A stretch of 63,234 nt of DNA, filler included, from Folioceros fuciformis (taxonomy: Eukaryota), in NCBI GenBank assembly GCA_049999805.1. It is 7 parts of 7 records of this genome, joined end to end, with 100 filler letters (N's around TTAATTAATTAA, not from the genome) between each part and the next. Parts side by side here need not be neighbours in the genome. Positions count along the whole stretch, not along the records: positions 41,976 to 54,904 come from JBNGIO010002921.1; 6 more parts are not named here. The stretch is one strand, 5' to 3'. Shown one piece after another: positions 1-63,234 of this stretch. The notes beneath the pieces are model-generated. The model had not been told where the DNA came from and did not search any database. It worked only from the letters and a program-made list of their open reading frames with translations. The position numbers were made by a program, and so were the translations under genes. The first letter of the stretch is position 1. Every line of letters begins with the position of its first letter.

Positions 1-565
1 AAACTTCAATCAATTCAGCAATTCTGACCGCAAAACTGTCTAACCATGTCTCATGTTTGATCTGGTTGTCCAGCGAACGCCTGAGGAGGAACTCAATGGA
101 TTCAAGGCGAGAAATTAGTGTCGATAGCACAGCGTCAGATATTTTATGTGTGAAATTTTGCGAACAACTTTGCTTGAATGAAATCCAGTATTATATCGCC
201 TCTGAATCACCAAAGTAACCCTAAGCCGCCCTATCTACTAACTTGATCCGGCCTACTAAGATCACAGCGCTGTCTCCACAAAAACTGAGGCAGCAAATCC
301 TCATAGGGCCGCCTCCCACCTCATGCCATTGAACCAGCAACTCAGAATCATCAAACACTAGCGTGAATTTTCCCTTGAATTCCTCATTAAAAAAAAAACT
401 AAACACAAAAACATCTACATGAGATGTTTATTCCCAATCATATATAGACACAGCTTATATATGCACAAATATCAATAACCAAGGACTAGAAAAGCCATCA
501 CCAATAATCAACAACATTTTTCAAGGTCCAGGTAATTTTTGTGTCTAAAAAAAATAAAAGACGAT

Positions 566-583
566 GGCTCTTATACCATGTCA
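566..583 (-). mobile_element. LTR end / tRNA-iMet primer-binding-site junction remnant
   Basis: Minus strand reads TGACA-TGGTATAAGAGCC, i.e. an LTR 3' CA followed by a near-canonical TGGTATCAGAGC PBS. Confidence 0.4.
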
Positions 584-833
584 AAGTTGTGGAAGCATGA
601 AAATCTAAAATAGAATAATTATCAAAGTATTACAAAATTGGTATTTTAAAGATCTATGACTAACCCTGGTTAACTAACCCATATCTAGTTAAATAATCCA
701 TGTTGGGTTAATCCCATTAATGAGAAGTGCAGCTTTTCTTTTGCTTGTTTCACTATACATGGCTCTAAAGTACTAGCTCATGTTAAACCAAGCTGATTTG
801 CTCTGCTAGGAGAAATGAAATTATGTATTGCTG

Positions 834-2528
834 CTAGATCAACATCTTTGCTTCTTCACGATTCATACATCCTTCTATATACAGGAGCTCTCCACCTACC
901 CTATGAATCTTGAGACTCACCACATGTAGCCAATGCAACAGGTGGCCAATCCCATCACTTGGGATTCTTAGATCCAAATATTTATTTAATCCCAAGTCGT
1001 TGGGGCTATGGGTTATCATGAACAACATTCAAAGTTTTTTTGAGCATTTGGGAATTCATTTGCATAATGTCCTAGCTTTCCATAAGAAAAACAAACTCCT
1101 TTTTTAGAACCCATTGTTGATTTCTTCCACGGAAATTCCCTTTACAGTTGCCAAATGTACTTCCTTCATTGTCCTTGGGAATTCCTCTGCCAGCACTATT
1201 AGAAGAAACTCTAGTCTGCATATACCATCCACGGGTATTACCTTGAAATCTTCATGAGGAGTTGGATGTGGTTGAATGAAAGATATTTGGGATAGCATCT
1301 ACCTATTATTATGGTCTCTGCCAAGGTCATTGGACTATACAGCTCAATTTTGTTAGCAGCCCAGTCCTTAGGCACTTACATATTCTTGTACAGTACATGT
1401 CTGCTTTATATTATCAAGCAACTGTCGACTCAAACGCGAAGCATTCGCAGGTTGGAACTACTTCTTGAAGGCTTCTTTAAAAGATGCCCAATCTGTAATG
1501 GCATCTTCGCCAAAATCTGTGATGGCATGTGCTCGATTACCCTAGGCTACATTAGCACAATAACTTCGCCACCACACCAAAGCATACCCTTTCAGGAAGT
1601 TACCCACAGTACCCAAGTAGCGCTTAGGCTAAAGGCTAGATGAGGCAAGATAGCTTTCAATCGAGTAAATCTAGGAATCAATATCTTGTAGATCCCGTAC
1701 TCCCTCATACTTATTTGGCATGACCAACTTAAAATTTGCTCTTAGAACTACTTTGAAGATATGAAAAGGGTCTTGATTGTCTTCTACTTCCTCATTTCAT
1801 AGAGCTGTAAGCTGTGGACCCTTCCTTGCCTTGTTCCCCCGGATGTTGTCAAATCTTGAAGAACTTCAGGCAATACTTCGAAAAGAATTTGTCGTAAAGT
1901 GACCATCATCTATGTCTTCTAATCTTTAGATTTTTTTCTCAATGATCCTACTGAGCTAGTATGAAGCATCTCCTCGTCTTGATTCTCTTCAAGTTTTTGA
2001 GGTGGGGGATCACAAGAAACCGCCTGAATCTACATCCTCTAGCGCTAAGCCATCTTGGAAGAATAGACCTTACTCTAATACTAACTAAGTAACGCCCCCT
2101 TTCTTATGCGGCATAGAAGGAAGCAGCGGCTTCGAATCTCGTCTATTCACTCCACATTGCTCCACTTACAAATCACTCAACTCCCTCTCACATGACTCAA
2201 CACTAGGCTCCATGTAGCCCGCTATCCACTGATGACTCGCAGACCACCCTCTCTAGGTGTTGCTCTTTATTCAAGATACTTACCAAAAGAGTTTAGCAAT
2301 CTCCACCTCATTGGCTACTGCCCTTTACTCAATGAGACAAGCTTGCTCTTCAAGCCCTCCACAACTATTTCTCAACATTAGACTTTTCACTATCTACCTC
2401 TTTGTGTCTCACGGCCTTAGCTCTAGCTTTTTTACACTCCACAACTAAGCCACTCCTAAAGCTAGGAAATCGTACACACCACTCATCTCAAAATACTAGT
2501 GGTCATTATAACTCCAATCCTTCTAACA
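834..2528 (-). mobile_element. Degenerate Ty3/Gypsy element (5' LTR ~2089-2528, decayed PBS, gag and probable protease remnants)
   Basis: Minus-strand translation gives FLKGYALVWWRS...DWASFKEAFKK*FQP...QTCTVQEYV (retrotransposon gag) with stops. Decayed PBS TAGTATTAGAG at ~2074-2084; putative LTR start TGTTAG at 2528. Confidence 0.65.
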
Positions 2529-2868
2529 AGGTTTTGCCATAGGCCTTGTAACTTTCATCTTATTTCATTTATGCTATTATTATTATTATTATTATTATGT
2601 GTAGCTATAATATGAATTCGGTACGTATCGCTACTGAGATCATCAAAGTTGTACATAGTTTGCCCTGTTGCGGAAGGAGGTAGCGTCTGGAGACATACAT
2701 ATATGTATGTACGTTTGTACATCAGCAGGATGTTCTATCGAAGTTGCCGATTGCATACTTGAGCGGAGTGTTGTGTTCTACCGTGTAGGTCAGAGCTCCC
2801 TGAGCTTGGATTTGACAGACGAACTTCTGGCCGTCATTGGATTGTGGTAGGAGAAGTGAATCTATGCA

Positions 2869-5097
2869 ATGCCGCGGAAAACGGATTCGGGCGCGCAGTC
2901 CAAAGGATCCAAGCAGCAGCTGAGCAAGAATTCAGTATCGGAGAACACGGCGTCTGCCAAGAGAGCTTCCGTGAACGTTTCCGCCTTCCTCAGCAGCTTG
3001 GAGAGCAAGTCGGCGGCGGGCAAAGGAGCGGCCGCTCCCAAAGCCAGGGCCAAGCCGACTCCTGCCAAGGCCAACGCCTACACCGCTGACATCGACTTGC
3101 CGCCTTCGGATGATGAGGCGGAGGATGTGGTGCCACCCCCGGTGGTTGAGGATCTGACCGGCTTGTCGGCTCAGCGCAGGGCCGCCAGGAGCCACGGAGC
3201 ATTGGATCTCACTGCCTCCGATAGGGAGCTCAAGAAGCGGGAGAAGAAGGAGGGTGTGCAGGCGCTGGCTGCGGAGCACGCTAAGCAGGAGGCGCTGAAG
3301 GATGACAGGAGTGCGTTCTCTGTGGTGATCGGGGCAAAAGCTGCTGCTTTGGAGGCAGATGACGGTGGCGCGGCTGATGCTAATGCCAAGGACATCAAGA
3401 TTGACAGCTTCTCGGTGTCGGCCAGGGGTAAGGAGTTGTTGAAGAACACAGGGCTCACCATTGTGCATGGCAGAAGGTATGGCTTGGTGGGCCCGAATGG
3501 CAAGGGGAAGTCCACGCTGTTGAAGCTGCTGGCATGGCGGCAGATTCCCGTGCCTAAGAACATAGATGTGCTGCTGGTGGAGCAAGAGGTGGTTGGAGAT
3601 GAGCGCACGGCTTTAGAGGCTGTGGTGTCTGCGGATGAGGAGCTGGTGAGGTTGCGGGATGAGGCTGCCAAGTTGCAGGCTCTATCGTTGGAGGAGGAAG
3701 ATAAGAGTGAAGGGGAGGCGGATGAGGAGGGCCATGAGCGTAGCACAGCTGACAAGCTTACGGCCGTGTACGACAAGTTGCAGGCCATGGGGTCGGATGC
3801 GGCTGAGGCCAGAGCAAGTAAGATTCTGGCAGGGTTGGGGTTCACCAAGGATATGCAGAAGCGGTCTACCAAATCGTTTAGCGGAGGATGGAGAATGAGG
3901 ATATCCCTTGCCCGGGCCCTATTTGTGCAGCCCACGCTGCTGTTGCTGGATGAGCCTACAAATCACTTGGATTTAAGGGCTGTCATTTGGCTTGAGGAAT
4001 ATTTGATGCGGTGGAAGAAGACACTGATAGTGGTTTCTCACGACAGGGATTTTCTAAACTCTGTGTCCACGGACATTATCCACCTTCATGACGAGAAGCT
4101 TCATTTCTACAAAGGTAATTTTGGTGCTTTCGAGGACATGTATGAACAGAAAAGGCGGGAGAACAACAAGAAGGCTGAGGTGTTTGAGAAGCAGCTCAAG
4201 GCTGCCAAGCGGTCGGGGAGCAAAGCCCAGCAAGATAAGGTGAAAGATAGAGCGAAAATGGCAGCGGGGAAGGAGGCTAGGGCTAAGGGAAAATCCAAAT
4301 CTGGAGCATCTGTGGAGGATGACGAATCCACGGTGGAAGCTCCTCGCAAATGGCGTGATTACACGGTGCAGTTTCATTTCCCTGAACCTACAGAGTTGAC
4401 GCCTCCCTTGCTCCAACTTATGGACGTCAGTTTCAAGTATCCTGGAAGGGATGACTTCAGCTTAAATGGCATCGATGTTGGGGTGGACATGGGTACTCGT
4501 GTCGCTATCGTGGGACCAAATGGTGCAGGCAAGTCTACGCTGTTGAATCTGCTTGCTGGCGACTTGCAGCCGACAGAGGGGCATTCAAGACAGAGCCAAA
4601 AGCTGAGGATAGGAAGGTACTCCCAGCATTTCGTGGATCTGTTGACCATGGATGAGACGCCGGTGCAGTATTTGCTCAGGTTGTACCCTGACCAAGAAGG
4701 CCCCAGCAAGCAAGAGGCAGTGAGGTCAAAGCTAGGGAAGTTTGGGCTCCCAAGCCACAATCATGTGAGCCCCATTGTGAAGCTCTCTGGTGGTCAGAAG
4801 GCCAGGGTTGTTTTCACATCCATCTCGATGGCTCGGCCTCACATTTTGCTCCTGGACGAGCCAACGAATCACTTGGATATGCAGAGTATTGATGCATTAG
4901 CGGATGCTTTGGACGAGTTCACGGGTGGTGTGGTTTTAGTCAGTCATGATTCCCGTCTGATTTCGCGCGTCTGTGAAGATGAAGAGAAGAGTGAGATCTG
5001 GCTCGTGGAGGATGGGACTGTCCGCAAGTATCCAGGGAGCTTTGACGAGTATAAAACTGAACTAATTAAGGAGATTGTGGCAGAAGTAGACGAGTAG
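2869..5097 (+). CDS. ABCF4: ABC-F family soluble ATPase (ABCF4 / ABC50-like), intronless, 742 aa
   Basis: Two ABC domains (GPNGKGKST, FSGGWRMR, LLLLDEPTNHLD; GPNGAGKST, LSGGQKAR, ILLLDEPTNHLD), no transmembrane domain, K/acidic N-terminal extension. Confidence 0.95.
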   Translation: MPRKTDSGAQSKGSKQQLSKNSVSENTASAKRASVNVSAFLSSLESKSAAGKGAAAPKARAKPTPAKANAYTADIDLPPSDDEAEDVVPPPVVEDLTGLSAQRRAARSHGALDLTASDRELKKREKKEGVQALAAEHAKQEALKDDRSAFSVVIGAKAAALEADDGGAADANAKDIKIDSFSVSARGKELLKNTGLTIVHGRRYGLVGPNGKGKSTLLKLLAWRQIPVPKNIDVLLVEQEVVGDERTALEAVVSADEELVRLRDEAAKLQALSLEEEDKSEGEADEEGHERSTADKLTAVYDKLQAMGSDAAEARASKILAGLGFTKDMQKRSTKSFSGGWRMRISLARALFVQPTLLLLDEPTNHLDLRAVIWLEEYLMRWKKTLIVVSHDRDFLNSVSTDIIHLHDEKLHFYKGNFGAFEDMYEQKRRENNKKAEVFEKQLKAAKRSGSKAQQDKVKDRAKMAAGKEARAKGKSKSGASVEDDESTVEAPRKWRDYTVQFHFPEPTELTPPLLQLMDVSFKYPGRDDFSLNGIDVGVDMGTRVAIVGPNGAGKSTLLNLLAGDLQPTEGHSRQSQKLRIGRYSQHFVDLLTMDETPVQYLLRLYPDQEGPSKQEAVRSKLGKFGLPSHNHVSPIVKLSGGQKARVVFTSISMARPHILLLDEPTNHLDMQSIDALADALDEFTGGVVLVSHDSRLISRVCEDEEKSEIWLVEDGTVRKYPGSFDEYKTELIKEIVAEVDE

Positions 5098-5425
5098 AGG
5101 GAGAAGCTATCTTATTTCCTTGTAATCCAGTCAAGCAGGGGACTTGTCAATCCAGTGCTAACAATACTACCTACAGTAGTTGGAACGAGATCAAGACGTC
5201 TAGTTCATTGTCCCTTCCTTTTCGGACAGTCACAGCTGTGTCTACAGTCCACCCGATTCTGGAAGAGTGGACGTTTTTCTCCGAGCTTTCCTAGGGTCAG
5301 TTAGTTCCGGTGTTCCATACGGTTGGTGGTAACAGAAGAAGAGAACTCGCAACAAAGACGAGTAGTTGCTGTATTTGAAATGACTCAGAACATTTTCGAC
5401 ACCATCGACAGTCTGCTCAGTTGAA

Positions 5426-7653
<2,228 letters not shown>

Positions 7654-8363
7654 TACGGTCCCCCGACCTTGGTGAACTCTATCTGTGGTCCCCAAATGGT
7701 CAAGCGTCAACTGGAAATAAAGTGGTGCTCGGAGCAAACTCACAAACGACGGCGACTTGCTGAGAAAGATTTTATTTAAACTAAATGTTTTTACTTGTAT
7801 GCGTGGTTGCTCAAAAGTGGGTGGCATTACAAACTTCTTATTATGGTAAAGGAAAAACATTTAGCTTAAAAGTTGCTAATCAAACCTATCATGCTCTAAA
7901 ATAATCAATCATACTAGTTTGTAATTATAATACTTTTGAGATGATGATTAATCATGTAATTTTTATAGACTTAAAAACCCTATAATACATTCTAGCATCT
8001 AGTTAAGGAAAGCTCTGCCCGCCTCCTCACGTTTATGCCATCCTTTGTATACCTAGTATGGATGGCTTGATATTATGTTTTCTCCAATATTTTTAGTTTC
8101 TTAAAACTTCATTTAAAAAATTAAAATTATATAAATAGAATTATTTTTTTATTTAAAATATATTTTAATCATTTTTTTCACATAGGAAACAAAAGGGAAT
8201 AGGATTGAAGGTCCATTTGGAGAAACCCTTCATGGATAATATTCTGAATGGGGGAAGTAGGCTATACTTAATCCCACTTGTAGTTAGATTAAAAAGGAGT
8301 CTTTAACTATTCTAAATATATTATTTATAAATAATAAAAATACCAATGATATTTAGGTTTAGA

Positions 8364-8463
8364 NNNNNNNNNNNNNNNNNNNNNNNNNNNNNNNNNNNNN
8401 NNNNNNNTTAATTAATTAANNNNNNNNNNNNNNNNNNNNNNNNNNNNNNNNNNNNNNNNNNNN
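8364..8463. other. Assembly gap linker (N-run, TTAATTAATTAA, N-run); also at 23145-23244, 28515-28614, 41876-41975, 54905-55004 and 61102-61221
   Basis: The same six-frame-stop 12-mer flanked by N runs occurs six times. Confidence 0.97.
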
Positions 8464-8567
8464 GTTCTAAAGCTATCCCTCCTAAGCTAAATCACACGAG
8501 TACCAAGTGTGACTGTGATTTTTAAGCCTCGTAACCCTCGACATTGACTTTTCACACAGTCTTTCTT

Positions 8568-8684
8568 AATCCACTTGCATGAAGAAACACTTGGATAAGC
8601 TCCCTCAATCTACTTGCATAAAGAAACACTTGGATAAGCCCCCTCAATCCACTTGCATGAAGAAACACTTGGATAAGCTCCCTC
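8568..8684. repeat. 39-bp tandem repeat x3
   Basis: Unit AATCCACTTGCATGAAGAAACACTTGGATAAGCTCCCTC at 8568, 8607, 8646. Confidence 0.9.
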
Positions 8685-9603
8685 CATATCCAAAATACAA
8701 ATGAAGGAAAATAATGACGTTGTCGCGTTCAATTCGTGATGTGCCACTCAATGTTTCCAATATTTAATTTGGGCACGAACGATGTTGTCCATATCTTGTC
8801 CAATATGCATAACTAACAAATCTCCTAAGCGACCAGTCCTACAGCCGTGCCCATATTGTATCCCGTTGGTCCCCAATTCCTCTCAAGAGAATCAAGGGAA
8901 GAAGGGGGACCGGGATATGAGACTCTACGTTGGGTATCCACCATGCTTTCCCCTCTTCAGTGCATTTCCGGATTACAACCCCCACTTTCACAATTGTAGA
9001 ATATGAGTGCTCAAGTGCATTACAAAAACAGCAGCTTGGTTTTTACACTCCATTGCAAAAATGACGAAGAAGGTCGTCTCTTCTCATTTACCCCTCACTT
9101 CGAGGGTGTCATTGGCTTGTATTGTCTATGAACATGGTTGTCCTCTCCACACAACTAACACCTTATTGGCAAATTTGGATGGTCATGAACTTGTTGGATC
9201 ACTCTTTTACTATCCTTTGGATGACATAGCACAATGCCCTCTAGTAGCACAATGCCCGGATGAATTTGAGGCCCCATAGAGGAGAAACTCGCCAAATTAT
9301 CCTCTTGCTTAGCCAGAGTTCAACTGGAAGTGAAAGGAGCTGCCCTTTAGAATATGCACATACATGGGGTTATAATCCATTACACTTTTTACAAAGTCTT
9401 CTAAATCGACGATAGAAGCTTGACCACCCATAGCGTTGATGACTAGCAGGATAGCTTGGTAGTGCCTTCATGCATAGCCAATCCCCCAAAATAATTCGAC
9501 CAAGTCCTAGTGACACTAGTCTCACGAGGGCCAACACCTACCACGCTCCACTATTTTCGTGGCAATGAAACATCCCTATATAGATCCTCCGAGAGGGCAT
9601 ATC

Positions 9604-9765
9604 GTAGGTATACATTTGCATTCAAATCAAAGTCTCTTCTCCTCCTTGGGATTCTTCCCTTCGAAGCCAACACAATTACTCCTTGTAGGTATGCATTTGC
9701 ATTCAAATCAAAGTCTCTTCTCCTCCATGAGATTCTTCCCTTCGAAGCCAACACAATCACTCCCC
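9604..9765. repeat. 81-bp tandem duplication
   Basis: GTAGGTAT.CATTTGCATTCAAATCAAAGTCTC... starts at 9604 and again at 9685. Confidence 0.9.
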
Positions 9766-10067
9766 TTTGAACACCGAGTAGGTCAGCCAGCCACCGAGCC
9801 GCCTGACAGAGGGCTCTACGCTGTCGTCACTACGAAATCCGCAACTCTGGTCTCCGATCACCACTCACCCACGTTTTTCGAACCCCGTTATCGAATGTAC
9901 ATATGCACATACATTATAGATGGTCCCGACTTGCAGCTAGAAGCAACGGGCATTTTACGTAGGCGCAAATGGTCACTATGCTTTTGATGCGAGCACGGAA
10001 ACCAAAGCGCCAACTCACCATGGTAAGCATGTCACATCGCAGTGGTCATGCCATCACTCTCATCAAC

Positions 10068-10388
10068 GATCCACACTTGAGAAGTACCAAACTAAGTTGA
10101 TGAAAACAATTGATTTAGATTCCTTGACTACACTATAGGTGCAATGTTCATGGTGCTACATCCAACTACCGAGTTCTAGGCAAGGATCAACACATTGGAG
10201 ACTCTTCTTTTCAACCTGCTCATAGGGGTAGGGGGGAAGCCACCTCCAAGTAGGTGGCATGCAAATGTACAGCCAACATCTTGTTCTCGAGTGTGGTCAA
10301 CATGACATAAACTTGGTCTTGGCTTGCCACTATCTCGATTCTACCAAAACTTTTGATAAAACAATTGAAACTCTTGATAAAACAATTG
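10068..10388 (-). pseudogene. Duplicated 3' end of the F-box gene (copy of 14583-14887)
   Basis: About 310 bp of colinear similarity starting GATCCACACTTGA at both loci; encodes NCFIKSFGRIEIVASQDQVYVMLTTLENKMLAV. Confidence 0.85.
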
Positions 10389-10421
10389 TTGGGCAAGGGG
10401 ATTGAATTTCCAAACTCCTCC

Positions 10422-10542
10422 TGCGTCTACTCCCAGACCCATGAAAGTAAACAAGTTGGAGGAGGAAGTGGAGGAGCAGATGCGTCTACTCCCAGACCCA
10501 TGAAAGTAAACAAGTTGGAGGAGGAAGTGGAGGAGCAGATGC
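10422..10542. repeat. 59-bp perfect tandem duplication
   Basis: TGCGTCTACTCCCAGACCCATGAAAG... at 10422 and 10481. Confidence 0.9.
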
Positions 10543-11135
10543 AGGGGCTACAGCATGGAGGAGGCCCGACACCAGGCACCGGGTACCACCGGTATCCAGT
10601 ACCGGGTAGCAGCGTCCTCCCCTGGCTCGTCTGGGCTGTACTTGCACCCTCTTCTCCACCCACCAACACTAACGGGATGGCGTCAGGTGCGGGCCCCGCC
10701 CTACATCATTGGCACTCGCTCTCCGTCATCCAAAAAGAAAAGAAAGAGAATGAGGCATTAGGCAGCCAGTTGCTAGAGCTAGAGCCACGGAAATACCTTT
10801 ATATTAATTGCTCCGCTCCCTGGGCCGCCTAAACCCTAAACATAATTATAACCACTTCAAATATGCGTCGTACATACTTTTTCTTCTTCTTCTTTTTATC
10901 TAATTGGTTTAGAGCTCTTCCAACATTATGCACAAAAAGAGCTTTGGTTAGGGTTACCCATTAAGATGCTTCTCTTCTCTTTTGTACTAGTTCATTCCTT
11001 CCCCATCATCTCCACGTGTAAATCATAGATTCTATTCCTTCTCTTCAAACATTGTCCGCCATCTTGGGCTGAGGTGGGCCATGACCAGCTTGAAGAAAAA
11101 GAGAATATAACAAGGAGAATATGAAATACATATGT

Positions 11136-12893
11136 TGTCGTGAAGCGTGAAAAGTTTGGGACTACCAGTGTCCCGAGTATGAGGTTGTCCCAGGGCAACT
11201 CCACCAATCTTAGCTGTGAGGATGATGGGACTACCTTGTCCCACCGCTAGGACATTCCCGACTGTGGAACTGCGATGTCCCAAAGCTGGGACAATCCCGA
11301 CAATCTCGGTTGTGGGACTGCCATGTCCCATGGCTGGGAGAGTCCTGGTTGCGGCTCCCTTGCCTCCTGTTACTTGCCCACTTATTGGCAGTCTAGTATT
11401 CGGGATTGCTGTAGCCCGAATTGGGCCAAAGTTGGGACTGCCATGGTCTTAAGTTATAATGTATGCAAGTTTTAAATATCAAGTTAATGATCTACATGTA
11501 GAGAGAAAAAATAAGTCTCTCTACACATAGTTATGGGGTTGCCATTGTCAACACATGATCATATTTAAAACATCGTTGGGACAGTCTTGGTTGCGGCTCC
11601 CTTGCCTCCTGTTACCTGCCCACTTATCGACAGTTCAGTATTCGGGATTGCTGTAGCCTGAATTGGGCTTAAGTTTCGGCAATCCAGAGTGTGAGTCTGC
11701 CACAAAGGGTCCCCCTTGCAAAGAATGTTGGGAGAGCATCTGCTCCTAAAAGGGATCCGCTGCGCAATGACAGAAATCAAGAGATTTCTTGAAGATTTCT
11801 TGGCTAGCCCATTTTGCGCTGGCTGGGATCCTATAAATCGAGCCTTGCGCCTTGTAGGGAAGCACGCGTTGAGCTAAAAAAACACAGATTTGATGGATCT
11901 TGGATTTCCATATTGCAAGGGTTCACAAAGTGCTTTCCTCCCTAACCGCAACGCGCTCCAAGCACGATTTAGAAGACTCCCCTCTGTTCCTTGCCCCACG
12001 GTCCTCATTCTCGCGCTTGCCATCATCTCCACGCTCCGCCCAACTTGATTCCCAGCTAATGTTTGCGCCATGATGCGAAAGCAACTCTCACACTTGGTGT
12101 TGCTCCTCCCACGTTGATCAGTTGCCTTGTTTGGGTTCACACCTAAACTAAGTTGCTTTTTCTAGCCTACTTAGTTATCCGTTTGTAACGGATCTATTTC
12201 CTATAACTAGTATTTAAAGGAAATGAATCCTTGGACTATGGACCAATCAAAATAAAGGATATGTTTTCATGTCCTTGGTTAATGAAATTGCTTAACCAAA
12301 CGTAGTTCAAAAAAGCAAGCATATATCAAATTCACATTCTTTGCATGCGTACCATAGTTCTTGTGTCTTGACGTTGGGCTGGTGGCTGCAACAATCACGG
12401 CAATCCCGGCTGTGGGATTGCCATGTCCCATGGTTGGGACAGTCCCTGCTATCCCGTCTGTGGGATTGCCATGTCCCGTGGCTGGGATAGTCCCTGCTAT
12501 CCTGGTTGTGGGACTCCCATGTCCCATGGCTGGGACAGTCCCGGCCATCCCGACTGTGGGACTACCACGTCCCATGGCTGGGTCAGTCCCGGCTATCTCG
12601 GTTGTGGGACTACCATGTCCCATGGTTGGGTCAGTCCCGACAGTCCCGGCTGTGGGACTGCCATGTCCCATGGTTGGGACAGTCTCGGCTATCCCGGCTG
12701 TGGGACTACCATGTCCCATGGCTGGGACAGTCCCGGCTACCCCAGCTGTGGGACTACCATGTCCCATGGCTGGGACAGTCCCGACTACCCTGGCTATGGG
12801 ACTACCATGTCCCATGGCTGGGACAGGTCCGACTGTCCCGGCTGTGGGACTGCCATGTCCCATGTCTGGCACGGTCTTGGCAACCTCCTGACA
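11136..12893 (+). mobile_element. Probable solo LTR (~1.76 kb) with internal GGGAC/GTCCC repeats
   Basis: Termini TGTC...GACA, flanked by a 4-bp direct repeat ATGT (11132-11135, 12894-12897); internal CCTATAAAT box at ~11830; no coding homology recognised. Confidence 0.6.
12400..12865. repeat. 48-bp tandem array (~10 copies) with nested inverted repeats; degenerate copies at 11150-11450 and 11575-11670
   Basis: Consensus about GCTGTGGGACTACCATGTCCCATGGCTGGGACAGTCCCGGCTATCCCG, which explains the 16-aa periodic ORFs on both strands. Confidence 0.92.
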
Positions 12894-13151
12894 ATGTTCT
12901 AGTCATCCACGGAGGACGAGTGACCGCAAGAGATACATCCTTGCTTTGGGAATCTCTTCCATGAGTGAGGAGGAGGTGCAATGCCCTTCCTTCTTCATGT
13001 CCTCACGTGTACCTCATGCGTACGTACGTGCAACTTTTTTCTTCCATGAGTGATCCATTCATTTTTTTGGAATGTACATTCCTTTGCATCTCGCTTTCTT
13101 GAGCGGTCACTTTCTCACCATATGATACATATACAAGTTAGGCTTGCTATT

Positions 13152-14125
13152 GCAACCACATGTGCCACAGGCGAGATCTGGCTACCAAGTTGGCAAGTGT
13201 GCGTGTCGCTCCACTCCCATCCGAGCTACTAGGGTGACTAAACCACGGTTGAGTTCAGAAAGACTTAGCACTAATGCTATGCTGAGGGGTTTTGGACGTT
13301 GGCATGTGCACGCAAATATGCGCTCCAAGAGCTTCTCGTGATCGATGAAGTTTAACCTACTACCTAGCTTTGTGAACCTGGTCGATCGCTTAAGCTTTGA
13401 TCAGAGTTATGATACACAGCCCCCTCCAGCTTCACGGTCTACACGTGCAGAAGGGTGATGTGAGGGAAACCTACAATGTCCTGCGGACAGTGCTAGTGCC
13501 TGTTTTTGGTTGGGCCAGCTTGCCATGAATTTACGCAGCTTCCAATTTTTAGCATACACAATGATCAAGATAGGGGCCTCATTGGATGTGCAGGCCCGGA
13601 GATCCCAATGATGTCAGCTCCTTGGCCCCTTGTAAGACAAGAGCCAAGGCTTGACCTAAATAAGTAGGCAGCTCAGGTGTTGGAATGACTAAATATGGTT
13701 GTTTTGCATCTACACCATTAAATTCGTGTATTTTGATGAATAATGATTAGCTTCGGAGCTCCTGACGTGCGAAAATCAATTCTTGCAAGTAGAGGGGAGC
13801 AATCTGCATCCACATCAATGGCCTGGTTCTCCATGCGCTGCCTAGTTCTCAATTGCATGCGAGTCTCACCCCAAGCAGTGGCTTGCAAGGCCGCGAGCCC
13901 ACCTTGGGCCTCCCACAATTTTATTTGGAGGTGTAGTCGTGTGGTTAGATATCAAAGCACGTAGAGGGGTCGTTCAAAGTAGGTAGAGGGATTGTTCAGC
14001 ATAGGAGTGAGCAAGACCTACTACACACAAAACCCGGCAACCGCATGTACAGCAGGCAAGATCTGGCTACCAAGTTGGTAGGTGTCGCTCCAGTCCCATC
14101 CGGGCTACTATGGTGAGTAAACCAC
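13152..14125. repeat. ~90-95 bp direct repeats (13152-13246 and 14037-14125) flanking ~790 bp of unidentified DNA
   Basis: Both copies read GCAACC.CATGT...AGATCTGGCTACCAAGTTGG...GTGTCGCTCCA.TCCCATCCG.GCTACTA.GGTGA.TAAACCAC. Confidence 0.8.
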
Positions 14126-14670
14126 CGTTTGCAATGCAAAACACTGGTGCTTTCGGGGAGGGTGTGTTTCTACTACAACCTTGCTCAATGTCATGGGCTT
14201 GAATTCAAATCCATCGCCTTTACACCCGGCCTCTTCCATCCCCCCCTTCTCCATGCCCACCCCCCCCCTCAAGCGGGCCACCCTAAAAGCTTCCAAACTT
14301 TGACTGATATAAGAAATGAAGAAATACATATGAGCGTCCTATATATCCCTTCTAAGCAATCAATTGCAAAGTTCAGTCTAACAAACAACAACACTCGAAG
14401 GTACCGAACTCACTTTTATTAGTCCAAGATTCCTAGACTCTATCTTACTATAGTGCTACTTAATCTATCTAACTTCTAAATTCTAGCCACGGATCCCTAT
14501 TTATTTGTAGTGATAAAAAAACACTAGAATTAATCCTAAACTACCTAGACTGATGTGCATGCTAAATCCAATTGCCACCAAGGATCCACACTTGACAAGT
14601 ACTAGACTAAGTTGATGAAAACACTTAGTTTAGATTCCTTGACTACACTATAGCTGCAATGTTAATGGTG

Positions 14671-16269
14671 CTACATCCAACTATCGATTTCTAGGCAAGG
14701 ATCCACACATTGAAGACTCTTCTTTTCAACCTGCTCATAGGGGTAGGGGGCAAGCCACCTCCAAGTAGGTGGCATGTAACGCAAATCTACAGCCAACATC
14801 TTGTCCTCGAGTGCGGTCAACATGATATAAATTTGGTCTTGGCTTCCCACCATCTTGATTTTACTGAAACTCCTAATAAAACAATTGTCAGTCGTCTATA
14901 TCGGGTAGTCGAGTTGAGTCCTTGCTATTAAGGGTTCTAAGGGGTCAAGCGTGGTATATAAAGGGTTGAGCATTGCATATAAGGGGTTGAGCATGGCAGT
15001 AGGCATGGTGGCCACCTTTGACCACACCAAACTCACAAAATCCAACTCCAAAAGTTGAATTTGCAACTTTTCCTCGTCTGGACTCTGCATACGGCGCACA
15101 TTAACTCTCACGCACAATAGTCGCTCCCGCACAACAATAGGCCCATGGCACGAATGAGTGTACCATACATTCCTGTTTGCATCAATGTTATTTCTAGGAT
15201 AGTTTGTGTTCAACCCACCCCACGTACCTTTCTCCAAATGATTGGTCAATATCTCACCAAAAGAAGAGAGGCAATACAACACATTTCCCCTGACCACGCC
15301 ATCTTGGTAGGGTGGTTTGTACATGGCATCACAACCGGTCAAGAACTATCCTATGTGTCCGGAAATGGCCGTCACCTTCCATTCCTTGAGCATAGAATCA
15401 AAGACGAAAGTTCGCATGCGATTCCTATAAGCCCTCATCACCACTAGCTTAAAGGAGCGTGCCTTGGCATCCACCAACATACCTCGCACATGCCCCACCC
15501 CGAAGTCACATGAGTTAGGATTAGTTGGCAACGCCGGCAAGCAGGTCCAGGAGCTTGCCACCGGGTTGCCCACGTACAGCGTCCTAACCTTGGACTTGCA
15601 GATATGGGTATTGATATCGGCAGACACTAGTGCCGCACCACTGGTACATACTTCGGGGAAGGACAAATCTGAATTGCAAGAGTGGTTGTACATGTGCAAG
15701 TCTTGGAGCTTGTACCAATGATCGGAAGCTGGGTCATATATTCTTGACCTCTTGGTGCTAAACCCAGTGTGGAGTTCCGGTGGTGATGTGTTACCCACCA
15801 CCCACAATACATGGTCTCTCACCCCCAACAATTGTTGCTCCTTCAATAGCGAGGAACATGACCCATAATTCCTCTTGCTCCTCCTCCACTCTTCACTCCA
15901 CAATGCTCGGGACAAGGCTTGGTTCACCACTGGCAACATTGCTATGATGTTGGTGATGATTTCATAAGGCAAGTTGCTCCATTCAACAACCTCCCGGACC
16001 AGCTCTTCCAGAGTCGCCTTTCTCACACCATCTGTCAATCCCATTCTCCTCACACTCTCTCCGTAATGCAACACCATGTCCCTGTTCAAGGACACATCAA
16101 GGCTCATATTTCCAACTTTCTCCGAGGCTCTTGCTATCTCCTTCTCCACTTGAAACCTCTTATCATCACCCTCTACATGCTCCCTTCCCACCACCTCCTC
16201 CGCACCATCCATTAGCCTTAGTCTTGTTAAGGTGTTATTCAAGGACGCAAAAAGATCCCAAAACGCCAA
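14671..16269 (-). pseudogene. F-box / kelch-like beta-propeller gene with two in-frame TAG stops
   Basis: F-box motif WSNLPYEIITNIIAMLP...W; propeller-type motifs IYDPASDHW, YVGNPVASSWTCLP, VFDSMLKEW, WSKVATMP. The three ORF-track pieces share one frame, broken by TAG at 15346-15348 and 14896-14898. Confidence 0.8.
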
Positions 16270-16859
16270 ATATCTTGTAGTCTATTGCAAACGTTTTCTT
16301 AACTTGACATCTTTTACCAATGGTACTATGTGCATGCTACCTCTTTACCAACTCCTTTCCATTTCCAGCATCCAATGGCATTGTCGAAGATAGTACCCTA
16401 GCATTGCCAAATCAATATTTAGTCCATGTGTCAAAACTCACTCACTCACCAACTAGTATTACCTAGACCATAGGTGAATCACCATAGTTACCATCGATAC
16501 CGTACTAAGTTTATGCAAGATAAACACATCTACAAGAATTCTAGGTGTTGTGTAGACTAGGTAATGCCATATATTCAATATTGTTTTAATAAAATAAATA
16601 AAGCTTTCATTTAGTAACACCCCATATCAATGAAATGAGCAAAGCAAGTAATTAGACATGACAGCAAGCTTAATCAACAAAGCACTTGGAGGGCACAATA
16701 AGACCAACACCAACACAAGGCCTTTAAGTAGCCCATCATCCTCCCATCTTTGTAAACTTACCATCTTCGCCTAAGCTATGAGCTTAGCTCTCTCAACTTG
16801 ACCTCATCCTCAAAGGCTCTGGTAGTGCACCGCACTATAGCTTCCCACAACGTTTATGT

Positions 16860-16891
16860 ACACCCCATAATATGCTAATATTATGGGGTGT
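16860..16891. repeat. Perfect 14-bp inverted repeat with 4-nt loop
   Basis: ACACCCCATAATAT-GCTA-ATATTATGGGGTGT. Confidence 0.9.
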
Positions 16892-16910
16892 GTTTATGGA
16901 CACGCCGAAG

Positions 16911-17206
16911 CTAATATTCCACGGTGACGGAAAAGGCAGGATATTTGTACAGTGGCAGCCGATACTTGGGAGGAACGAAGCTCGGATCGACCCCAACAGA
17001 GTGATCTACTGTCACCAGGTGTTTAGATGCACTGCCAGCCCATAACAAACATTGACCATGGTGAACGAGTGCCCACGAGGCGCTTTGTTCCCTGAACTTT
17101 GAGGACTTGAGGTGTGAGCGCCACTGTGTACAGACTTCGTGTAGGCTTCTCTGCTGGTCTGGGGCCAAACACCCCATAATAGTCTCTGCAGTCTCTACGG
17201 GTAGGG
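16911..17206 (-). pseudogene. Truncated F-box gene fragment
   Basis: LPVETAETIMGCLAPDQQRSLHEVCTQWRSHLKSSKF fits the F-box consensus; preceded by an in-frame TAA and ends after about 95 codons. Confidence 0.65.
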
Positions 17207-18367
17207 TTTAGGGTTTAGCAGGACACACGGTTACGCAGTTGGAGCGAGAGGAGAAGAACGGGCTTCGGTCTAGCTCTGTTGCCTCGCTTTTGCTCAATCT
17301 TACCTTCTCTGCCGCAATGACGCTCGGGAAGAGCATCAACACGGAGGCGGCCAGAAGGATTGTCAAAATTCAGGCCAACGGCACCCCGCCCCCGCCGCGG
17401 CCCCAGGTACGGTTCTCACGTCCTCTGTCGAGGAGAGTCCGCTTCCCATGTCTTCTTCCTCACATCTTCAGTTCTGGACTCAACATTGGTCACACGTACA
17501 GCTGATGTGCTGCTGCCCTGAGATGACAGCCGCCTCTCCTACCTATCCAAACTGTCAGCTTCCAGCGCATCCCATCCCTGAGAGAGGAGATACCCAAATC
17601 CGCGAACCTGCACCCGCTGAATGAAGGGAGTACCCAGATGCTTGCCAGGCAGTGACCTGTACGACACAAGTAGGGCGGAATGCAGGGACCTGGAAGACAC
17701 CTCAGCAGTCGACGACAGAGTAGGACGCAGTCCCGTACGGCGGGGGTGTGAGAGGAGCAGCAACAGCCCTCCTGTGGGTTTACGGTTCTCATTGCACTCA
17801 CTCTCCTGGTCTGGTGTGGATGCCTCCTCTCTTACGTTCTCCCACACTGTAACAGAAACTGAATCAGCACCGCACCAAAACAAATGCAGATTTGCCCAGG
17901 GGGCAATACATCCCTCCCTCAACAAGCCACAGACACACCGACTCCAATGAGTGAATGTGCAAGCAGACGGCACCAGATTCTATTTTGGGCTACTTACGAC
18001 CTCAAAATGGGCAGCACGCTGACAATGCTGATCGCACAGCAACACCAGCACCCCCAATTCTCCTTACCTGTGATACGCTGCCAATTTGGTGCAACTGCAG
18101 CAAGGCCAGGCGCCCACGACTGAGACAGTCCTGGTGGGGAAAGTCTTCTGGTCAGTCCTACCTGCCAACCTTTTTCTCTTGAACCTCGAGGAAAGATTCA
18201 AGGGCGGCCGCTGAATTCAGAGCCTCCAGAAATGATCTCCCACAGCCTCGATGAATCCTGCACTTCGCAGCAGATAGTAGGAAATGCTCGTTGGATAGAT
18301 GGCTAACACCTCCCGAAAGTGGAGAAGCATTGACAACTGTGTCTGCGGAACAGGCACAAGTGCCGAA

Positions 18368-19914
18368 ATGCAGCAAGTGGCTGTCCATGGGTGGCGCCGC
18401 ATTCCTGTTCGCCAGCACTCTTCCTCCAGCTCCTCTCAAGGCTCCCCTTCGAGCTTGGGTTGCATCCGAGAGGGAAGCAGGGTTGTGCAAACTGAAGTTA
18501 GATGCTCAATGGGCATGGAATGGCAACGAACAGGAGGCGAAAGTCGTCCAGGGTATGCACCAAGGCAGGATGGCATGGGACGTCGCAAAGACAGGAATGA
18601 GGGAAATCGAGAAGTTCGTTCCCCCAGGATCAACACCGAAGTGTCACCCAGCAGAGCAGGTATACGAGGAGGATGGTGAATCGCATCACATCCTTGGTGG
18701 ACAGAAAGAACTTGACTCGGACCGTCCTGTCATGCGGTTGCCGTAGTCAGATTGGCGAGAATCGAGGACGGAAGGGCGTATGCAGACATGCTCGGTGGAG
18801 ACGTTGAAACTCCTCCTGAAGATGAGATGGAGTACGTGGGTAGAACGTTAGGTTTCTACACACCTGGGCTGGAATCCCGGGACAAGAGATGGGTACGGAT
18901 GTGACTCGTCGTGGGATGTGATCAGCTGGTACCGATTTGCATGTAGCGCACTTGCTGATCGCACATGGCTGTAGGTGACAGACGTCGCTGCGCGGGCCAC
19001 TAGCTGGAAGCGGTATCTGGATTTTCTCATTTTCAGCTTTGCAAAACTGGAAAGCAGGGACTACGATCGTATGGAAGCAATACTGCGCCAGGTGGTTGCC
19101 TTGTCCAGAACTGCATGCTACTCCTTCCCCCTGGGTTGTCGTGGATGGCTCTCATCCATCATAGAATCGTCTCAACCTGTGCTTCTCACGATGCTTTCCC
19201 ATGGTTTTTACAGCACGTGACCCTGGCAAAGGCTGCCGTGAGGCCTGGTGCGGGGAGCCTTGTCAATGGCCTTCTGAGGAATCTGATTCGGGACAAGGTT
19301 GGTCTGTGTGGCTAACAACATTTCTGTTGGCATACATTCCTTCTCCCGCTGTTATCTGCATGGAGTTGTCACACTGATCACATCGATCCCAGGATAACAA
19401 CATGCTACCTATTCCAGCAGTGGAAGGTGATGATCGTGCCAGAGCACGTGCACTGTCGACAATCCACTGTCATCCTGTGTTGGTGAGAGCATGGGGCTCC
19501 TGCGTCCTCATCTTAGGTCTTGTGGATGTTTGATGAGTTTTCCCATGCTGCTGTGAAGTTTGTATTAGTCTTCTGGATAAGCAGGACGAACAGGAGCCTG
19601 AAACGTCAGTTCTGATTGTAGTGGATGGTAAGACGATGGCTGGCACGCTACGGTGAAGAGCAAACAGTGCAGCTCATGCAGTGGAACAATGAACGACCCA
19701 CGTTTTCTCTCAGGTTTTAGTGAGTCTTGAAGCTGCCTCATCTGCTGAAAGGTGTCCTCTCCTCATGGTCTCGCACCATGGAAACCGGCAGTGACGTGGT
19801 TTTTGTGCGGGCGCTTTGGTGCTGAGTGATTGGGCTGGTGCCGTGAACGGCAGGGCTTATGCTGGGAAAGGAGAGTCGGGAGAAGCTGTGTGCACCAAGC
19901 TTCGTGAGCTCGAG
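18368..19914 (+). pseudogene. RsmB: 5' half of plastid RsmB/Sun (NusB-domain 16S rRNA m5C methyltransferase); methyltransferase domain absent
   Basis: Transit-like start MQQVAVHG...VRCS; exons EVSPSRA / VAVVRLARIEDGRAYADML...EMEYVGRTLGF / VTDVAARATSWKRYLDFLI / LAKAAVRPGAGSLVNGLLRNL / VEGDDRARARALSTIHCHP / WMVRRW...WNNERPTFSLR. The acceptor at 18736-18737 is GG instead of AG, and one expected exon is missing. Confidence 0.85.
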
Positions 19915-19949
19915 GTTAGGTGTTATGCTCCGGAGAGTTGGTGAGTCTT

Positions 19950-22629
19950 CAAAAGGAATGTTGCTGTGAAGAGCTCAGAAGGGCATGACTGACATACCTG
20001 CCTGGAACAGGTTGATAACGTAGAATCTGGCCTCATGACGGAGGGTGAGTGAGGACCTGACGGACAGGTTCGAAGGGTCAAGTGCACTGGAACGCAGCAG
20101 TCAGCTAGAAGGTAGAGGGTAGCGGTGGAGGAAGGGTCCAAGGAAGAGGAAGAGGAAGAGATGAACGTCCGGAAGTTACGTTTGGTTTCGAAGATTCAGA
20201 AGCTGACTGGGATGGTACCGAGGTTTTCAAGGATGAGGATGGTCAAGAGTCCTCGGCCAGGACATTTTCTAGAGTTCAATCAGCTGGAAAAGAACCACTT
20301 TCACCTGAGCTTGATGGGAAAGAGGGTGAGCGCGGTGGTTAGAACAGAGAGCTTGATGATGATGAAGAAGATGACTCTCCCGAGGGCTTCTCCACGCTGA
20401 AAACAGGAGGCAGAGAAAAGAAGTGGCAGTTCATGGTGAGGAAGAAGCGAGCTGCAGCACAGCTGGCTGATGACCTTGATGGAAACGAGGATGTCCTGGA
20501 GGATGATAGTGGGGCCTACAGGCGGAGGAAAGTGGGCTGGCTGTGTAAAGAAATTCCTGCCACTGAATCCTCGAGAGATAATCTCGATTCTGAATGCACA
20601 CAAGCGGTGGATTCGTGATACTGACACGAAGCAGGTTATTGAGCACCTTCTGCGAATAGAGAACTCTCTTCGACCTTACAGGGTACGTCCTCCTTGATAG
20701 GTTCATGTGCAGCTGGCAAAGCATGGTACGGTTTTCCCATGAACTGTCGGACAAGGCATTGCTGTGTTGTGTATCTTATCGTTTTCTTGGTTTGCAGGTT
20801 CTGAAGTGGATGACTGGGCAGGGCAGCCTTGGTATGAGTTGGACCTTGAGTCGCATACAAAGACGGCAAACATGCTATGCCGGGGTGAAACGCCAAGACG
20901 AGCACGTCACCTGTATGACCAGATAATTGATGCCGAGAAAGTTCCGGACCCGTCAACCTTTGTTGCACTGACAAACAAGGATACCGAGGAAAAATTGGGG
21001 CCTGCCGTGGAAGAAGCGTGGACCATCTTCAATCGGATGAAGCAGCTGGGAGGATACCCTCCCCCTTCGTTGCAGTATGCATTGTTTGATGCTGTTTGAA
21101 CAAGGCCGTAAGAACCCCTGGATTCGGAGAAAGGGCCGATTCGTTGTTCAAGGGGGCAGGGATCAACCGCAGTAAGGAAATGTCTGAGTCACTGATGAAC
21201 TATCATTCCAAACAAAGCAATCTACCCAGGGTTGCTGCTTTGGTTCAGGACATGACTAGTGAGCGAATGGAGCCTGGACAGAATATCTTCTCCACCATGT
21301 TGGAGATCAGAGCTAGGGAGGCACCTCCGGAGAAAGCACAAAATGCGTTGGTGAGCTTGTGGAGGCTGGGTTCAATCAAGGCATATGTTTTAGCTTACAT
21401 CTCATTGATCACAGCATATGGCAGGGCTGATCGAAGGTCGGAAGCCATGGAAAACTTTTCTGCTGTGGAGGCCGCTGCTGTGTCGCCTAATGCACGGGCT
21501 CTGGAAACCCTTATCAAAATACGTATCTTGAGAAGCTAGAGTCCACAGGTGCCTATCCTTCACCATCTACGTACAACTCCATGCTGCAGATGTAGGTTGC
21601 AAGGGAGTTGCCTGAGGAGGGCAACACGTGTAAGACAAGGGCTGTCGCAATGACCAGCAGACTTACTTGATTCTCATTGAGCACTACATAGCTGAGGGTT
21701 CACTCACGCAAGCTGAGGTTATGTATGAGCAGATGCGTAGTGCAGTTCAGCCTAGTCAGAGTGATTACGGCCTTATGCTTGAGGCTTACGGAAAAGTAGG
21801 TGACAGAGACAAGCTCAAGTAGCTGTTTGAGCATCCTTGCTCCAGTCGAATCTTTGTGCCTGAGGAATGCAAGAACCTTTTTATCAAGGCTGTTGGCCGG
21901 AAACGTGTGGAAGAGAAGGCACTGTGAAAGGTGTCCCTGGATTCAACACAACGCATTATACTCTTGGGTGTGCTTTTGGGCGGGACTAAGATGGCAACAC
22001 CGGACAGGGATCGAACCTACTCGTTCCGCTTCGGGCTAGATCCGTTTAGACTCGTAGGCTCACTAGAGATTGATCATCTGTTTGACCTGCTCTCAGATTG
22101 GGTAGTTGGCCCCCCTGATTTGGTGGCACGTGAACCAGACCAAGAAGGCAATGCTAACGCAGGTACAAAGGAGCTCCCAACTATCAGCCATGGCTCCTAT
22201 CGTTTCTTCTATCACCAGTTTACACCCAAGGGCACTCCAAAGATTCCCAGGCTCATTCATAGGTGGCTGAACCCTCAGTGCCTTGCCTATTGGGACATGT
22301 ATGGTGGTCACAGATGTGATGAAACTGGAGGTATCGTCTTCAACGTACCGGGCTATTCCAACAAAGAGGTGATACATAACGTGAAGGCCCTCAAAACACG
22401 TGCCATAGACCGCGAGAGCAAGGAAACTGAGGACAAGCAGAAGCTGCGGTTCAGGGGTCAGTCTGCTGTATGGTTGTGGAAGCTGATGGAACCACACATT
22501 TTGGACACACTGAAGGATGGTCTCAGACCTGACCCCAAGCTCGAAATAGACAGTTTCCAAGACCAGGCCAGGAGAGAACAACCTGAACCTGACTTTAGCG
22601 AGGTTGAAGTCAAAGCCCTAGTCCTGTGA
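19950..22629 (+). pseudogene. OTP51: OTP51-like PPR-LAGLIDADG plastid splicing factor, frameshifted and probably 5'-truncated
   Basis: RKVGWLCKE, ILNAHKRWI, PPR helices (NRMKQLGGYPP, AYISLITAYGRA), C-terminal QRIILLGVLLGG...IPRLIHRWLNPQCLAYW...LWKLMEPHIL. Intron 20683-20797; frame breaks near 20560, 20820, 21097 and 21530-21660. 5' boundary approximate. Confidence 0.88.
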
Positions 22630-23244
22630 CATCTATCTTCAGGGGATGGTAAGGACTGGCAGGTTGTTGCAGACGCTCTCCACAAGGAGCGGATGGCTCG
22701 CAGGAATGCGGCACTGCAGGTAGAAACCAAGAGCAGCCCTGGGTGAGCTTCGTTTTGTTTAACTACAAGTCGAAAAACTACGGACATACTGTATGTAGGT
22801 AGTCAAAGGACCCCTCATAAACGCCTGCCTCTGGACGATAAAGGGCCCATGATAAGGCGGGCGTCCACGTTGCCGGACAGCCAGCCCTCTTTCGATGTAG
22901 GCAAGCGTCGGCAAGCGCAAGCCGAGTGGAGTGGAGAGGAGACGAGAGGAGCGGGGAGGAGAAAAAAGGCTTGTGGGATCGCACCTTAAAGTACCAAATT
23001 TCCTTCCCATTCCGTTACCCCCTTCTCCTCTGCTCTGCCACACCGTTATGCACTTTTCGTACCTTTGCTGCTCCTCCTCCGCGTTTTCCTCCTTTCTCAC
23101 TGGCATGTCAAAACATACATACCTACTATTAATAATAGCTTGTGNNNNNNNNNNNNNNNNNNNNNNNNNNNNNNNNNNNNNNNNNNNNTTAATTAATTAA
23201 NNNNNNNNNNNNNNNNNNNNNNNNNNNNNNNNNNNNNNNNNNNN

Positions 23245-25130
23245 TGACTTCAAGGAGAAGGATCGCTTCAATGGCACAAAATTTGAAGTATGGTCTCATC
23301 GAATGAAGACTGCTTTGAATACTCGGGATCTGCTCCCGATTGTCGAAGGTACCTTCCCCAAGCCGTCTTGTCCCTAGTCCGCTATTGACTCTTGGGTAAA
23401 GCAGGTCAGATAGGCTATGCATATGCTAATCTCCGGATTAGACGAGGTTACCTTACACCTTTATGATGGTGCCATAACCTCTGCTGAAGCTTGGAAACAA
23501 CTCATAGATATCTATCAATCTACTAATGTGATGACTCTTGTTACGGTACGTTTGGAGTTCTACTCATTACGTATGCAACCTAACGACAGTGTTGCAGCAC
23601 ATAAGCAAGTTTAGGTATGTACTCGCTCAACTTGCAGCACTTGAAACGGTAATCTCCGAAGTTGATGCTGCGGTCCAGCTCTTAGCTAGCCTCCCGACTA
23701 GTTATCAAACCTTTGTCTCGTCCCAGAATCAGATGGTGAGAAATGCTCACCAAGTTGTTAGGTCGGGCCAAGTCCCAAATATAATTGTGACAGAGATTGC
23801 TGGAGCTCACCTACAAGAGGAGGCTGCCAGGTTCAATGTTGGCACATCTCAATACGGGGGAGAAAGGGTCATGTTCGTGACCAACGATAGGTCACAATAG
23901 AATACGAACAGGAGCTCTCAGAGATCTTTGGGTTCTTCCAAGTCTCCTAAGCGAGAGGGGACATGTCGTTGGTGCCAGATACCTAGCCATTGGAAGAGAG
24001 AGTGTCGGAAGAAACAGGCCGGTGAGGCCCGCCAGGAGCCAAGGATGGAGAATGCTGCCGCCGTCTCCAAAACCAAGACCCAGTACTTGGATCAGCCCGA
24101 CCTCGTGCTCTAACTATGTATTTAGTGGTTTCTATCTACAAGATATGTGGCTAATTGCTTTTGCGGCGTTAGTGCACAACTGTAGCCATAGACATATGTT
24201 CACATCATGGCGAAAGATATCGTCTTCGTACAACAAGTCTTGCAAGACGACACGTTCCGCTTGATTTTAGCCAGGAAGACTATGTTCTCTACTCGATCTT
24301 GCATGCGGTCGTCCGCGTCATGTCTTGTACATTTCGTGGGCAAATCTGTTCTTACAGTTGTTGCCTCACTAATCTAGTGTATCGATCTTGTTAGATGGTC
24401 CATTTAGAGGGAGATCATACCATGGCGATGCTCTTCTCATACTTCCATGTTCTGGATGCTAGTTGCACTGCTCTTTATAATTGGCTTCTTCACCTCAAGC
24501 ATTTCCAATGTTCATAGTTTACGCTCGAGAGGGGGAAGATGAACAAGCCATGGCAAGGAGTACCGGTGAACTTGCTATTAGAATCATGGTGCCCCATTAC
24601 GTTGGTGCGGTACATGGCGTTCCCAAGGCACCTATGGAATAGAAAAAAGGAGTTCAACAAGCCGATTTCACTACCTCTGAAGACATGCAGATTATCTCTG
24701 CTGCAGAGGGAGTTCTACTTACGCTTCCAAAGGGTTACAATCCTAAAGCAGCTGAGTGGAGTTGTTGGCAATCGGTGATGAATATGATTATTTGGCTTTC
24801 TCAGAAAAGTGGTCATTGGAATGGTAGAATGTAGATACTGTACGATGCTGTATGATTTAGGTCGCTCATTTGGTGGGGCTATCCGTTTTTGTTCCGTCAC
24901 TAGGAGTTCTAAGATGTTGCAGAAAGCTTACTCTTTTCTGGTCACAAGAGTGGTGTTCTTCTCCACGAGTTGCTGTACACTACAGGCTCATCGCGAGGCA
25001 GTTTGACCGACTCTAGGTGATAGCCGAATTGAGCAAGGCTGGAAACTTAACTACAACAAGAGTGATCTCCTTTTGTTTAATGGAGCTCTTAGATAACAGC
25101 AACCCGCAACGTGTCTGAGAGGGAGAGTTA
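23245..25130 (+). mobile_element. Ty1/Copia remnant: gag (UBN2-like plus zinc knuckle) to ~24113, no recognisable pol, putative PPT/3' LTR start ~25117-25130
   Basis: RFNGTKFEVWSHRMKTAL, SAEAWKQL, LLASLPTSY, CRWCQIPSHWKREC; purine tract GAGAGGGAGAG followed by TTAG. Confidence 0.8.
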
Positions 25131-25500
25131 GAACAAAAAGCAGACCACGTTGGTTAGTCTAACTAGGCTTAGCTTTAAATGTAGTTAGTTAACTAGCAAG
25201 CTAGCGAAAGGACACAACCCTTCGTAACCCTTTAAAAGCCCACCTATCAACCTAAACCTTAGTTGATTGTTTATTCTTCCTAGTAAAGCATCTACTTGAT
25301 GCAAGACGCTTCCGCATGGCATTTTTAACTTGTATGCTTAACGTCTGCACGCTATAGAGGTTGCCAAGATGACTTGGCACATGGAGATGCACAAGGCCAT
25401 GTTAGACCATGAAATGCGTAAAGAGCAACTCCAAATGGAAAATAATCTAAGGATTGTAGAAGCTCTCGCTCGACGATCTCCTAAGAAGGCAAAACTTGTA

Positions 25501-25600
25501 AGCTTCTTTGTTTGGTAGGGTGGAGTGAGCTTTGTTTGGTAGGGAGGAGTGAGCTTCTTTGTTTGGTAGAGTGGAGTGAGCTTCCCTGTTTGGTAGGTAG
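25501..25600. repeat. 24-27 bp minisatellite, about 4 copies
   Basis: AGCTT(CTT)TGTTTGGTAGGGTGGAGTG units. Confidence 0.8.
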
Positions 25601-27037
25601 GAGAAGGTGTCCCACAGAGGAATTCATCATCGCAACTATTGTTCTTGTGATCTATGGAGTGAAATCTTGTGTCCATAGACACCGTGAGGTCCACATTCAC
25701 CCTCTATGTCGTTGTAGTCGTATGATTTGCTCCCAAGGGAATGATTTGTGCCAAGGAACGTTAACTTCTATCACTACTGACCCTTACCTAAGTTAAGACT
25801 CACCTACTACCTCTACTACTACTTACCGGCTCTATTACTACTACCCCCAGTTAGACCAGCTACTGCGGACCTTACTCTACGACTTTGATTCCCACTCCAC
25901 GACCGCGGTCACTGTTTCCGCGACCGGTAATTGTGTCCACGACTGTGGTGGGATCCACCCAAAACCCTAACTAATATTTTTCCGGCGCACGCGCCACCGC
26001 GGGTTTCCACAACGAGTTTCTGCCTAGGGTCTTCCAGACTCACAAATCTGGCCTTATTGAATGCCCTCCACACATGCAAATGCCAATGCTGGGGAAATAA
26101 GACCCCGCGGATCAGCCACACTCCTTCACACACACATGCAAGACTCTCCACACATGCAAAACACACAAGAGCTCTAGTTCACACTTGTTTCTCACAAGCC
26201 TGATCCTAAATGTCCACAAATCTCCAGCAATCCCTCACCAATCCTCCACAATCTCCCTCAATCTCCAACAATCTTCCACAAACGCCTAGACATCTCTTAG
26301 AAATCTTCCAGAAATCATCTCCAATCTCCAATAATCTTCCACAATCTCTCAGCAATCCTCTTCAGTTAATTGTAGTTAGTTCTTCTCCTTCACTCTCAAT
26401 CTCCTACCTCACACCTCGTATCGTGTTCAGTGCTTGGTCGCTCTCCTCTCCTTCTCTTCTCAGCTCACTCACACATTCTCTTCAAACACATCCTCAATCT
26501 TCGTGTTTACACACACTTCTACACTCAGAATTTCAGAACACAACCAGCAGTTCAAGGACTAAGGGAAGGGGAAGCTTCTGGACGTCATAGTAGGCGTTAC
26601 GAGCAAGCTCCAGACCCACCCCGTGCCAATCCTTCAGCTCCTCTTCCGTTGTCAGCAAAACTTGCTTAATCATCCCCATCACCACCAGCCGAGGAGCAAA
26701 GCTCTCGACCACCCGGATTTTTCAAGAGCAGGGCAATGAAAGGTTGAGGTGTGACGGCCGGATGGATGCATTGAGCCCCCCATGGGGGCGCTCGATAGTC
26801 CACTCATGGGCACAAGTGGCCAGCATGGGTACAGATGTGCAGAATGGGCGGAAGCCTATTAAAGGAGCGCAAGCAGCTAATCCGAATGAGCTTAGGCGGA
26901 AGAAAGCAGTGCCTGAGCAGGAGGCTCAGGTACAGACTCTCAGGAAGGACACCGCCTAGGAGAGGAGAATCGAGGGCACAAGTATAGAGACGGGCTCGGC
27001 CCCAACAACTGAGGGGCTCGGCATCCAACTCAGTCCT

Positions 27038-38562: not shown

Positions 38563-41500
38563 CTCCCTCTTAAGCTAATCATAAGCTAAAGAAACAAAGA
38601 AGGGTAGCATGCCAAGGCCAGACGATTAGAGAGTCATCAAAGCTTCATCTGCGTGGCTTGGCAAGGACGTCTTGCTTCTTGTGATAGGGGGATGCCAGAA
38701 TGCTCCCTCTGAAAGCTAAGTCTTCGCTTCAACTTCCGGTCGTGATGAATTGCGGTGAGAAGTCGACCAAACCTAGCTTCTGCATATGCTGATAGTGGTG
38801 CAGCTTAGGTAAGACCTTAGTCAATATATCTGCAGCATTTTCCTCAATAGAGACATAGCTGGCCTTGACCACACCCCGCTCAACAACATCATGGATGTAA
38901 TGACGCTGAATCTCAATGTGTTTCGTCCTAGGGTGAAACTTAGGGTTCGCATCCAAGGCCAAAGCTGACATATTGTTGCAATGCAAGGGTGTAGGGGAAT
39001 CCTGCTTCTAGTCTATGTCTGTAAGAAAGGATCTCTCCCACTCTGCCTTCTTTGCAGTATCTGTGAGTGATTTCTACTCTAGTTCAGTGGAGGAGAGAGC
39101 AATGGAGGGTTACTTCTTGCAACTCCAATTCACGGTTGGTGAGGACAAAAGAAAACAATGGACACTAAGACTTTTCCACGAGTTGGGGTCGAAGGCCCAA
39201 TCTGCGTCAGTATACCACGTGAGTATCAGCTTTCCTGTGCCTTAACTCTTGTCGGCTAGGCCATAGGTGAGGGTCCCCTTAAGGTAGTAGAATATCCTCT
39301 TGACTACTGCCCAGTGAGCCCTTCCAAGTGATTCCACGAATTGAGACGCTGTGGAGACGGAGTATTGGATATCAGGCCTGGTCCATCCACTTACCAACTC
39401 TAAGACTACCAACAGCGTGACGGTAAGGAATGGATTCCATCTCCTTGGCCTCTTCTATTGTTTGTGGGCGCTGGTTTGTTGTGAGCTTTGTGCCGACAGC
39501 ATAGGGGGTGCTAACTGGTTTGACTTGGTCCAACTTAAATCTTGCCAAGATTTCCTTGATATATTTGTACTAGTGAATGATCAAGCTACCCTGAGCTCTA
39601 ATTTGAATTCCTAGGCCAAATTGCAGTTCCCCAATGTCTTTCATGTTAAATTGTGCACTCAACAGCTACTTGACCTCTTCTAGCACCACATAGAGGGTAA
39701 GGAGCATGGAGTGCGGTCCTCGGGAGAGCCTATAAACATTGACATCTGCCGAACTTTGCACAAAGGAGGTACTAATAAGGTAGGAGTGCATGGTAGTATA
39801 CCAGACACAACCGCTCTCCTTGAGACCGTAAATACATTTCTTCAATCTCAGGACCTTATGTAGAAATTTCTTGCTAATGTATCCCTCAGATTGATCTATA
39901 TAGAGCTCTTCATCAAGTGCTCCGTAAAGGAAAGCTGTGCAAACATCCATCTAGTGCAAATCCAAATCCAACTCTGCAGCCAGGGAGAGAAGGATTCAGA
40001 TGGATTGAGCTTGACAACAGGAGAGAACGTCTCCTGGTAGTCGAGCCCTTCGACTTGAGAGAAGCCTCGGGCTACCAGGCAGGCCTTAAAATGCGCAACC
40101 TGGCCCTAGGCGTTCAGCTTAAGCTTGAACGTCCACTTGCAGCTGATCAGCTTCCTACTAGGGGGTGGATCGACCAGCTCCCAAGTCTTGTTTTTTACAA
40201 GACTCTGATACTCATCCTCCATGACTAGCTGCCAATGGAAGGATTTAGGGCCAGAGAGTGCCCAAGTAAGCGTTGTCGGTTCCTCGGGCAAGGGAGATGG
40301 GGAAAAGTGGGCCGTAGAGAGAGAGTTGAAAGAAGTCCTGAAGCCAATGGTCTGGTAAGGGAGCCATTCTGGTCAGCGAACCAGGTCAAGCTGAGCATTC
40401 TCAAGGACCTTTCATGAGGGCTGTCGGACCCGTGTCAACTGTCCGGGTATAGTTGTTAGGGCTGGAGGTGGGGTTGGTGCGGCATCTTGATGTGAAGGAT
40501 CAGCCGAAGGTACATGTAAGACCTCCTATTGTAGCTCCTCGTGTGGCTACTAGTCAAGGTGATCAGGGACAAAGATAGCTGGGTCTTGAAAGTCATTGCT
40601 CCTCTCAGGTTCAGGGGAGCAGGGACAACCAAAGGAGGAGAGATGGGAATCGGGCCGCCGGTGTCACGGGAATAAAGATGCTCGGCCTCGTCCTCATCGT
40701 CAGACTTAAACTCAATAGGATCCACAAGAGCCAAATCACCGTCATCCATAGGGAAGGTTGACAGAGAGTCGAGGTCAGGGTGGATGGAATTTGTGACAAT
40801 AGGTACTCCCTTTGAAGCTGAAGAAGTTGGCTCCATAAAAGTAACACTGTGCGCCAGAGTGATGCTATTGTCATCGGGGCAGAAAAGCTTGTAAGCCTTT
40901 GTGGTTTCGCTATAACCGACAAAAATCAGCTTACGGGCCCTCACTTGTAACGTCCTTCTCTTGGCTTGTGGTATACAGGCAAAACCTTGGGAGCCAAAAA
41001 CTCGAAGGTGTGATATGCTCGGTTTTCTGACCAAGAAAACCTCAAAAGGGGTGCGTCCGGGCAGGGAGCCTGTGAGCACCCTATTAAGAATATAGGTGGC
41101 AGCCGCGATTGCCTCTGCCCAGTAGACTTGAGGTATGCCGAACCACAACAACATACTCTTGGTCATCGAAAGAAGGGTTTGATTCTTGCGCTTGGCTACC
41201 CCGTTCTGCTATGGGGTGTAGGGACGGTAAGCTATCTTTCAATGCCCCTCTCAAGTAGGAAGGTATCAAATTCGTTGTTCACGAACTTTGTCCTATTATC
41301 ACTCCTTAGGATTTCTAGGAGGTTCCCTGTTTACCTTTCTACCTTAGTGAGCCATGCCTTAAAGCATCCAAAGGTCTCACTCTTCTGATGGATAGGGTAC
41401 TAGGCCTAAGAGTACCTATTGGAATCATCTGTAAGGGTTAGATAGTAAATGGCACCACCTAGGGAAGGTGTGTGAATTTTGCCGGAGATGTCAGCATGGA

Positions 41501-41875
41501 CTAACTCTAGCATTGCCTCTACCCTGTGTGCATGTCGAGGAAACGAGAGCTCCTTCTATTTAGCGAGCACGTAGGACTTGCAGGTGGGGAGATGCTCGAA
41601 ACACTTGGGTAAGGGTTCCTGATACAAATCCTGTGAGGGCATAGAAATCAGCTTGTTTTCATTGATATGACCTAACCTAGCATGCCATAGGGAGGCCAGG
41701 TCGTGAAGGGGAAGAGAGGAGGGCTGGTTGGCACTAAAGGTTGAAGGCTCCTTCTCGCCATCAAACACAAGTTTGTACAGTCCATCTGCAGACATGGCCC
41801 TAAACAAGTAGAAATATGGGTTGTGAGAGACAAATTGTTTATATGAACACACACTTCATTCATCGAATAATGTTC
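38563..41875 (-). mobile_element. Ty1/Copia pol (GAG-pre-integrase, integrase, RT, RNase H), degenerate; 3' LTR starts at 38562
   Basis: LWHARLGH, YWAEAIAAATYILNR, NKTWELVDPP, CKWTFKLK, DVCTAFLYG, FHPRTKHIEI, AADILTK; PPT AAGAGGGAG then TGTTAG. Cut by the gap. Confidence 0.93.
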
Positions 41876-42211
41876 NNNNNNNNNNNNNNNNNNNNNNNNN
41901 NNNNNNNNNNNNNNNNNNNTTAATTAATTAANNNNNNNNNNNNNNNNNNNNNNNNNNNNNNNNNNNNNNNNNNNNCCTCCACAGCCTTAGCCCCTCCTTG
42001 CGTGGACGTCTGCTCTCAAGGCCTCGGCCTCAGGCACCTCTACCTCCATCTTTCGCTTCCACCAGCACTAGCCAGAGGGGACCTCGACTCACCTCCCATG
42101 ACCCGTTCTAGGGTTCCTCGTCCATCTGTCACCATATCCTAAGGAACCGGAGCCCGTGTCCTACCTACCACACACCCTCCTAAACCTTATTCACTAACCC
42201 ACTAATCTAAC

Positions 42212-45200
42212 CTAATCTCCTAACCGTTTCTCTACAAAATTCAATAAGAGATTCCGAAAAAAAAGAAACCCTACCATTTTCCAGGGTCTGTTCCTCCTGT
42301 GGCCTCCACACTTGTCTCCCTTTGTAAGACTCACTACGTTAGACAACCAGTCTATGTCTAATGTGTGGGTATGCTTGGCCAGCCAGGGTTTACCAATAAT
42401 GATGTCATGACACAAGGACGACATTACAGTCAGCTTAAAGACTTTTGCCAAACCACCTGGAAAGGTGATTAGCGCATCAGTCCACTCTTCCTTGCTGGTT
42501 TCATGCTCGCCCAACGCTGTCACTACTATGGACACATGTCCAGAGGTACGGACCTGCTGGCCAACCTTTTCAGCAGTGGATCTAGATACATAGTGATGAT
42601 TGGCACCAGAGTCTAGCAGTGCTGTGGCTCGGGCACCTTCTAGGCCAACCTCTAGTTTGATGGGCACGTGGGTCAGGTAACCCTCTTGGAGATTTGACTT
42701 CTCTGAGATCGCTGCAGCTATGGCAGGGGTACTGACCTCGGTTGTGTTGATGGCATGCCCGCTCTTGGGAGGGATGGGGTTTGGTTGGCTCACTCTGGTG
42801 GTCTTCCCGGTTTCTCTCAAGCAGTTGATGAAGTCTTTGTGGAAAGGGCAGCTCTTTGAACCGTGGTCTTGTGCCATGCAAGTGAAACATTTCCTCTTCT
42901 CACTGTATTCCTTCTTCTCCTCCTCCATCAGTATTTTGAAAGTTGGTTTCTTGTTTGACGCGTTAGCTGTCTTGTTCCACTTAGGCTTGGAGGGACCTGC
43001 GAAAGAGAAGTGTTTGTATTTGTTCGTACCATAATTGATGGCTGCTCGCATCGCTTCGACCAAAGTTGCTGGGTTCGTTTGGTTCACATCCGCTCTCATT
43101 TCGAATTTCAGTCCGTCGATGAATTTCTCGATCTTTTGCTCCTCATCTAGCCTGGGCATGTCAAGTGTGAGTTGAAGAAACTTATCACAGTATTCTTGTA
43201 CACTACCTTGTTGGAATATCTTTTGGAATTGTTGATACAAGTCTCTGCGATGATTCACTGGTAGGAACTGTTCCAAGAAGAGCTGTTTGAGGACTGGCCA
43301 GGAGTACACAGGTGGTTCCATGCCGAGGTCCACCTGTTTTTCTCTCTAGCGCCACCAACGGTAGGCATATCCTTCAAGCGACATTACACAGAACTGGATC
43401 TTTTGCAAATCGTCTTTGTCGGAGGTTGTGAGGTACTTGTCGAGTTTGTCTAACAAGTTCATGCACACTTTGAGCATCTTTAGTACTTTCGTCGAACGTT
43501 GTGGTCTTGATCTTCCGATGTAGCTCCTTGTCGAGTTGGGGCTTCGGTTTGAACAGGTATTCTTCTCCCCCTTGCGCTTCTCCACTCGATCGACCTCGTT
43601 GGCGTTCCCAATGCTCATATCTCATCATTTGCAGATGCCTCACCATTGCTTTGATATCCTTGTTCTCTTCTTCGCCAGGTTGGAGTTCTACGATGAGTTT
43701 CTTCCTCAGCTCCCCATCCTCCAGGTGAGATTCCTTCTCAGCACAAGGTACGGCGGTGTACCTCCGTTCTTCGCCCCTTCCCGTGTCAGGACGGGTTGCT
43801 CCTAATAGTCTTCCATCCACAGGTGTGGAGAGGTGTGTCTCGTCCAGCGATGGCACCTCAGCGTCCGAGGGTGGGAACTGGTGAGCGCCTGGGGTGTTGG
43901 TTGCTCCAGCGTCTGGAGCACACCCTCCAGCTACCTCTCCAGTCGGGCTTGGCCCTCCCCCACCTGGACTTCGATCCGATCGACAGCCCGCTCTACCTTA
44001 GCCAGCTGTTGGTCTTGTCTAGACAAGGATGAGCGCAATTCATCGCAGGTATGTTCGACGCTGGCTGTCCTTTCCTCCATTCTTCGCAAGGTCTCTGCCT
44101 GATTTGCTTCACTCCTGGTTGGCTCACCGACTGTGTTCAATGCAGGAGAGTGGCGTGATTCTGCTAGAGTGCTGTGTTTCCTTGGGCGTCCGCGTCGCCG
44201 GCTTACCAGCTCTGAGGCGTAGTCAGCGAGAATTCTTGGAGCGTCCGGTTCGGTTGTCCATGCTGCCTTTCCTAGCGAGATTTCCAGGACTCCTCTTGGT
44301 TTCTGCCTTCCTCATGGTTGGTCCGTTCTCTGTTGCTGGTGATGGTTGCTGGGAAGCTATTGCTACCACCTCTAGGTGCTCCCGAACTCGGCCTCTGGAT
44401 CCTGGCTGCCGGCCTTGATCCTAGATCTAAGGGTGGCTAGCTCAGTGGCTTTGATACCAAAGATGTTACGGGATAGCTCTGGATTCCAGCTTTAGGAAAA
44501 TGGACGTTCTCTTCATGTTCAGTTTTGCTACAAATACATGTTTAGCGAGCAGTGCCAAGAAGGCTGTACCTGCCCGCCTAACTACCCTACTTCTTGGGAT
44601 TCTGCTGGTATAACAGCTTTTAGTTATCCAGATATTCTATATACTGGCATTTTATCTATCAATTAGTATCTATTTAATTAGTGTCTACTTAAACAATATC
44701 TACTTAATTAGTATCTACTTGATTGTTTCATAGCTGGGTATACGATAAAAACATGAGTGTTTCGTAGAGTTCCTGCTACCTCATCGTGGTAGCTTCGGCT
44801 CCTGGGCGGACGACTTGAGTGGCCTGCTCATCGTCCTTGTTTCACAAGGTAGCTATTGACAAGTTTCAGAAGTGAGAGAAGTTGCTATGTCACAACGGCA
44901 TGACCGCGCAGTGTACAAGGAAGTTGCTATGTCACCAGGACATGACCGCGCAGTGTACGAGGGGTTTACGTGCACCACCCAATCTTGCCTCCCCATTTCC
45001 TGACAGGGTGGTGGTGACCACCCTGGTATAAACCCGGCCTTTATGTAGGACACTCCAGGAAGGTTCCCGGCCTTCTGCAGGATATCCTCGAGGGAGGTCC
45101 CCTGCCTTCTCCTTGATATACTCTATGGGTGTCCCCTGCCCACTGCTGGATATACTCCCATCTCGGGCCGTCCGCTAGCATGACATACACACACGAAAAT

Positions 45201-45249
45201 GGTCCTAACGGGAGGTTGAAACAAATGCATGCTCGCGCACGATTCCTCA
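42212..45249 (-). mobile_element. Ty3/Gypsy 5' half: putative LTR (~44464-45249), PBS (44447-44459), gag, knuckle and protease; RT absent
   Basis: PBS TGGTATCAAAGCC after ...TAACA; LEGYAYRWW, QQGSVQEYCDKF, CFTCMAQDHGSKSCP, ALLDSGANHHYV, DIIIGKPWL. Confidence 0.88.
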
Positions 45250-45477
45250 AGATAAATTAAGGACACAACGAAAACCTATATCCAAGAACCGTAACCACCG
45301 TTCGAACCATGGTTCGCGACTTCGGGGGTGTGTACTCGCAAATTCCTAGGTTTGCTTGAAAATTGGTGAGTGCTTGGCCGATCTGCCCTAGAACTGGCAA
45401 ATCTCTGGCCGGGCTTGATCGATGCATGCGGGCCTGGTCCTTGAGCGACTGCATTTCGTCTGGCTCTAGACAATTCG

Positions 45478-46402
45478 ATGAACAGGGCTGCTCTGAATGC
45501 AGTGCGGGTGGGTGGCTAGGATTGACAGATTTGATTTCGTGCCCGGAATTGGAGACACGAGGGTCTGATGGCTGCTTGTTGGAGTGCAGAGAGCCACTGC
45601 GGGTTTGACCCCTGCTAACACGCAGGGGCTGAGATGGCGAGTTTTTGATGCGCAGGGGCAGGTGGGTGGGGAGGCTCGCCGCTTGTTTTTGGCTGTTTTA
45701 GGGGTTTAGATGTTTCGCTGAGCCGGTAGAGCCGCAGATTCTTGGCAGGCTGGCTTCACAGATTTCCGTGGTTCTACAAGGAAAGGACAAGCCCACGTAT
45801 ACTCCGTATCTGGATCAGGGGGATGTCTGTGTTGTGCTCAACGCCAAGGACGTTGCTTTGTCTGGGAGGAAGCTGACGGACAAGTTCTACCGATGGCATA
45901 CGGGGTGAGCTAATGGGAGCTGCTTGGCTGTGCGTGGTAGTTGGTATTGAACGTGGCTGGCGGTGGCTGTTGTAGGTACGTGGGACATTTGAAGGAGAGG
46001 AATGTGAAGGAGCAGATGAGGCGGGATCCTGGTGAAGTTATTCGTAAAGCTGTTCTTCGGATGCTGCCCAGAAATAAGCTGAGAGATGTGAGTCCCGTCA
46101 CTTGTTTGGAAGCTTTGGGAGGGTTTGTGGTCACTTCTCCTCACCGAAGGATGATGGAGATTTTGGTTGCTTTGGGACTCTCTGTGATCTTTCTTATCGA
46201 AGAATGACGGGTATTTTGCTTATGTGCGCTGCAGCACCGAGCTGTTAAACTCCGAATCTTTGCGGATGACAATCATCCCTTCGTTGACAAGCCTCTGGAA
46301 CCATTTGTGATGCCTCCTCGAAAGGTTCGGGAGATGAGGCCACGAGAAAAGCGTGCTGCAGCAAGGGCCCAAAAGCCTCCTGTTGTTAATCGTAGGCAAT
46401 AG
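45478..46402 (+). CDS. RPL13: Mitochondrial 50S ribosomal protein L13 (uL13m), exons 45478-45507, 45590-45661, 45738-45904, 45976-46087, 46235-46402
   Basis: GLRWRVFDAQGQ|ILGRLASQISVVLQGKDKPTY...DKFYRWHTG|YVGHLKER...AVLRMLPRNKLRD|...KPLEPFVMPPRKVREMRPR; phases consistent. Confidence 0.92.
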
Positions 46403-46592
46403 ATTGTAGTGTCGGGCAGGATCGGTGCTGCACTGGACTAGTTCGATTTGGCATGCAAAGGCTTTGTCTACATTGGGATAATTGACAAGGTGTAGCCTTT
46501 GGATTGCGGCTGGAGCTGATTGGTTTGCCAGGTGCACGAATGTGTTGGTCCCTTCTATTGAGATTCGATATCTTGAGTACGGAAGGCCGAAG

Positions 46593-48236
46593 ATGGCAGA
46601 CGGTGGGACACAGTCTGGGGTAGACGCAATTTCGAATCAGTTATTGAAGGAGAGTGAAGGAAATGTGTCTGAGACAAGCGACAGTGAGGAGAGTGTCATT
46701 GAGGCGAGCGATAGCAAGGAAAATGTGATGGAGACGAGCAAGGGTGAGCAGGATGCGAGTGGGGTTCAGAAATCGCCTAGGCCGCACAAAGGGTTCGTGT
46801 GGGGTTTCTGGTCGGTAGCCTTTTTTGTTTGTTTCCTGTCCTTTGTTTTCTCACCACAGCATCTACAAGATAAACTGTTAGATCTTCAGTTTTGGGTCCA
46901 CAGCTTGCGCACAGTCAGTGTGGGTGTCAGCCGCGTAGTTCGTTACTGGCACTTGGTTGAGAACTGGGTGTTTGTGAGACTTCCGGAGCCTGTGTCTAGC
47001 GAGGCATTCAAGTTCCCGCTTTTGTGGATGGCTCCTTTTTTTTCTGCCGGTGGTTACAGCTCAGAAGCCATATCCTATGCTGAAGCCCTGGTGGAGAGCA
47101 AGCTTGTTCCTCACTTCCAGATTATGCAGCATGGGGATCTCTACAACCATGTCTTCCTCAAGGGATTGCCATCGAAGACTAAGGAGATTCTAGTGACCTT
47201 AATGGCTAGTGAAGTTGATGTGGGTCGAAGTGTAGTCATCTGCCATAGTGAACCTGGAGCTTGGTATCCTCCTTTGTTCCAGACAATCCCTTGTCCTCCT
47301 GGAGGATATGAGCAACCACTGTATGTGATTGGAAGAACCATGTTCGAGACGGACATGGTGAATGCGAATCATGTGGACCGCTGTAACTTGATGGATGAAG
47401 TCTGGGTTCCAACAGAATTTCACATGGGAACTTTTGCCAGGAGTGGAGTTAATGCATCCAAGATTGTTAAGGTGCCGCAAATCGTTGATGTGCATTTCTT
47501 TGATCCCAGCCGTGTGGAAGCCAGCAGTATGCCTGCAGGGAGGTGCCTATTCGGCGACTGTAGGGGAGCTTTGGAACCTCAACGCTTTGTGTTTCTGAGT
47601 ATCTTCAAGTGGGAGATCAGGAAAGGGTGGGATATTCTTATTAAGGCTTATATGCGGGAGTTCTCCGTGGAGGACAATGTAGTGCTGTATCTTTTGACAA
47701 ACGCTTTTCATTCAGATGACGATTTTGGCAGCAAGATTCAGGAGTTCGTGCAGGGTATGGATGAGCCCAAACTACCTGAAAGCTGGCCAGCATTGTACCT
47801 GCTGGACGAGCATGTTCCCCAGACCAAGCTGCCAGGTCTGTATAAGTTGGCAGATGCTTTTGTGCTGCCATCTAGGGGTGAAGGATGGGGTCGACCTCAT
47901 GTGGAAGCGATGGCCATGGGCCTTCCTGTTATTGCAACCAACTGGTCTGGCATGACTGAATACATGACAGAGGACAACAGTTACCCTATACCTGTAGAAA
48001 GGCTTGTTCAGGTGAAGCAAGGGCCGTTCAAAGGCCACCAGTGGGCAGAGCCGTCGTCAGAGCGTCTGCAACAGTTGATGAGGCACGCCATGAGCAACCA
48101 ACTCGAGGCGAAAGCAAAGGGGTCGGAGGCTCGGCAAAATATGGTTTCGAAGTACTCTCCTGAGGTTGTCGGGCACCAGGTCGTCTCTCATTTTCTGCGT
48201 ATCCAGAAGCTGTTAGAGAGTAGGCAAACCAGTTAA
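46593..48236 (+). CDS. GT4-family (GT-B) glycosyltransferase with N-terminal TM anchor, intronless
   Basis: LWMAPFFSAGGYSSEA, CHSEPGAW, GRTMFETD, FKWEIRKGWD, FVLPSRGEGWGRPHVEAMAMGLPVIAT (EX7E motif); first in-frame ATG at 46593. Confidence 0.9.
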   Translation: MADGGTQSGVDAISNQLLKESEGNVSETSDSEESVIEASDSKENVMETSKGEQDASGVQKSPRPHKGFVWGFWSVAFFVCFLSFVFSPQHLQDKLLDLQFWVHSLRTVSVGVSRVVRYWHLVENWVFVRLPEPVSSEAFKFPLLWMAPFFSAGGYSSEAISYAEALVESKLVPHFQIMQHGDLYNHVFLKGLPSKTKEILVTLMASEVDVGRSVVICHSEPGAWYPPLFQTIPCPPGGYEQPLYVIGRTMFETDMVNANHVDRCNLMDEVWVPTEFHMGTFARSGVNASKIVKVPQIVDVHFFDPSRVEASSMPAGRCLFGDCRGALEPQRFVFLSIFKWEIRKGWDILIKAYMREFSVEDNVVLYLLTNAFHSDDDFGSKIQEFVQGMDEPKLPESWPALYLLDEHVPQTKLPGLYKLADAFVLPSRGEGWGRPHVEAMAMGLPVIATNWSGMTEYMTEDNSYPIPVERLVQVKQGPFKGHQWAEPSSERLQQLMRHAMSNQLEAKAKGSEARQNMVSKYSPEVVGHQVVSHFLRIQKLLESRQTS

Positions 48237-48845
48237 TCGAGCTATCCTGGACGTTTGACTGTGTCGGGCAACTGCCCTGATCATGACAGAGCCATCCCCC
48301 TCGCGTACAGAACTGCAATTGGACAGCGGAGCCTACCAAAGAAAAGACACCGTCTGTGTCAACCAAGTTCGTCGATTGCCGTCCAACGGCCTGGACAATT
48401 CGTCCGAAGGGGGAAAGCGGAGCTGACTGCAGGCAAGCTTTCTTAGTGGTCGAAGGTGGCATCCAACGGCCTCGAGAGATAGCGGGAGCGAGGACTTTCA
48501 TGGCCCCTGCGACGTGGGGACCCTGGGTGCAATCGGTAATCCTTGAATCGTCCAAACCAACTTCGAGCGCTTGCCTCCCCAGGTTGTACATCGATCTTGC
48601 GGTCCTGGTTTTTCCAGTTTCTGAAAGTAAAAGGCTTCGCTAAGACTTCGTGCCAGAATGTCAAAAAAGTGAAAATAGTATTGAAAACACGGCAGGATCA
48701 GCAATCCGACATGTCGTCGGCGAATCTTCGGGGCTTAGCGATACGCAGACAACAAAAGAATGAAAGGGAGGAGGCCTCCATTCCGAGATAAGATGTTCCA
48801 AAAACATACGGAAGAAATTCTATCATTGCAACCATGGATGCTCCA

Positions 48846-49615
48846 TTACTTGCCGAAAAGACGAGTGAAAAAGTTGCCTGACTTCTGGCTTTCCAGGCAT
48901 GCTACATGCGCGTATCTTCCTAGCTTGTCCACGGTTCGAGGTGCACCAGAGGTGTTCTTCCTGCACACCCGACAGTTCTTGTCCACCCAGCCTTCATCCA
49001 CATACTCTCCATCCACTGTCACAAACCAACGTTACACTGAGTCAGGAACTCCTCATTTTTGGCCAATTCGCTGACGTTCTGTTCAAGCTCACGCGCATAG
49101 TAATCACGTAATTCACGATCTACTAACCTTCCACGAAATCCTTGAAGAAGTCCCTGTATGTTCCTCCAATCTTCCTCCTCAAGGCACCGTACTGCAAAGA
49201 AGCTGGCTGGATGTGAACACGCAGCTGAACCACACACGTCGATCACGAAAGCTCCGAGCTGCAATGGCATCCGTACCTGCTCGCGAGACATCTTTTCGCC
49301 GGATTTCGTTGCAGCTCGTGCGTCTTCCAACAACTCCGCATCTGATTCCGATCTCACAGAGGAGAAATCAATTGCATCAGTGAAGGCTGAAAACAGGGAT
49401 TGCTTGCTCTTCTTCGGCTCCTCCTCCTTGCCAGGCTTGGCCTTTCCAGCATACACTGTTAACCCGACTGATGATGTGCCTACACGGCAAGCTCCTTGCG
49501 CATTGAGAACTTCGGCTGGGGAGAGTGTCCCGAAAGCTGATGCGGCGGAGGATGACAATGAGGAACGCCCCGACCCGATCAAAGCTCCGCACGAGCCACA
49601 GAGTGCTACAGCCAT
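48846..49615 (-). CDS. Probable plastid-targeted protein with C-terminal CxxC...HxxC motif, exons 49615-49277, 49191-49128, 49015-48846
   Basis: S/A-rich transit peptide ending VYA; spliced core MSREQ|YGALRRKIGGTYRDFFKDFVE|VDGEYVDEGWVDKNCRVCRK...YAHVACLE...FFTRLFGK*. Confidence 0.85.
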
Positions 49616-50264
49616 GGCACCGCCTGTCCGGAAATCTGAGCCACCGTCGTCAACTTCAATTGCTTGGCCGGCAGAAAGGAATTACACCGACGTCTCAAAC
49701 GACTCAGACTCACAAGCTCGGCCTGAAACGGCAGGATGAGAGGCTGGTGTTCATCTTCGCGTGGCTTTCTCGCAGCCCCCAGCCATTTCGTGGCCGGGGA
49801 GATTCCAGATTCAAGCCCGGGCCGGGCGGGCCGAGATAATGGAGACAGGAATTACTTCGACACCCGCCACACTCGCGGCATTTCTGCTGTTCCACGTCTC
49901 ATAGTCAGGGCAGCAATGTTTGCTTCAATCCGTGATCAAGCCAGCAGACGTTAAACCTTCAATCAGCTTGCCATTTTCATTTTCCCACTTTTGTCTACAG
50001 CTGCCAACTCAAATTCTGGCATTGGCACTTTTCATTTGGAGCTGAGGACCTGCTTGTTGTCCTTTGTTGGACCAGATTGTCTTGAACCTTGCTCTGGACT
50101 CGCGGCGTGCACAAGCAAGTGGTGGACTTTCATGACTAGATTGGAGTCTCCCTGAGAACAATGTGCAAACTAGGTTTAGGAAATGTGTCTAGGAATGTGA
50201 GTGGACTAGGAGGAAGCTCACAGACACAGGATTGTTTGATGCAGAAGCCACGGATGAGGCACAG

Positions 50265-53200
50265 ATGACGACCGTGTTCCCGCAAGTCACCGCGCGGCTA
50301 AGCGTGGGCCCTGATTCAGCTCCTTCGGAACATCTACTTGACAGAATCATCAGTTTCCTTGGGCAGGTCGTCCATTTCCCCGCTGGCATTGTGCGTGCAG
50401 AATTTCTCGACTTTCAGAAACCTGGAGAGCATTTCTTAGTCAGGATTGTCGTCTTGCAGTCTGAGTTTCCCCAGGAGCTGCACCACGCAACTTTGCAGGG
50501 AGTTTTCAAGTGCCTTAAAAGCTGGTCAAGGACTCTCTTCTTCAACAAACTGTTGGAATCAGGCATTGCGCGTGTTCTGACCAAAGCATACGACGATCTG
50601 TTGCTGAGGGACTACAGCAGAATCGAAGTGCTAAATTCCGTGTTGGAGCTTCTGTATGCCATTAAAGATTTCAGCGAGGTTGCAGCAGGTTCGGACCCGG
50701 TTGATTCCACGGCGGCATGAATGGACGGCGAGTTGGTATCGTGATGCGAAACCGCACGTTCACGTGAGCTCTTCTTTGCAGGGAAGGAAGAATTTGGCAA
50801 GCACTTTGTACCTCGACTCCTCGCCCTCGCTCCTGCTAAATCAGGCTCTGTGAAGCTGCAGCGGGCTGCCATGGGCACACTGTGTGCCCTGATCACCAAG
50901 TGCTCTCCCAATCAGCAATCTTTCCTGCGTTGCTCCGCTGACTGGTTGGTTTTTTATTCCATCACTGGACGCAGCTGCAATGACTAGGGTGGAGCTCTGG
51001 CTCTGGAGCACTTACAGCATCGAATTCTTTACTCATCTACATGAATGTTCACTGAAGTCGGTTGGCAGTTCCTCACAAATTCCAATCTCTCGAAACTGGA
51101 ACTCGTGCAGTCGCAAGTTGTTCCGAGTTGTCCTTCCCAGATGTGGGGATTTCTGTACACAGGCCACCATCTCGGAGATTTTGCTTAGACTTCTCAGAAG
51201 GGCGCCTCACCTCGTTGATCTCCTCGAAGGTGGAGTTTCTACAGCAGCCATGTCCCAGATGCTTCAGTTGAAGAACCCAAAACTCTCAGCTGAGATAAGA
51301 CACTTCGTCTGCGCGATGAATCAGTCCCTGGGGCCTTTGAGAAGGTACGCATGTTTCCACTTTGAATGCTTTGTACCCTCACATTAATTGTTTCTCCAAC
51401 TCCTGATTTGCTAGATCTTTATAGGGTTTACTCGTTCCTGGCACACAAGATTATGGTGAATGGAAACGATCTGTCTCCAGCGGAGGACAGATGGGTTGAC
51501 TTCGGAGACGACCACTTCAGCTTCTATGCTTTGACTATGACCTCTCAGAGAGATGTATTTCTGATGAATGCTAGACACCCCTTCACTCCCTGCCTTCGCT
51601 GCTGGAATTTTGTCAGAACTAGATTTTGTGACGCAGCATTTCTGTAATCGTGTTCTCAGAACGACAATTCTGCTCAGTTGATTGACGTACAGTATCGCGA
51701 AGTTATCGAAATCAATCGTAAGCCCCCTCTTCCCATAGTTGGTTGGGTTATGTGACATGGACGTTCAGCAATGGTTGTTTGTGCACTAGGCCCTGACAAG
51801 ATTCTTAGCATGCTTTAGTCTAAGATGGCTAGTCGAACTGCAACAAGAAACTCCTGCACTTGCAGGACCCTCTGAAACACATCTGGAAATTGTTGCTGCC
51901 TCAAAGATCAATAACCTTGGATTACAGCAGGTGCAGAATCCTGTGTTGAATGTGATAACCTGCTGCTGGTGTCGTCGTTGCTCCAAATTCCTTCCTGGCA
52001 CGGGTGATGCTCTACTTCATGCTTTTGTGCAGGCGCAAGGGTGTTCAGAGTCGTCGCTGATCACGTTCGACCTTAGTGCTGAAGGTAACGCCGACAGTAC
52101 ATTAATCTAAGAAAGATTTTCGTCGTCAGAAGGAAATTGAACCCCTGTGCACGAACGGTAAGAAAATGCTGATCCCTGGCTGCCCGTTTCATCTGTTGGA
52201 CATTGTTGGTACCAGATATCTTTACAGTTTCAGCTTCCCTCATCCCGTTGATAACACAACATAAGAGGAGACTGCAGCAGGTACGAAGTCGTTTTGCACA
52301 GCCGCATTTCAATACGTTGCTTATGTTGACTGGTTAGGACAACGGTGGGAAGCAGGAAGCCCATCCCAGCCAATTATCACATCTGGCATCTGGCTCTTCT
52401 CAAGCTGGTAGGAAAGCTTCATACGGAATAATAATTCCGTTGCCCAAAATGGTGGCTGTGGAAGAGTTTGAAGAGCCCAGACCACTGAAATCTCGCAGTG
52501 TGGGGTCAAGAATCCTTTCGGTACTCCTGGCATCACGCAGTCATGGAAAAACCGGCGCCAGAGAGGTTCATGCCGAACATTCGAGGGCATCCAAATTCCC
52601 CTGTCCCTCCACTCCTGAAAGAGTAGGCGGGCAACTTGCCCTCAGAACCGTCGAATCTGCAGTGGGCGGAGAGAAGAGTGCAGGCGTTCAATTGTCTAAA
52701 ACATCCATGCAGTTATGCACGGCAAGAAGTGCAGGAAATGAAGGGGGACTCTTACGGGAAGACAGGCCCGAGGTTTCCGGCAGGATAGCATCGGCTGTTC
52801 GTACCGTCGAGCCACCGTGTCCAGCAGCGTCAGCAGGTGTGGAGAGAGCTGAAGGTGCATGTCCAAGCGAACCGGCAAGGATGCAGGAGGATAAGGCTCA
52901 GAGTCCAAGCGACCCGGCAAGGATGCAAGAAAGTAAGGTTCAGAGTTCAGACCACAGTCCCGAGCCAATTGAAACTGGTGACCAGCTTGCAGGCTGGTCG
53001 AAACCCAGAAATTCATCACCAGACCTGGAGCCTGCAAATGCTGCCGCCGATATATCATCCTCCAGTAGTCCAGCTGGACCAGGAACAAGCGAGATTCCTA
53101 GGTGTGGTGCAGCGTCTCCTAGTAAGACCACGAAGACCGAAGCTAATGATGAGGACTCGGAGTACGTACCCACACCTAAGAAGAGTTTGCGGCAGCCTCG

Positions 53201-54867
53201 AGGAGGAGGAGATCCTCCCGGGAGGAAGAAGACTAAATGCAAAGTTACCAGAGTGCATCGAAAACCTGGTTTGATACACGCGGACAAAAGGTGTGCCAGG
53301 TCCCGAAAAGGGAAGTCCGAACGACCAGCAGGAGCTTCCAGTGACGAAGCCGGAAGGATGGGCTCTCATATTTCCAGGAAACGAAGGCGGAGCACGGTGC
53401 AAAACCTTGGAGTAAAACGCACCCACTTCTCAACGATCTCGAGATCTCATGTTGGCGTTGGCCAAGTACAAGAAACGGAACAAGCTGAGGTGTTGGGGAA
53501 TGTTTCAGCGACTATCCCCGCAGCCCTGGACGTGACTGCACAGGTTGCTGCATGCAAAAAGCAAAAAGTGCCAGGCACAGAAGGGGTGGGTCACAATGCA
53601 GCCGCTTTCTTACAACGACAGCCAGAGGATCCTTGTACGGCTACGTCAGCTTTCACGACAGTGGCAGACGGGTCTGCCACTGCGAGGAACTTTGGTCGTC
53701 AGAGGCGACGGGCAGGTTGGCCTGACAAGCTAAACCACGCTCCGAACGATGGTACTTGCCTGACAATGTCTCAGGATGGTCTCCCGCATGATACATACCG
53801 CCATGACGACACTCTTTCGTCAAAACCGAACTCCGTATCCGCTCCAGCGCAAACAGTGAGGGCATTGATCGTGTTTTGCAGTCTAGCAACTTACTAGGAC
53901 TGAGGTTCAATGTAGACGTCGTTTGGCACCTTTACCTACAGGCAGCATGATGGTCCATCTGTTGAAGACCACAAGGATTCCGAGACCCCCGAATCAAGTC
54001 CAGTTGATTATTGTCCCGCTGATTGTCAGGAGGCTAATTTTGCATGTTCAATGGAGTATGGCCAAGTACCACGCCCCGCAGCAGGTATCTTTTGCTTCGT
54101 GAACCTGGCTATTTTGTTAGAGAAACTGCTTTATGGAGTGTTCACGAACTGATTGCTCCCCCGCCTGAATTGACAACCAGATTGTATTCGTATCTTTCCG
54201 AGAATCAGGCGAAGATGGTCCACCAAGACTGCTAAGGAGCAAGAGATACCAGCACCTCATTTGGGTAAAAGGGGCAAACTAAAAGGTGGTTGTACTTAAA
54301 GACCGTTTGCTGAAAACCTGAGGCATCCACCTAGCGTTCGCAGCGGTGCCGTGGCTATGGCTTGCTCACATGAGATTATTCTGATATTAAAGCAGAAAAA
54401 ACGAGCATTGAGGTCGAGTATCAGAGCGACGTCGAGGTGGATCATTCTATTGGGTACGTACAAATCACGTTCTTCTGTAGTTGACTGGTGTCAGGAAGCA
54501 TCTCCATCAGCTGTTGAGATCGAAATGGGTTGCAGGTTGTAAATCAATGTCTCATGGTCTACATACAGGGAAATCGAAAGAGTTGCTAATATGGTAAACA
54601 GACTGAAGCAAAAAAGTAGCCTGCTCACCCAACAGAAAATTGCACATATTCTGTGCCAAGTAACTACAAAAGCGCATCTCCAAATCCAACCTCTGGCAAG
54701 TGCCTTTGAGAAAGACAAGTAGGTGATCCCTCCGATAGCATCAATTGTTTACTTCAAGCGTCGGTGCAGGGTTCCTCAGTTGCGAAGTTCACACACCTAT
54801 GCACGCAGTGAGGAGTTGTTGAAGGAAAGTAAGCGTAGATTTGGGCAATTGGAAGATCAGCTTCGAG
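50265..54867 (+). CDS. ASY3: Meiotic chromosome-axis core protein, ASY3/SYCP2 family (ARM-PH N-terminus, closure motif, disordered middle, coiled coil); 3' end lost in the gap, 5' start uncertain
   Basis: In-phase exon chain: 50265-50688, 50782-50944, 51111-51344, 51425-51554, 51660-51717, 51809-51930, 52033-52084, 52216-52280, 52338-53855, 53946-54084, 54181-54264, 54396-54453, 54569-54718, 54809-54867. Motifs GKEEFGKHFVPRLLAL, GDFCTQATISEILLRL, MNQSLGPLRRVYSF, WVDFGDDHFSFY (SYCP2-like); SSQAGRKASYGI and KIAHILCQVTTKAHLQIQ (ASY3-like). Confidence 0.78.
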
Positions 54868-55004
54868 GTAACCCAACGTCAGAAGCTACGAAGATGTTAA
54901 TTATNNNNNNNNNNNNNNNNNNNNNNNNNNNNNNNNNNNNNNNNNNNNTTAATTAATTAANNNNNNNNNNNNNNNNNNNNNNNNNNNNNNNNNNNNNNNN
55001 NNNN

Positions 55005-58000
55005 TATACAGTGATGGAAAAATAGGCAGCTTGCCACCTCTACCTCTGTGTGAAATCCATGTGTTGTTAAAACATCATCAAGCAGCTTTCAAGAACAAAT
55101 CTCCTCACAAAGCTTCCGATGTTCTTGAGCTTGTCCACACTGATATATGTGGGCCATTGTCTCAGCCTTCAATTGGTGGTGGCAGATATTTCCTCACATT
55201 CACTAATGACAAAACCAGGTTTGTCATGGCCTACATCCTACAGGCCAAGAGTGAGTGTTTCTCTTTGTTCAAAGACTATATGAAATATACAGAGAGATGG
55301 ACTGGCAAACAACTAAAAACCCTCCGATCTGACAATGGTGGAGAATTCACATCTAATGAATTCCAAGCCTATTGTGTTGCTGAGGGAATAGGTAGACAAC
55401 TTACAATTGTTTACACACCACAGCAAAATGGTGTTGCTGAGCGCTTGAATCAGACTTTGCAGGAAATGGTTTCCACTATGTTACATCAGGCCTCTCTGCC
55501 ACTTCCGTATTGGGTTGAGGCCCTTATGACAGCTGTGTACTTGCGTAACAGGCTGCCTACCACTGCCGTTGCAGGGCAAACCCCCTATGAGGCCTTCTTT
55601 GGCAGAAAACCAGCTATCTTGCATCTTTGAACCTTTGGTTGCCTTGCTTATGCTTTTGTTCCTAAAGCCAAGCCCACCAAGTTAGCTGCTAAAGCCAAGA
55701 AATATCTCATGATAGGCTATACTGAAGGTATTAAAGCATATAAATTATATGATGTACCTCACAATCAGGTGGCTTATGCCCGCAGTGTGACTTTTGATGA
55801 AACACATTTCTGGTAGACAGTGGGAGCACTTCCCACCTCCCAAGAGGATTTTGACTTGTCTACTCTTTTGGACATCACAGTTTTTCCTGACCTTCCACAT
55901 GAGGAGATTGCTCCTGCAGGGGGGGAAGATAATCAGCAAAATGCTGGACAGGGTGTAGAGCAGGTAGATGAATTAGCAGTACCTGATCTTGCTGCTGACT
56001 TACAGGATCCACCTCCTCATGTTGTTGTTGATCCTGAACCCCTTGTTCCTAATGACGATGATGGTCCTGATCCAGATCCAGATCTTGACCCTGATGACTG
56101 ACATGCCTAAACCTGTGCGTCGTTATCCTTCAAGAGAAAGACGGGCACCAGACTATTATCAGTCTCAAGATTTCAGGATACCCTCTGTACAAGCTATTGC
56201 TCTTGATCCCGTAGAGCCTCAGTCTTATGAAGAAGCCTTAAGTAGCCCTGATGCTGCAGAATGGAAAAAGGCTATTCAGTCTGAATATGATTCATTGATA
56301 AAAAATAGAACATGGGAATTAGCAAACTTACCCCCTGGACGCAAGCCTGTATCTTGCAAGTGGGTTTTTAAACTGAAGGTTAAAGCAGATGGTACCTTTG
56401 ATCGCTATAAAGCTCGGCTAGTTGCCCGAGGCTTCTCTCAAGTGCCAAGTCTAGACTATTTAGAAACATATGCTCCTATTATGAAGTTGGCTACCTTTCG
56501 CACTATATGTGCACTTGCAGCACACTATGATTATGAGTTAGATATGTTTGATGTAAAGACACCTTTCTTACATGGAAAACTGGACACTGAAATATACATG
56601 CAACAACCACCTGGATATGAGGTGAAAGGAAAAGAAGACTATGTCTTACGCCTGATTAAAACCCTGTATGGGTTGAAACAATCTGCCCTTGAGTGGAATG
56701 CTGTTCTTGATGAAGAATTGTGATCCCTAGGTTTTGTTAAATGTGTCTTATATGGAAGCTTATACATTTATAGATCTAAAGCTGTAGTATGTTACTTGGC
56801 TGTATATGTAGATGATCTCATATTGGCCTGTAACAGCCCTACCTTCATCAAAGACATAAACAAGGTGTTATCAACCAAATTTGAGATGACACACCTAGGT
56901 GCTCTACAAAGTTGCCTTGGTATATTGATTCAGCGTGACAGGCTAAAAAGGACTATTTCTTTAACACAGCCACAATACCTGTTAAATAGTGCTGAACAGC
57001 TTGGTTTGAAGAATGCAAAATCATCAGCTACTCCTTTACCTTGTGGACTGAAAATGAGCAAATCAATGTGTCTTGAAACACAAACACAAAAGGATCAAAT
57101 GAGATCAGTACCCTATAGACAAGCTGTAGGAAAAATTATCTATGCTGCAAATACTACAAGACCAGAAGTAGCCTATGCTACAATTGTGCTTTCACAGTAT
57201 CTGGAAAATCCAGGCCAAACACATTGGACAAGTGTTAAAAGAGTTTTCAGATACCTAAAAGGCACTCATAACATTGGCATAAGGTATAGAAATATACCTG
57301 GAGTGCCCTTACAGCTGGATGTCTTCACAAACTCAGATTATGCTGGGGACATAGATACACGAAAATCAGTTTCCGGCTATGTAGTAATGATAGCAGGAGG
57401 ACCAATCTGCTGGTCCAGTAAAAAACAGCCTACTGTGGCTTTATCAAGTATAGAGGCTGAGTATCGTGTACTTACGGCTACTGCAAAGGAAATTGCTTGG
57501 TGTAAGTTGATGTTTAAGGAACTTGGATTCTCACTTCCCACCTACACCACAATAAAACCAAACAATCAAGGATCAATGAGTCTTGCTCACAATCCAGTAT
57601 TTCACTCCAGAACCAAACATGTGGAAGTCGAAGACCACTTCATACGTGACTTGATCAAATCTAGACAGATTGATCTGGAGTATGTGCCAACAGCTGAAAA
57701 CCCAGCAGACATTTTAACTAAGTCCCTAGGAAGGGAACTTCACGAAAAGCACATGAAAGTCCTTGGCATGGGGAGCCATGAAGGCAGCTCCACTGCCATG
57801 TCTAAGACCTAGCCAACCAAGCTAGTCACAACCCCAGTCATTGCTGTCGTCATTGCCTGAATTTCCTGGTGGAGATTGGAATGATCTCCTGCTCTTAGAG
57901 CTCATTGAATCATCATATTTATTCCAGGAATCACAATCCACAGACTTTGAAGAGAAATTCTCATTCTCATCGCGAGGAGAAAACCTTTTCCTCCTCTCTT

Positions 58001-59571
58001 GATAAGAAAGTCTCTCTTTTGTTTCAAGACTGTTCTCTTCTTCCAATCTATCTTCAGACCTTGTTTGAAGAACAGTGGGAGTATGGTTCACAGGCAATCA
58101 ACACAGGTCAACAGGGGGTTAGGACCATTCCAGGTCAAACACAAAGGCAAAGAAATCAGATTGCCTATACTGACTGTTTTTGAAGTGCAGAAGAATAGAT
58201 GAGAGTTGGTGTGAGAACTCACTATAGACGCTGGTAATGTTGAAAGGATCGATAGAGGAGCATGGTGAGGGAGAGGAGAGAAGAAGAGAGGAGGAGAGGA
58301 GAAAGAGAGGTCTCACAGTGTCTCTCACAGCTCTATTGCAAAGGGAGCTCAAGAGGGTATTTATACCCTCTAGAAAAACTCCCAAGGAAGCTTCACAAGA
58401 AGCTCACTCAAGAAGATCCTTGTGTTCCTGACATAGTTGTAGCTCAATTTGTTTCATCACCAATCCAGTAGTGGTGCACTTGTACCAGAGAGGACTTCCA
58501 AGTGTCTCCCAATTGCCAGGGGTTACGATTCTTGAATCTGACATCACACCTGCAGGAATTGGGAACTTGGGCGGAACAAGAGGGCGCTGGTCAGAATCGG
58601 CATACTCAAACTCACCCTGATTGTAGCGCCGTCTTTCCACTGTAGCCTTTGAATGGACTTCTTCACGGGACCTGTCCCTTAGACCTCCCATGGAAGCAGT
58701 CGGCGCTGTGCGGGAGTGAGGCTGTGGTGCAGCCGCTGTAGATTGACCAATCTTGAAGTCTGAAGTCAAGCGGGTATGATGAGAAGATGCAGCAACTGCC
58801 GTCATTGCAGCTGTCTCTGTTGCAGACTCTCGGCCTCTTGCTCCAACCACAGCTCTGTTGGTGCCTTGAAGTCTCCCTCGCGGCTGCCCTGAGCTGCTTG
58901 CCCTAGTCGTGCCCTTTCTCGCTGTTTGTGCAGGTTGATGCCCTCTCGCGCCCTCCACAAAGGCAATTGCTCTAGCTATCGCTACTACGAAGCGCATGAA
59001 CTGATCCCGTTGGTAGATGCGGTGCTTCGCAGGAGACGTGCTTTCCTCAGACCCTAAAGACGCCATAATCTTTGAGGTGTTGAGCCTGTGCCCTATGAGC
59101 CTAGCCGCTATAAGGCATGGGGCGTAAACAAGAGCTACTAGAACAGCGAACTTGTACAGAGCTGACTTCAAACTGTCCCGCTCCATTGGGAGCCTATGCC
59201 ACACAGGGTACACACACACGCTCAAGCAAGAAGCCCAGCTGAACTCACAGCCTCCACAGGCTACTCGCGAAGGAGAAGATTGACCGACCCATAATAATCA
59301 GCAAGTGGGAGTGATGAGAATAGGTGTTGATTTATTAGGGTTTAGTAATGTTAGCATTTATAGTATGTGTGTACAGGGTTATTATGATTATCATTTTATT
59401 ACCCCTTCATTAAGAGTCATGTCCCTTAGTGTAAGGTTATGTCTCTTCACAACAACTTAAGTTGAGTGAGCCACTTTAATAATAGTGCTCTTATTGTAAT
59501 ATTCTTTTGATCAATAATGTAATTGTTTATTATAGCAATTAGTCTACACCAATCCAATCCAATATTTGTCA
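55005..59571 (+). mobile_element. Ty1/Copia element: integrase, RT, RNase H (to 57812), ~1.5 kb extra region, PPT, putative 3' LTR 59312-59571
   Basis: LELVHTDICGP, LRSDNGGEF, PQQNGVAER, YKARLVARG, YVDDL, KHVEVEDHFIR, ADILTK, with a few stops and frameshifts; AAGTGGGAG followed by TGA...TCA. Confidence 0.92.
58404..59186 (-). CDS. Antisense ORF (260 aa) in the Copia 3' internal region, N-terminal hydrophobic helix, function unknown
   Basis: ATG at 59186; MERDSLKSALYKFAVLVALVYAPCLIAARLIGHR followed by an R/A/S/T-rich region; uninterrupted for 260 codons. Confidence 0.5.
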   Translation of the reverse strand: MERDSLKSALYKFAVLVALVYAPCLIAARLIGHRLNTSKIMASLGSEESTSPAKHRIYQRDQFMRFVVAIARAIAFVEGARGHQPAQTARKGTTRASSSGQPRGRLQGTNRAVVGARGRESATETAAMTAVAASSHHTRLTSDFKIGQSTAAAPQPHSRTAPTASMGGLRDRSREEVHSKATVERRRYNQGEFEYADSDQRPLVPPKFPIPAGVMSDSRIVTPGNWETLGSPLWYKCTTTGLVMKQIELQLCQEHKDLLE

Positions 59572-61101
59572 GTAAGGTGAACTGGGGGAGGGTCTTGTAT
59601 GACAAGATGAACAAGGAGAGGTAGAACTTGGCCTCAGCCTCCCCTCGGCCGTCGATGATCTCTCCCTTCCTCGTGCATACTTATTGTTATGCTAACTTAT
59701 TGCCTGAAGTTGAGGTTATAGCTTCATTGCACATGTGGAAGCCACTGAGGGAAGTGAAGTGGAAGCTCGCAGAGCCGAAGGAGGTTGACTCCAGTAGTTG
59801 CGAGTCAGGAGGCACAGATAGCTCAGAGGAGGAAGCCCCCACCAAGTAGAAGAGGAAGGTGGGGACAGGGAAGCGGACTCCTGCTAAGAGGAGAAGGACT
59901 AGTGGGCAGGTCACCAGAAGGGGAAGCGGGACATTGCAACAGGAAGCCGTACCGAAGCAGGCAGAACAAGACCAGGAAACTGTCCAGGAGCCGACGGAGC
60001 AGGGACAGGCCAAGAAGGAGCCAGAGGCACCTCAAGAGCAGGTGCTAGAAATGGAAATGGCCTGAGGTGATGGGCGAGTTAGGGCACGCTCCAAAATAGG
60101 AACCCTTCCCGGGATGGGAAGAAAGTTTTAGAAGGATTCCTTTAGTGGACAGGTTGTAGGCAGGAGACCTGGAGAGGCTGCGAGCGCTGCTGGGGAGATA
60201 GATCACGGACAGGGGGATGGCTTTGGTGGGGGAGTCGCTGGAGGTGGACTTGCCCGGCTTGACTTCAGCAATGGTGCAAGCCCAGGCGGATATGCTGGAC
60301 CAAGCAGCCAGGGTGCTGACCTGGCTGAGTATGCAGGCGGAGAGGGAGGTTGAGGCCTGGGGCAAGGAGGCGGAAGCTTGTGAGAAGGAGGCCAAAGCCT
60401 GGAGAAAGTTGGCGGAGTCCGAGGCGGAACGGTGGCACATGGAAGAAACACAATGAGTCCTGAGCGCGGCTAAGGCATAGGTGGAGGAAGAGGCCCGCCA
60501 GGCGAGAGAAGAGGTGCAGGCGCTGAAGGAGCAGCAGGAGTCACTCCTAGCTCAGGTGAGGGAAGCCCATGGGACTAACCTGGAGATGCAATAGGAGGTA
60601 GCTAGGACTTAGGAGTAGGAAGCGGCCTTGGTGGAGCAAGCCCAGAAGTTGGCCGACAGGTACAACCAAGAGCGGGATGAGGCCAGAGAGCAGGTGAAGG
60701 GGAAGGGCAAAATCAGGCGAGGTAGTCGAGCAATAACGGAGGTAGCCGAAGAGGCTACCGGTAGAAGAGAGACAACGCCGATAGCGGAAGCCCTGACCCC
60801 GGTAGCTAAAGAGGTGCTTGTGGAAGCGCCTGCAACCCAAAGATCTAGACAAGCGACCCGCGACAGGAGGACTAAGCAGAGAGGAGCAATAGCTGGCAGA
60901 TGGAGGATCCTCTAGTACCCCTGGAAAGCAGAGGGCAAGCAGCTCGAGGTAGCCCACGGGAGGAGGGGGTAAGCGCTTCCTTTGCAATAGAGGGTCGGAT
61001 TGTGCTGTAGTATGAGGAGGAGGCTACTTATGTGCTTGGCCTCTATGTGGAAGGAGCCCAAGTTCTGAAGTTGTTTTTATGTGTGCGTGTGGGCTTAGGA
61101 G
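59572..61101 (+). mobile_element. Degenerate TE-like accessory ORF (basic patch plus E/A/Q-rich coiled coil)
   Basis: KRTPAKRRR, then long coiled-coil-like stretches broken by TAG/TGA; no domain recognised. Confidence 0.4.
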
Positions 61102-61346
61102 GGACGCGGGGCTACGGCCTGNNNNNNNNNNNNNNNNNNNNNNNNNNNNNNNNNNNNNNNNNNNNTTAATTAATTAANNNNNNNNNNNNNNNNNNNNNNN
61201 NNNNNNNNNNNNNNNNNNNNNTATAATGGTCATGGTCATGTACTTCGTATGTCTATCAATTAGGGTTTCAAATTCATTTAGGGCATTCATTTTTTAATTT
61301 ATTTTTTCAAATACTTTGAAGTACTTTTTTTAAACCTTTCATATAA

Positions 61347-61348
<2 letters not shown>

Positions 61349-61385
<37 letters not shown>
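61349..61385. repeat. (TA)n microsatellite
   Basis: About 18 TA units. Confidence 0.95.
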
Positions 61386-61387
<2 letters not shown>

Positions 61388-62599
61388 GGTTTAGGGTATA
61401 TATATAGGGCAACCCTAAACTCATGCACCAGTCCCTCGTGATCGCATGCTACTCGAAGGCAAATAAACGACGTAGAATGCATCGGGCTGAATAACATCCC
61501 CTCAAAACGAGTAGCTAGTCTAGTACTAGTCTTGTGATCTCCCGTGAATAGCCACATAACATACGAGGGCAGTGCCTGACATGGTATTGATATTATCAAG
61601 CATGGATGATAAATTTTTTATTATGATGTCAATTTCATGCAAGCATGACAACCCATACATGTTTGAGGGATGTTAAGCGAAAGAAGAAGACGTAGAAGAT
61701 TGAGAAAACTTGATAAATTTGGGTCCAAATAACTGTAATCGATGGTATGTTCGGGCTATTTTTAGGCAACTAATTTTTGGAAGTAATTTGCATGATTTTG
61801 AAAATTTGAAAAACTCTTAGTACTTATAAATAAATAAATAAAAGTATTTTTAGATTAAAAGAAATAGAGATAAATTGTACATTAAAAAAATTTAAGATAA
61901 AAGATTTCATGGAAGATAAAAAAAGAGTCCTTCCATAAGAGAGAGAAACGAATAGGATTGTATAAGATATTGTTTTAGTTTTAAATTTGCATGGATCCGA
62001 ATATTGAAATGAAGTCCTCAACTGCACGACTTGCTATTACATCATGGCGTTGTAGGTTGACGGCATCGCATCTTGCCTTCCTACCGCAGTGCCCTTCATC
62101 GATGATGTCCATATCATTTAATTTCATTTTCTTTGCATTTATGATTTTACGCATATGCCGATGGTTGCGGCAACCCCGTAAAATGCCAGAAGGCTCTTCT
62201 TTTTTTTGTTTTTTTTGTGGTGCCACACTCTCATTTAGATCAATTTTGTTATAATTATTTTTCTTTTATTTTATCATGTAAGAAAAGAAGCGCGATAACC
62301 CGTTGCAACAAAGTCAAGGTGAGCACTTACTTATGCACTTAACCGCATTGCCACAAACTTGAACTTGCATTATGAGACTCTTAAGAACATGAATATATTA
62401 CAAAATCCAAGAGTGAACTATGAAGTGCAAACATGTCAATCACATGTATGTGCATCCGCAATCACACAACACGACATCACACAACACAATATAAAATATG
62501 CAATGTACAAGCTGCACTACGTACTTATGCACCTAACATGGTATACCACAATGTGCCACACAAGGTAGCATAAAATTAATGAACAAAATTGTGTCTTAT

Positions 62600-62682
62600 A
62601 TACTGTGTTAAATATAAACCCTAATCGTTAACTATGTAAGGTTAACTAACCAAGAGTAACAAACTCTAACACCCCCTCTTAA
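62600..62682 (-). mobile_element. PPT and start of a 3' LTR of a minus-strand LTR retrotransposon
   Basis: Minus strand TTAAGAGGGGG-TGTTAG (LTR starts at 62671), nearly identical to the junction of the pol-confirmed Copia at 38562. Confidence 0.65.
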
Positions 62683-62870
62683 CCGAACAGGTTAACGGAA
62701 CGGGGTTCTTAAAAGAACGGGGTTATAGGGTTACGCTCCCGTCATCGCTGTGGTCTTCAGGCGTAAAGGCCAGAACAGGCAAGCGGAGTGTGAGTGACTG
62801 TTGAGCTGAAGACCAGACGATCTCGAGCGTAAGCGAGGAGAACGAGAGCCGTCCAGCTGTGCGGGGAGCC

Positions 62871-63234
62871 ATGGAGATAAATATTGAGCTTGCGCTCACA
62901 GTCCTGTGTGTCGTCATAGCTACCAGCATCGCCACAGGCTGCAAGGTGGAGGCTTGGCGCAAGCGAAACCGGGCTATCAGAGATGGCGTTGCTGCCACTG
63001 CCAAGGTTGGGTCAAACCCGTTCCTGAACAGAATGGTCGACCCCAGCCCGTATAGTGCTGTAGAGAGAGCTCGGCACCCGGATGGCTGGCCTACTCAGGC
63101 AGACCGCAACTTGGTAGGACACCTGTCACTGATGCTGAAGAAGATGGAGAAGCTCGACGGCATCCTGCAGTCTGCTAAGCTGAGATTGATAGAGCTGGAA
63201 GACTTGTGCAGGACGATCCCTCCTCGTGAGCCAA
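62871..63234 (+). CDS. Open-ended ORF with N-terminal hydrophobic helix, antisense to the LTR element
   Basis: GCCATGG start; MEINIELALTVLCVVIATSIATGCKVEAWRKRNR...LSLMLKKMEKLDGILQSAKLRLIELE; 121 codons without a stop to the window end (absent from the ORF track). Confidence 0.55.
   Translation, partial: MEINIELALTVLCVVIATSIATGCKVEAWRKRNRAIRDGVAATAKVGSNPFLNRMVDPSPYSAVERARHPDGWPTQADRNLVGHLSLMLKKMEKLDGILQSAKLRLIELEDLCRTIPPREP

What the first reader, a model, noticed from the sequence alone, without database searches (positions are those of the whole stretch)
50265..54867. Plant axis protein joining an SYCP2-type ARM-PH domain to an ASY3-type closure motif and coiled coil
Seen: a 14-exon in-phase model that the ORF track shows only as fragments. 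The N-terminal ~400 aa match, in order, blocks I recall from vertebrate SYCP2: ELLYAIKDFSEVAAGKEEFGKHFVPRLLAL vs DLLLVIHDVSDEGKKQVVESFVPRICSL; GDFCTQATISEILLRL vs GDYDLQVGIVEALCRM; HFVCAMNQSLGPLRRVYSF vs IFLNLVNGMLGDKRRVFTF; WVDFGDDHFSFY vs WIDFNLGSQTLSFY. Directly after comes SSQAGRKASYGI, resembling the HORMA-binding closure motif at the start of Arabidopsis ASY3 (SSQSRKISIGV), and the C-terminus resembles the ASY3 coiled coil. Established: SYCP2, Red1 and Rec10 have an N-terminal ARM-PH module, whereas angiosperm ASY3/PAIR3 lack it. Inference: this lineage keeps the ancestral full-length axis core, and angiosperm ASY3 is an N-terminally truncated derivative. Comparison sequences are from memory.
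Basis: partly seen in the sequence, partly recalled or inferred. Interest (0 to 1): 0.85.

Follow-up and report, generated by a model that had tools for sequence, protein, structure and literature searches.

The report
Full-length plant meiotic axis protein gene
This is a gene for the meiotic chromosome-axis core protein (ASY3/SYCP2 family) in its long form, which keeps the folded N-terminal domain that seed plants have lost; this form is already described for non-seed plants, so the find is sound but ordinary.

Summary
A GT-AG, in-phase, multi-exon gene lies on the + strand from 50265 to 54867. It runs off the end of its contig at 54904, so the C-terminus is missing.

The spliced product aligns in one piece with two full-length liverwort proteins, Marchantia polymorpha Mp2g06990 and Calypogeia fissa CAM6083050.1. 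The match is 37% identity, 248-249 bits. Both carry a C-terminal Pfam ASY3-like coiled coil.

A profile of these proteins plus the window exons finds one PDB sequence out of 177,635. It is the mouse SYCP2 ARM-PH domain, 5IWZ, at E 3.9e-6.

Straight after that domain sits RKASYGIIIPLPK. Marchantia has RKSSMGILIPLPK, and the N-terminus of Arabidopsis ASY3 has SSQSRKISIGV.

Corrections:
- RNA contigs put one junction at 53834/53946.
- Homology favours 15 exons rather than 14.

Fold predictions showed only a generic ARM fold. No transcript covers the 5' half.

Tromer et al. 2021 state that Spermatophyta ASY3 lost the ARM and PH domains. This is a new member of a known kind and of low interest.

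The parts
50265..50366 (+). Exon 1, with the ATG at 50265 (aa 1-34 of the 15-exon model)
   Evidence: The donor at 50367 and acceptor at 50459 remove an in-frame 93-nt stretch. Removing it extends the alignment to the liverwort N-termini and raises the score from 243-244 to 248-249 bits. There is no RNA cover here, so this rests on homology only.
50460..50688 (+). Exon 2, ARM-like repeats (aa 35-110)
   Evidence: In the database hits the matched part of the query starts at residue 62-69. Residue 66 of the unspliced reading is position 50460. Identity to the Marchantia protein is 38-39%.
50782..50944 (+). Exon 3, ARM-like repeats (aa 111-164)
   Evidence: GT-AG and in phase. 52% identity to the Marchantia protein.
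51111..51344 (+). Exon 4, last ARM-like repeats, with the GDFCTQATISEILLRL block (aa 165-242)
   Evidence: The acceptor at 51111 gives an alignment to the liverwort proteins with no indel. Acceptors at 51069 or 51018 add 14 or 31 unmatched residues and score lower. The block aligns with GDYELQVGIVEALCRM of 5IWZ.
51425..52280 (+). Exons 5-9 (51425-51554, 51660-51717, 51866-51930, 52033-52084, 52216-52280): PH-like half of the N-terminal domain (aa 243-366)
   Evidence: All are GT-AG and in phase. They are colinear with the liverwort proteins. The WVDFGDDHFSFY block aligns with WIDFNLGSHTLSFYI of 5IWZ. The PH fold itself was not modelled with confidence.
52338..53834 (+). Exon 10: closure-type motif followed by a long linker rich in S, P, G, K and R (aa 367-865)
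   Evidence: RNA contigs cover 52866-53834 and join 53834 to 53946. Hydrophobic residues are 10-26% and S/P/G 18-42% per 50-aa block from about aa 450 to 950 of the 1074-aa model scored there. No Pfam family matches.
52395..52448 (+). Closure-type motif SSQAGRKASYGIIIPLPK (aa 386-403), directly after the PH-like domain
   Evidence: It aligns with RKSSMGILIPLPK of the Marchantia protein. It resembles SSQSRKISIGV at residues 14-24 of Arabidopsis ASY3 as printed in PMC9957857. The pattern RK.S.G[VI] occurs in 264 of 100,000 shuffles, and the longer pattern in 1 of 100,000. Binding was not tested.
53946..54264 (+). Exons 11-12 (53946-54084, 54181-54264)
   Evidence: One RNA contig shows the joints 53834>53946 and 54084>54181.
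54393..54867 (+). Exons 13-15 (54393-54453, 54569-54718, 54809-54867): start of the C-terminal coiled coil. The gene is cut here by the contig end at 54904.
   Evidence: The RNA joint 54718>54809 and a spliced loose end after 54867 are. The tail scores 16.6 bits against a profile of the liverwort C-termini, against 9.1 for the best of 1000 shuffles. The matched liverwort segment lies inside their Pfam ASY3-like hit.

Best explanation
The locus encodes the orthologue of the meiotic axis core protein ASY3 (SYCP2/Red1 family) in its full-length, non-seed-plant form.

**Domain order**
- An N-terminal armadillo-like plus PH-like domain of about 365 aa, in exons 1-9.
- Directly after it, a short HORMA-binding closure-type motif.
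- A disordered basic linker of about 500 aa.
- A C-terminal coiled coil, of which only the first 80 or so residues are on this contig.

**Inferred mechanism, by analogy with Red1, SYCP2 and Arabidopsis ASY3**
- The closure motif is captured by the HORMA domain of the ASY1 orthologue.
- The coiled coil forms tetramers with an ASY4-type partner, and these assemble into axis filaments.
- The ARM-PH module adds a contact with chromatin or another axis protein. Seed-plant ASY3 no longer has this module.

**Shown versus inferred**
- Shown here: the gene structure, the homology of each part and their order.
- Inferred: all binding and assembly steps and the meiotic role.
For: **Gene structure**
- The multi-exon GT-AG model is open.
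- Three junctions and the continuation past 54867 are seen in RNA contigs.

**Homology to liverwort proteins**
- Alignment to Marchantia Mp2g06990 (P0007, 1129 aa) and Calypogeia fissa CAM6083050.1 (P0003, 1211 aa): model aa 28-403 and 17-357, 37-38% identity, 248-249 bits. The Marchantia alignment crosses the exon 9/10 boundary into the closure motif.
- These proteins pass Pfam ASY3-like PF20435 at 42.9-47.4 bits against a cut-off of 25.7. This held for 3 of the 3 full-length proteins scanned.

**Link to SYCP2**
- The profile of liverwort proteins plus window exons finds 5iwz_A SYCP2 as the only hit among 177,635 PDB sequences: E 3.9e-6, chain residues 91-366.
- The liverwort-only profile also finds it as the only hit, at E 0.0028.
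- Atlas features of P0003 residues 1-420 point to SYCP2 (0.88, 192 of 256 features shared), DUF8079/PH_30 and Red1 clusters.

**Closure motif and tail**
- The closure-type motif is conserved with Marchantia and resembles the Arabidopsis ASY3 N-terminus.
- The tail matches the liverwort coiled-coil profile at 16.6 bits, against 9.1 or less in 1000 shuffles.

**Literature**
- Tromer 2021, West 2019 and the 2026 preprint 10.64898/2026.01.19.700424. Only passages were seen.
Against: **Pfam**
- No SYCP2_ARLD or SYCP2_SLD match for any of the 10 window exon translations, nor for P0003 (limit E <= 1), nor for P0006 and P0007 (limit E <= 10).
- No ASY3-like Pfam match for any window exon.

**Single-sequence PDB searches**
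- P0007, P0003 and three window pieces do not find 5IWZ.

**Structure**
- The two structure predictions of liverwort N-termini are weak, with mean pLDDT 48 and 57. The PH part has pLDDT around 30-40.
- Fold searches give generic armadillo proteins first. 5IWZ is rank 24 by Foldseek, sits at Z 14.1 against a top Z of 15.8 by VIA, and is not among the rows shown for the second model.

**Transcripts**
- RNA contigs do not cover 49681-52757 at all, so the 5' exons and their link to exon 10 rest on homology.

**Tail**
- The tail match is modest, and about half of the coiled coil is missing.
Confidence: 0.88

Rival explanations
1. There are two adjacent genes. One is an ARM-PH protein gene (50265-52280). 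The other is a separate, angiosperm-like short ASY3 gene that starts near 52338 with the closure motif at its N-terminus.
For: No RNA contig covers the 5' exons or the 52280/52338 junction. In angiosperm ASY3 the closure motif lies at the very N-terminus.
Against: There is no in-frame ATG between the acceptor at 52338 and the motif (translation). The 57-nt GT-AG intron keeps the phase. Marchantia and Calypogeia carry both parts in one annotated protein, and the alignment to Marchantia runs across the junction into the motif.
Confidence: 0.04
2. The N-terminal domain is a generic armadillo-repeat module unrelated to SYCP2, joined in bryophyte-grade plants to an ASY3-type protein.
For: Fold searches rank designed armadillo proteins, importin-alpha and APC above or level with 5IWZ. 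Pfam SYCP2 models do not match.
Against: Profile searches hit only SYCP2 among 177,635 PDB sequences and no other armadillo protein. The alignment extends through the PH half to chain residue 366. Atlas neighbours are SYCP2, Red1 and DUF8079/PH_30 clusters. The position of the closure motif right after the domain matches SYCP2 and Red1.
Confidence: 0.05
3. The copy is a decaying or non-functional duplicate.
For: The gene is incomplete in the window. One RNA contig carries 5 differences and an indel and retains intron sequence at 54668-54797. Retrotransposon fragments lie nearby.
Against: There is no stop or frameshift in 1029 codons over 15 exons. Spliced RNA contigs are present. The incompleteness is explained by the contig end.
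Confidence: 0.03

Closest known systems
Marchantia polymorpha Mp2g06990 / MARPO_0021s0152 (P0007, 1129 aa; source name 'Meiosis-specific protein ASY3-like coiled-coil domain-containing protein') and Calypogeia fissa CAM6083050.1 (P0003, 1211 aa)
   Same: The order of parts is the same: ARM-like, PH-like, closure-type motif, long linker, ASY3-like coiled coil. Identity over the N-terminal domain is 37-38%. The motif RK.S.GI.IPLPK is shared with Marchantia.
   Different: These are only distant orthologues. The linker is not alignable. The window copy lacks its C-terminal end because the contig stops.
Mouse SYCP2 N-terminal domain (PDB 5IWZ; ARM-like plus Spt16M-like/PH)
   Same: It is the only PDB sequence hit by the family profile, covering both subdomains. 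In SYCP2 the closure motif also follows the domain directly, at residues 395-414.
   Different: The similarity is detectable only by profile. Pfam SYCP2_ARLD and SYCP2_SLD do not match. A structural superposition could not be tested with confidence.
Arabidopsis thaliana ASY3 (Q0WR66) / rice PAIR3
   Same: It has a closure motif of the SSQ-RK-S-G type. The orthologues of the window gene have a coiled coil that passes the Pfam ASY3-like model.
   Different: Seed-plant ASY3 starts at the closure motif and has no ARM-PH domain.
Saccharomyces cerevisiae Red1 / Schizosaccharomyces pombe Rec10, and kinetoplastid KKT17/KKT18
   Same: The architecture is the same: ARM-PH, then (in Red1) a closure motif at residues 346-362, a disordered region and a coiled coil. 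Red1 and DUF8079/PH_30 clusters appear among the Atlas neighbours.
   Different: No direct sequence match was obtained here. Red1 forms homotetramers, and KKT17/18 act at kinetochores.

Membership tests
SYCP2/Red1/ASY3 axis core proteins | N-terminal ARM-like plus PH (Spt16M-like) domain | tested here: met
   A profile of liverwort orthologues plus 4 window exons finds only 5iwz_A among 177,635 PDB sequences, at E 3.9e-6 over chain residues 91-366. Without the window rows E is 0.0028. This is sequence-profile evidence only.
SYCP2/Red1/ASY3 axis core proteins | The predicted fold superposes on the SYCP2 N-terminal domain over both subdomains | tested here: inconclusive
   Models of the Marchantia and Calypogeia N-termini have mean pLDDT 48 and 57. 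The ARM part is at 64-90 and the PH part at about 30-40. 5IWZ ties with generic armadillo proteins. The window protein itself could not be folded, because it is a spliced product.
Pfam SYCP2_ARLD (PF18581) / SYCP2_SLD (PF18584) | Score above the gathering threshold | tested here: not met
   There was no match for 10 of 10 window exon translations at E <= 10, for P0003 at E <= 1, or for P0006 and P0007 at E <= 10. The window could only be scanned exon by exon. The accession numbers are those printed.
SYCP2/Red1/ASY3 axis core proteins | HORMA-binding closure motif directly after the N-terminal domain | tested here: met
   What was met is the sequence and position test. The motif lies at 52395-52448, 20 residues after the last PH-domain exon. 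It is shared with Marchantia and resembles the Arabidopsis ASY3 N-terminus. Binding to a HORMA domain is not testable with these tools.
Pfam ASY3-like (PF20435) | C-terminal coiled coil matching the model | tested here: inconclusive
   Orthologues P0003, P0006 and P0007 pass at 46.3, 42.9 and 47.4 bits against a cut-off of 25.7. The window exons alone give no hit. The visible tail matches the liverwort coiled-coil profile at 16.6 bits against 9.1 or less in shuffles. The rest of the coiled coil lies off the contig.
SYCP2/Red1/ASY3 axis core proteins | Tetramer and filament formation with an ASY4/SYCP3-type partner; localisation to the meiotic axis | not testable with these tools
   No partner gene is in the window and no genome is held.

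The most novel reading that the evidence does not exclude
The closure motif of this protein and of the Marchantia protein sits at the PH-domain boundary. It is the same SSQ-RK-S-G motif that forms the extreme N-terminus of Arabidopsis ASY3. On this reading, seed-plant ASY3 arose by a clean loss of the ARM-PH exons up to the closure motif.

The lineage of the window was not determined. If it is a vascular plant, it would narrow the date of that loss. If it were a seed plant, it would contradict the published statement of loss in Spermatophyta.

The main text of Tromer et al. 2021 does not mention closure motifs: 0 occurrences. I could not see its supplements.
Probability: 0.3. Interest if true: 0.35.

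Novelty: new member of a known kind. Interest (0 to 1): 0.2.

Why it matters
It confirms, in one more genome, that plants outside the seed plants keep the full SYCP2/Red1-type axis core protein. It also gives a corrected gene model for a locus that ORF calling shows only as fragments.

A plant ASY3 that keeps the ARM-PH module is a useful contrast to Arabidopsis ASY3. It could help work out what that module binds, a question West et al. 2019 left open. The general point is already published (Tromer et al. 2021) and the Marchantia orthologue is already annotated, so the gain is small.

Tried and rejected
**Searches that found nothing useful**
- Pfam on single exons, and on the motif region, gave nothing relevant.
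- phmmer of single window pieces against the PDB: exon 4 gave 4 chance hits, the best being Pumilio at E 0.16. Exon 1/2 and the start of exon 10 gave none.
- Word-index protein searches with exon 1/2 and exon 4 found nothing.

**RNA**
- No RNA holder is listed on record. The one run (X1, guessed to be RNA) has spliced contigs only from 52866 onwards.
- There is no cover of 49681-52757 or of 54387-54567, so nothing can be said about the 5' junctions.
- The exon that follows 54867 is not in any other contig of the window.

**Alignments and structure**
- Alignment A1 misplaced two window pieces. These two pieces and P0002 and P0005 were left out of A2; P0004 was not in A1 or A2.
- Alignment A3 misplaced the four short exons and was discarded.
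- The two AlphaFold jobs and three fold searches gave only a generic armadillo fold.

**Weak or uninformative checks**
- A heptad count on the tail was uninformative: 0.45 against 0.36.
- A cohesin-interaction-type hydrophobic pattern at 52500-52526 is expected by chance about once in ten by my rough estimate. It is absent from both liverwort proteins, so it is kept only as a lead.

**Literature**
- The search was swamped by unrelated papers.
- The preprint read gave no motif sequence.
Full report
**What the window is.** The 63,234-base window is not one stretch of genome. It is seven contigs joined by spacers of 44 N, TTAATTAATTAA and 44 N. The finding lies on the contig spanning 41976-54904. 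The same contig carries three other features:
- a gypsy-type gag-protease fragment (42212-43345, minus strand);
- a single-exon group-1 glycosyltransferase ORF (46482-48236, plus strand);
- an unassigned minus-strand ORF at 49019-49681.

The next contig starts with a copia-type integrase.

**The gene model.**
- Fourteen exons from the ATG at 50265 to a donor after 54867 all have GT-AG borders. Introns are 57-148 nt. The model has no stop over 1091 aa, or 1108 aa with an alternative acceptor.
- The last donor lies 37 bases before the contig end, so 54867 is not the end of the gene.

**RNA evidence.** One public run (coded X1, kept as Logan contigs, 21% of the sampled words) holds part of the stretch. 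When laid on 49500-54904:
- Its contigs cover only 52866 onwards, at a depth of about 1-6.
- Three GT..AG joints are seen: 53834>53946, 54084>54181 (as printed, 54081>54178 with the cut 3 places further right) and 54718>54809.
- The first joint moves the end of the large exon and the start of the next. The frame is kept. The other two agree with the model.
- One contig continues after 54867 into sequence found nowhere else in the window, so the transcript goes on into an exon on another contig.
- Nothing covers the 5' half.

**Relatives.**
- Pfam on single exon translations gave nothing relevant: 0 of 10 matched SYCP2 or ASY3 families.
- Two word-index searches found nothing.
- A full HMMER scan of 1.84 billion representatives with the first 141 codons found 5 proteins at E <= 0.001, with 39-47% identity.
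- One of these is a 1211-aa protein of the liverwort Calypogeia fissa, CAM6083050.1. A second Calypogeia copy is 87% identical.
- Another is a 287-aa Marchantia fragment. Its cluster also holds the 1129-aa Mp2g06990 / MARPO_0021s0152, which a source names 'Meiosis-specific protein ASY3-like coiled-coil domain-containing protein'.
- All three full-length liverwort proteins pass Pfam ASY3-like (PF20435) at their C-termini, with 42.9-47.4 bits against a cut-off of 25.7.

**Refining the model by homology.** The spliced window product aligns in one piece with these proteins. The alignment suggested two corrections.
- First, the homology starts at residue 66 of the unspliced reading, which is position 50460 (residues 62-70 across the hits). 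The 93 nt before it (50367-50459) have GT-AG borders and an in-frame length.
- Second, an acceptor at 51111 removes a 14- or 31-residue insertion that the liverwort proteins lack.
- With both changes the model has 15 exons and 1029 visible residues.
- It then aligns over aa 28-403 with Marchantia and aa 17-357 with Calypogeia, at 37-38% identity and 248-249 bits. The 14-exon versions give 229-236 bits.
- The E-values of these blastp runs refer to a database of eight proteins, so the bit scores are the measure to use.

**Is the N-terminal domain of the SYCP2 type?** The sequence-profile evidence says yes.
- A profile was built from the Marchantia N-terminus, both Calypogeia proteins, one fragment and four window exons. 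It found exactly one of 177,635 distinct PDB sequences at E <= 10. That sequence is 5iwz_A, the mouse SYCP2 N-terminal domain (E 3.9e-6, 28.3 bits, chain residues 91-366). The match spans the later armadillo repeats and the PH-like half.
- A profile without any window rows again found only 5iwz_A, at E 0.0028. The hit therefore does not depend on the window, and the window rows add signal.
- Atlas features of the Calypogeia N-terminus point to three kinds of cluster: SYCP2 (SYCP2_SLD in 96% and SYCP2_ARLD in 71% of members; score 0.88, 192 of 256 features), DUF8079/PH_30 in Euglenozoa, and Red1.
- PF26290 is a precomputed hit on both Calypogeia proteins.

The evidence against, or not supporting, is as follows.
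- Single sequences do not reach 5IWZ.
- Pfam's own SYCP2 models do not match.
- The structural test failed to discriminate. AlphaFold models of the Marchantia and Calypogeia N-termini, each with an 8-row alignment, had mean pLDDT 48 and 57.
- The armadillo part was confident (64-90). The PH part was not (about 30-40), although the second model shows a run of strands followed by a helix.
- Foldseek and VIA-align put designed armadillo proteins, importin-alpha and APC first. 5IWZ was rank 24 (E 5.7e-3) by Foldseek and Z 14.1 by VIA against a top Z of 15.8. It was not among the rows shown for the second model.

**Closure motif.**
- Twenty residues after the last PH exon, at 52395-52448, lies SSQAGRKASYGIIIPLPK. 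Marchantia has RKSSMGILIPLPK at the same place.
- The Arabidopsis ASY3 sequence printed in PMC9957857 begins with a segment containing SSQSRKISIGV at residues 14-24. This lies inside the region 8-35 that West et al. 2019 give as the closure motif.
- The pattern RK.S.G[VI] occurs once in the window protein, once in Marchantia and not in Calypogeia. It occurs in 264 of 100,000 shuffles of the window protein. The longer pattern with SSQ occurs in 1 of 100,000. These patterns were chosen after seeing the match.
- In SYCP2 (residues 395-414) and Red1 (residues 346-362) the closure motif also follows the folded domain directly.
- Binding was not tested.

**C-terminus.**
- The last 170 visible residues score 16.6 bits against a profile of the last 260 residues of the three liverwort proteins. 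That ranks first of 1001 targets, with the best of 1000 shuffles at 9.1.
- The matched part corresponds to the beginning of their ASY3-like coiled coil. By the alignment with the liverwort profile, about 95 residues of coiled coil are missing.
- No window exon reaches Pfam ASY3-like by itself.

**One gene or two?** The points in favour of one gene are:
- the phase-preserving 57-nt intron at 52281-52337;
- the absence of an ATG between 52338 and the motif;
- the fact that liverwort proteins hold both halves, with the Marchantia alignment running across the junction.

No transcript was seen across it. I put the two-gene reading at about 4%.

**How it most likely works.** By analogy with Red1, SYCP2 and Arabidopsis ASY3:
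- The closure motif is bound by the HORMA domain of the ASY1 orthologue.
- The coiled coil forms tetramers with an ASY4-type partner, and these assemble into axis filaments.
- The ARM-PH module provides a further contact. Its partner is unknown even in yeast and mammals.

All of this is inferred. Only the architecture is shown.

**Novelty.** Tromer et al. [quoted passage not shown] They name Marchantia polymorpha among the species in the legend of their ARM-PH homology-path figure. West 2019 and the 2026 preprint note that plant (Arabidopsis) ASY3 lacks the domain.

Searches for ASY3 with Marchantia and with Physcomitr* listed 9 and 7 papers, of which 8 and 7 were shown. Of those lists I opened only Tromer 2021 and PMC9957857 (passages); the rest I saw as search listings only, and none of them appeared to treat the bryophyte protein further.

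The one small addition here is the explicit placement of the closure motif at the domain boundary. The main text of Tromer et al. does not mention closure motifs, and its supplements were not available to me.

The lineage of the window was not determined. The nearest relatives found are liverwort proteins at 37-38% identity and unnamed fragments at up to 47%.

Noticed in passing
window 8364-8463, 23145-23244, 28515-28614, 41876-41975, 54905-55004, 61122-61221: Six spacers of 44 N, TTAATTAATTAA and 44 N show that the window is seven separate contigs laid end to end. Features must not be read across these points.
   Followed up: yes
window 42212-43345 (-) and 55007-55630 (+): Retrotransposon fragments: a Ty3/gypsy-type gag plus aspartyl protease ORF on the gene's contig, and a copia-type integrase core at the start of the next contig.
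   Followed up: partly
window 46482-48236 (+): An uninterrupted 584-codon ORF with a group-1 glycosyltransferase domain (Glycos_transf_1, E 7.5e-14), upstream of the axis gene.
   Followed up: partly
window 49019-49681 (-): A 220-codon ORF on the opposite strand with no Pfam family. A 3782-base contig of run X1 at depth 41 ends on 49500-49668. It therefore looks like a well-expressed neighbour transcribed divergently from the axis gene.
   Followed up: no
window 33458-33529 and 37384-37454 (-): Two tRNA-Gly(CCC) genes 3.9 kb apart on another contig. The first scores only 30.9 bits in Rfam.
   Followed up: no
window 52500-52526 (+): VGSRILSVL has hydrophobic residues at i, i+4, i+7 and i+8. That spacing matches the four residues of the REC8-binding motif of Arabidopsis ASY3 (L196, L200, I203, L204). 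It lies about 20 residues after the closure motif. The pattern is loose, with roughly a 1 in 10 chance by my estimate, and is absent from both liverwort proteins.
   Followed up: partly
window 54668-54797 (+): One X1 contig follows exon 14 into the intron with 5 differences and one inserted base, then diverges. It could be an unspliced allele or a second copy.
   Followed up: no
P0003 and P0006 (Calypogeia fissa): Calypogeia has two copies 87% identical on different contigs. P0006 carries an extra segment of about 30 residues inside the PH-like region that looks like a retained intron in the annotation.
   Followed up: no

Follow-up and report, generated by a model that had tools for sequence, protein, structure and literature searches.

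A candidate antisense extra ORF in the interval from pol to the 3′ LTR of a Ty1/Copia element from Folioceros fuciformis

The extra genes of LTR retrotransposons are the nearest counterpart in plants to the accessory genes of retroviruses. Within the parts of the literature covered by our search, antisense extra ORFs are described in Ty3/gypsy elements only, in line with the original prediction, which had linked them to Gypsy; there they are a hallmark of the Tat/Retand elements of flowering plants, whereas Copia elements are credited with sense env-like ORFs only. Examples of such antisense ORFs (aORF-3R), given in the sections available from PMC7264820 and PMC11963269, are gene23 of maize Grande, rice RIRE2, Silene Retand and ORF2 of Phaseolus pvRetro13, all Tat/Retand-type Ty3/gypsy elements; Table 2 of PMC4093653, the part of that paper used here, lists pvRetro13 as Ty3-gypsy. 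Retroviral antisense genes are transcribed from an antisense promoter situated at or within the 3′ LTR; the HTLV antisense promoter is cited in the same portion of PMC7264820. Here we describe a Ty1/Copia element of F. fuciformis with a candidate antisense extra ORF, plausibly the first one in a Copia element. The earlier interpretation of this locus is in part borne out.

The Copia element and its 3′ end

The window, by which we mean the whole stretch of DNA analysed (63,234 nt), consists of unplaced contigs joined by spacers of 44 N, TTAATTAATTAA and 44 N, which carry stops in six frames. The element lies in a 6.1-kb unplaced contig (55005-61121) whose left edge falls inside the integrase; the 5′ LTR is therefore absent, and no second copy of the LTR was found within the window. 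The following features were assigned:

55005-57812, + strand: 3′ part of Ty1/Copia pol, comprising the integrase core, RT and RNase H, from Pfam, frames and stops
57813-59299, no strand: spacer between pol stop and polypurine tract (PPT), mosaic-looking in summed contig depth
59300-59311, + strand: PPT AGCAAGTGGGAG, from sequence, with TG directly after it at 59312
59312-59613, + strand: start of the 3′ LTR (TGATGAG..., AT-rich), from a composition shift and the starts of contigs of runs X4, X1 and X2
58074-58082, + strand: further copy of the PPT core AGTGGGAGT, the sole other one in the 63-kb window
58767-58785, + strand: degenerate PPT plus LTR-start junction (16/19, with an exact TGATGAGAA), inside the antisense ORF

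Pfam domains were found for rve in 54953-55627, upstream of RVT_2 in 55977-57100 (E 1e-41), and an RNase H region follows RVT_2 and reaches 57812, the pol stop being 57810-57812. The order integrase, reverse transcriptase, RNase H, together with an RT of the RVT_2 type, identifies the element as Ty1/Copia (Pseudoviridae). As expected from the original prediction that pol carries stops, two of them are in frame (55628-55630 and 56721-56723); in addition, integrase and RT lie in separate frames, which implies at least one frameshift. The element shares 38-54% amino-acid identity with the other Copia of the window, and its top database identity is 44-46%.

With the pol stop at 57810-57812 and the purine tract starting at 59300, the spacer measures 1,487 nt. 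The other Copia lies on the minus strand (38768-41591, pol stop near 38729) and its junction, AAGAGGGAG followed by TGTTAG at 38563, is found about 165 nt from the pol stop; the proposed difference between a 1.5-kb gap here and about 170 bp in that element was thus reproduced. Both elements share a junction of the GGGAG/TG type. In the element studied here AGCAAGTGGGAG is followed by TGATGAG at 59300-59318, a PPT adjoining a TG-initiated 3′ LTR as in Ty1/Copia. One independent line of support for the boundary at 59312 came from a 768-nt contig of run X4 that aligns from exactly 59312 to 59481. The LTR probably ends at about 59613 (...AACA), an uncertain position since it could run further; sibling contigs of runs X1 and X2 start at 59616, beside this putative end.

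The spacer region contains a GA-rich simple (tandem) repeat (58270-58310). Neither terminal inverted repeats nor a poly(A) tail, which would mark a nested transposon or retrocopy, were found in it. The PPT core AGTGGGAGT gave two matches across the whole window on both strands, against 0.73 expected. The two matches, at 58074-58082 and 59304-59312, flank the ORF-bearing segment as a direct repeat of 9 nt, which could be read as the target-site duplication of a nested insertion, though one without terminal inverted repeats. For the copy of the PPT plus LTR-start junction 0.04 matches are expected per window, and two or more were obtained in 0/100 shuffles.

The antisense ORF and its predicted product

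On the strand opposite to pol, the spacer and the LTR start harbour the following:

58404-59186, − strand: antisense extra ORF, 260 codons including ATG and TGA, start context CCCAATGGAG
59088-59165, − strand: hydrophobic, transmembrane-like or signal-anchor segment, codons 8-33 (FAVLVALVYAPCLIAARLI), from hydropathy and AlphaFold2
58119-58403, − strand: open stretch in the same frame, 3′ of the ORF stop, probably non-coding, overlapping the GA-rich simple repeat
57822-58097, − strand: second open stretch in the same frame, coding status ambiguous
59356-59362, − strand: TATAAAT, candidate antisense promoter element in the LTR, 176 nt upstream of the ORF ATG
57918-57923, − strand: AATAAA, candidate poly(A) signal, about 480 nt downstream of the ORF stop

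The unbroken minus-strand ORF of 260 codons that had been proposed about 125 bp from the 3′ LTR boundary is present, its ATG being 125 nt from the LTR edge (59312), with an A at −3 and a G at +4. Between its flanking stops the frame stays open for 297 codons (58404-59297) and has no internal stops, compared to 10-16 in the other five frames. An open frame of at least 297 codons arose in 0/2000 mononucleotide shuffles and 1/2000 block shuffles of 57813-59311. The codon log-likelihood of the ORF was +0.052 bit per codon versus −0.24 to −0.34 in the other frames. Leave-one-out scores for eight segments of the window known to be coding span −0.075 to +0.155, which includes the value of the ORF, and none of 2000 random stop-free ORFs of equal composition reached it; the training set of this test was small (about 2,900 codons) and included the element's own pol. 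On the + strand the longest frame in 58404-59297 has 62 codons, so no sense gene lies opposite the ORF. That the frame behaves as a real protein-coding gene is supported by its depletion of stops, its codon usage and the hydrophobic helix at the N-terminus described below.

Two other arguments of the original prediction fared less well. The intact state of the ORF despite the stops in pol had been pointed out, but it is no evidence of selection and carries no weight, because with about three pol lesions in 2.8 kb an ORF of 0.78 kb would be spared by chance in about one third of cases. The two further ORFs do lie in the frame of the main ORF, but they are not convincingly coding: 58119-58403 scored −0.179, and 57822-58097 scored +0.054 in frame versus −0.042 in another frame. 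Stop depletion over 57822-58400 was mild, with 3 stops in the ORF frame versus 6-8, 7 and 21 in other frames. A single TATAAAT in AT-rich DNA makes the LTR a candidate antisense promoter; on the + strand, TATA[AT]A[AT] had no match in 59312-59700.

The predicted N-terminal hydrophobic helix was recovered. The Kyte-Doolittle 19-residue maximum of the protein is 2.3 at residue 13 (residues 13-31), a value that is rare by chance (19/5000 random stop-free ORFs anywhere, 3/5000 within the first 20 residues), and AlphaFold2 placed a helix at residues 3-44 with pLDDT 76-81. Judged by hydropathy, a transmembrane segment like that of Sirevirus env-like proteins is thus predicted. The product as a whole is predicted to be mostly disordered (pLDDT below 50 in 159/260 residues). 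The protein is basic (36 K+R versus 23 D+E) and rich in A (12%), R (10%), S (9%) and T (8%) with few N, D, I and K. This composition is close to a plain translation of GC-rich DNA and, like the low pLDDT, speaks against a real gene carried as a module of the element.

The ORF product is an orphan protein. Pfam returned no family for it at E up to 0.1, including TRP28 (PF04195), SMC-like or any other domain shared by Retand/Tat aORFs, and none for the 492-residue read-through (X at stops) at E up to 1. Phmmer against 1.84 billion representative proteins gave no match, and no relatives were found in the PDB, the ESM Atlas, a word-index search, or metagenome and viral contigs. An ordinary host gene, a match that would have spoken against the original prediction, was likewise not found in any collection searched.

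Sibling copies and competing explanations

The ORF region recurs in sibling contigs from DNA runs at 80-89% identity, so that a one-off insertion lacking from sibling copies, raised earlier as a possible objection, is ruled out. Among the 30 contig pieces listed (3802 more exist), at least five lie in 58404-59326 (X1 record 4 and X3 records 18-21). Divergence is similar for the pol pieces among the matches listed (80-87% identity), which would fit co-amplification of pol and ORF. Among the matches listed, three pieces wholly inside the ORF had 0, 0 and net 3 gap letters and one further contig, in which 183 nt are skipped and 24 inserted, differed by net 159 nt; the length differences of these ORF-region pieces are all in frame. 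No contig among the matches listed spans the pol-spacer or ORF-LTR junction with at least 31 letters on each side, and X3 record 20 enters the LTR by 15 nt only. The summed contig word depth in run X1 was 111 (57861-58064), then 895, then 20646 (58269-58472), fell to 46-69 over the ORF core (58473-59084) and was 155 at 59085-59288. Over the ORF core it is several-fold below that of pol (180-590) and the LTR start (254), depth not being equal to copy number; the ORF module may therefore be present in a minority of copies. In 10 relatives with recognisable terminal repeats the spacers measured 11-796 nt and held no antisense ORF of at least 120 aa.

We tentatively favour the reading that the 260-codon frame is, or recently was, a real gene, carried by a Ty1/Copia element as an antisense module between the pol stop and the PPT. 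Against it counts that the window contains only one copy of the element and that its pol is dead; the low depth over the ORF core, the lack of a junction-bridging contig among the matches listed, the flanking direct repeat and the relatives without such an ORF weigh in the same direction. The depth profile also suits an unlikely but serious alternative, in which the coding sequence is real but did not belong to the element: an orphan host gene taken up by transduction, or a fragment of another repeat. One Copia copy or a small subfamily would have acquired it when reverse transcription went wrong or by recombination, and it would have no role in the life cycle and now be decaying. The mosaic spacer, with a GA-rich segment of very high depth adjoining the ORF, the compact relatives and the possible target-site duplication (58074-58082 and 59304-59312) are all in keeping with such a passenger, and the two relic PPT-like motifs (58074-58082, 58767-58785) are compatible with priming that was aberrant, or templates that were switched, more than once; moreover, transduced ORFs are found in one or a few copies, according to the portion of PMC7264820 available. 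However, every database searched lacks a host-gene homologue, the expected terminal inverted repeats or poly(A) tail are missing, and differences among pieces inside the ORF are all in frame. The sibling ORF pieces (80-89%) are as diverged as the pol pieces, which indicates several old copies and not one recent event.

We consider it improbable that the layout is not a transposing unit, the ORF being an independent neighbour (a host gene or other repeat abutting a truncated Copia) or the contig a chimeric join. This would be consistent with a 6.1-kb unplaced contig within a concatenated record, with runs X1 and X2 containing 0.53 and 0.50 of the sampled words, with the shifts in depth along the spacer and with the want of a junction-bridging contig among the matches listed. 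Yet the ORF segment ends at a canonical Copia PPT/TG junction of the type seen in the other Copia, and the spacer begins directly after the pol stop; a random juxtaposition would hardly keep both landmarks. Least probable of all, in our judgement, is a non-coding 3′ spacer with a fortuitous open frame, any function residing in antisense RNA only. An orphan, largely disordered protein of GC-driven composition would suit such a frame, and spurious long antisense ORFs do occur in the window (3174-3962 opposite an ABC gene and 35872-37041 opposite a P450). Here, however, no sense gene lies on the opposite strand, where the longest frame is the one of 62 codons mentioned above, and chance is rejected by the shuffles, by codon usage and by the hydrophobic helix, each time at about 1/1000 or better.

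If the ORF is an antisense module of the element, its protein would start with a helix acting as membrane anchor or signal anchor, followed by a second helix and by a long region, basic and disordered, that ends in a short C-terminal helix. From the greater positive charge after the hydrophobic helix, the basic tail would be expected on the cytosolic side. Expression would most likely depend on an antisense transcript starting near the inner edge of the 3′ LTR, at TATAAAT (59356-59362), and ending near AATAAA (57918-57923), and would thus stay within the spacer and the first 50 nt of the LTR. By analogy to the Gypsy Retand/Tat ORFs and the antisense genes of retroviruses, replication of the element itself may be modulated by the protein, by the antisense RNA or by the two together. 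Since relatives are compact and the spacer contains relic PPT-like motifs, the module was probably gained secondarily by one subfamily. A broader proposal, which we regard as doubtful at present, is that a non-seed streptophyte lineage of Ty1/Copia evolved a conserved antisense gene, read from the inner 3′ LTR edge, whose membrane-anchored, basic, disordered protein acts in replication or copy-number control; on this proposal, spacer DNA may also have given rise to the gene de novo.

Comparison with described systems

Should the broader proposal hold, the antisense ORFs of Gypsy Retand/Tat elements would for the first time have a counterpart in Copia, one that converges with retroviral antisense genes such as HBZ and ASP. 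With such a gene in a Copia family, the antisense-gene layout would have arisen independently in the Copia and Gypsy superfamilies, and the taxonomic range of antisense extra genes would widen to an early-diverging green-plant lineage. The 260-aa orphan would also offer a small, tractable protein for probing the role of such genes. If it is merely a passenger in a few copies, the locus represents ordinary sequence capture. In that respect it resembles gene transduction of the maize Bs1 type, in which foreign sequence sits inside an LTR element, usually in one or a few copies (PMC7264820, available portion); unlike in those cases, where the pieces normally match a host gene, the ORF described here has no homologue in the collections searched and occurs in several diverged copies.

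Like retroviral HBZ of HTLV-1 and ASP of HIV-1, the ORF is a minus-strand frame near the 3′ end. ASP is small, hydrophobic and associated with membranes. The ORF is unrelated in sequence to either, its host is a plant, it sits in a Copia retrotransposon without env, and the promoter here is only a motif. With the env-like ORFs of Sireviruses (SIRE1-type), for instance pvRetro3 and pvRetro4 as far as they are described in the literature searched, it shares a Copia host, a position between pol and the 3′ LTR and a predicted transmembrane segment. Those ORFs, in the same descriptions, are sense-oriented and larger (381-393 aa in bean), and the elements are 10 kb long with 1.7-kb LTRs, whereas the ORF here is antisense and without similarity to them. 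The env-like ORF of SIRE1 is longer than those in bean.

In layout the element resembles the aORF-3R elements. Here too the ORF (58404-59186) is antisense to gag-pol and lies in the stretch from pol to the 3′ LTR, the pol-LTR spacer is long and contains tandem or simple repeats, and the protein has no clear database relatives (PMC7264820 and PMC11963269, sections available). The same sources, as far as covered, give spacers of 2.9-6.6 kb for the Gypsy elements compared to 1.5 kb here, a TRP28 (PF04195) domain in 97% of Retand clusters compared to no Pfam domain here, and some nuclear or DNA-binding Retand proteins compared to a membrane-anchor-like helix in the product of the Copia ORF. The host element differs as well: it is a Copia, with integrase before RT and an RVT_2 domain, and not a Ty3/gypsy element of the Tat/Retand type.

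Layout of the window and of the main Copia element

The window consists of seven pieces, joined at 8364, 23145, 28515, 41876, 54905 and 61122 by six 100-bp blocks (8364-8463, 23145-23244, 28515-28614, 41876-41975, 54905-55004 and 61122-61221), each made of 44 N, TTAATTAATTAA and 44 N and carrying stops in all six frames. It is a string of seven unplaced contigs and represents no single locus, and adjacency across the blocks is meaningless. A "104-nt repeat" returned by the repeat search was merely these N blocks. Among the genes on other pieces, a GT4 glycosyltransferase showed a best identity of 62% (to a Logan protein) and was 51-59% identical to moss, lycophyte, fern, gymnosperm and angiosperm proteins, while a P450 grouped with Streptophyta clusters in the ESM Atlas. 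These genes suggest a streptophyte distant from all well-sampled lineages. One piece harbours an intact LAGLIDADG_2 homing-endonuclease ORF (21928-22626, plus strand; E 8.5e-27), which suggests that organelle-derived DNA is present among the unplaced contigs.

The main Copia element lies on a piece of 6,117 bp (55005-61121), whose left edge falls within the integrase. Neither a 5' LTR nor any sibling of 52000-61500 was found in the window by repeat search, exact or 3-mismatch search, blastn or tblastn, because the window is made of joined contigs and the piece begins inside the integrase. In addition, Rfam gave 0 matches on 55005-61121 at E up to 0.1. The features that concern us are the following.

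Features of the two Copia elements (positions along the window)
57810-57812, plus strand: stop of pol, which shows rve, RVT_2 and the RNase H region
59300-59311, plus strand: polypurine tract (PPT) AGCAAGTGGGAG, followed by TGATGAG... from 59312
58404-59186, minus strand: antisense ORF, ATG to TGA, 260 codons, with the ATG 125 nt from the LTR edge
59356-59362, minus strand: TATAAAT motif inside the LTR, 176 nt before the ATG
57918-57923, minus strand: AATAAA motif
58074-58082, plus strand: PPT-like motif AGTGGGAGT, the only other copy in the window
58767-58785, plus strand: PPT-like motif CAAGCGGGTATGATGAGAA, matching 16/19 bases of the PPT plus LTR start
38563-41591, minus strand: second Copia fragment, its 5' part cut by the contig end

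As the original prediction had stated, the spacer between the pol stop and the PPT is long. It measures 1,487 nt, compared to about 165 nt between the pol stop and a junction of like kind (AAGAGGGAG followed by TGTTAG) in the other Copia, an unrelated element with 38-54% amino-acid identity to the main one. The LTR boundary at 59312 is supported independently by one contig, 768 nt long and from sequencing run X4, whose alignment starts at precisely 59312 and runs to 59481 (5 differences, 4 gaps). A candidate far end of the LTR lies where the AT-rich part stops, near 59613; sibling contigs from runs X1 and X2 start at 59616. The flank beyond it (59614-61121, plus strand) is purine-rich, with degenerate Glu/Ala/Lys-rich, coiled-coil-like frames (e.g. 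60217-60456) that gave no Pfam match. It recurs in the genome at about 85% identity and represents either the body of a long LTR or a different repeat that received the Copia insertion.

Pol of the main Copia is degraded: two in-frame stops interrupt it (55628-55630 and 56721-56723), and the reading frame shifts between integrase and RT. The stops in pol were thus as predicted; the intactness of the ORF beside them is no evidence for selection, since pol has some three lesions over 2.8 kb, a density that would by arithmetic leave a 0.78-kb ORF spared about one time in three.

Coding character and product of the antisense ORF

An unbroken 260-codon frame near the LTR edge was indeed present on the minus strand, within a stop-to-stop stretch of 297 codons. 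Over this stretch we counted 0 internal stops in the frame of the ORF and 10-16 in each of the other five frames. Shuffling the spacer gave a frame of at least 297 codons in 0 of 2000 mononucleotide and 1 of 2000 block shuffles. Opposite the ORF there is no sense gene, which counts here because genes elsewhere in the window do have spurious long ORFs on their other strand: one of 263 codons (3174-3962, minus strand) opposite an ABC-transporter gene and one of 390 codons (35872-37041, plus strand) opposite the P450. As these cases show, GC-rich genes of this genome can carry long ORFs on their opposite strand.

Codon usage was scored with a model built from eight segments of the window known to be coding, a small set that includes the main Copia's own pol. 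The ORF scored +0.052 bit per codon, within the leave-one-out range of the training segments (-0.075 to +0.155), while the other five frames of the stretch scored -0.24 to -0.34. Of 2000 random stop-free ORFs matched in base composition, none reached its score (mean -0.107, SD 0.045). Judged by open frame, codon usage and the N-terminal hydrophobic stretch described below, the antisense frame is, or recently was, a probable translated coding sequence. Its start context is CCCAATGGAG.

The predicted N-terminal hydrophobic helix was also recovered, at residues of about 8-33. Its Kyte-Doolittle 19-residue maximum of 2.3 was reached in 19 of 5000 random ORFs anywhere, in only 3 of 5000 at the N-terminus, and, when the residues of the protein itself were shuffled, in 3 of 5000 cases. 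The product is basic, with 36 K+R and 23 D+E, and its composition favours A, R, S and T. AlphaFold2 run without an alignment gave helices at 3-44 (pLDDT 76-81), 52-81 and 232-254 with the rest disordered; this model is poor overall (mean pLDDT 50.6) and too weak for a fold search.

No homologue of the product was found by a word-index search of 5.8 billion proteins (lengths 163-520 aa), by phmmer against 1.84 billion representatives, or in the ESM Atlas, the PDB (best E 0.69), the JGI metagenome contigs and IMG/VR. Pfam at E up to 0.1, run on the ORF and the two same-frame stretches beside it, returned a single chance-level row, COX16 on the third of these (14.5 bits with a cut-off of 27; E 0.044), and a 492-residue read-through with X at the stops had no match at E up to 1. 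By these searches the product is an orphan protein, and an origin from an ordinary conserved host gene is therefore unlikely. On the preceding, unrelated contig we noted a 519-codon open frame (52338-53894, plus strand; 482 aa from its ATG), which is Ser/Arg/Pro/Ala-rich, contains a 42-nt tandem duplication (52861-52944) and showed no Pfam match and no similarity to the antisense ORF.

The two further ORFs reported in the same frame add little. The frame has 3 stops in 57822-58400, compared to 6-8 on the plus strand and 7 and 21 in the other minus-strand frames, a mild depletion. The stretch 58119-58403 has a codon score of -0.18 and includes a GA-rich simple repeat (58270-58310), and the surrounding bin (58269-58472) had a summed contig depth in X1 of 20,646 against 46-600 elsewhere. 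For these reasons we rejected one ancestral 490-codon ORF across the whole spacer. A palindromic GGGTATTTATACCC element lies at 58349-58374 and reads TATAAATA on the minus strand, directed toward pol. An apparent boundary at 58407 (9 loose ends, median 10 letters) looks like a shifted local repeat and was discounted.

Copies of the region, relatives of the element and origin of the ORF

Contigs from four runs (X1-X4) were aligned to 55005-61121 with a threshold of 80% likeness. The stretch itself is contained in just two DNA runs, both of one sample (word shares 0.53 and 0.50). A one-off insertion, the counter-case raised with the original prediction, is not what we found: among the 30 pieces listed (3802 more matched), at least five others carry the ORF region.

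Listed sibling pieces in the ORF region (positions along the window)
58415-58884: X1 record 4, 73 differences, net 3 gap letters
58639-58833: X3 record 18, 34 differences, 0 gaps
58790-59032: X3 record 19, 26 differences, 0 gaps
59109-59326: X3 record 20, 43 differences
59123-59293: X3 record 21, 31 differences, 2 gaps

Because these siblings carry the region at 80-89% identity, like the pol pieces (80-87%), it is multi-copy and old, and may travel with this Copia family or with a subfamily alone. One X1 contig omits 58674-58856 and has 24 other letters instead, a net difference of 159 nt. All length differences inside the ORF among the listed pieces are multiples of three. No RNA run was listed as containing 57600-59500. 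In X4, which is RNA only by guess, 0 of 8 listed pieces fell in 58404-59186; this has no bearing on expression. Differences in X3 over 55005-61121 showed a strong excess of C>T (452) and G>A (296) compared to A>G and T>C (87-115), as from a bisulfite-type library; if so, X3 could reveal the methylation of the element.

The RT-RNase H region had a best identity of 44-46% among 5.8 billion proteins and was about equidistant from plant, fungal, oomycete and sponge Copia proteins. In metagenomes, 31 related loci were found (25-51% identity over the best-matching segment), of which we examined 24, the other 7 being partial matches or cut at a contig end. A terminal direct repeat followed pol in 10 of the 24. 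Since the spacers of these 10 are 11-796 nt long and contain no antisense ORF of 120 aa or more, the long ORF-bearing spacer is probably a derived feature.

The observation itself was confirmed: a Copia element of a non-seed streptophyte holds an antisense orphan ORF that looks coding and has a membrane-anchor helix. Its interpretation was partly supported, and among the readings weighed we tentatively favour an element-borne accessory gene. The TATAAAT and AATAAA motifs would together make a compact antisense transcription unit; on the plus strand, 59312-59700 had no match to the TATAAAT pattern. A captured passenger limited to a few copies seems unlikely to us. Such a passenger may be hinted at by X1, where summed depth (which is not copy number) was 46-69 in the ORF core, several-fold under pol (180-590) and the LTR start (254), which speaks against linkage to the family; the siblings at pol-like identity speak for several old copies. 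The PPT-like motifs also bear on acquisition. Matches like CAAGCGGGTATGATGAGAA are expected 0.04 times per window, and the one at 58767-58785 sits inside the antisense ORF and contains the LTR's first 9 nt without a mismatch; chance is an unlikely source of the two motifs. No longer similarity was found around either, and spacer segments gave only short chance-level matches to the LTR or flank. Possibly the motifs were left behind by aberrant priming or template switching as the spacer was built, in keeping with a secondary acquisition of the ORF module.

That the ORF is a neighbouring gene or an assembly artefact we hold to be improbable. In favour of such a reading, and against linkage to the family, no contig among the pieces listed spans either spacer junction by 31 letters. 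A fortuitous frame, of the kind that the shadow ORFs exemplify, is very improbable; the codon score of the antisense ORF argues for coding. Two other arrangements were rejected. For a nested MULE or retrocopy between the 9-nt AGTGGGAGT repeats, terminal inverted repeats and poly(A)/poly(T) were all absent. For a minus-strand LTR element with the ORF as gag, the minus strand has no TGG-type primer binding site after the LTR end, and given the place of the TATA motif R-U5 would be only some 50 nt long.

Comparison with known extra ORFs

As the original prediction stated, antisense extra ORFs are known from Gypsy and the extra ORFs of Copia are sense, as far as the available portions of PMC7264820, PMC4093653 and PMC11963269 go. 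In the first, antisense ORFs between pol and the 3' LTR are described for Grande, RIRE2, Retand, PvRetro13 and the fungal Boty; these have no relatives in databases, and for Grande gene23 a separate promoter upstream of the gene is noted (PMC7264820). In the second, PvRetro13 and its 14 sister families are Ty3-gypsy (Table 2), and two bean Copia families have an env-like extra ORF in sense orientation (PMC4093653). Antisense TRP28 ORFs occur in Retand elements, which are confined to flowering plants (PMC11963269). A term search of the REXdb survey for extra or antisense ORFs gave no match (PMC6317226). We found no Copia element with an antisense extra ORF in the literature searched, which had subscription journals and supplements outside its scope, so that absence from print is unproven.

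Like an aORF-3R, the ORF described here is antisense and lies between pol and the 3' LTR, and it would work in the same way. It differs from the Retand/Tat type on two counts, as the element is a Copia and TRP28 is absent, and from the Sirevirus env-like type in its antisense orientation.
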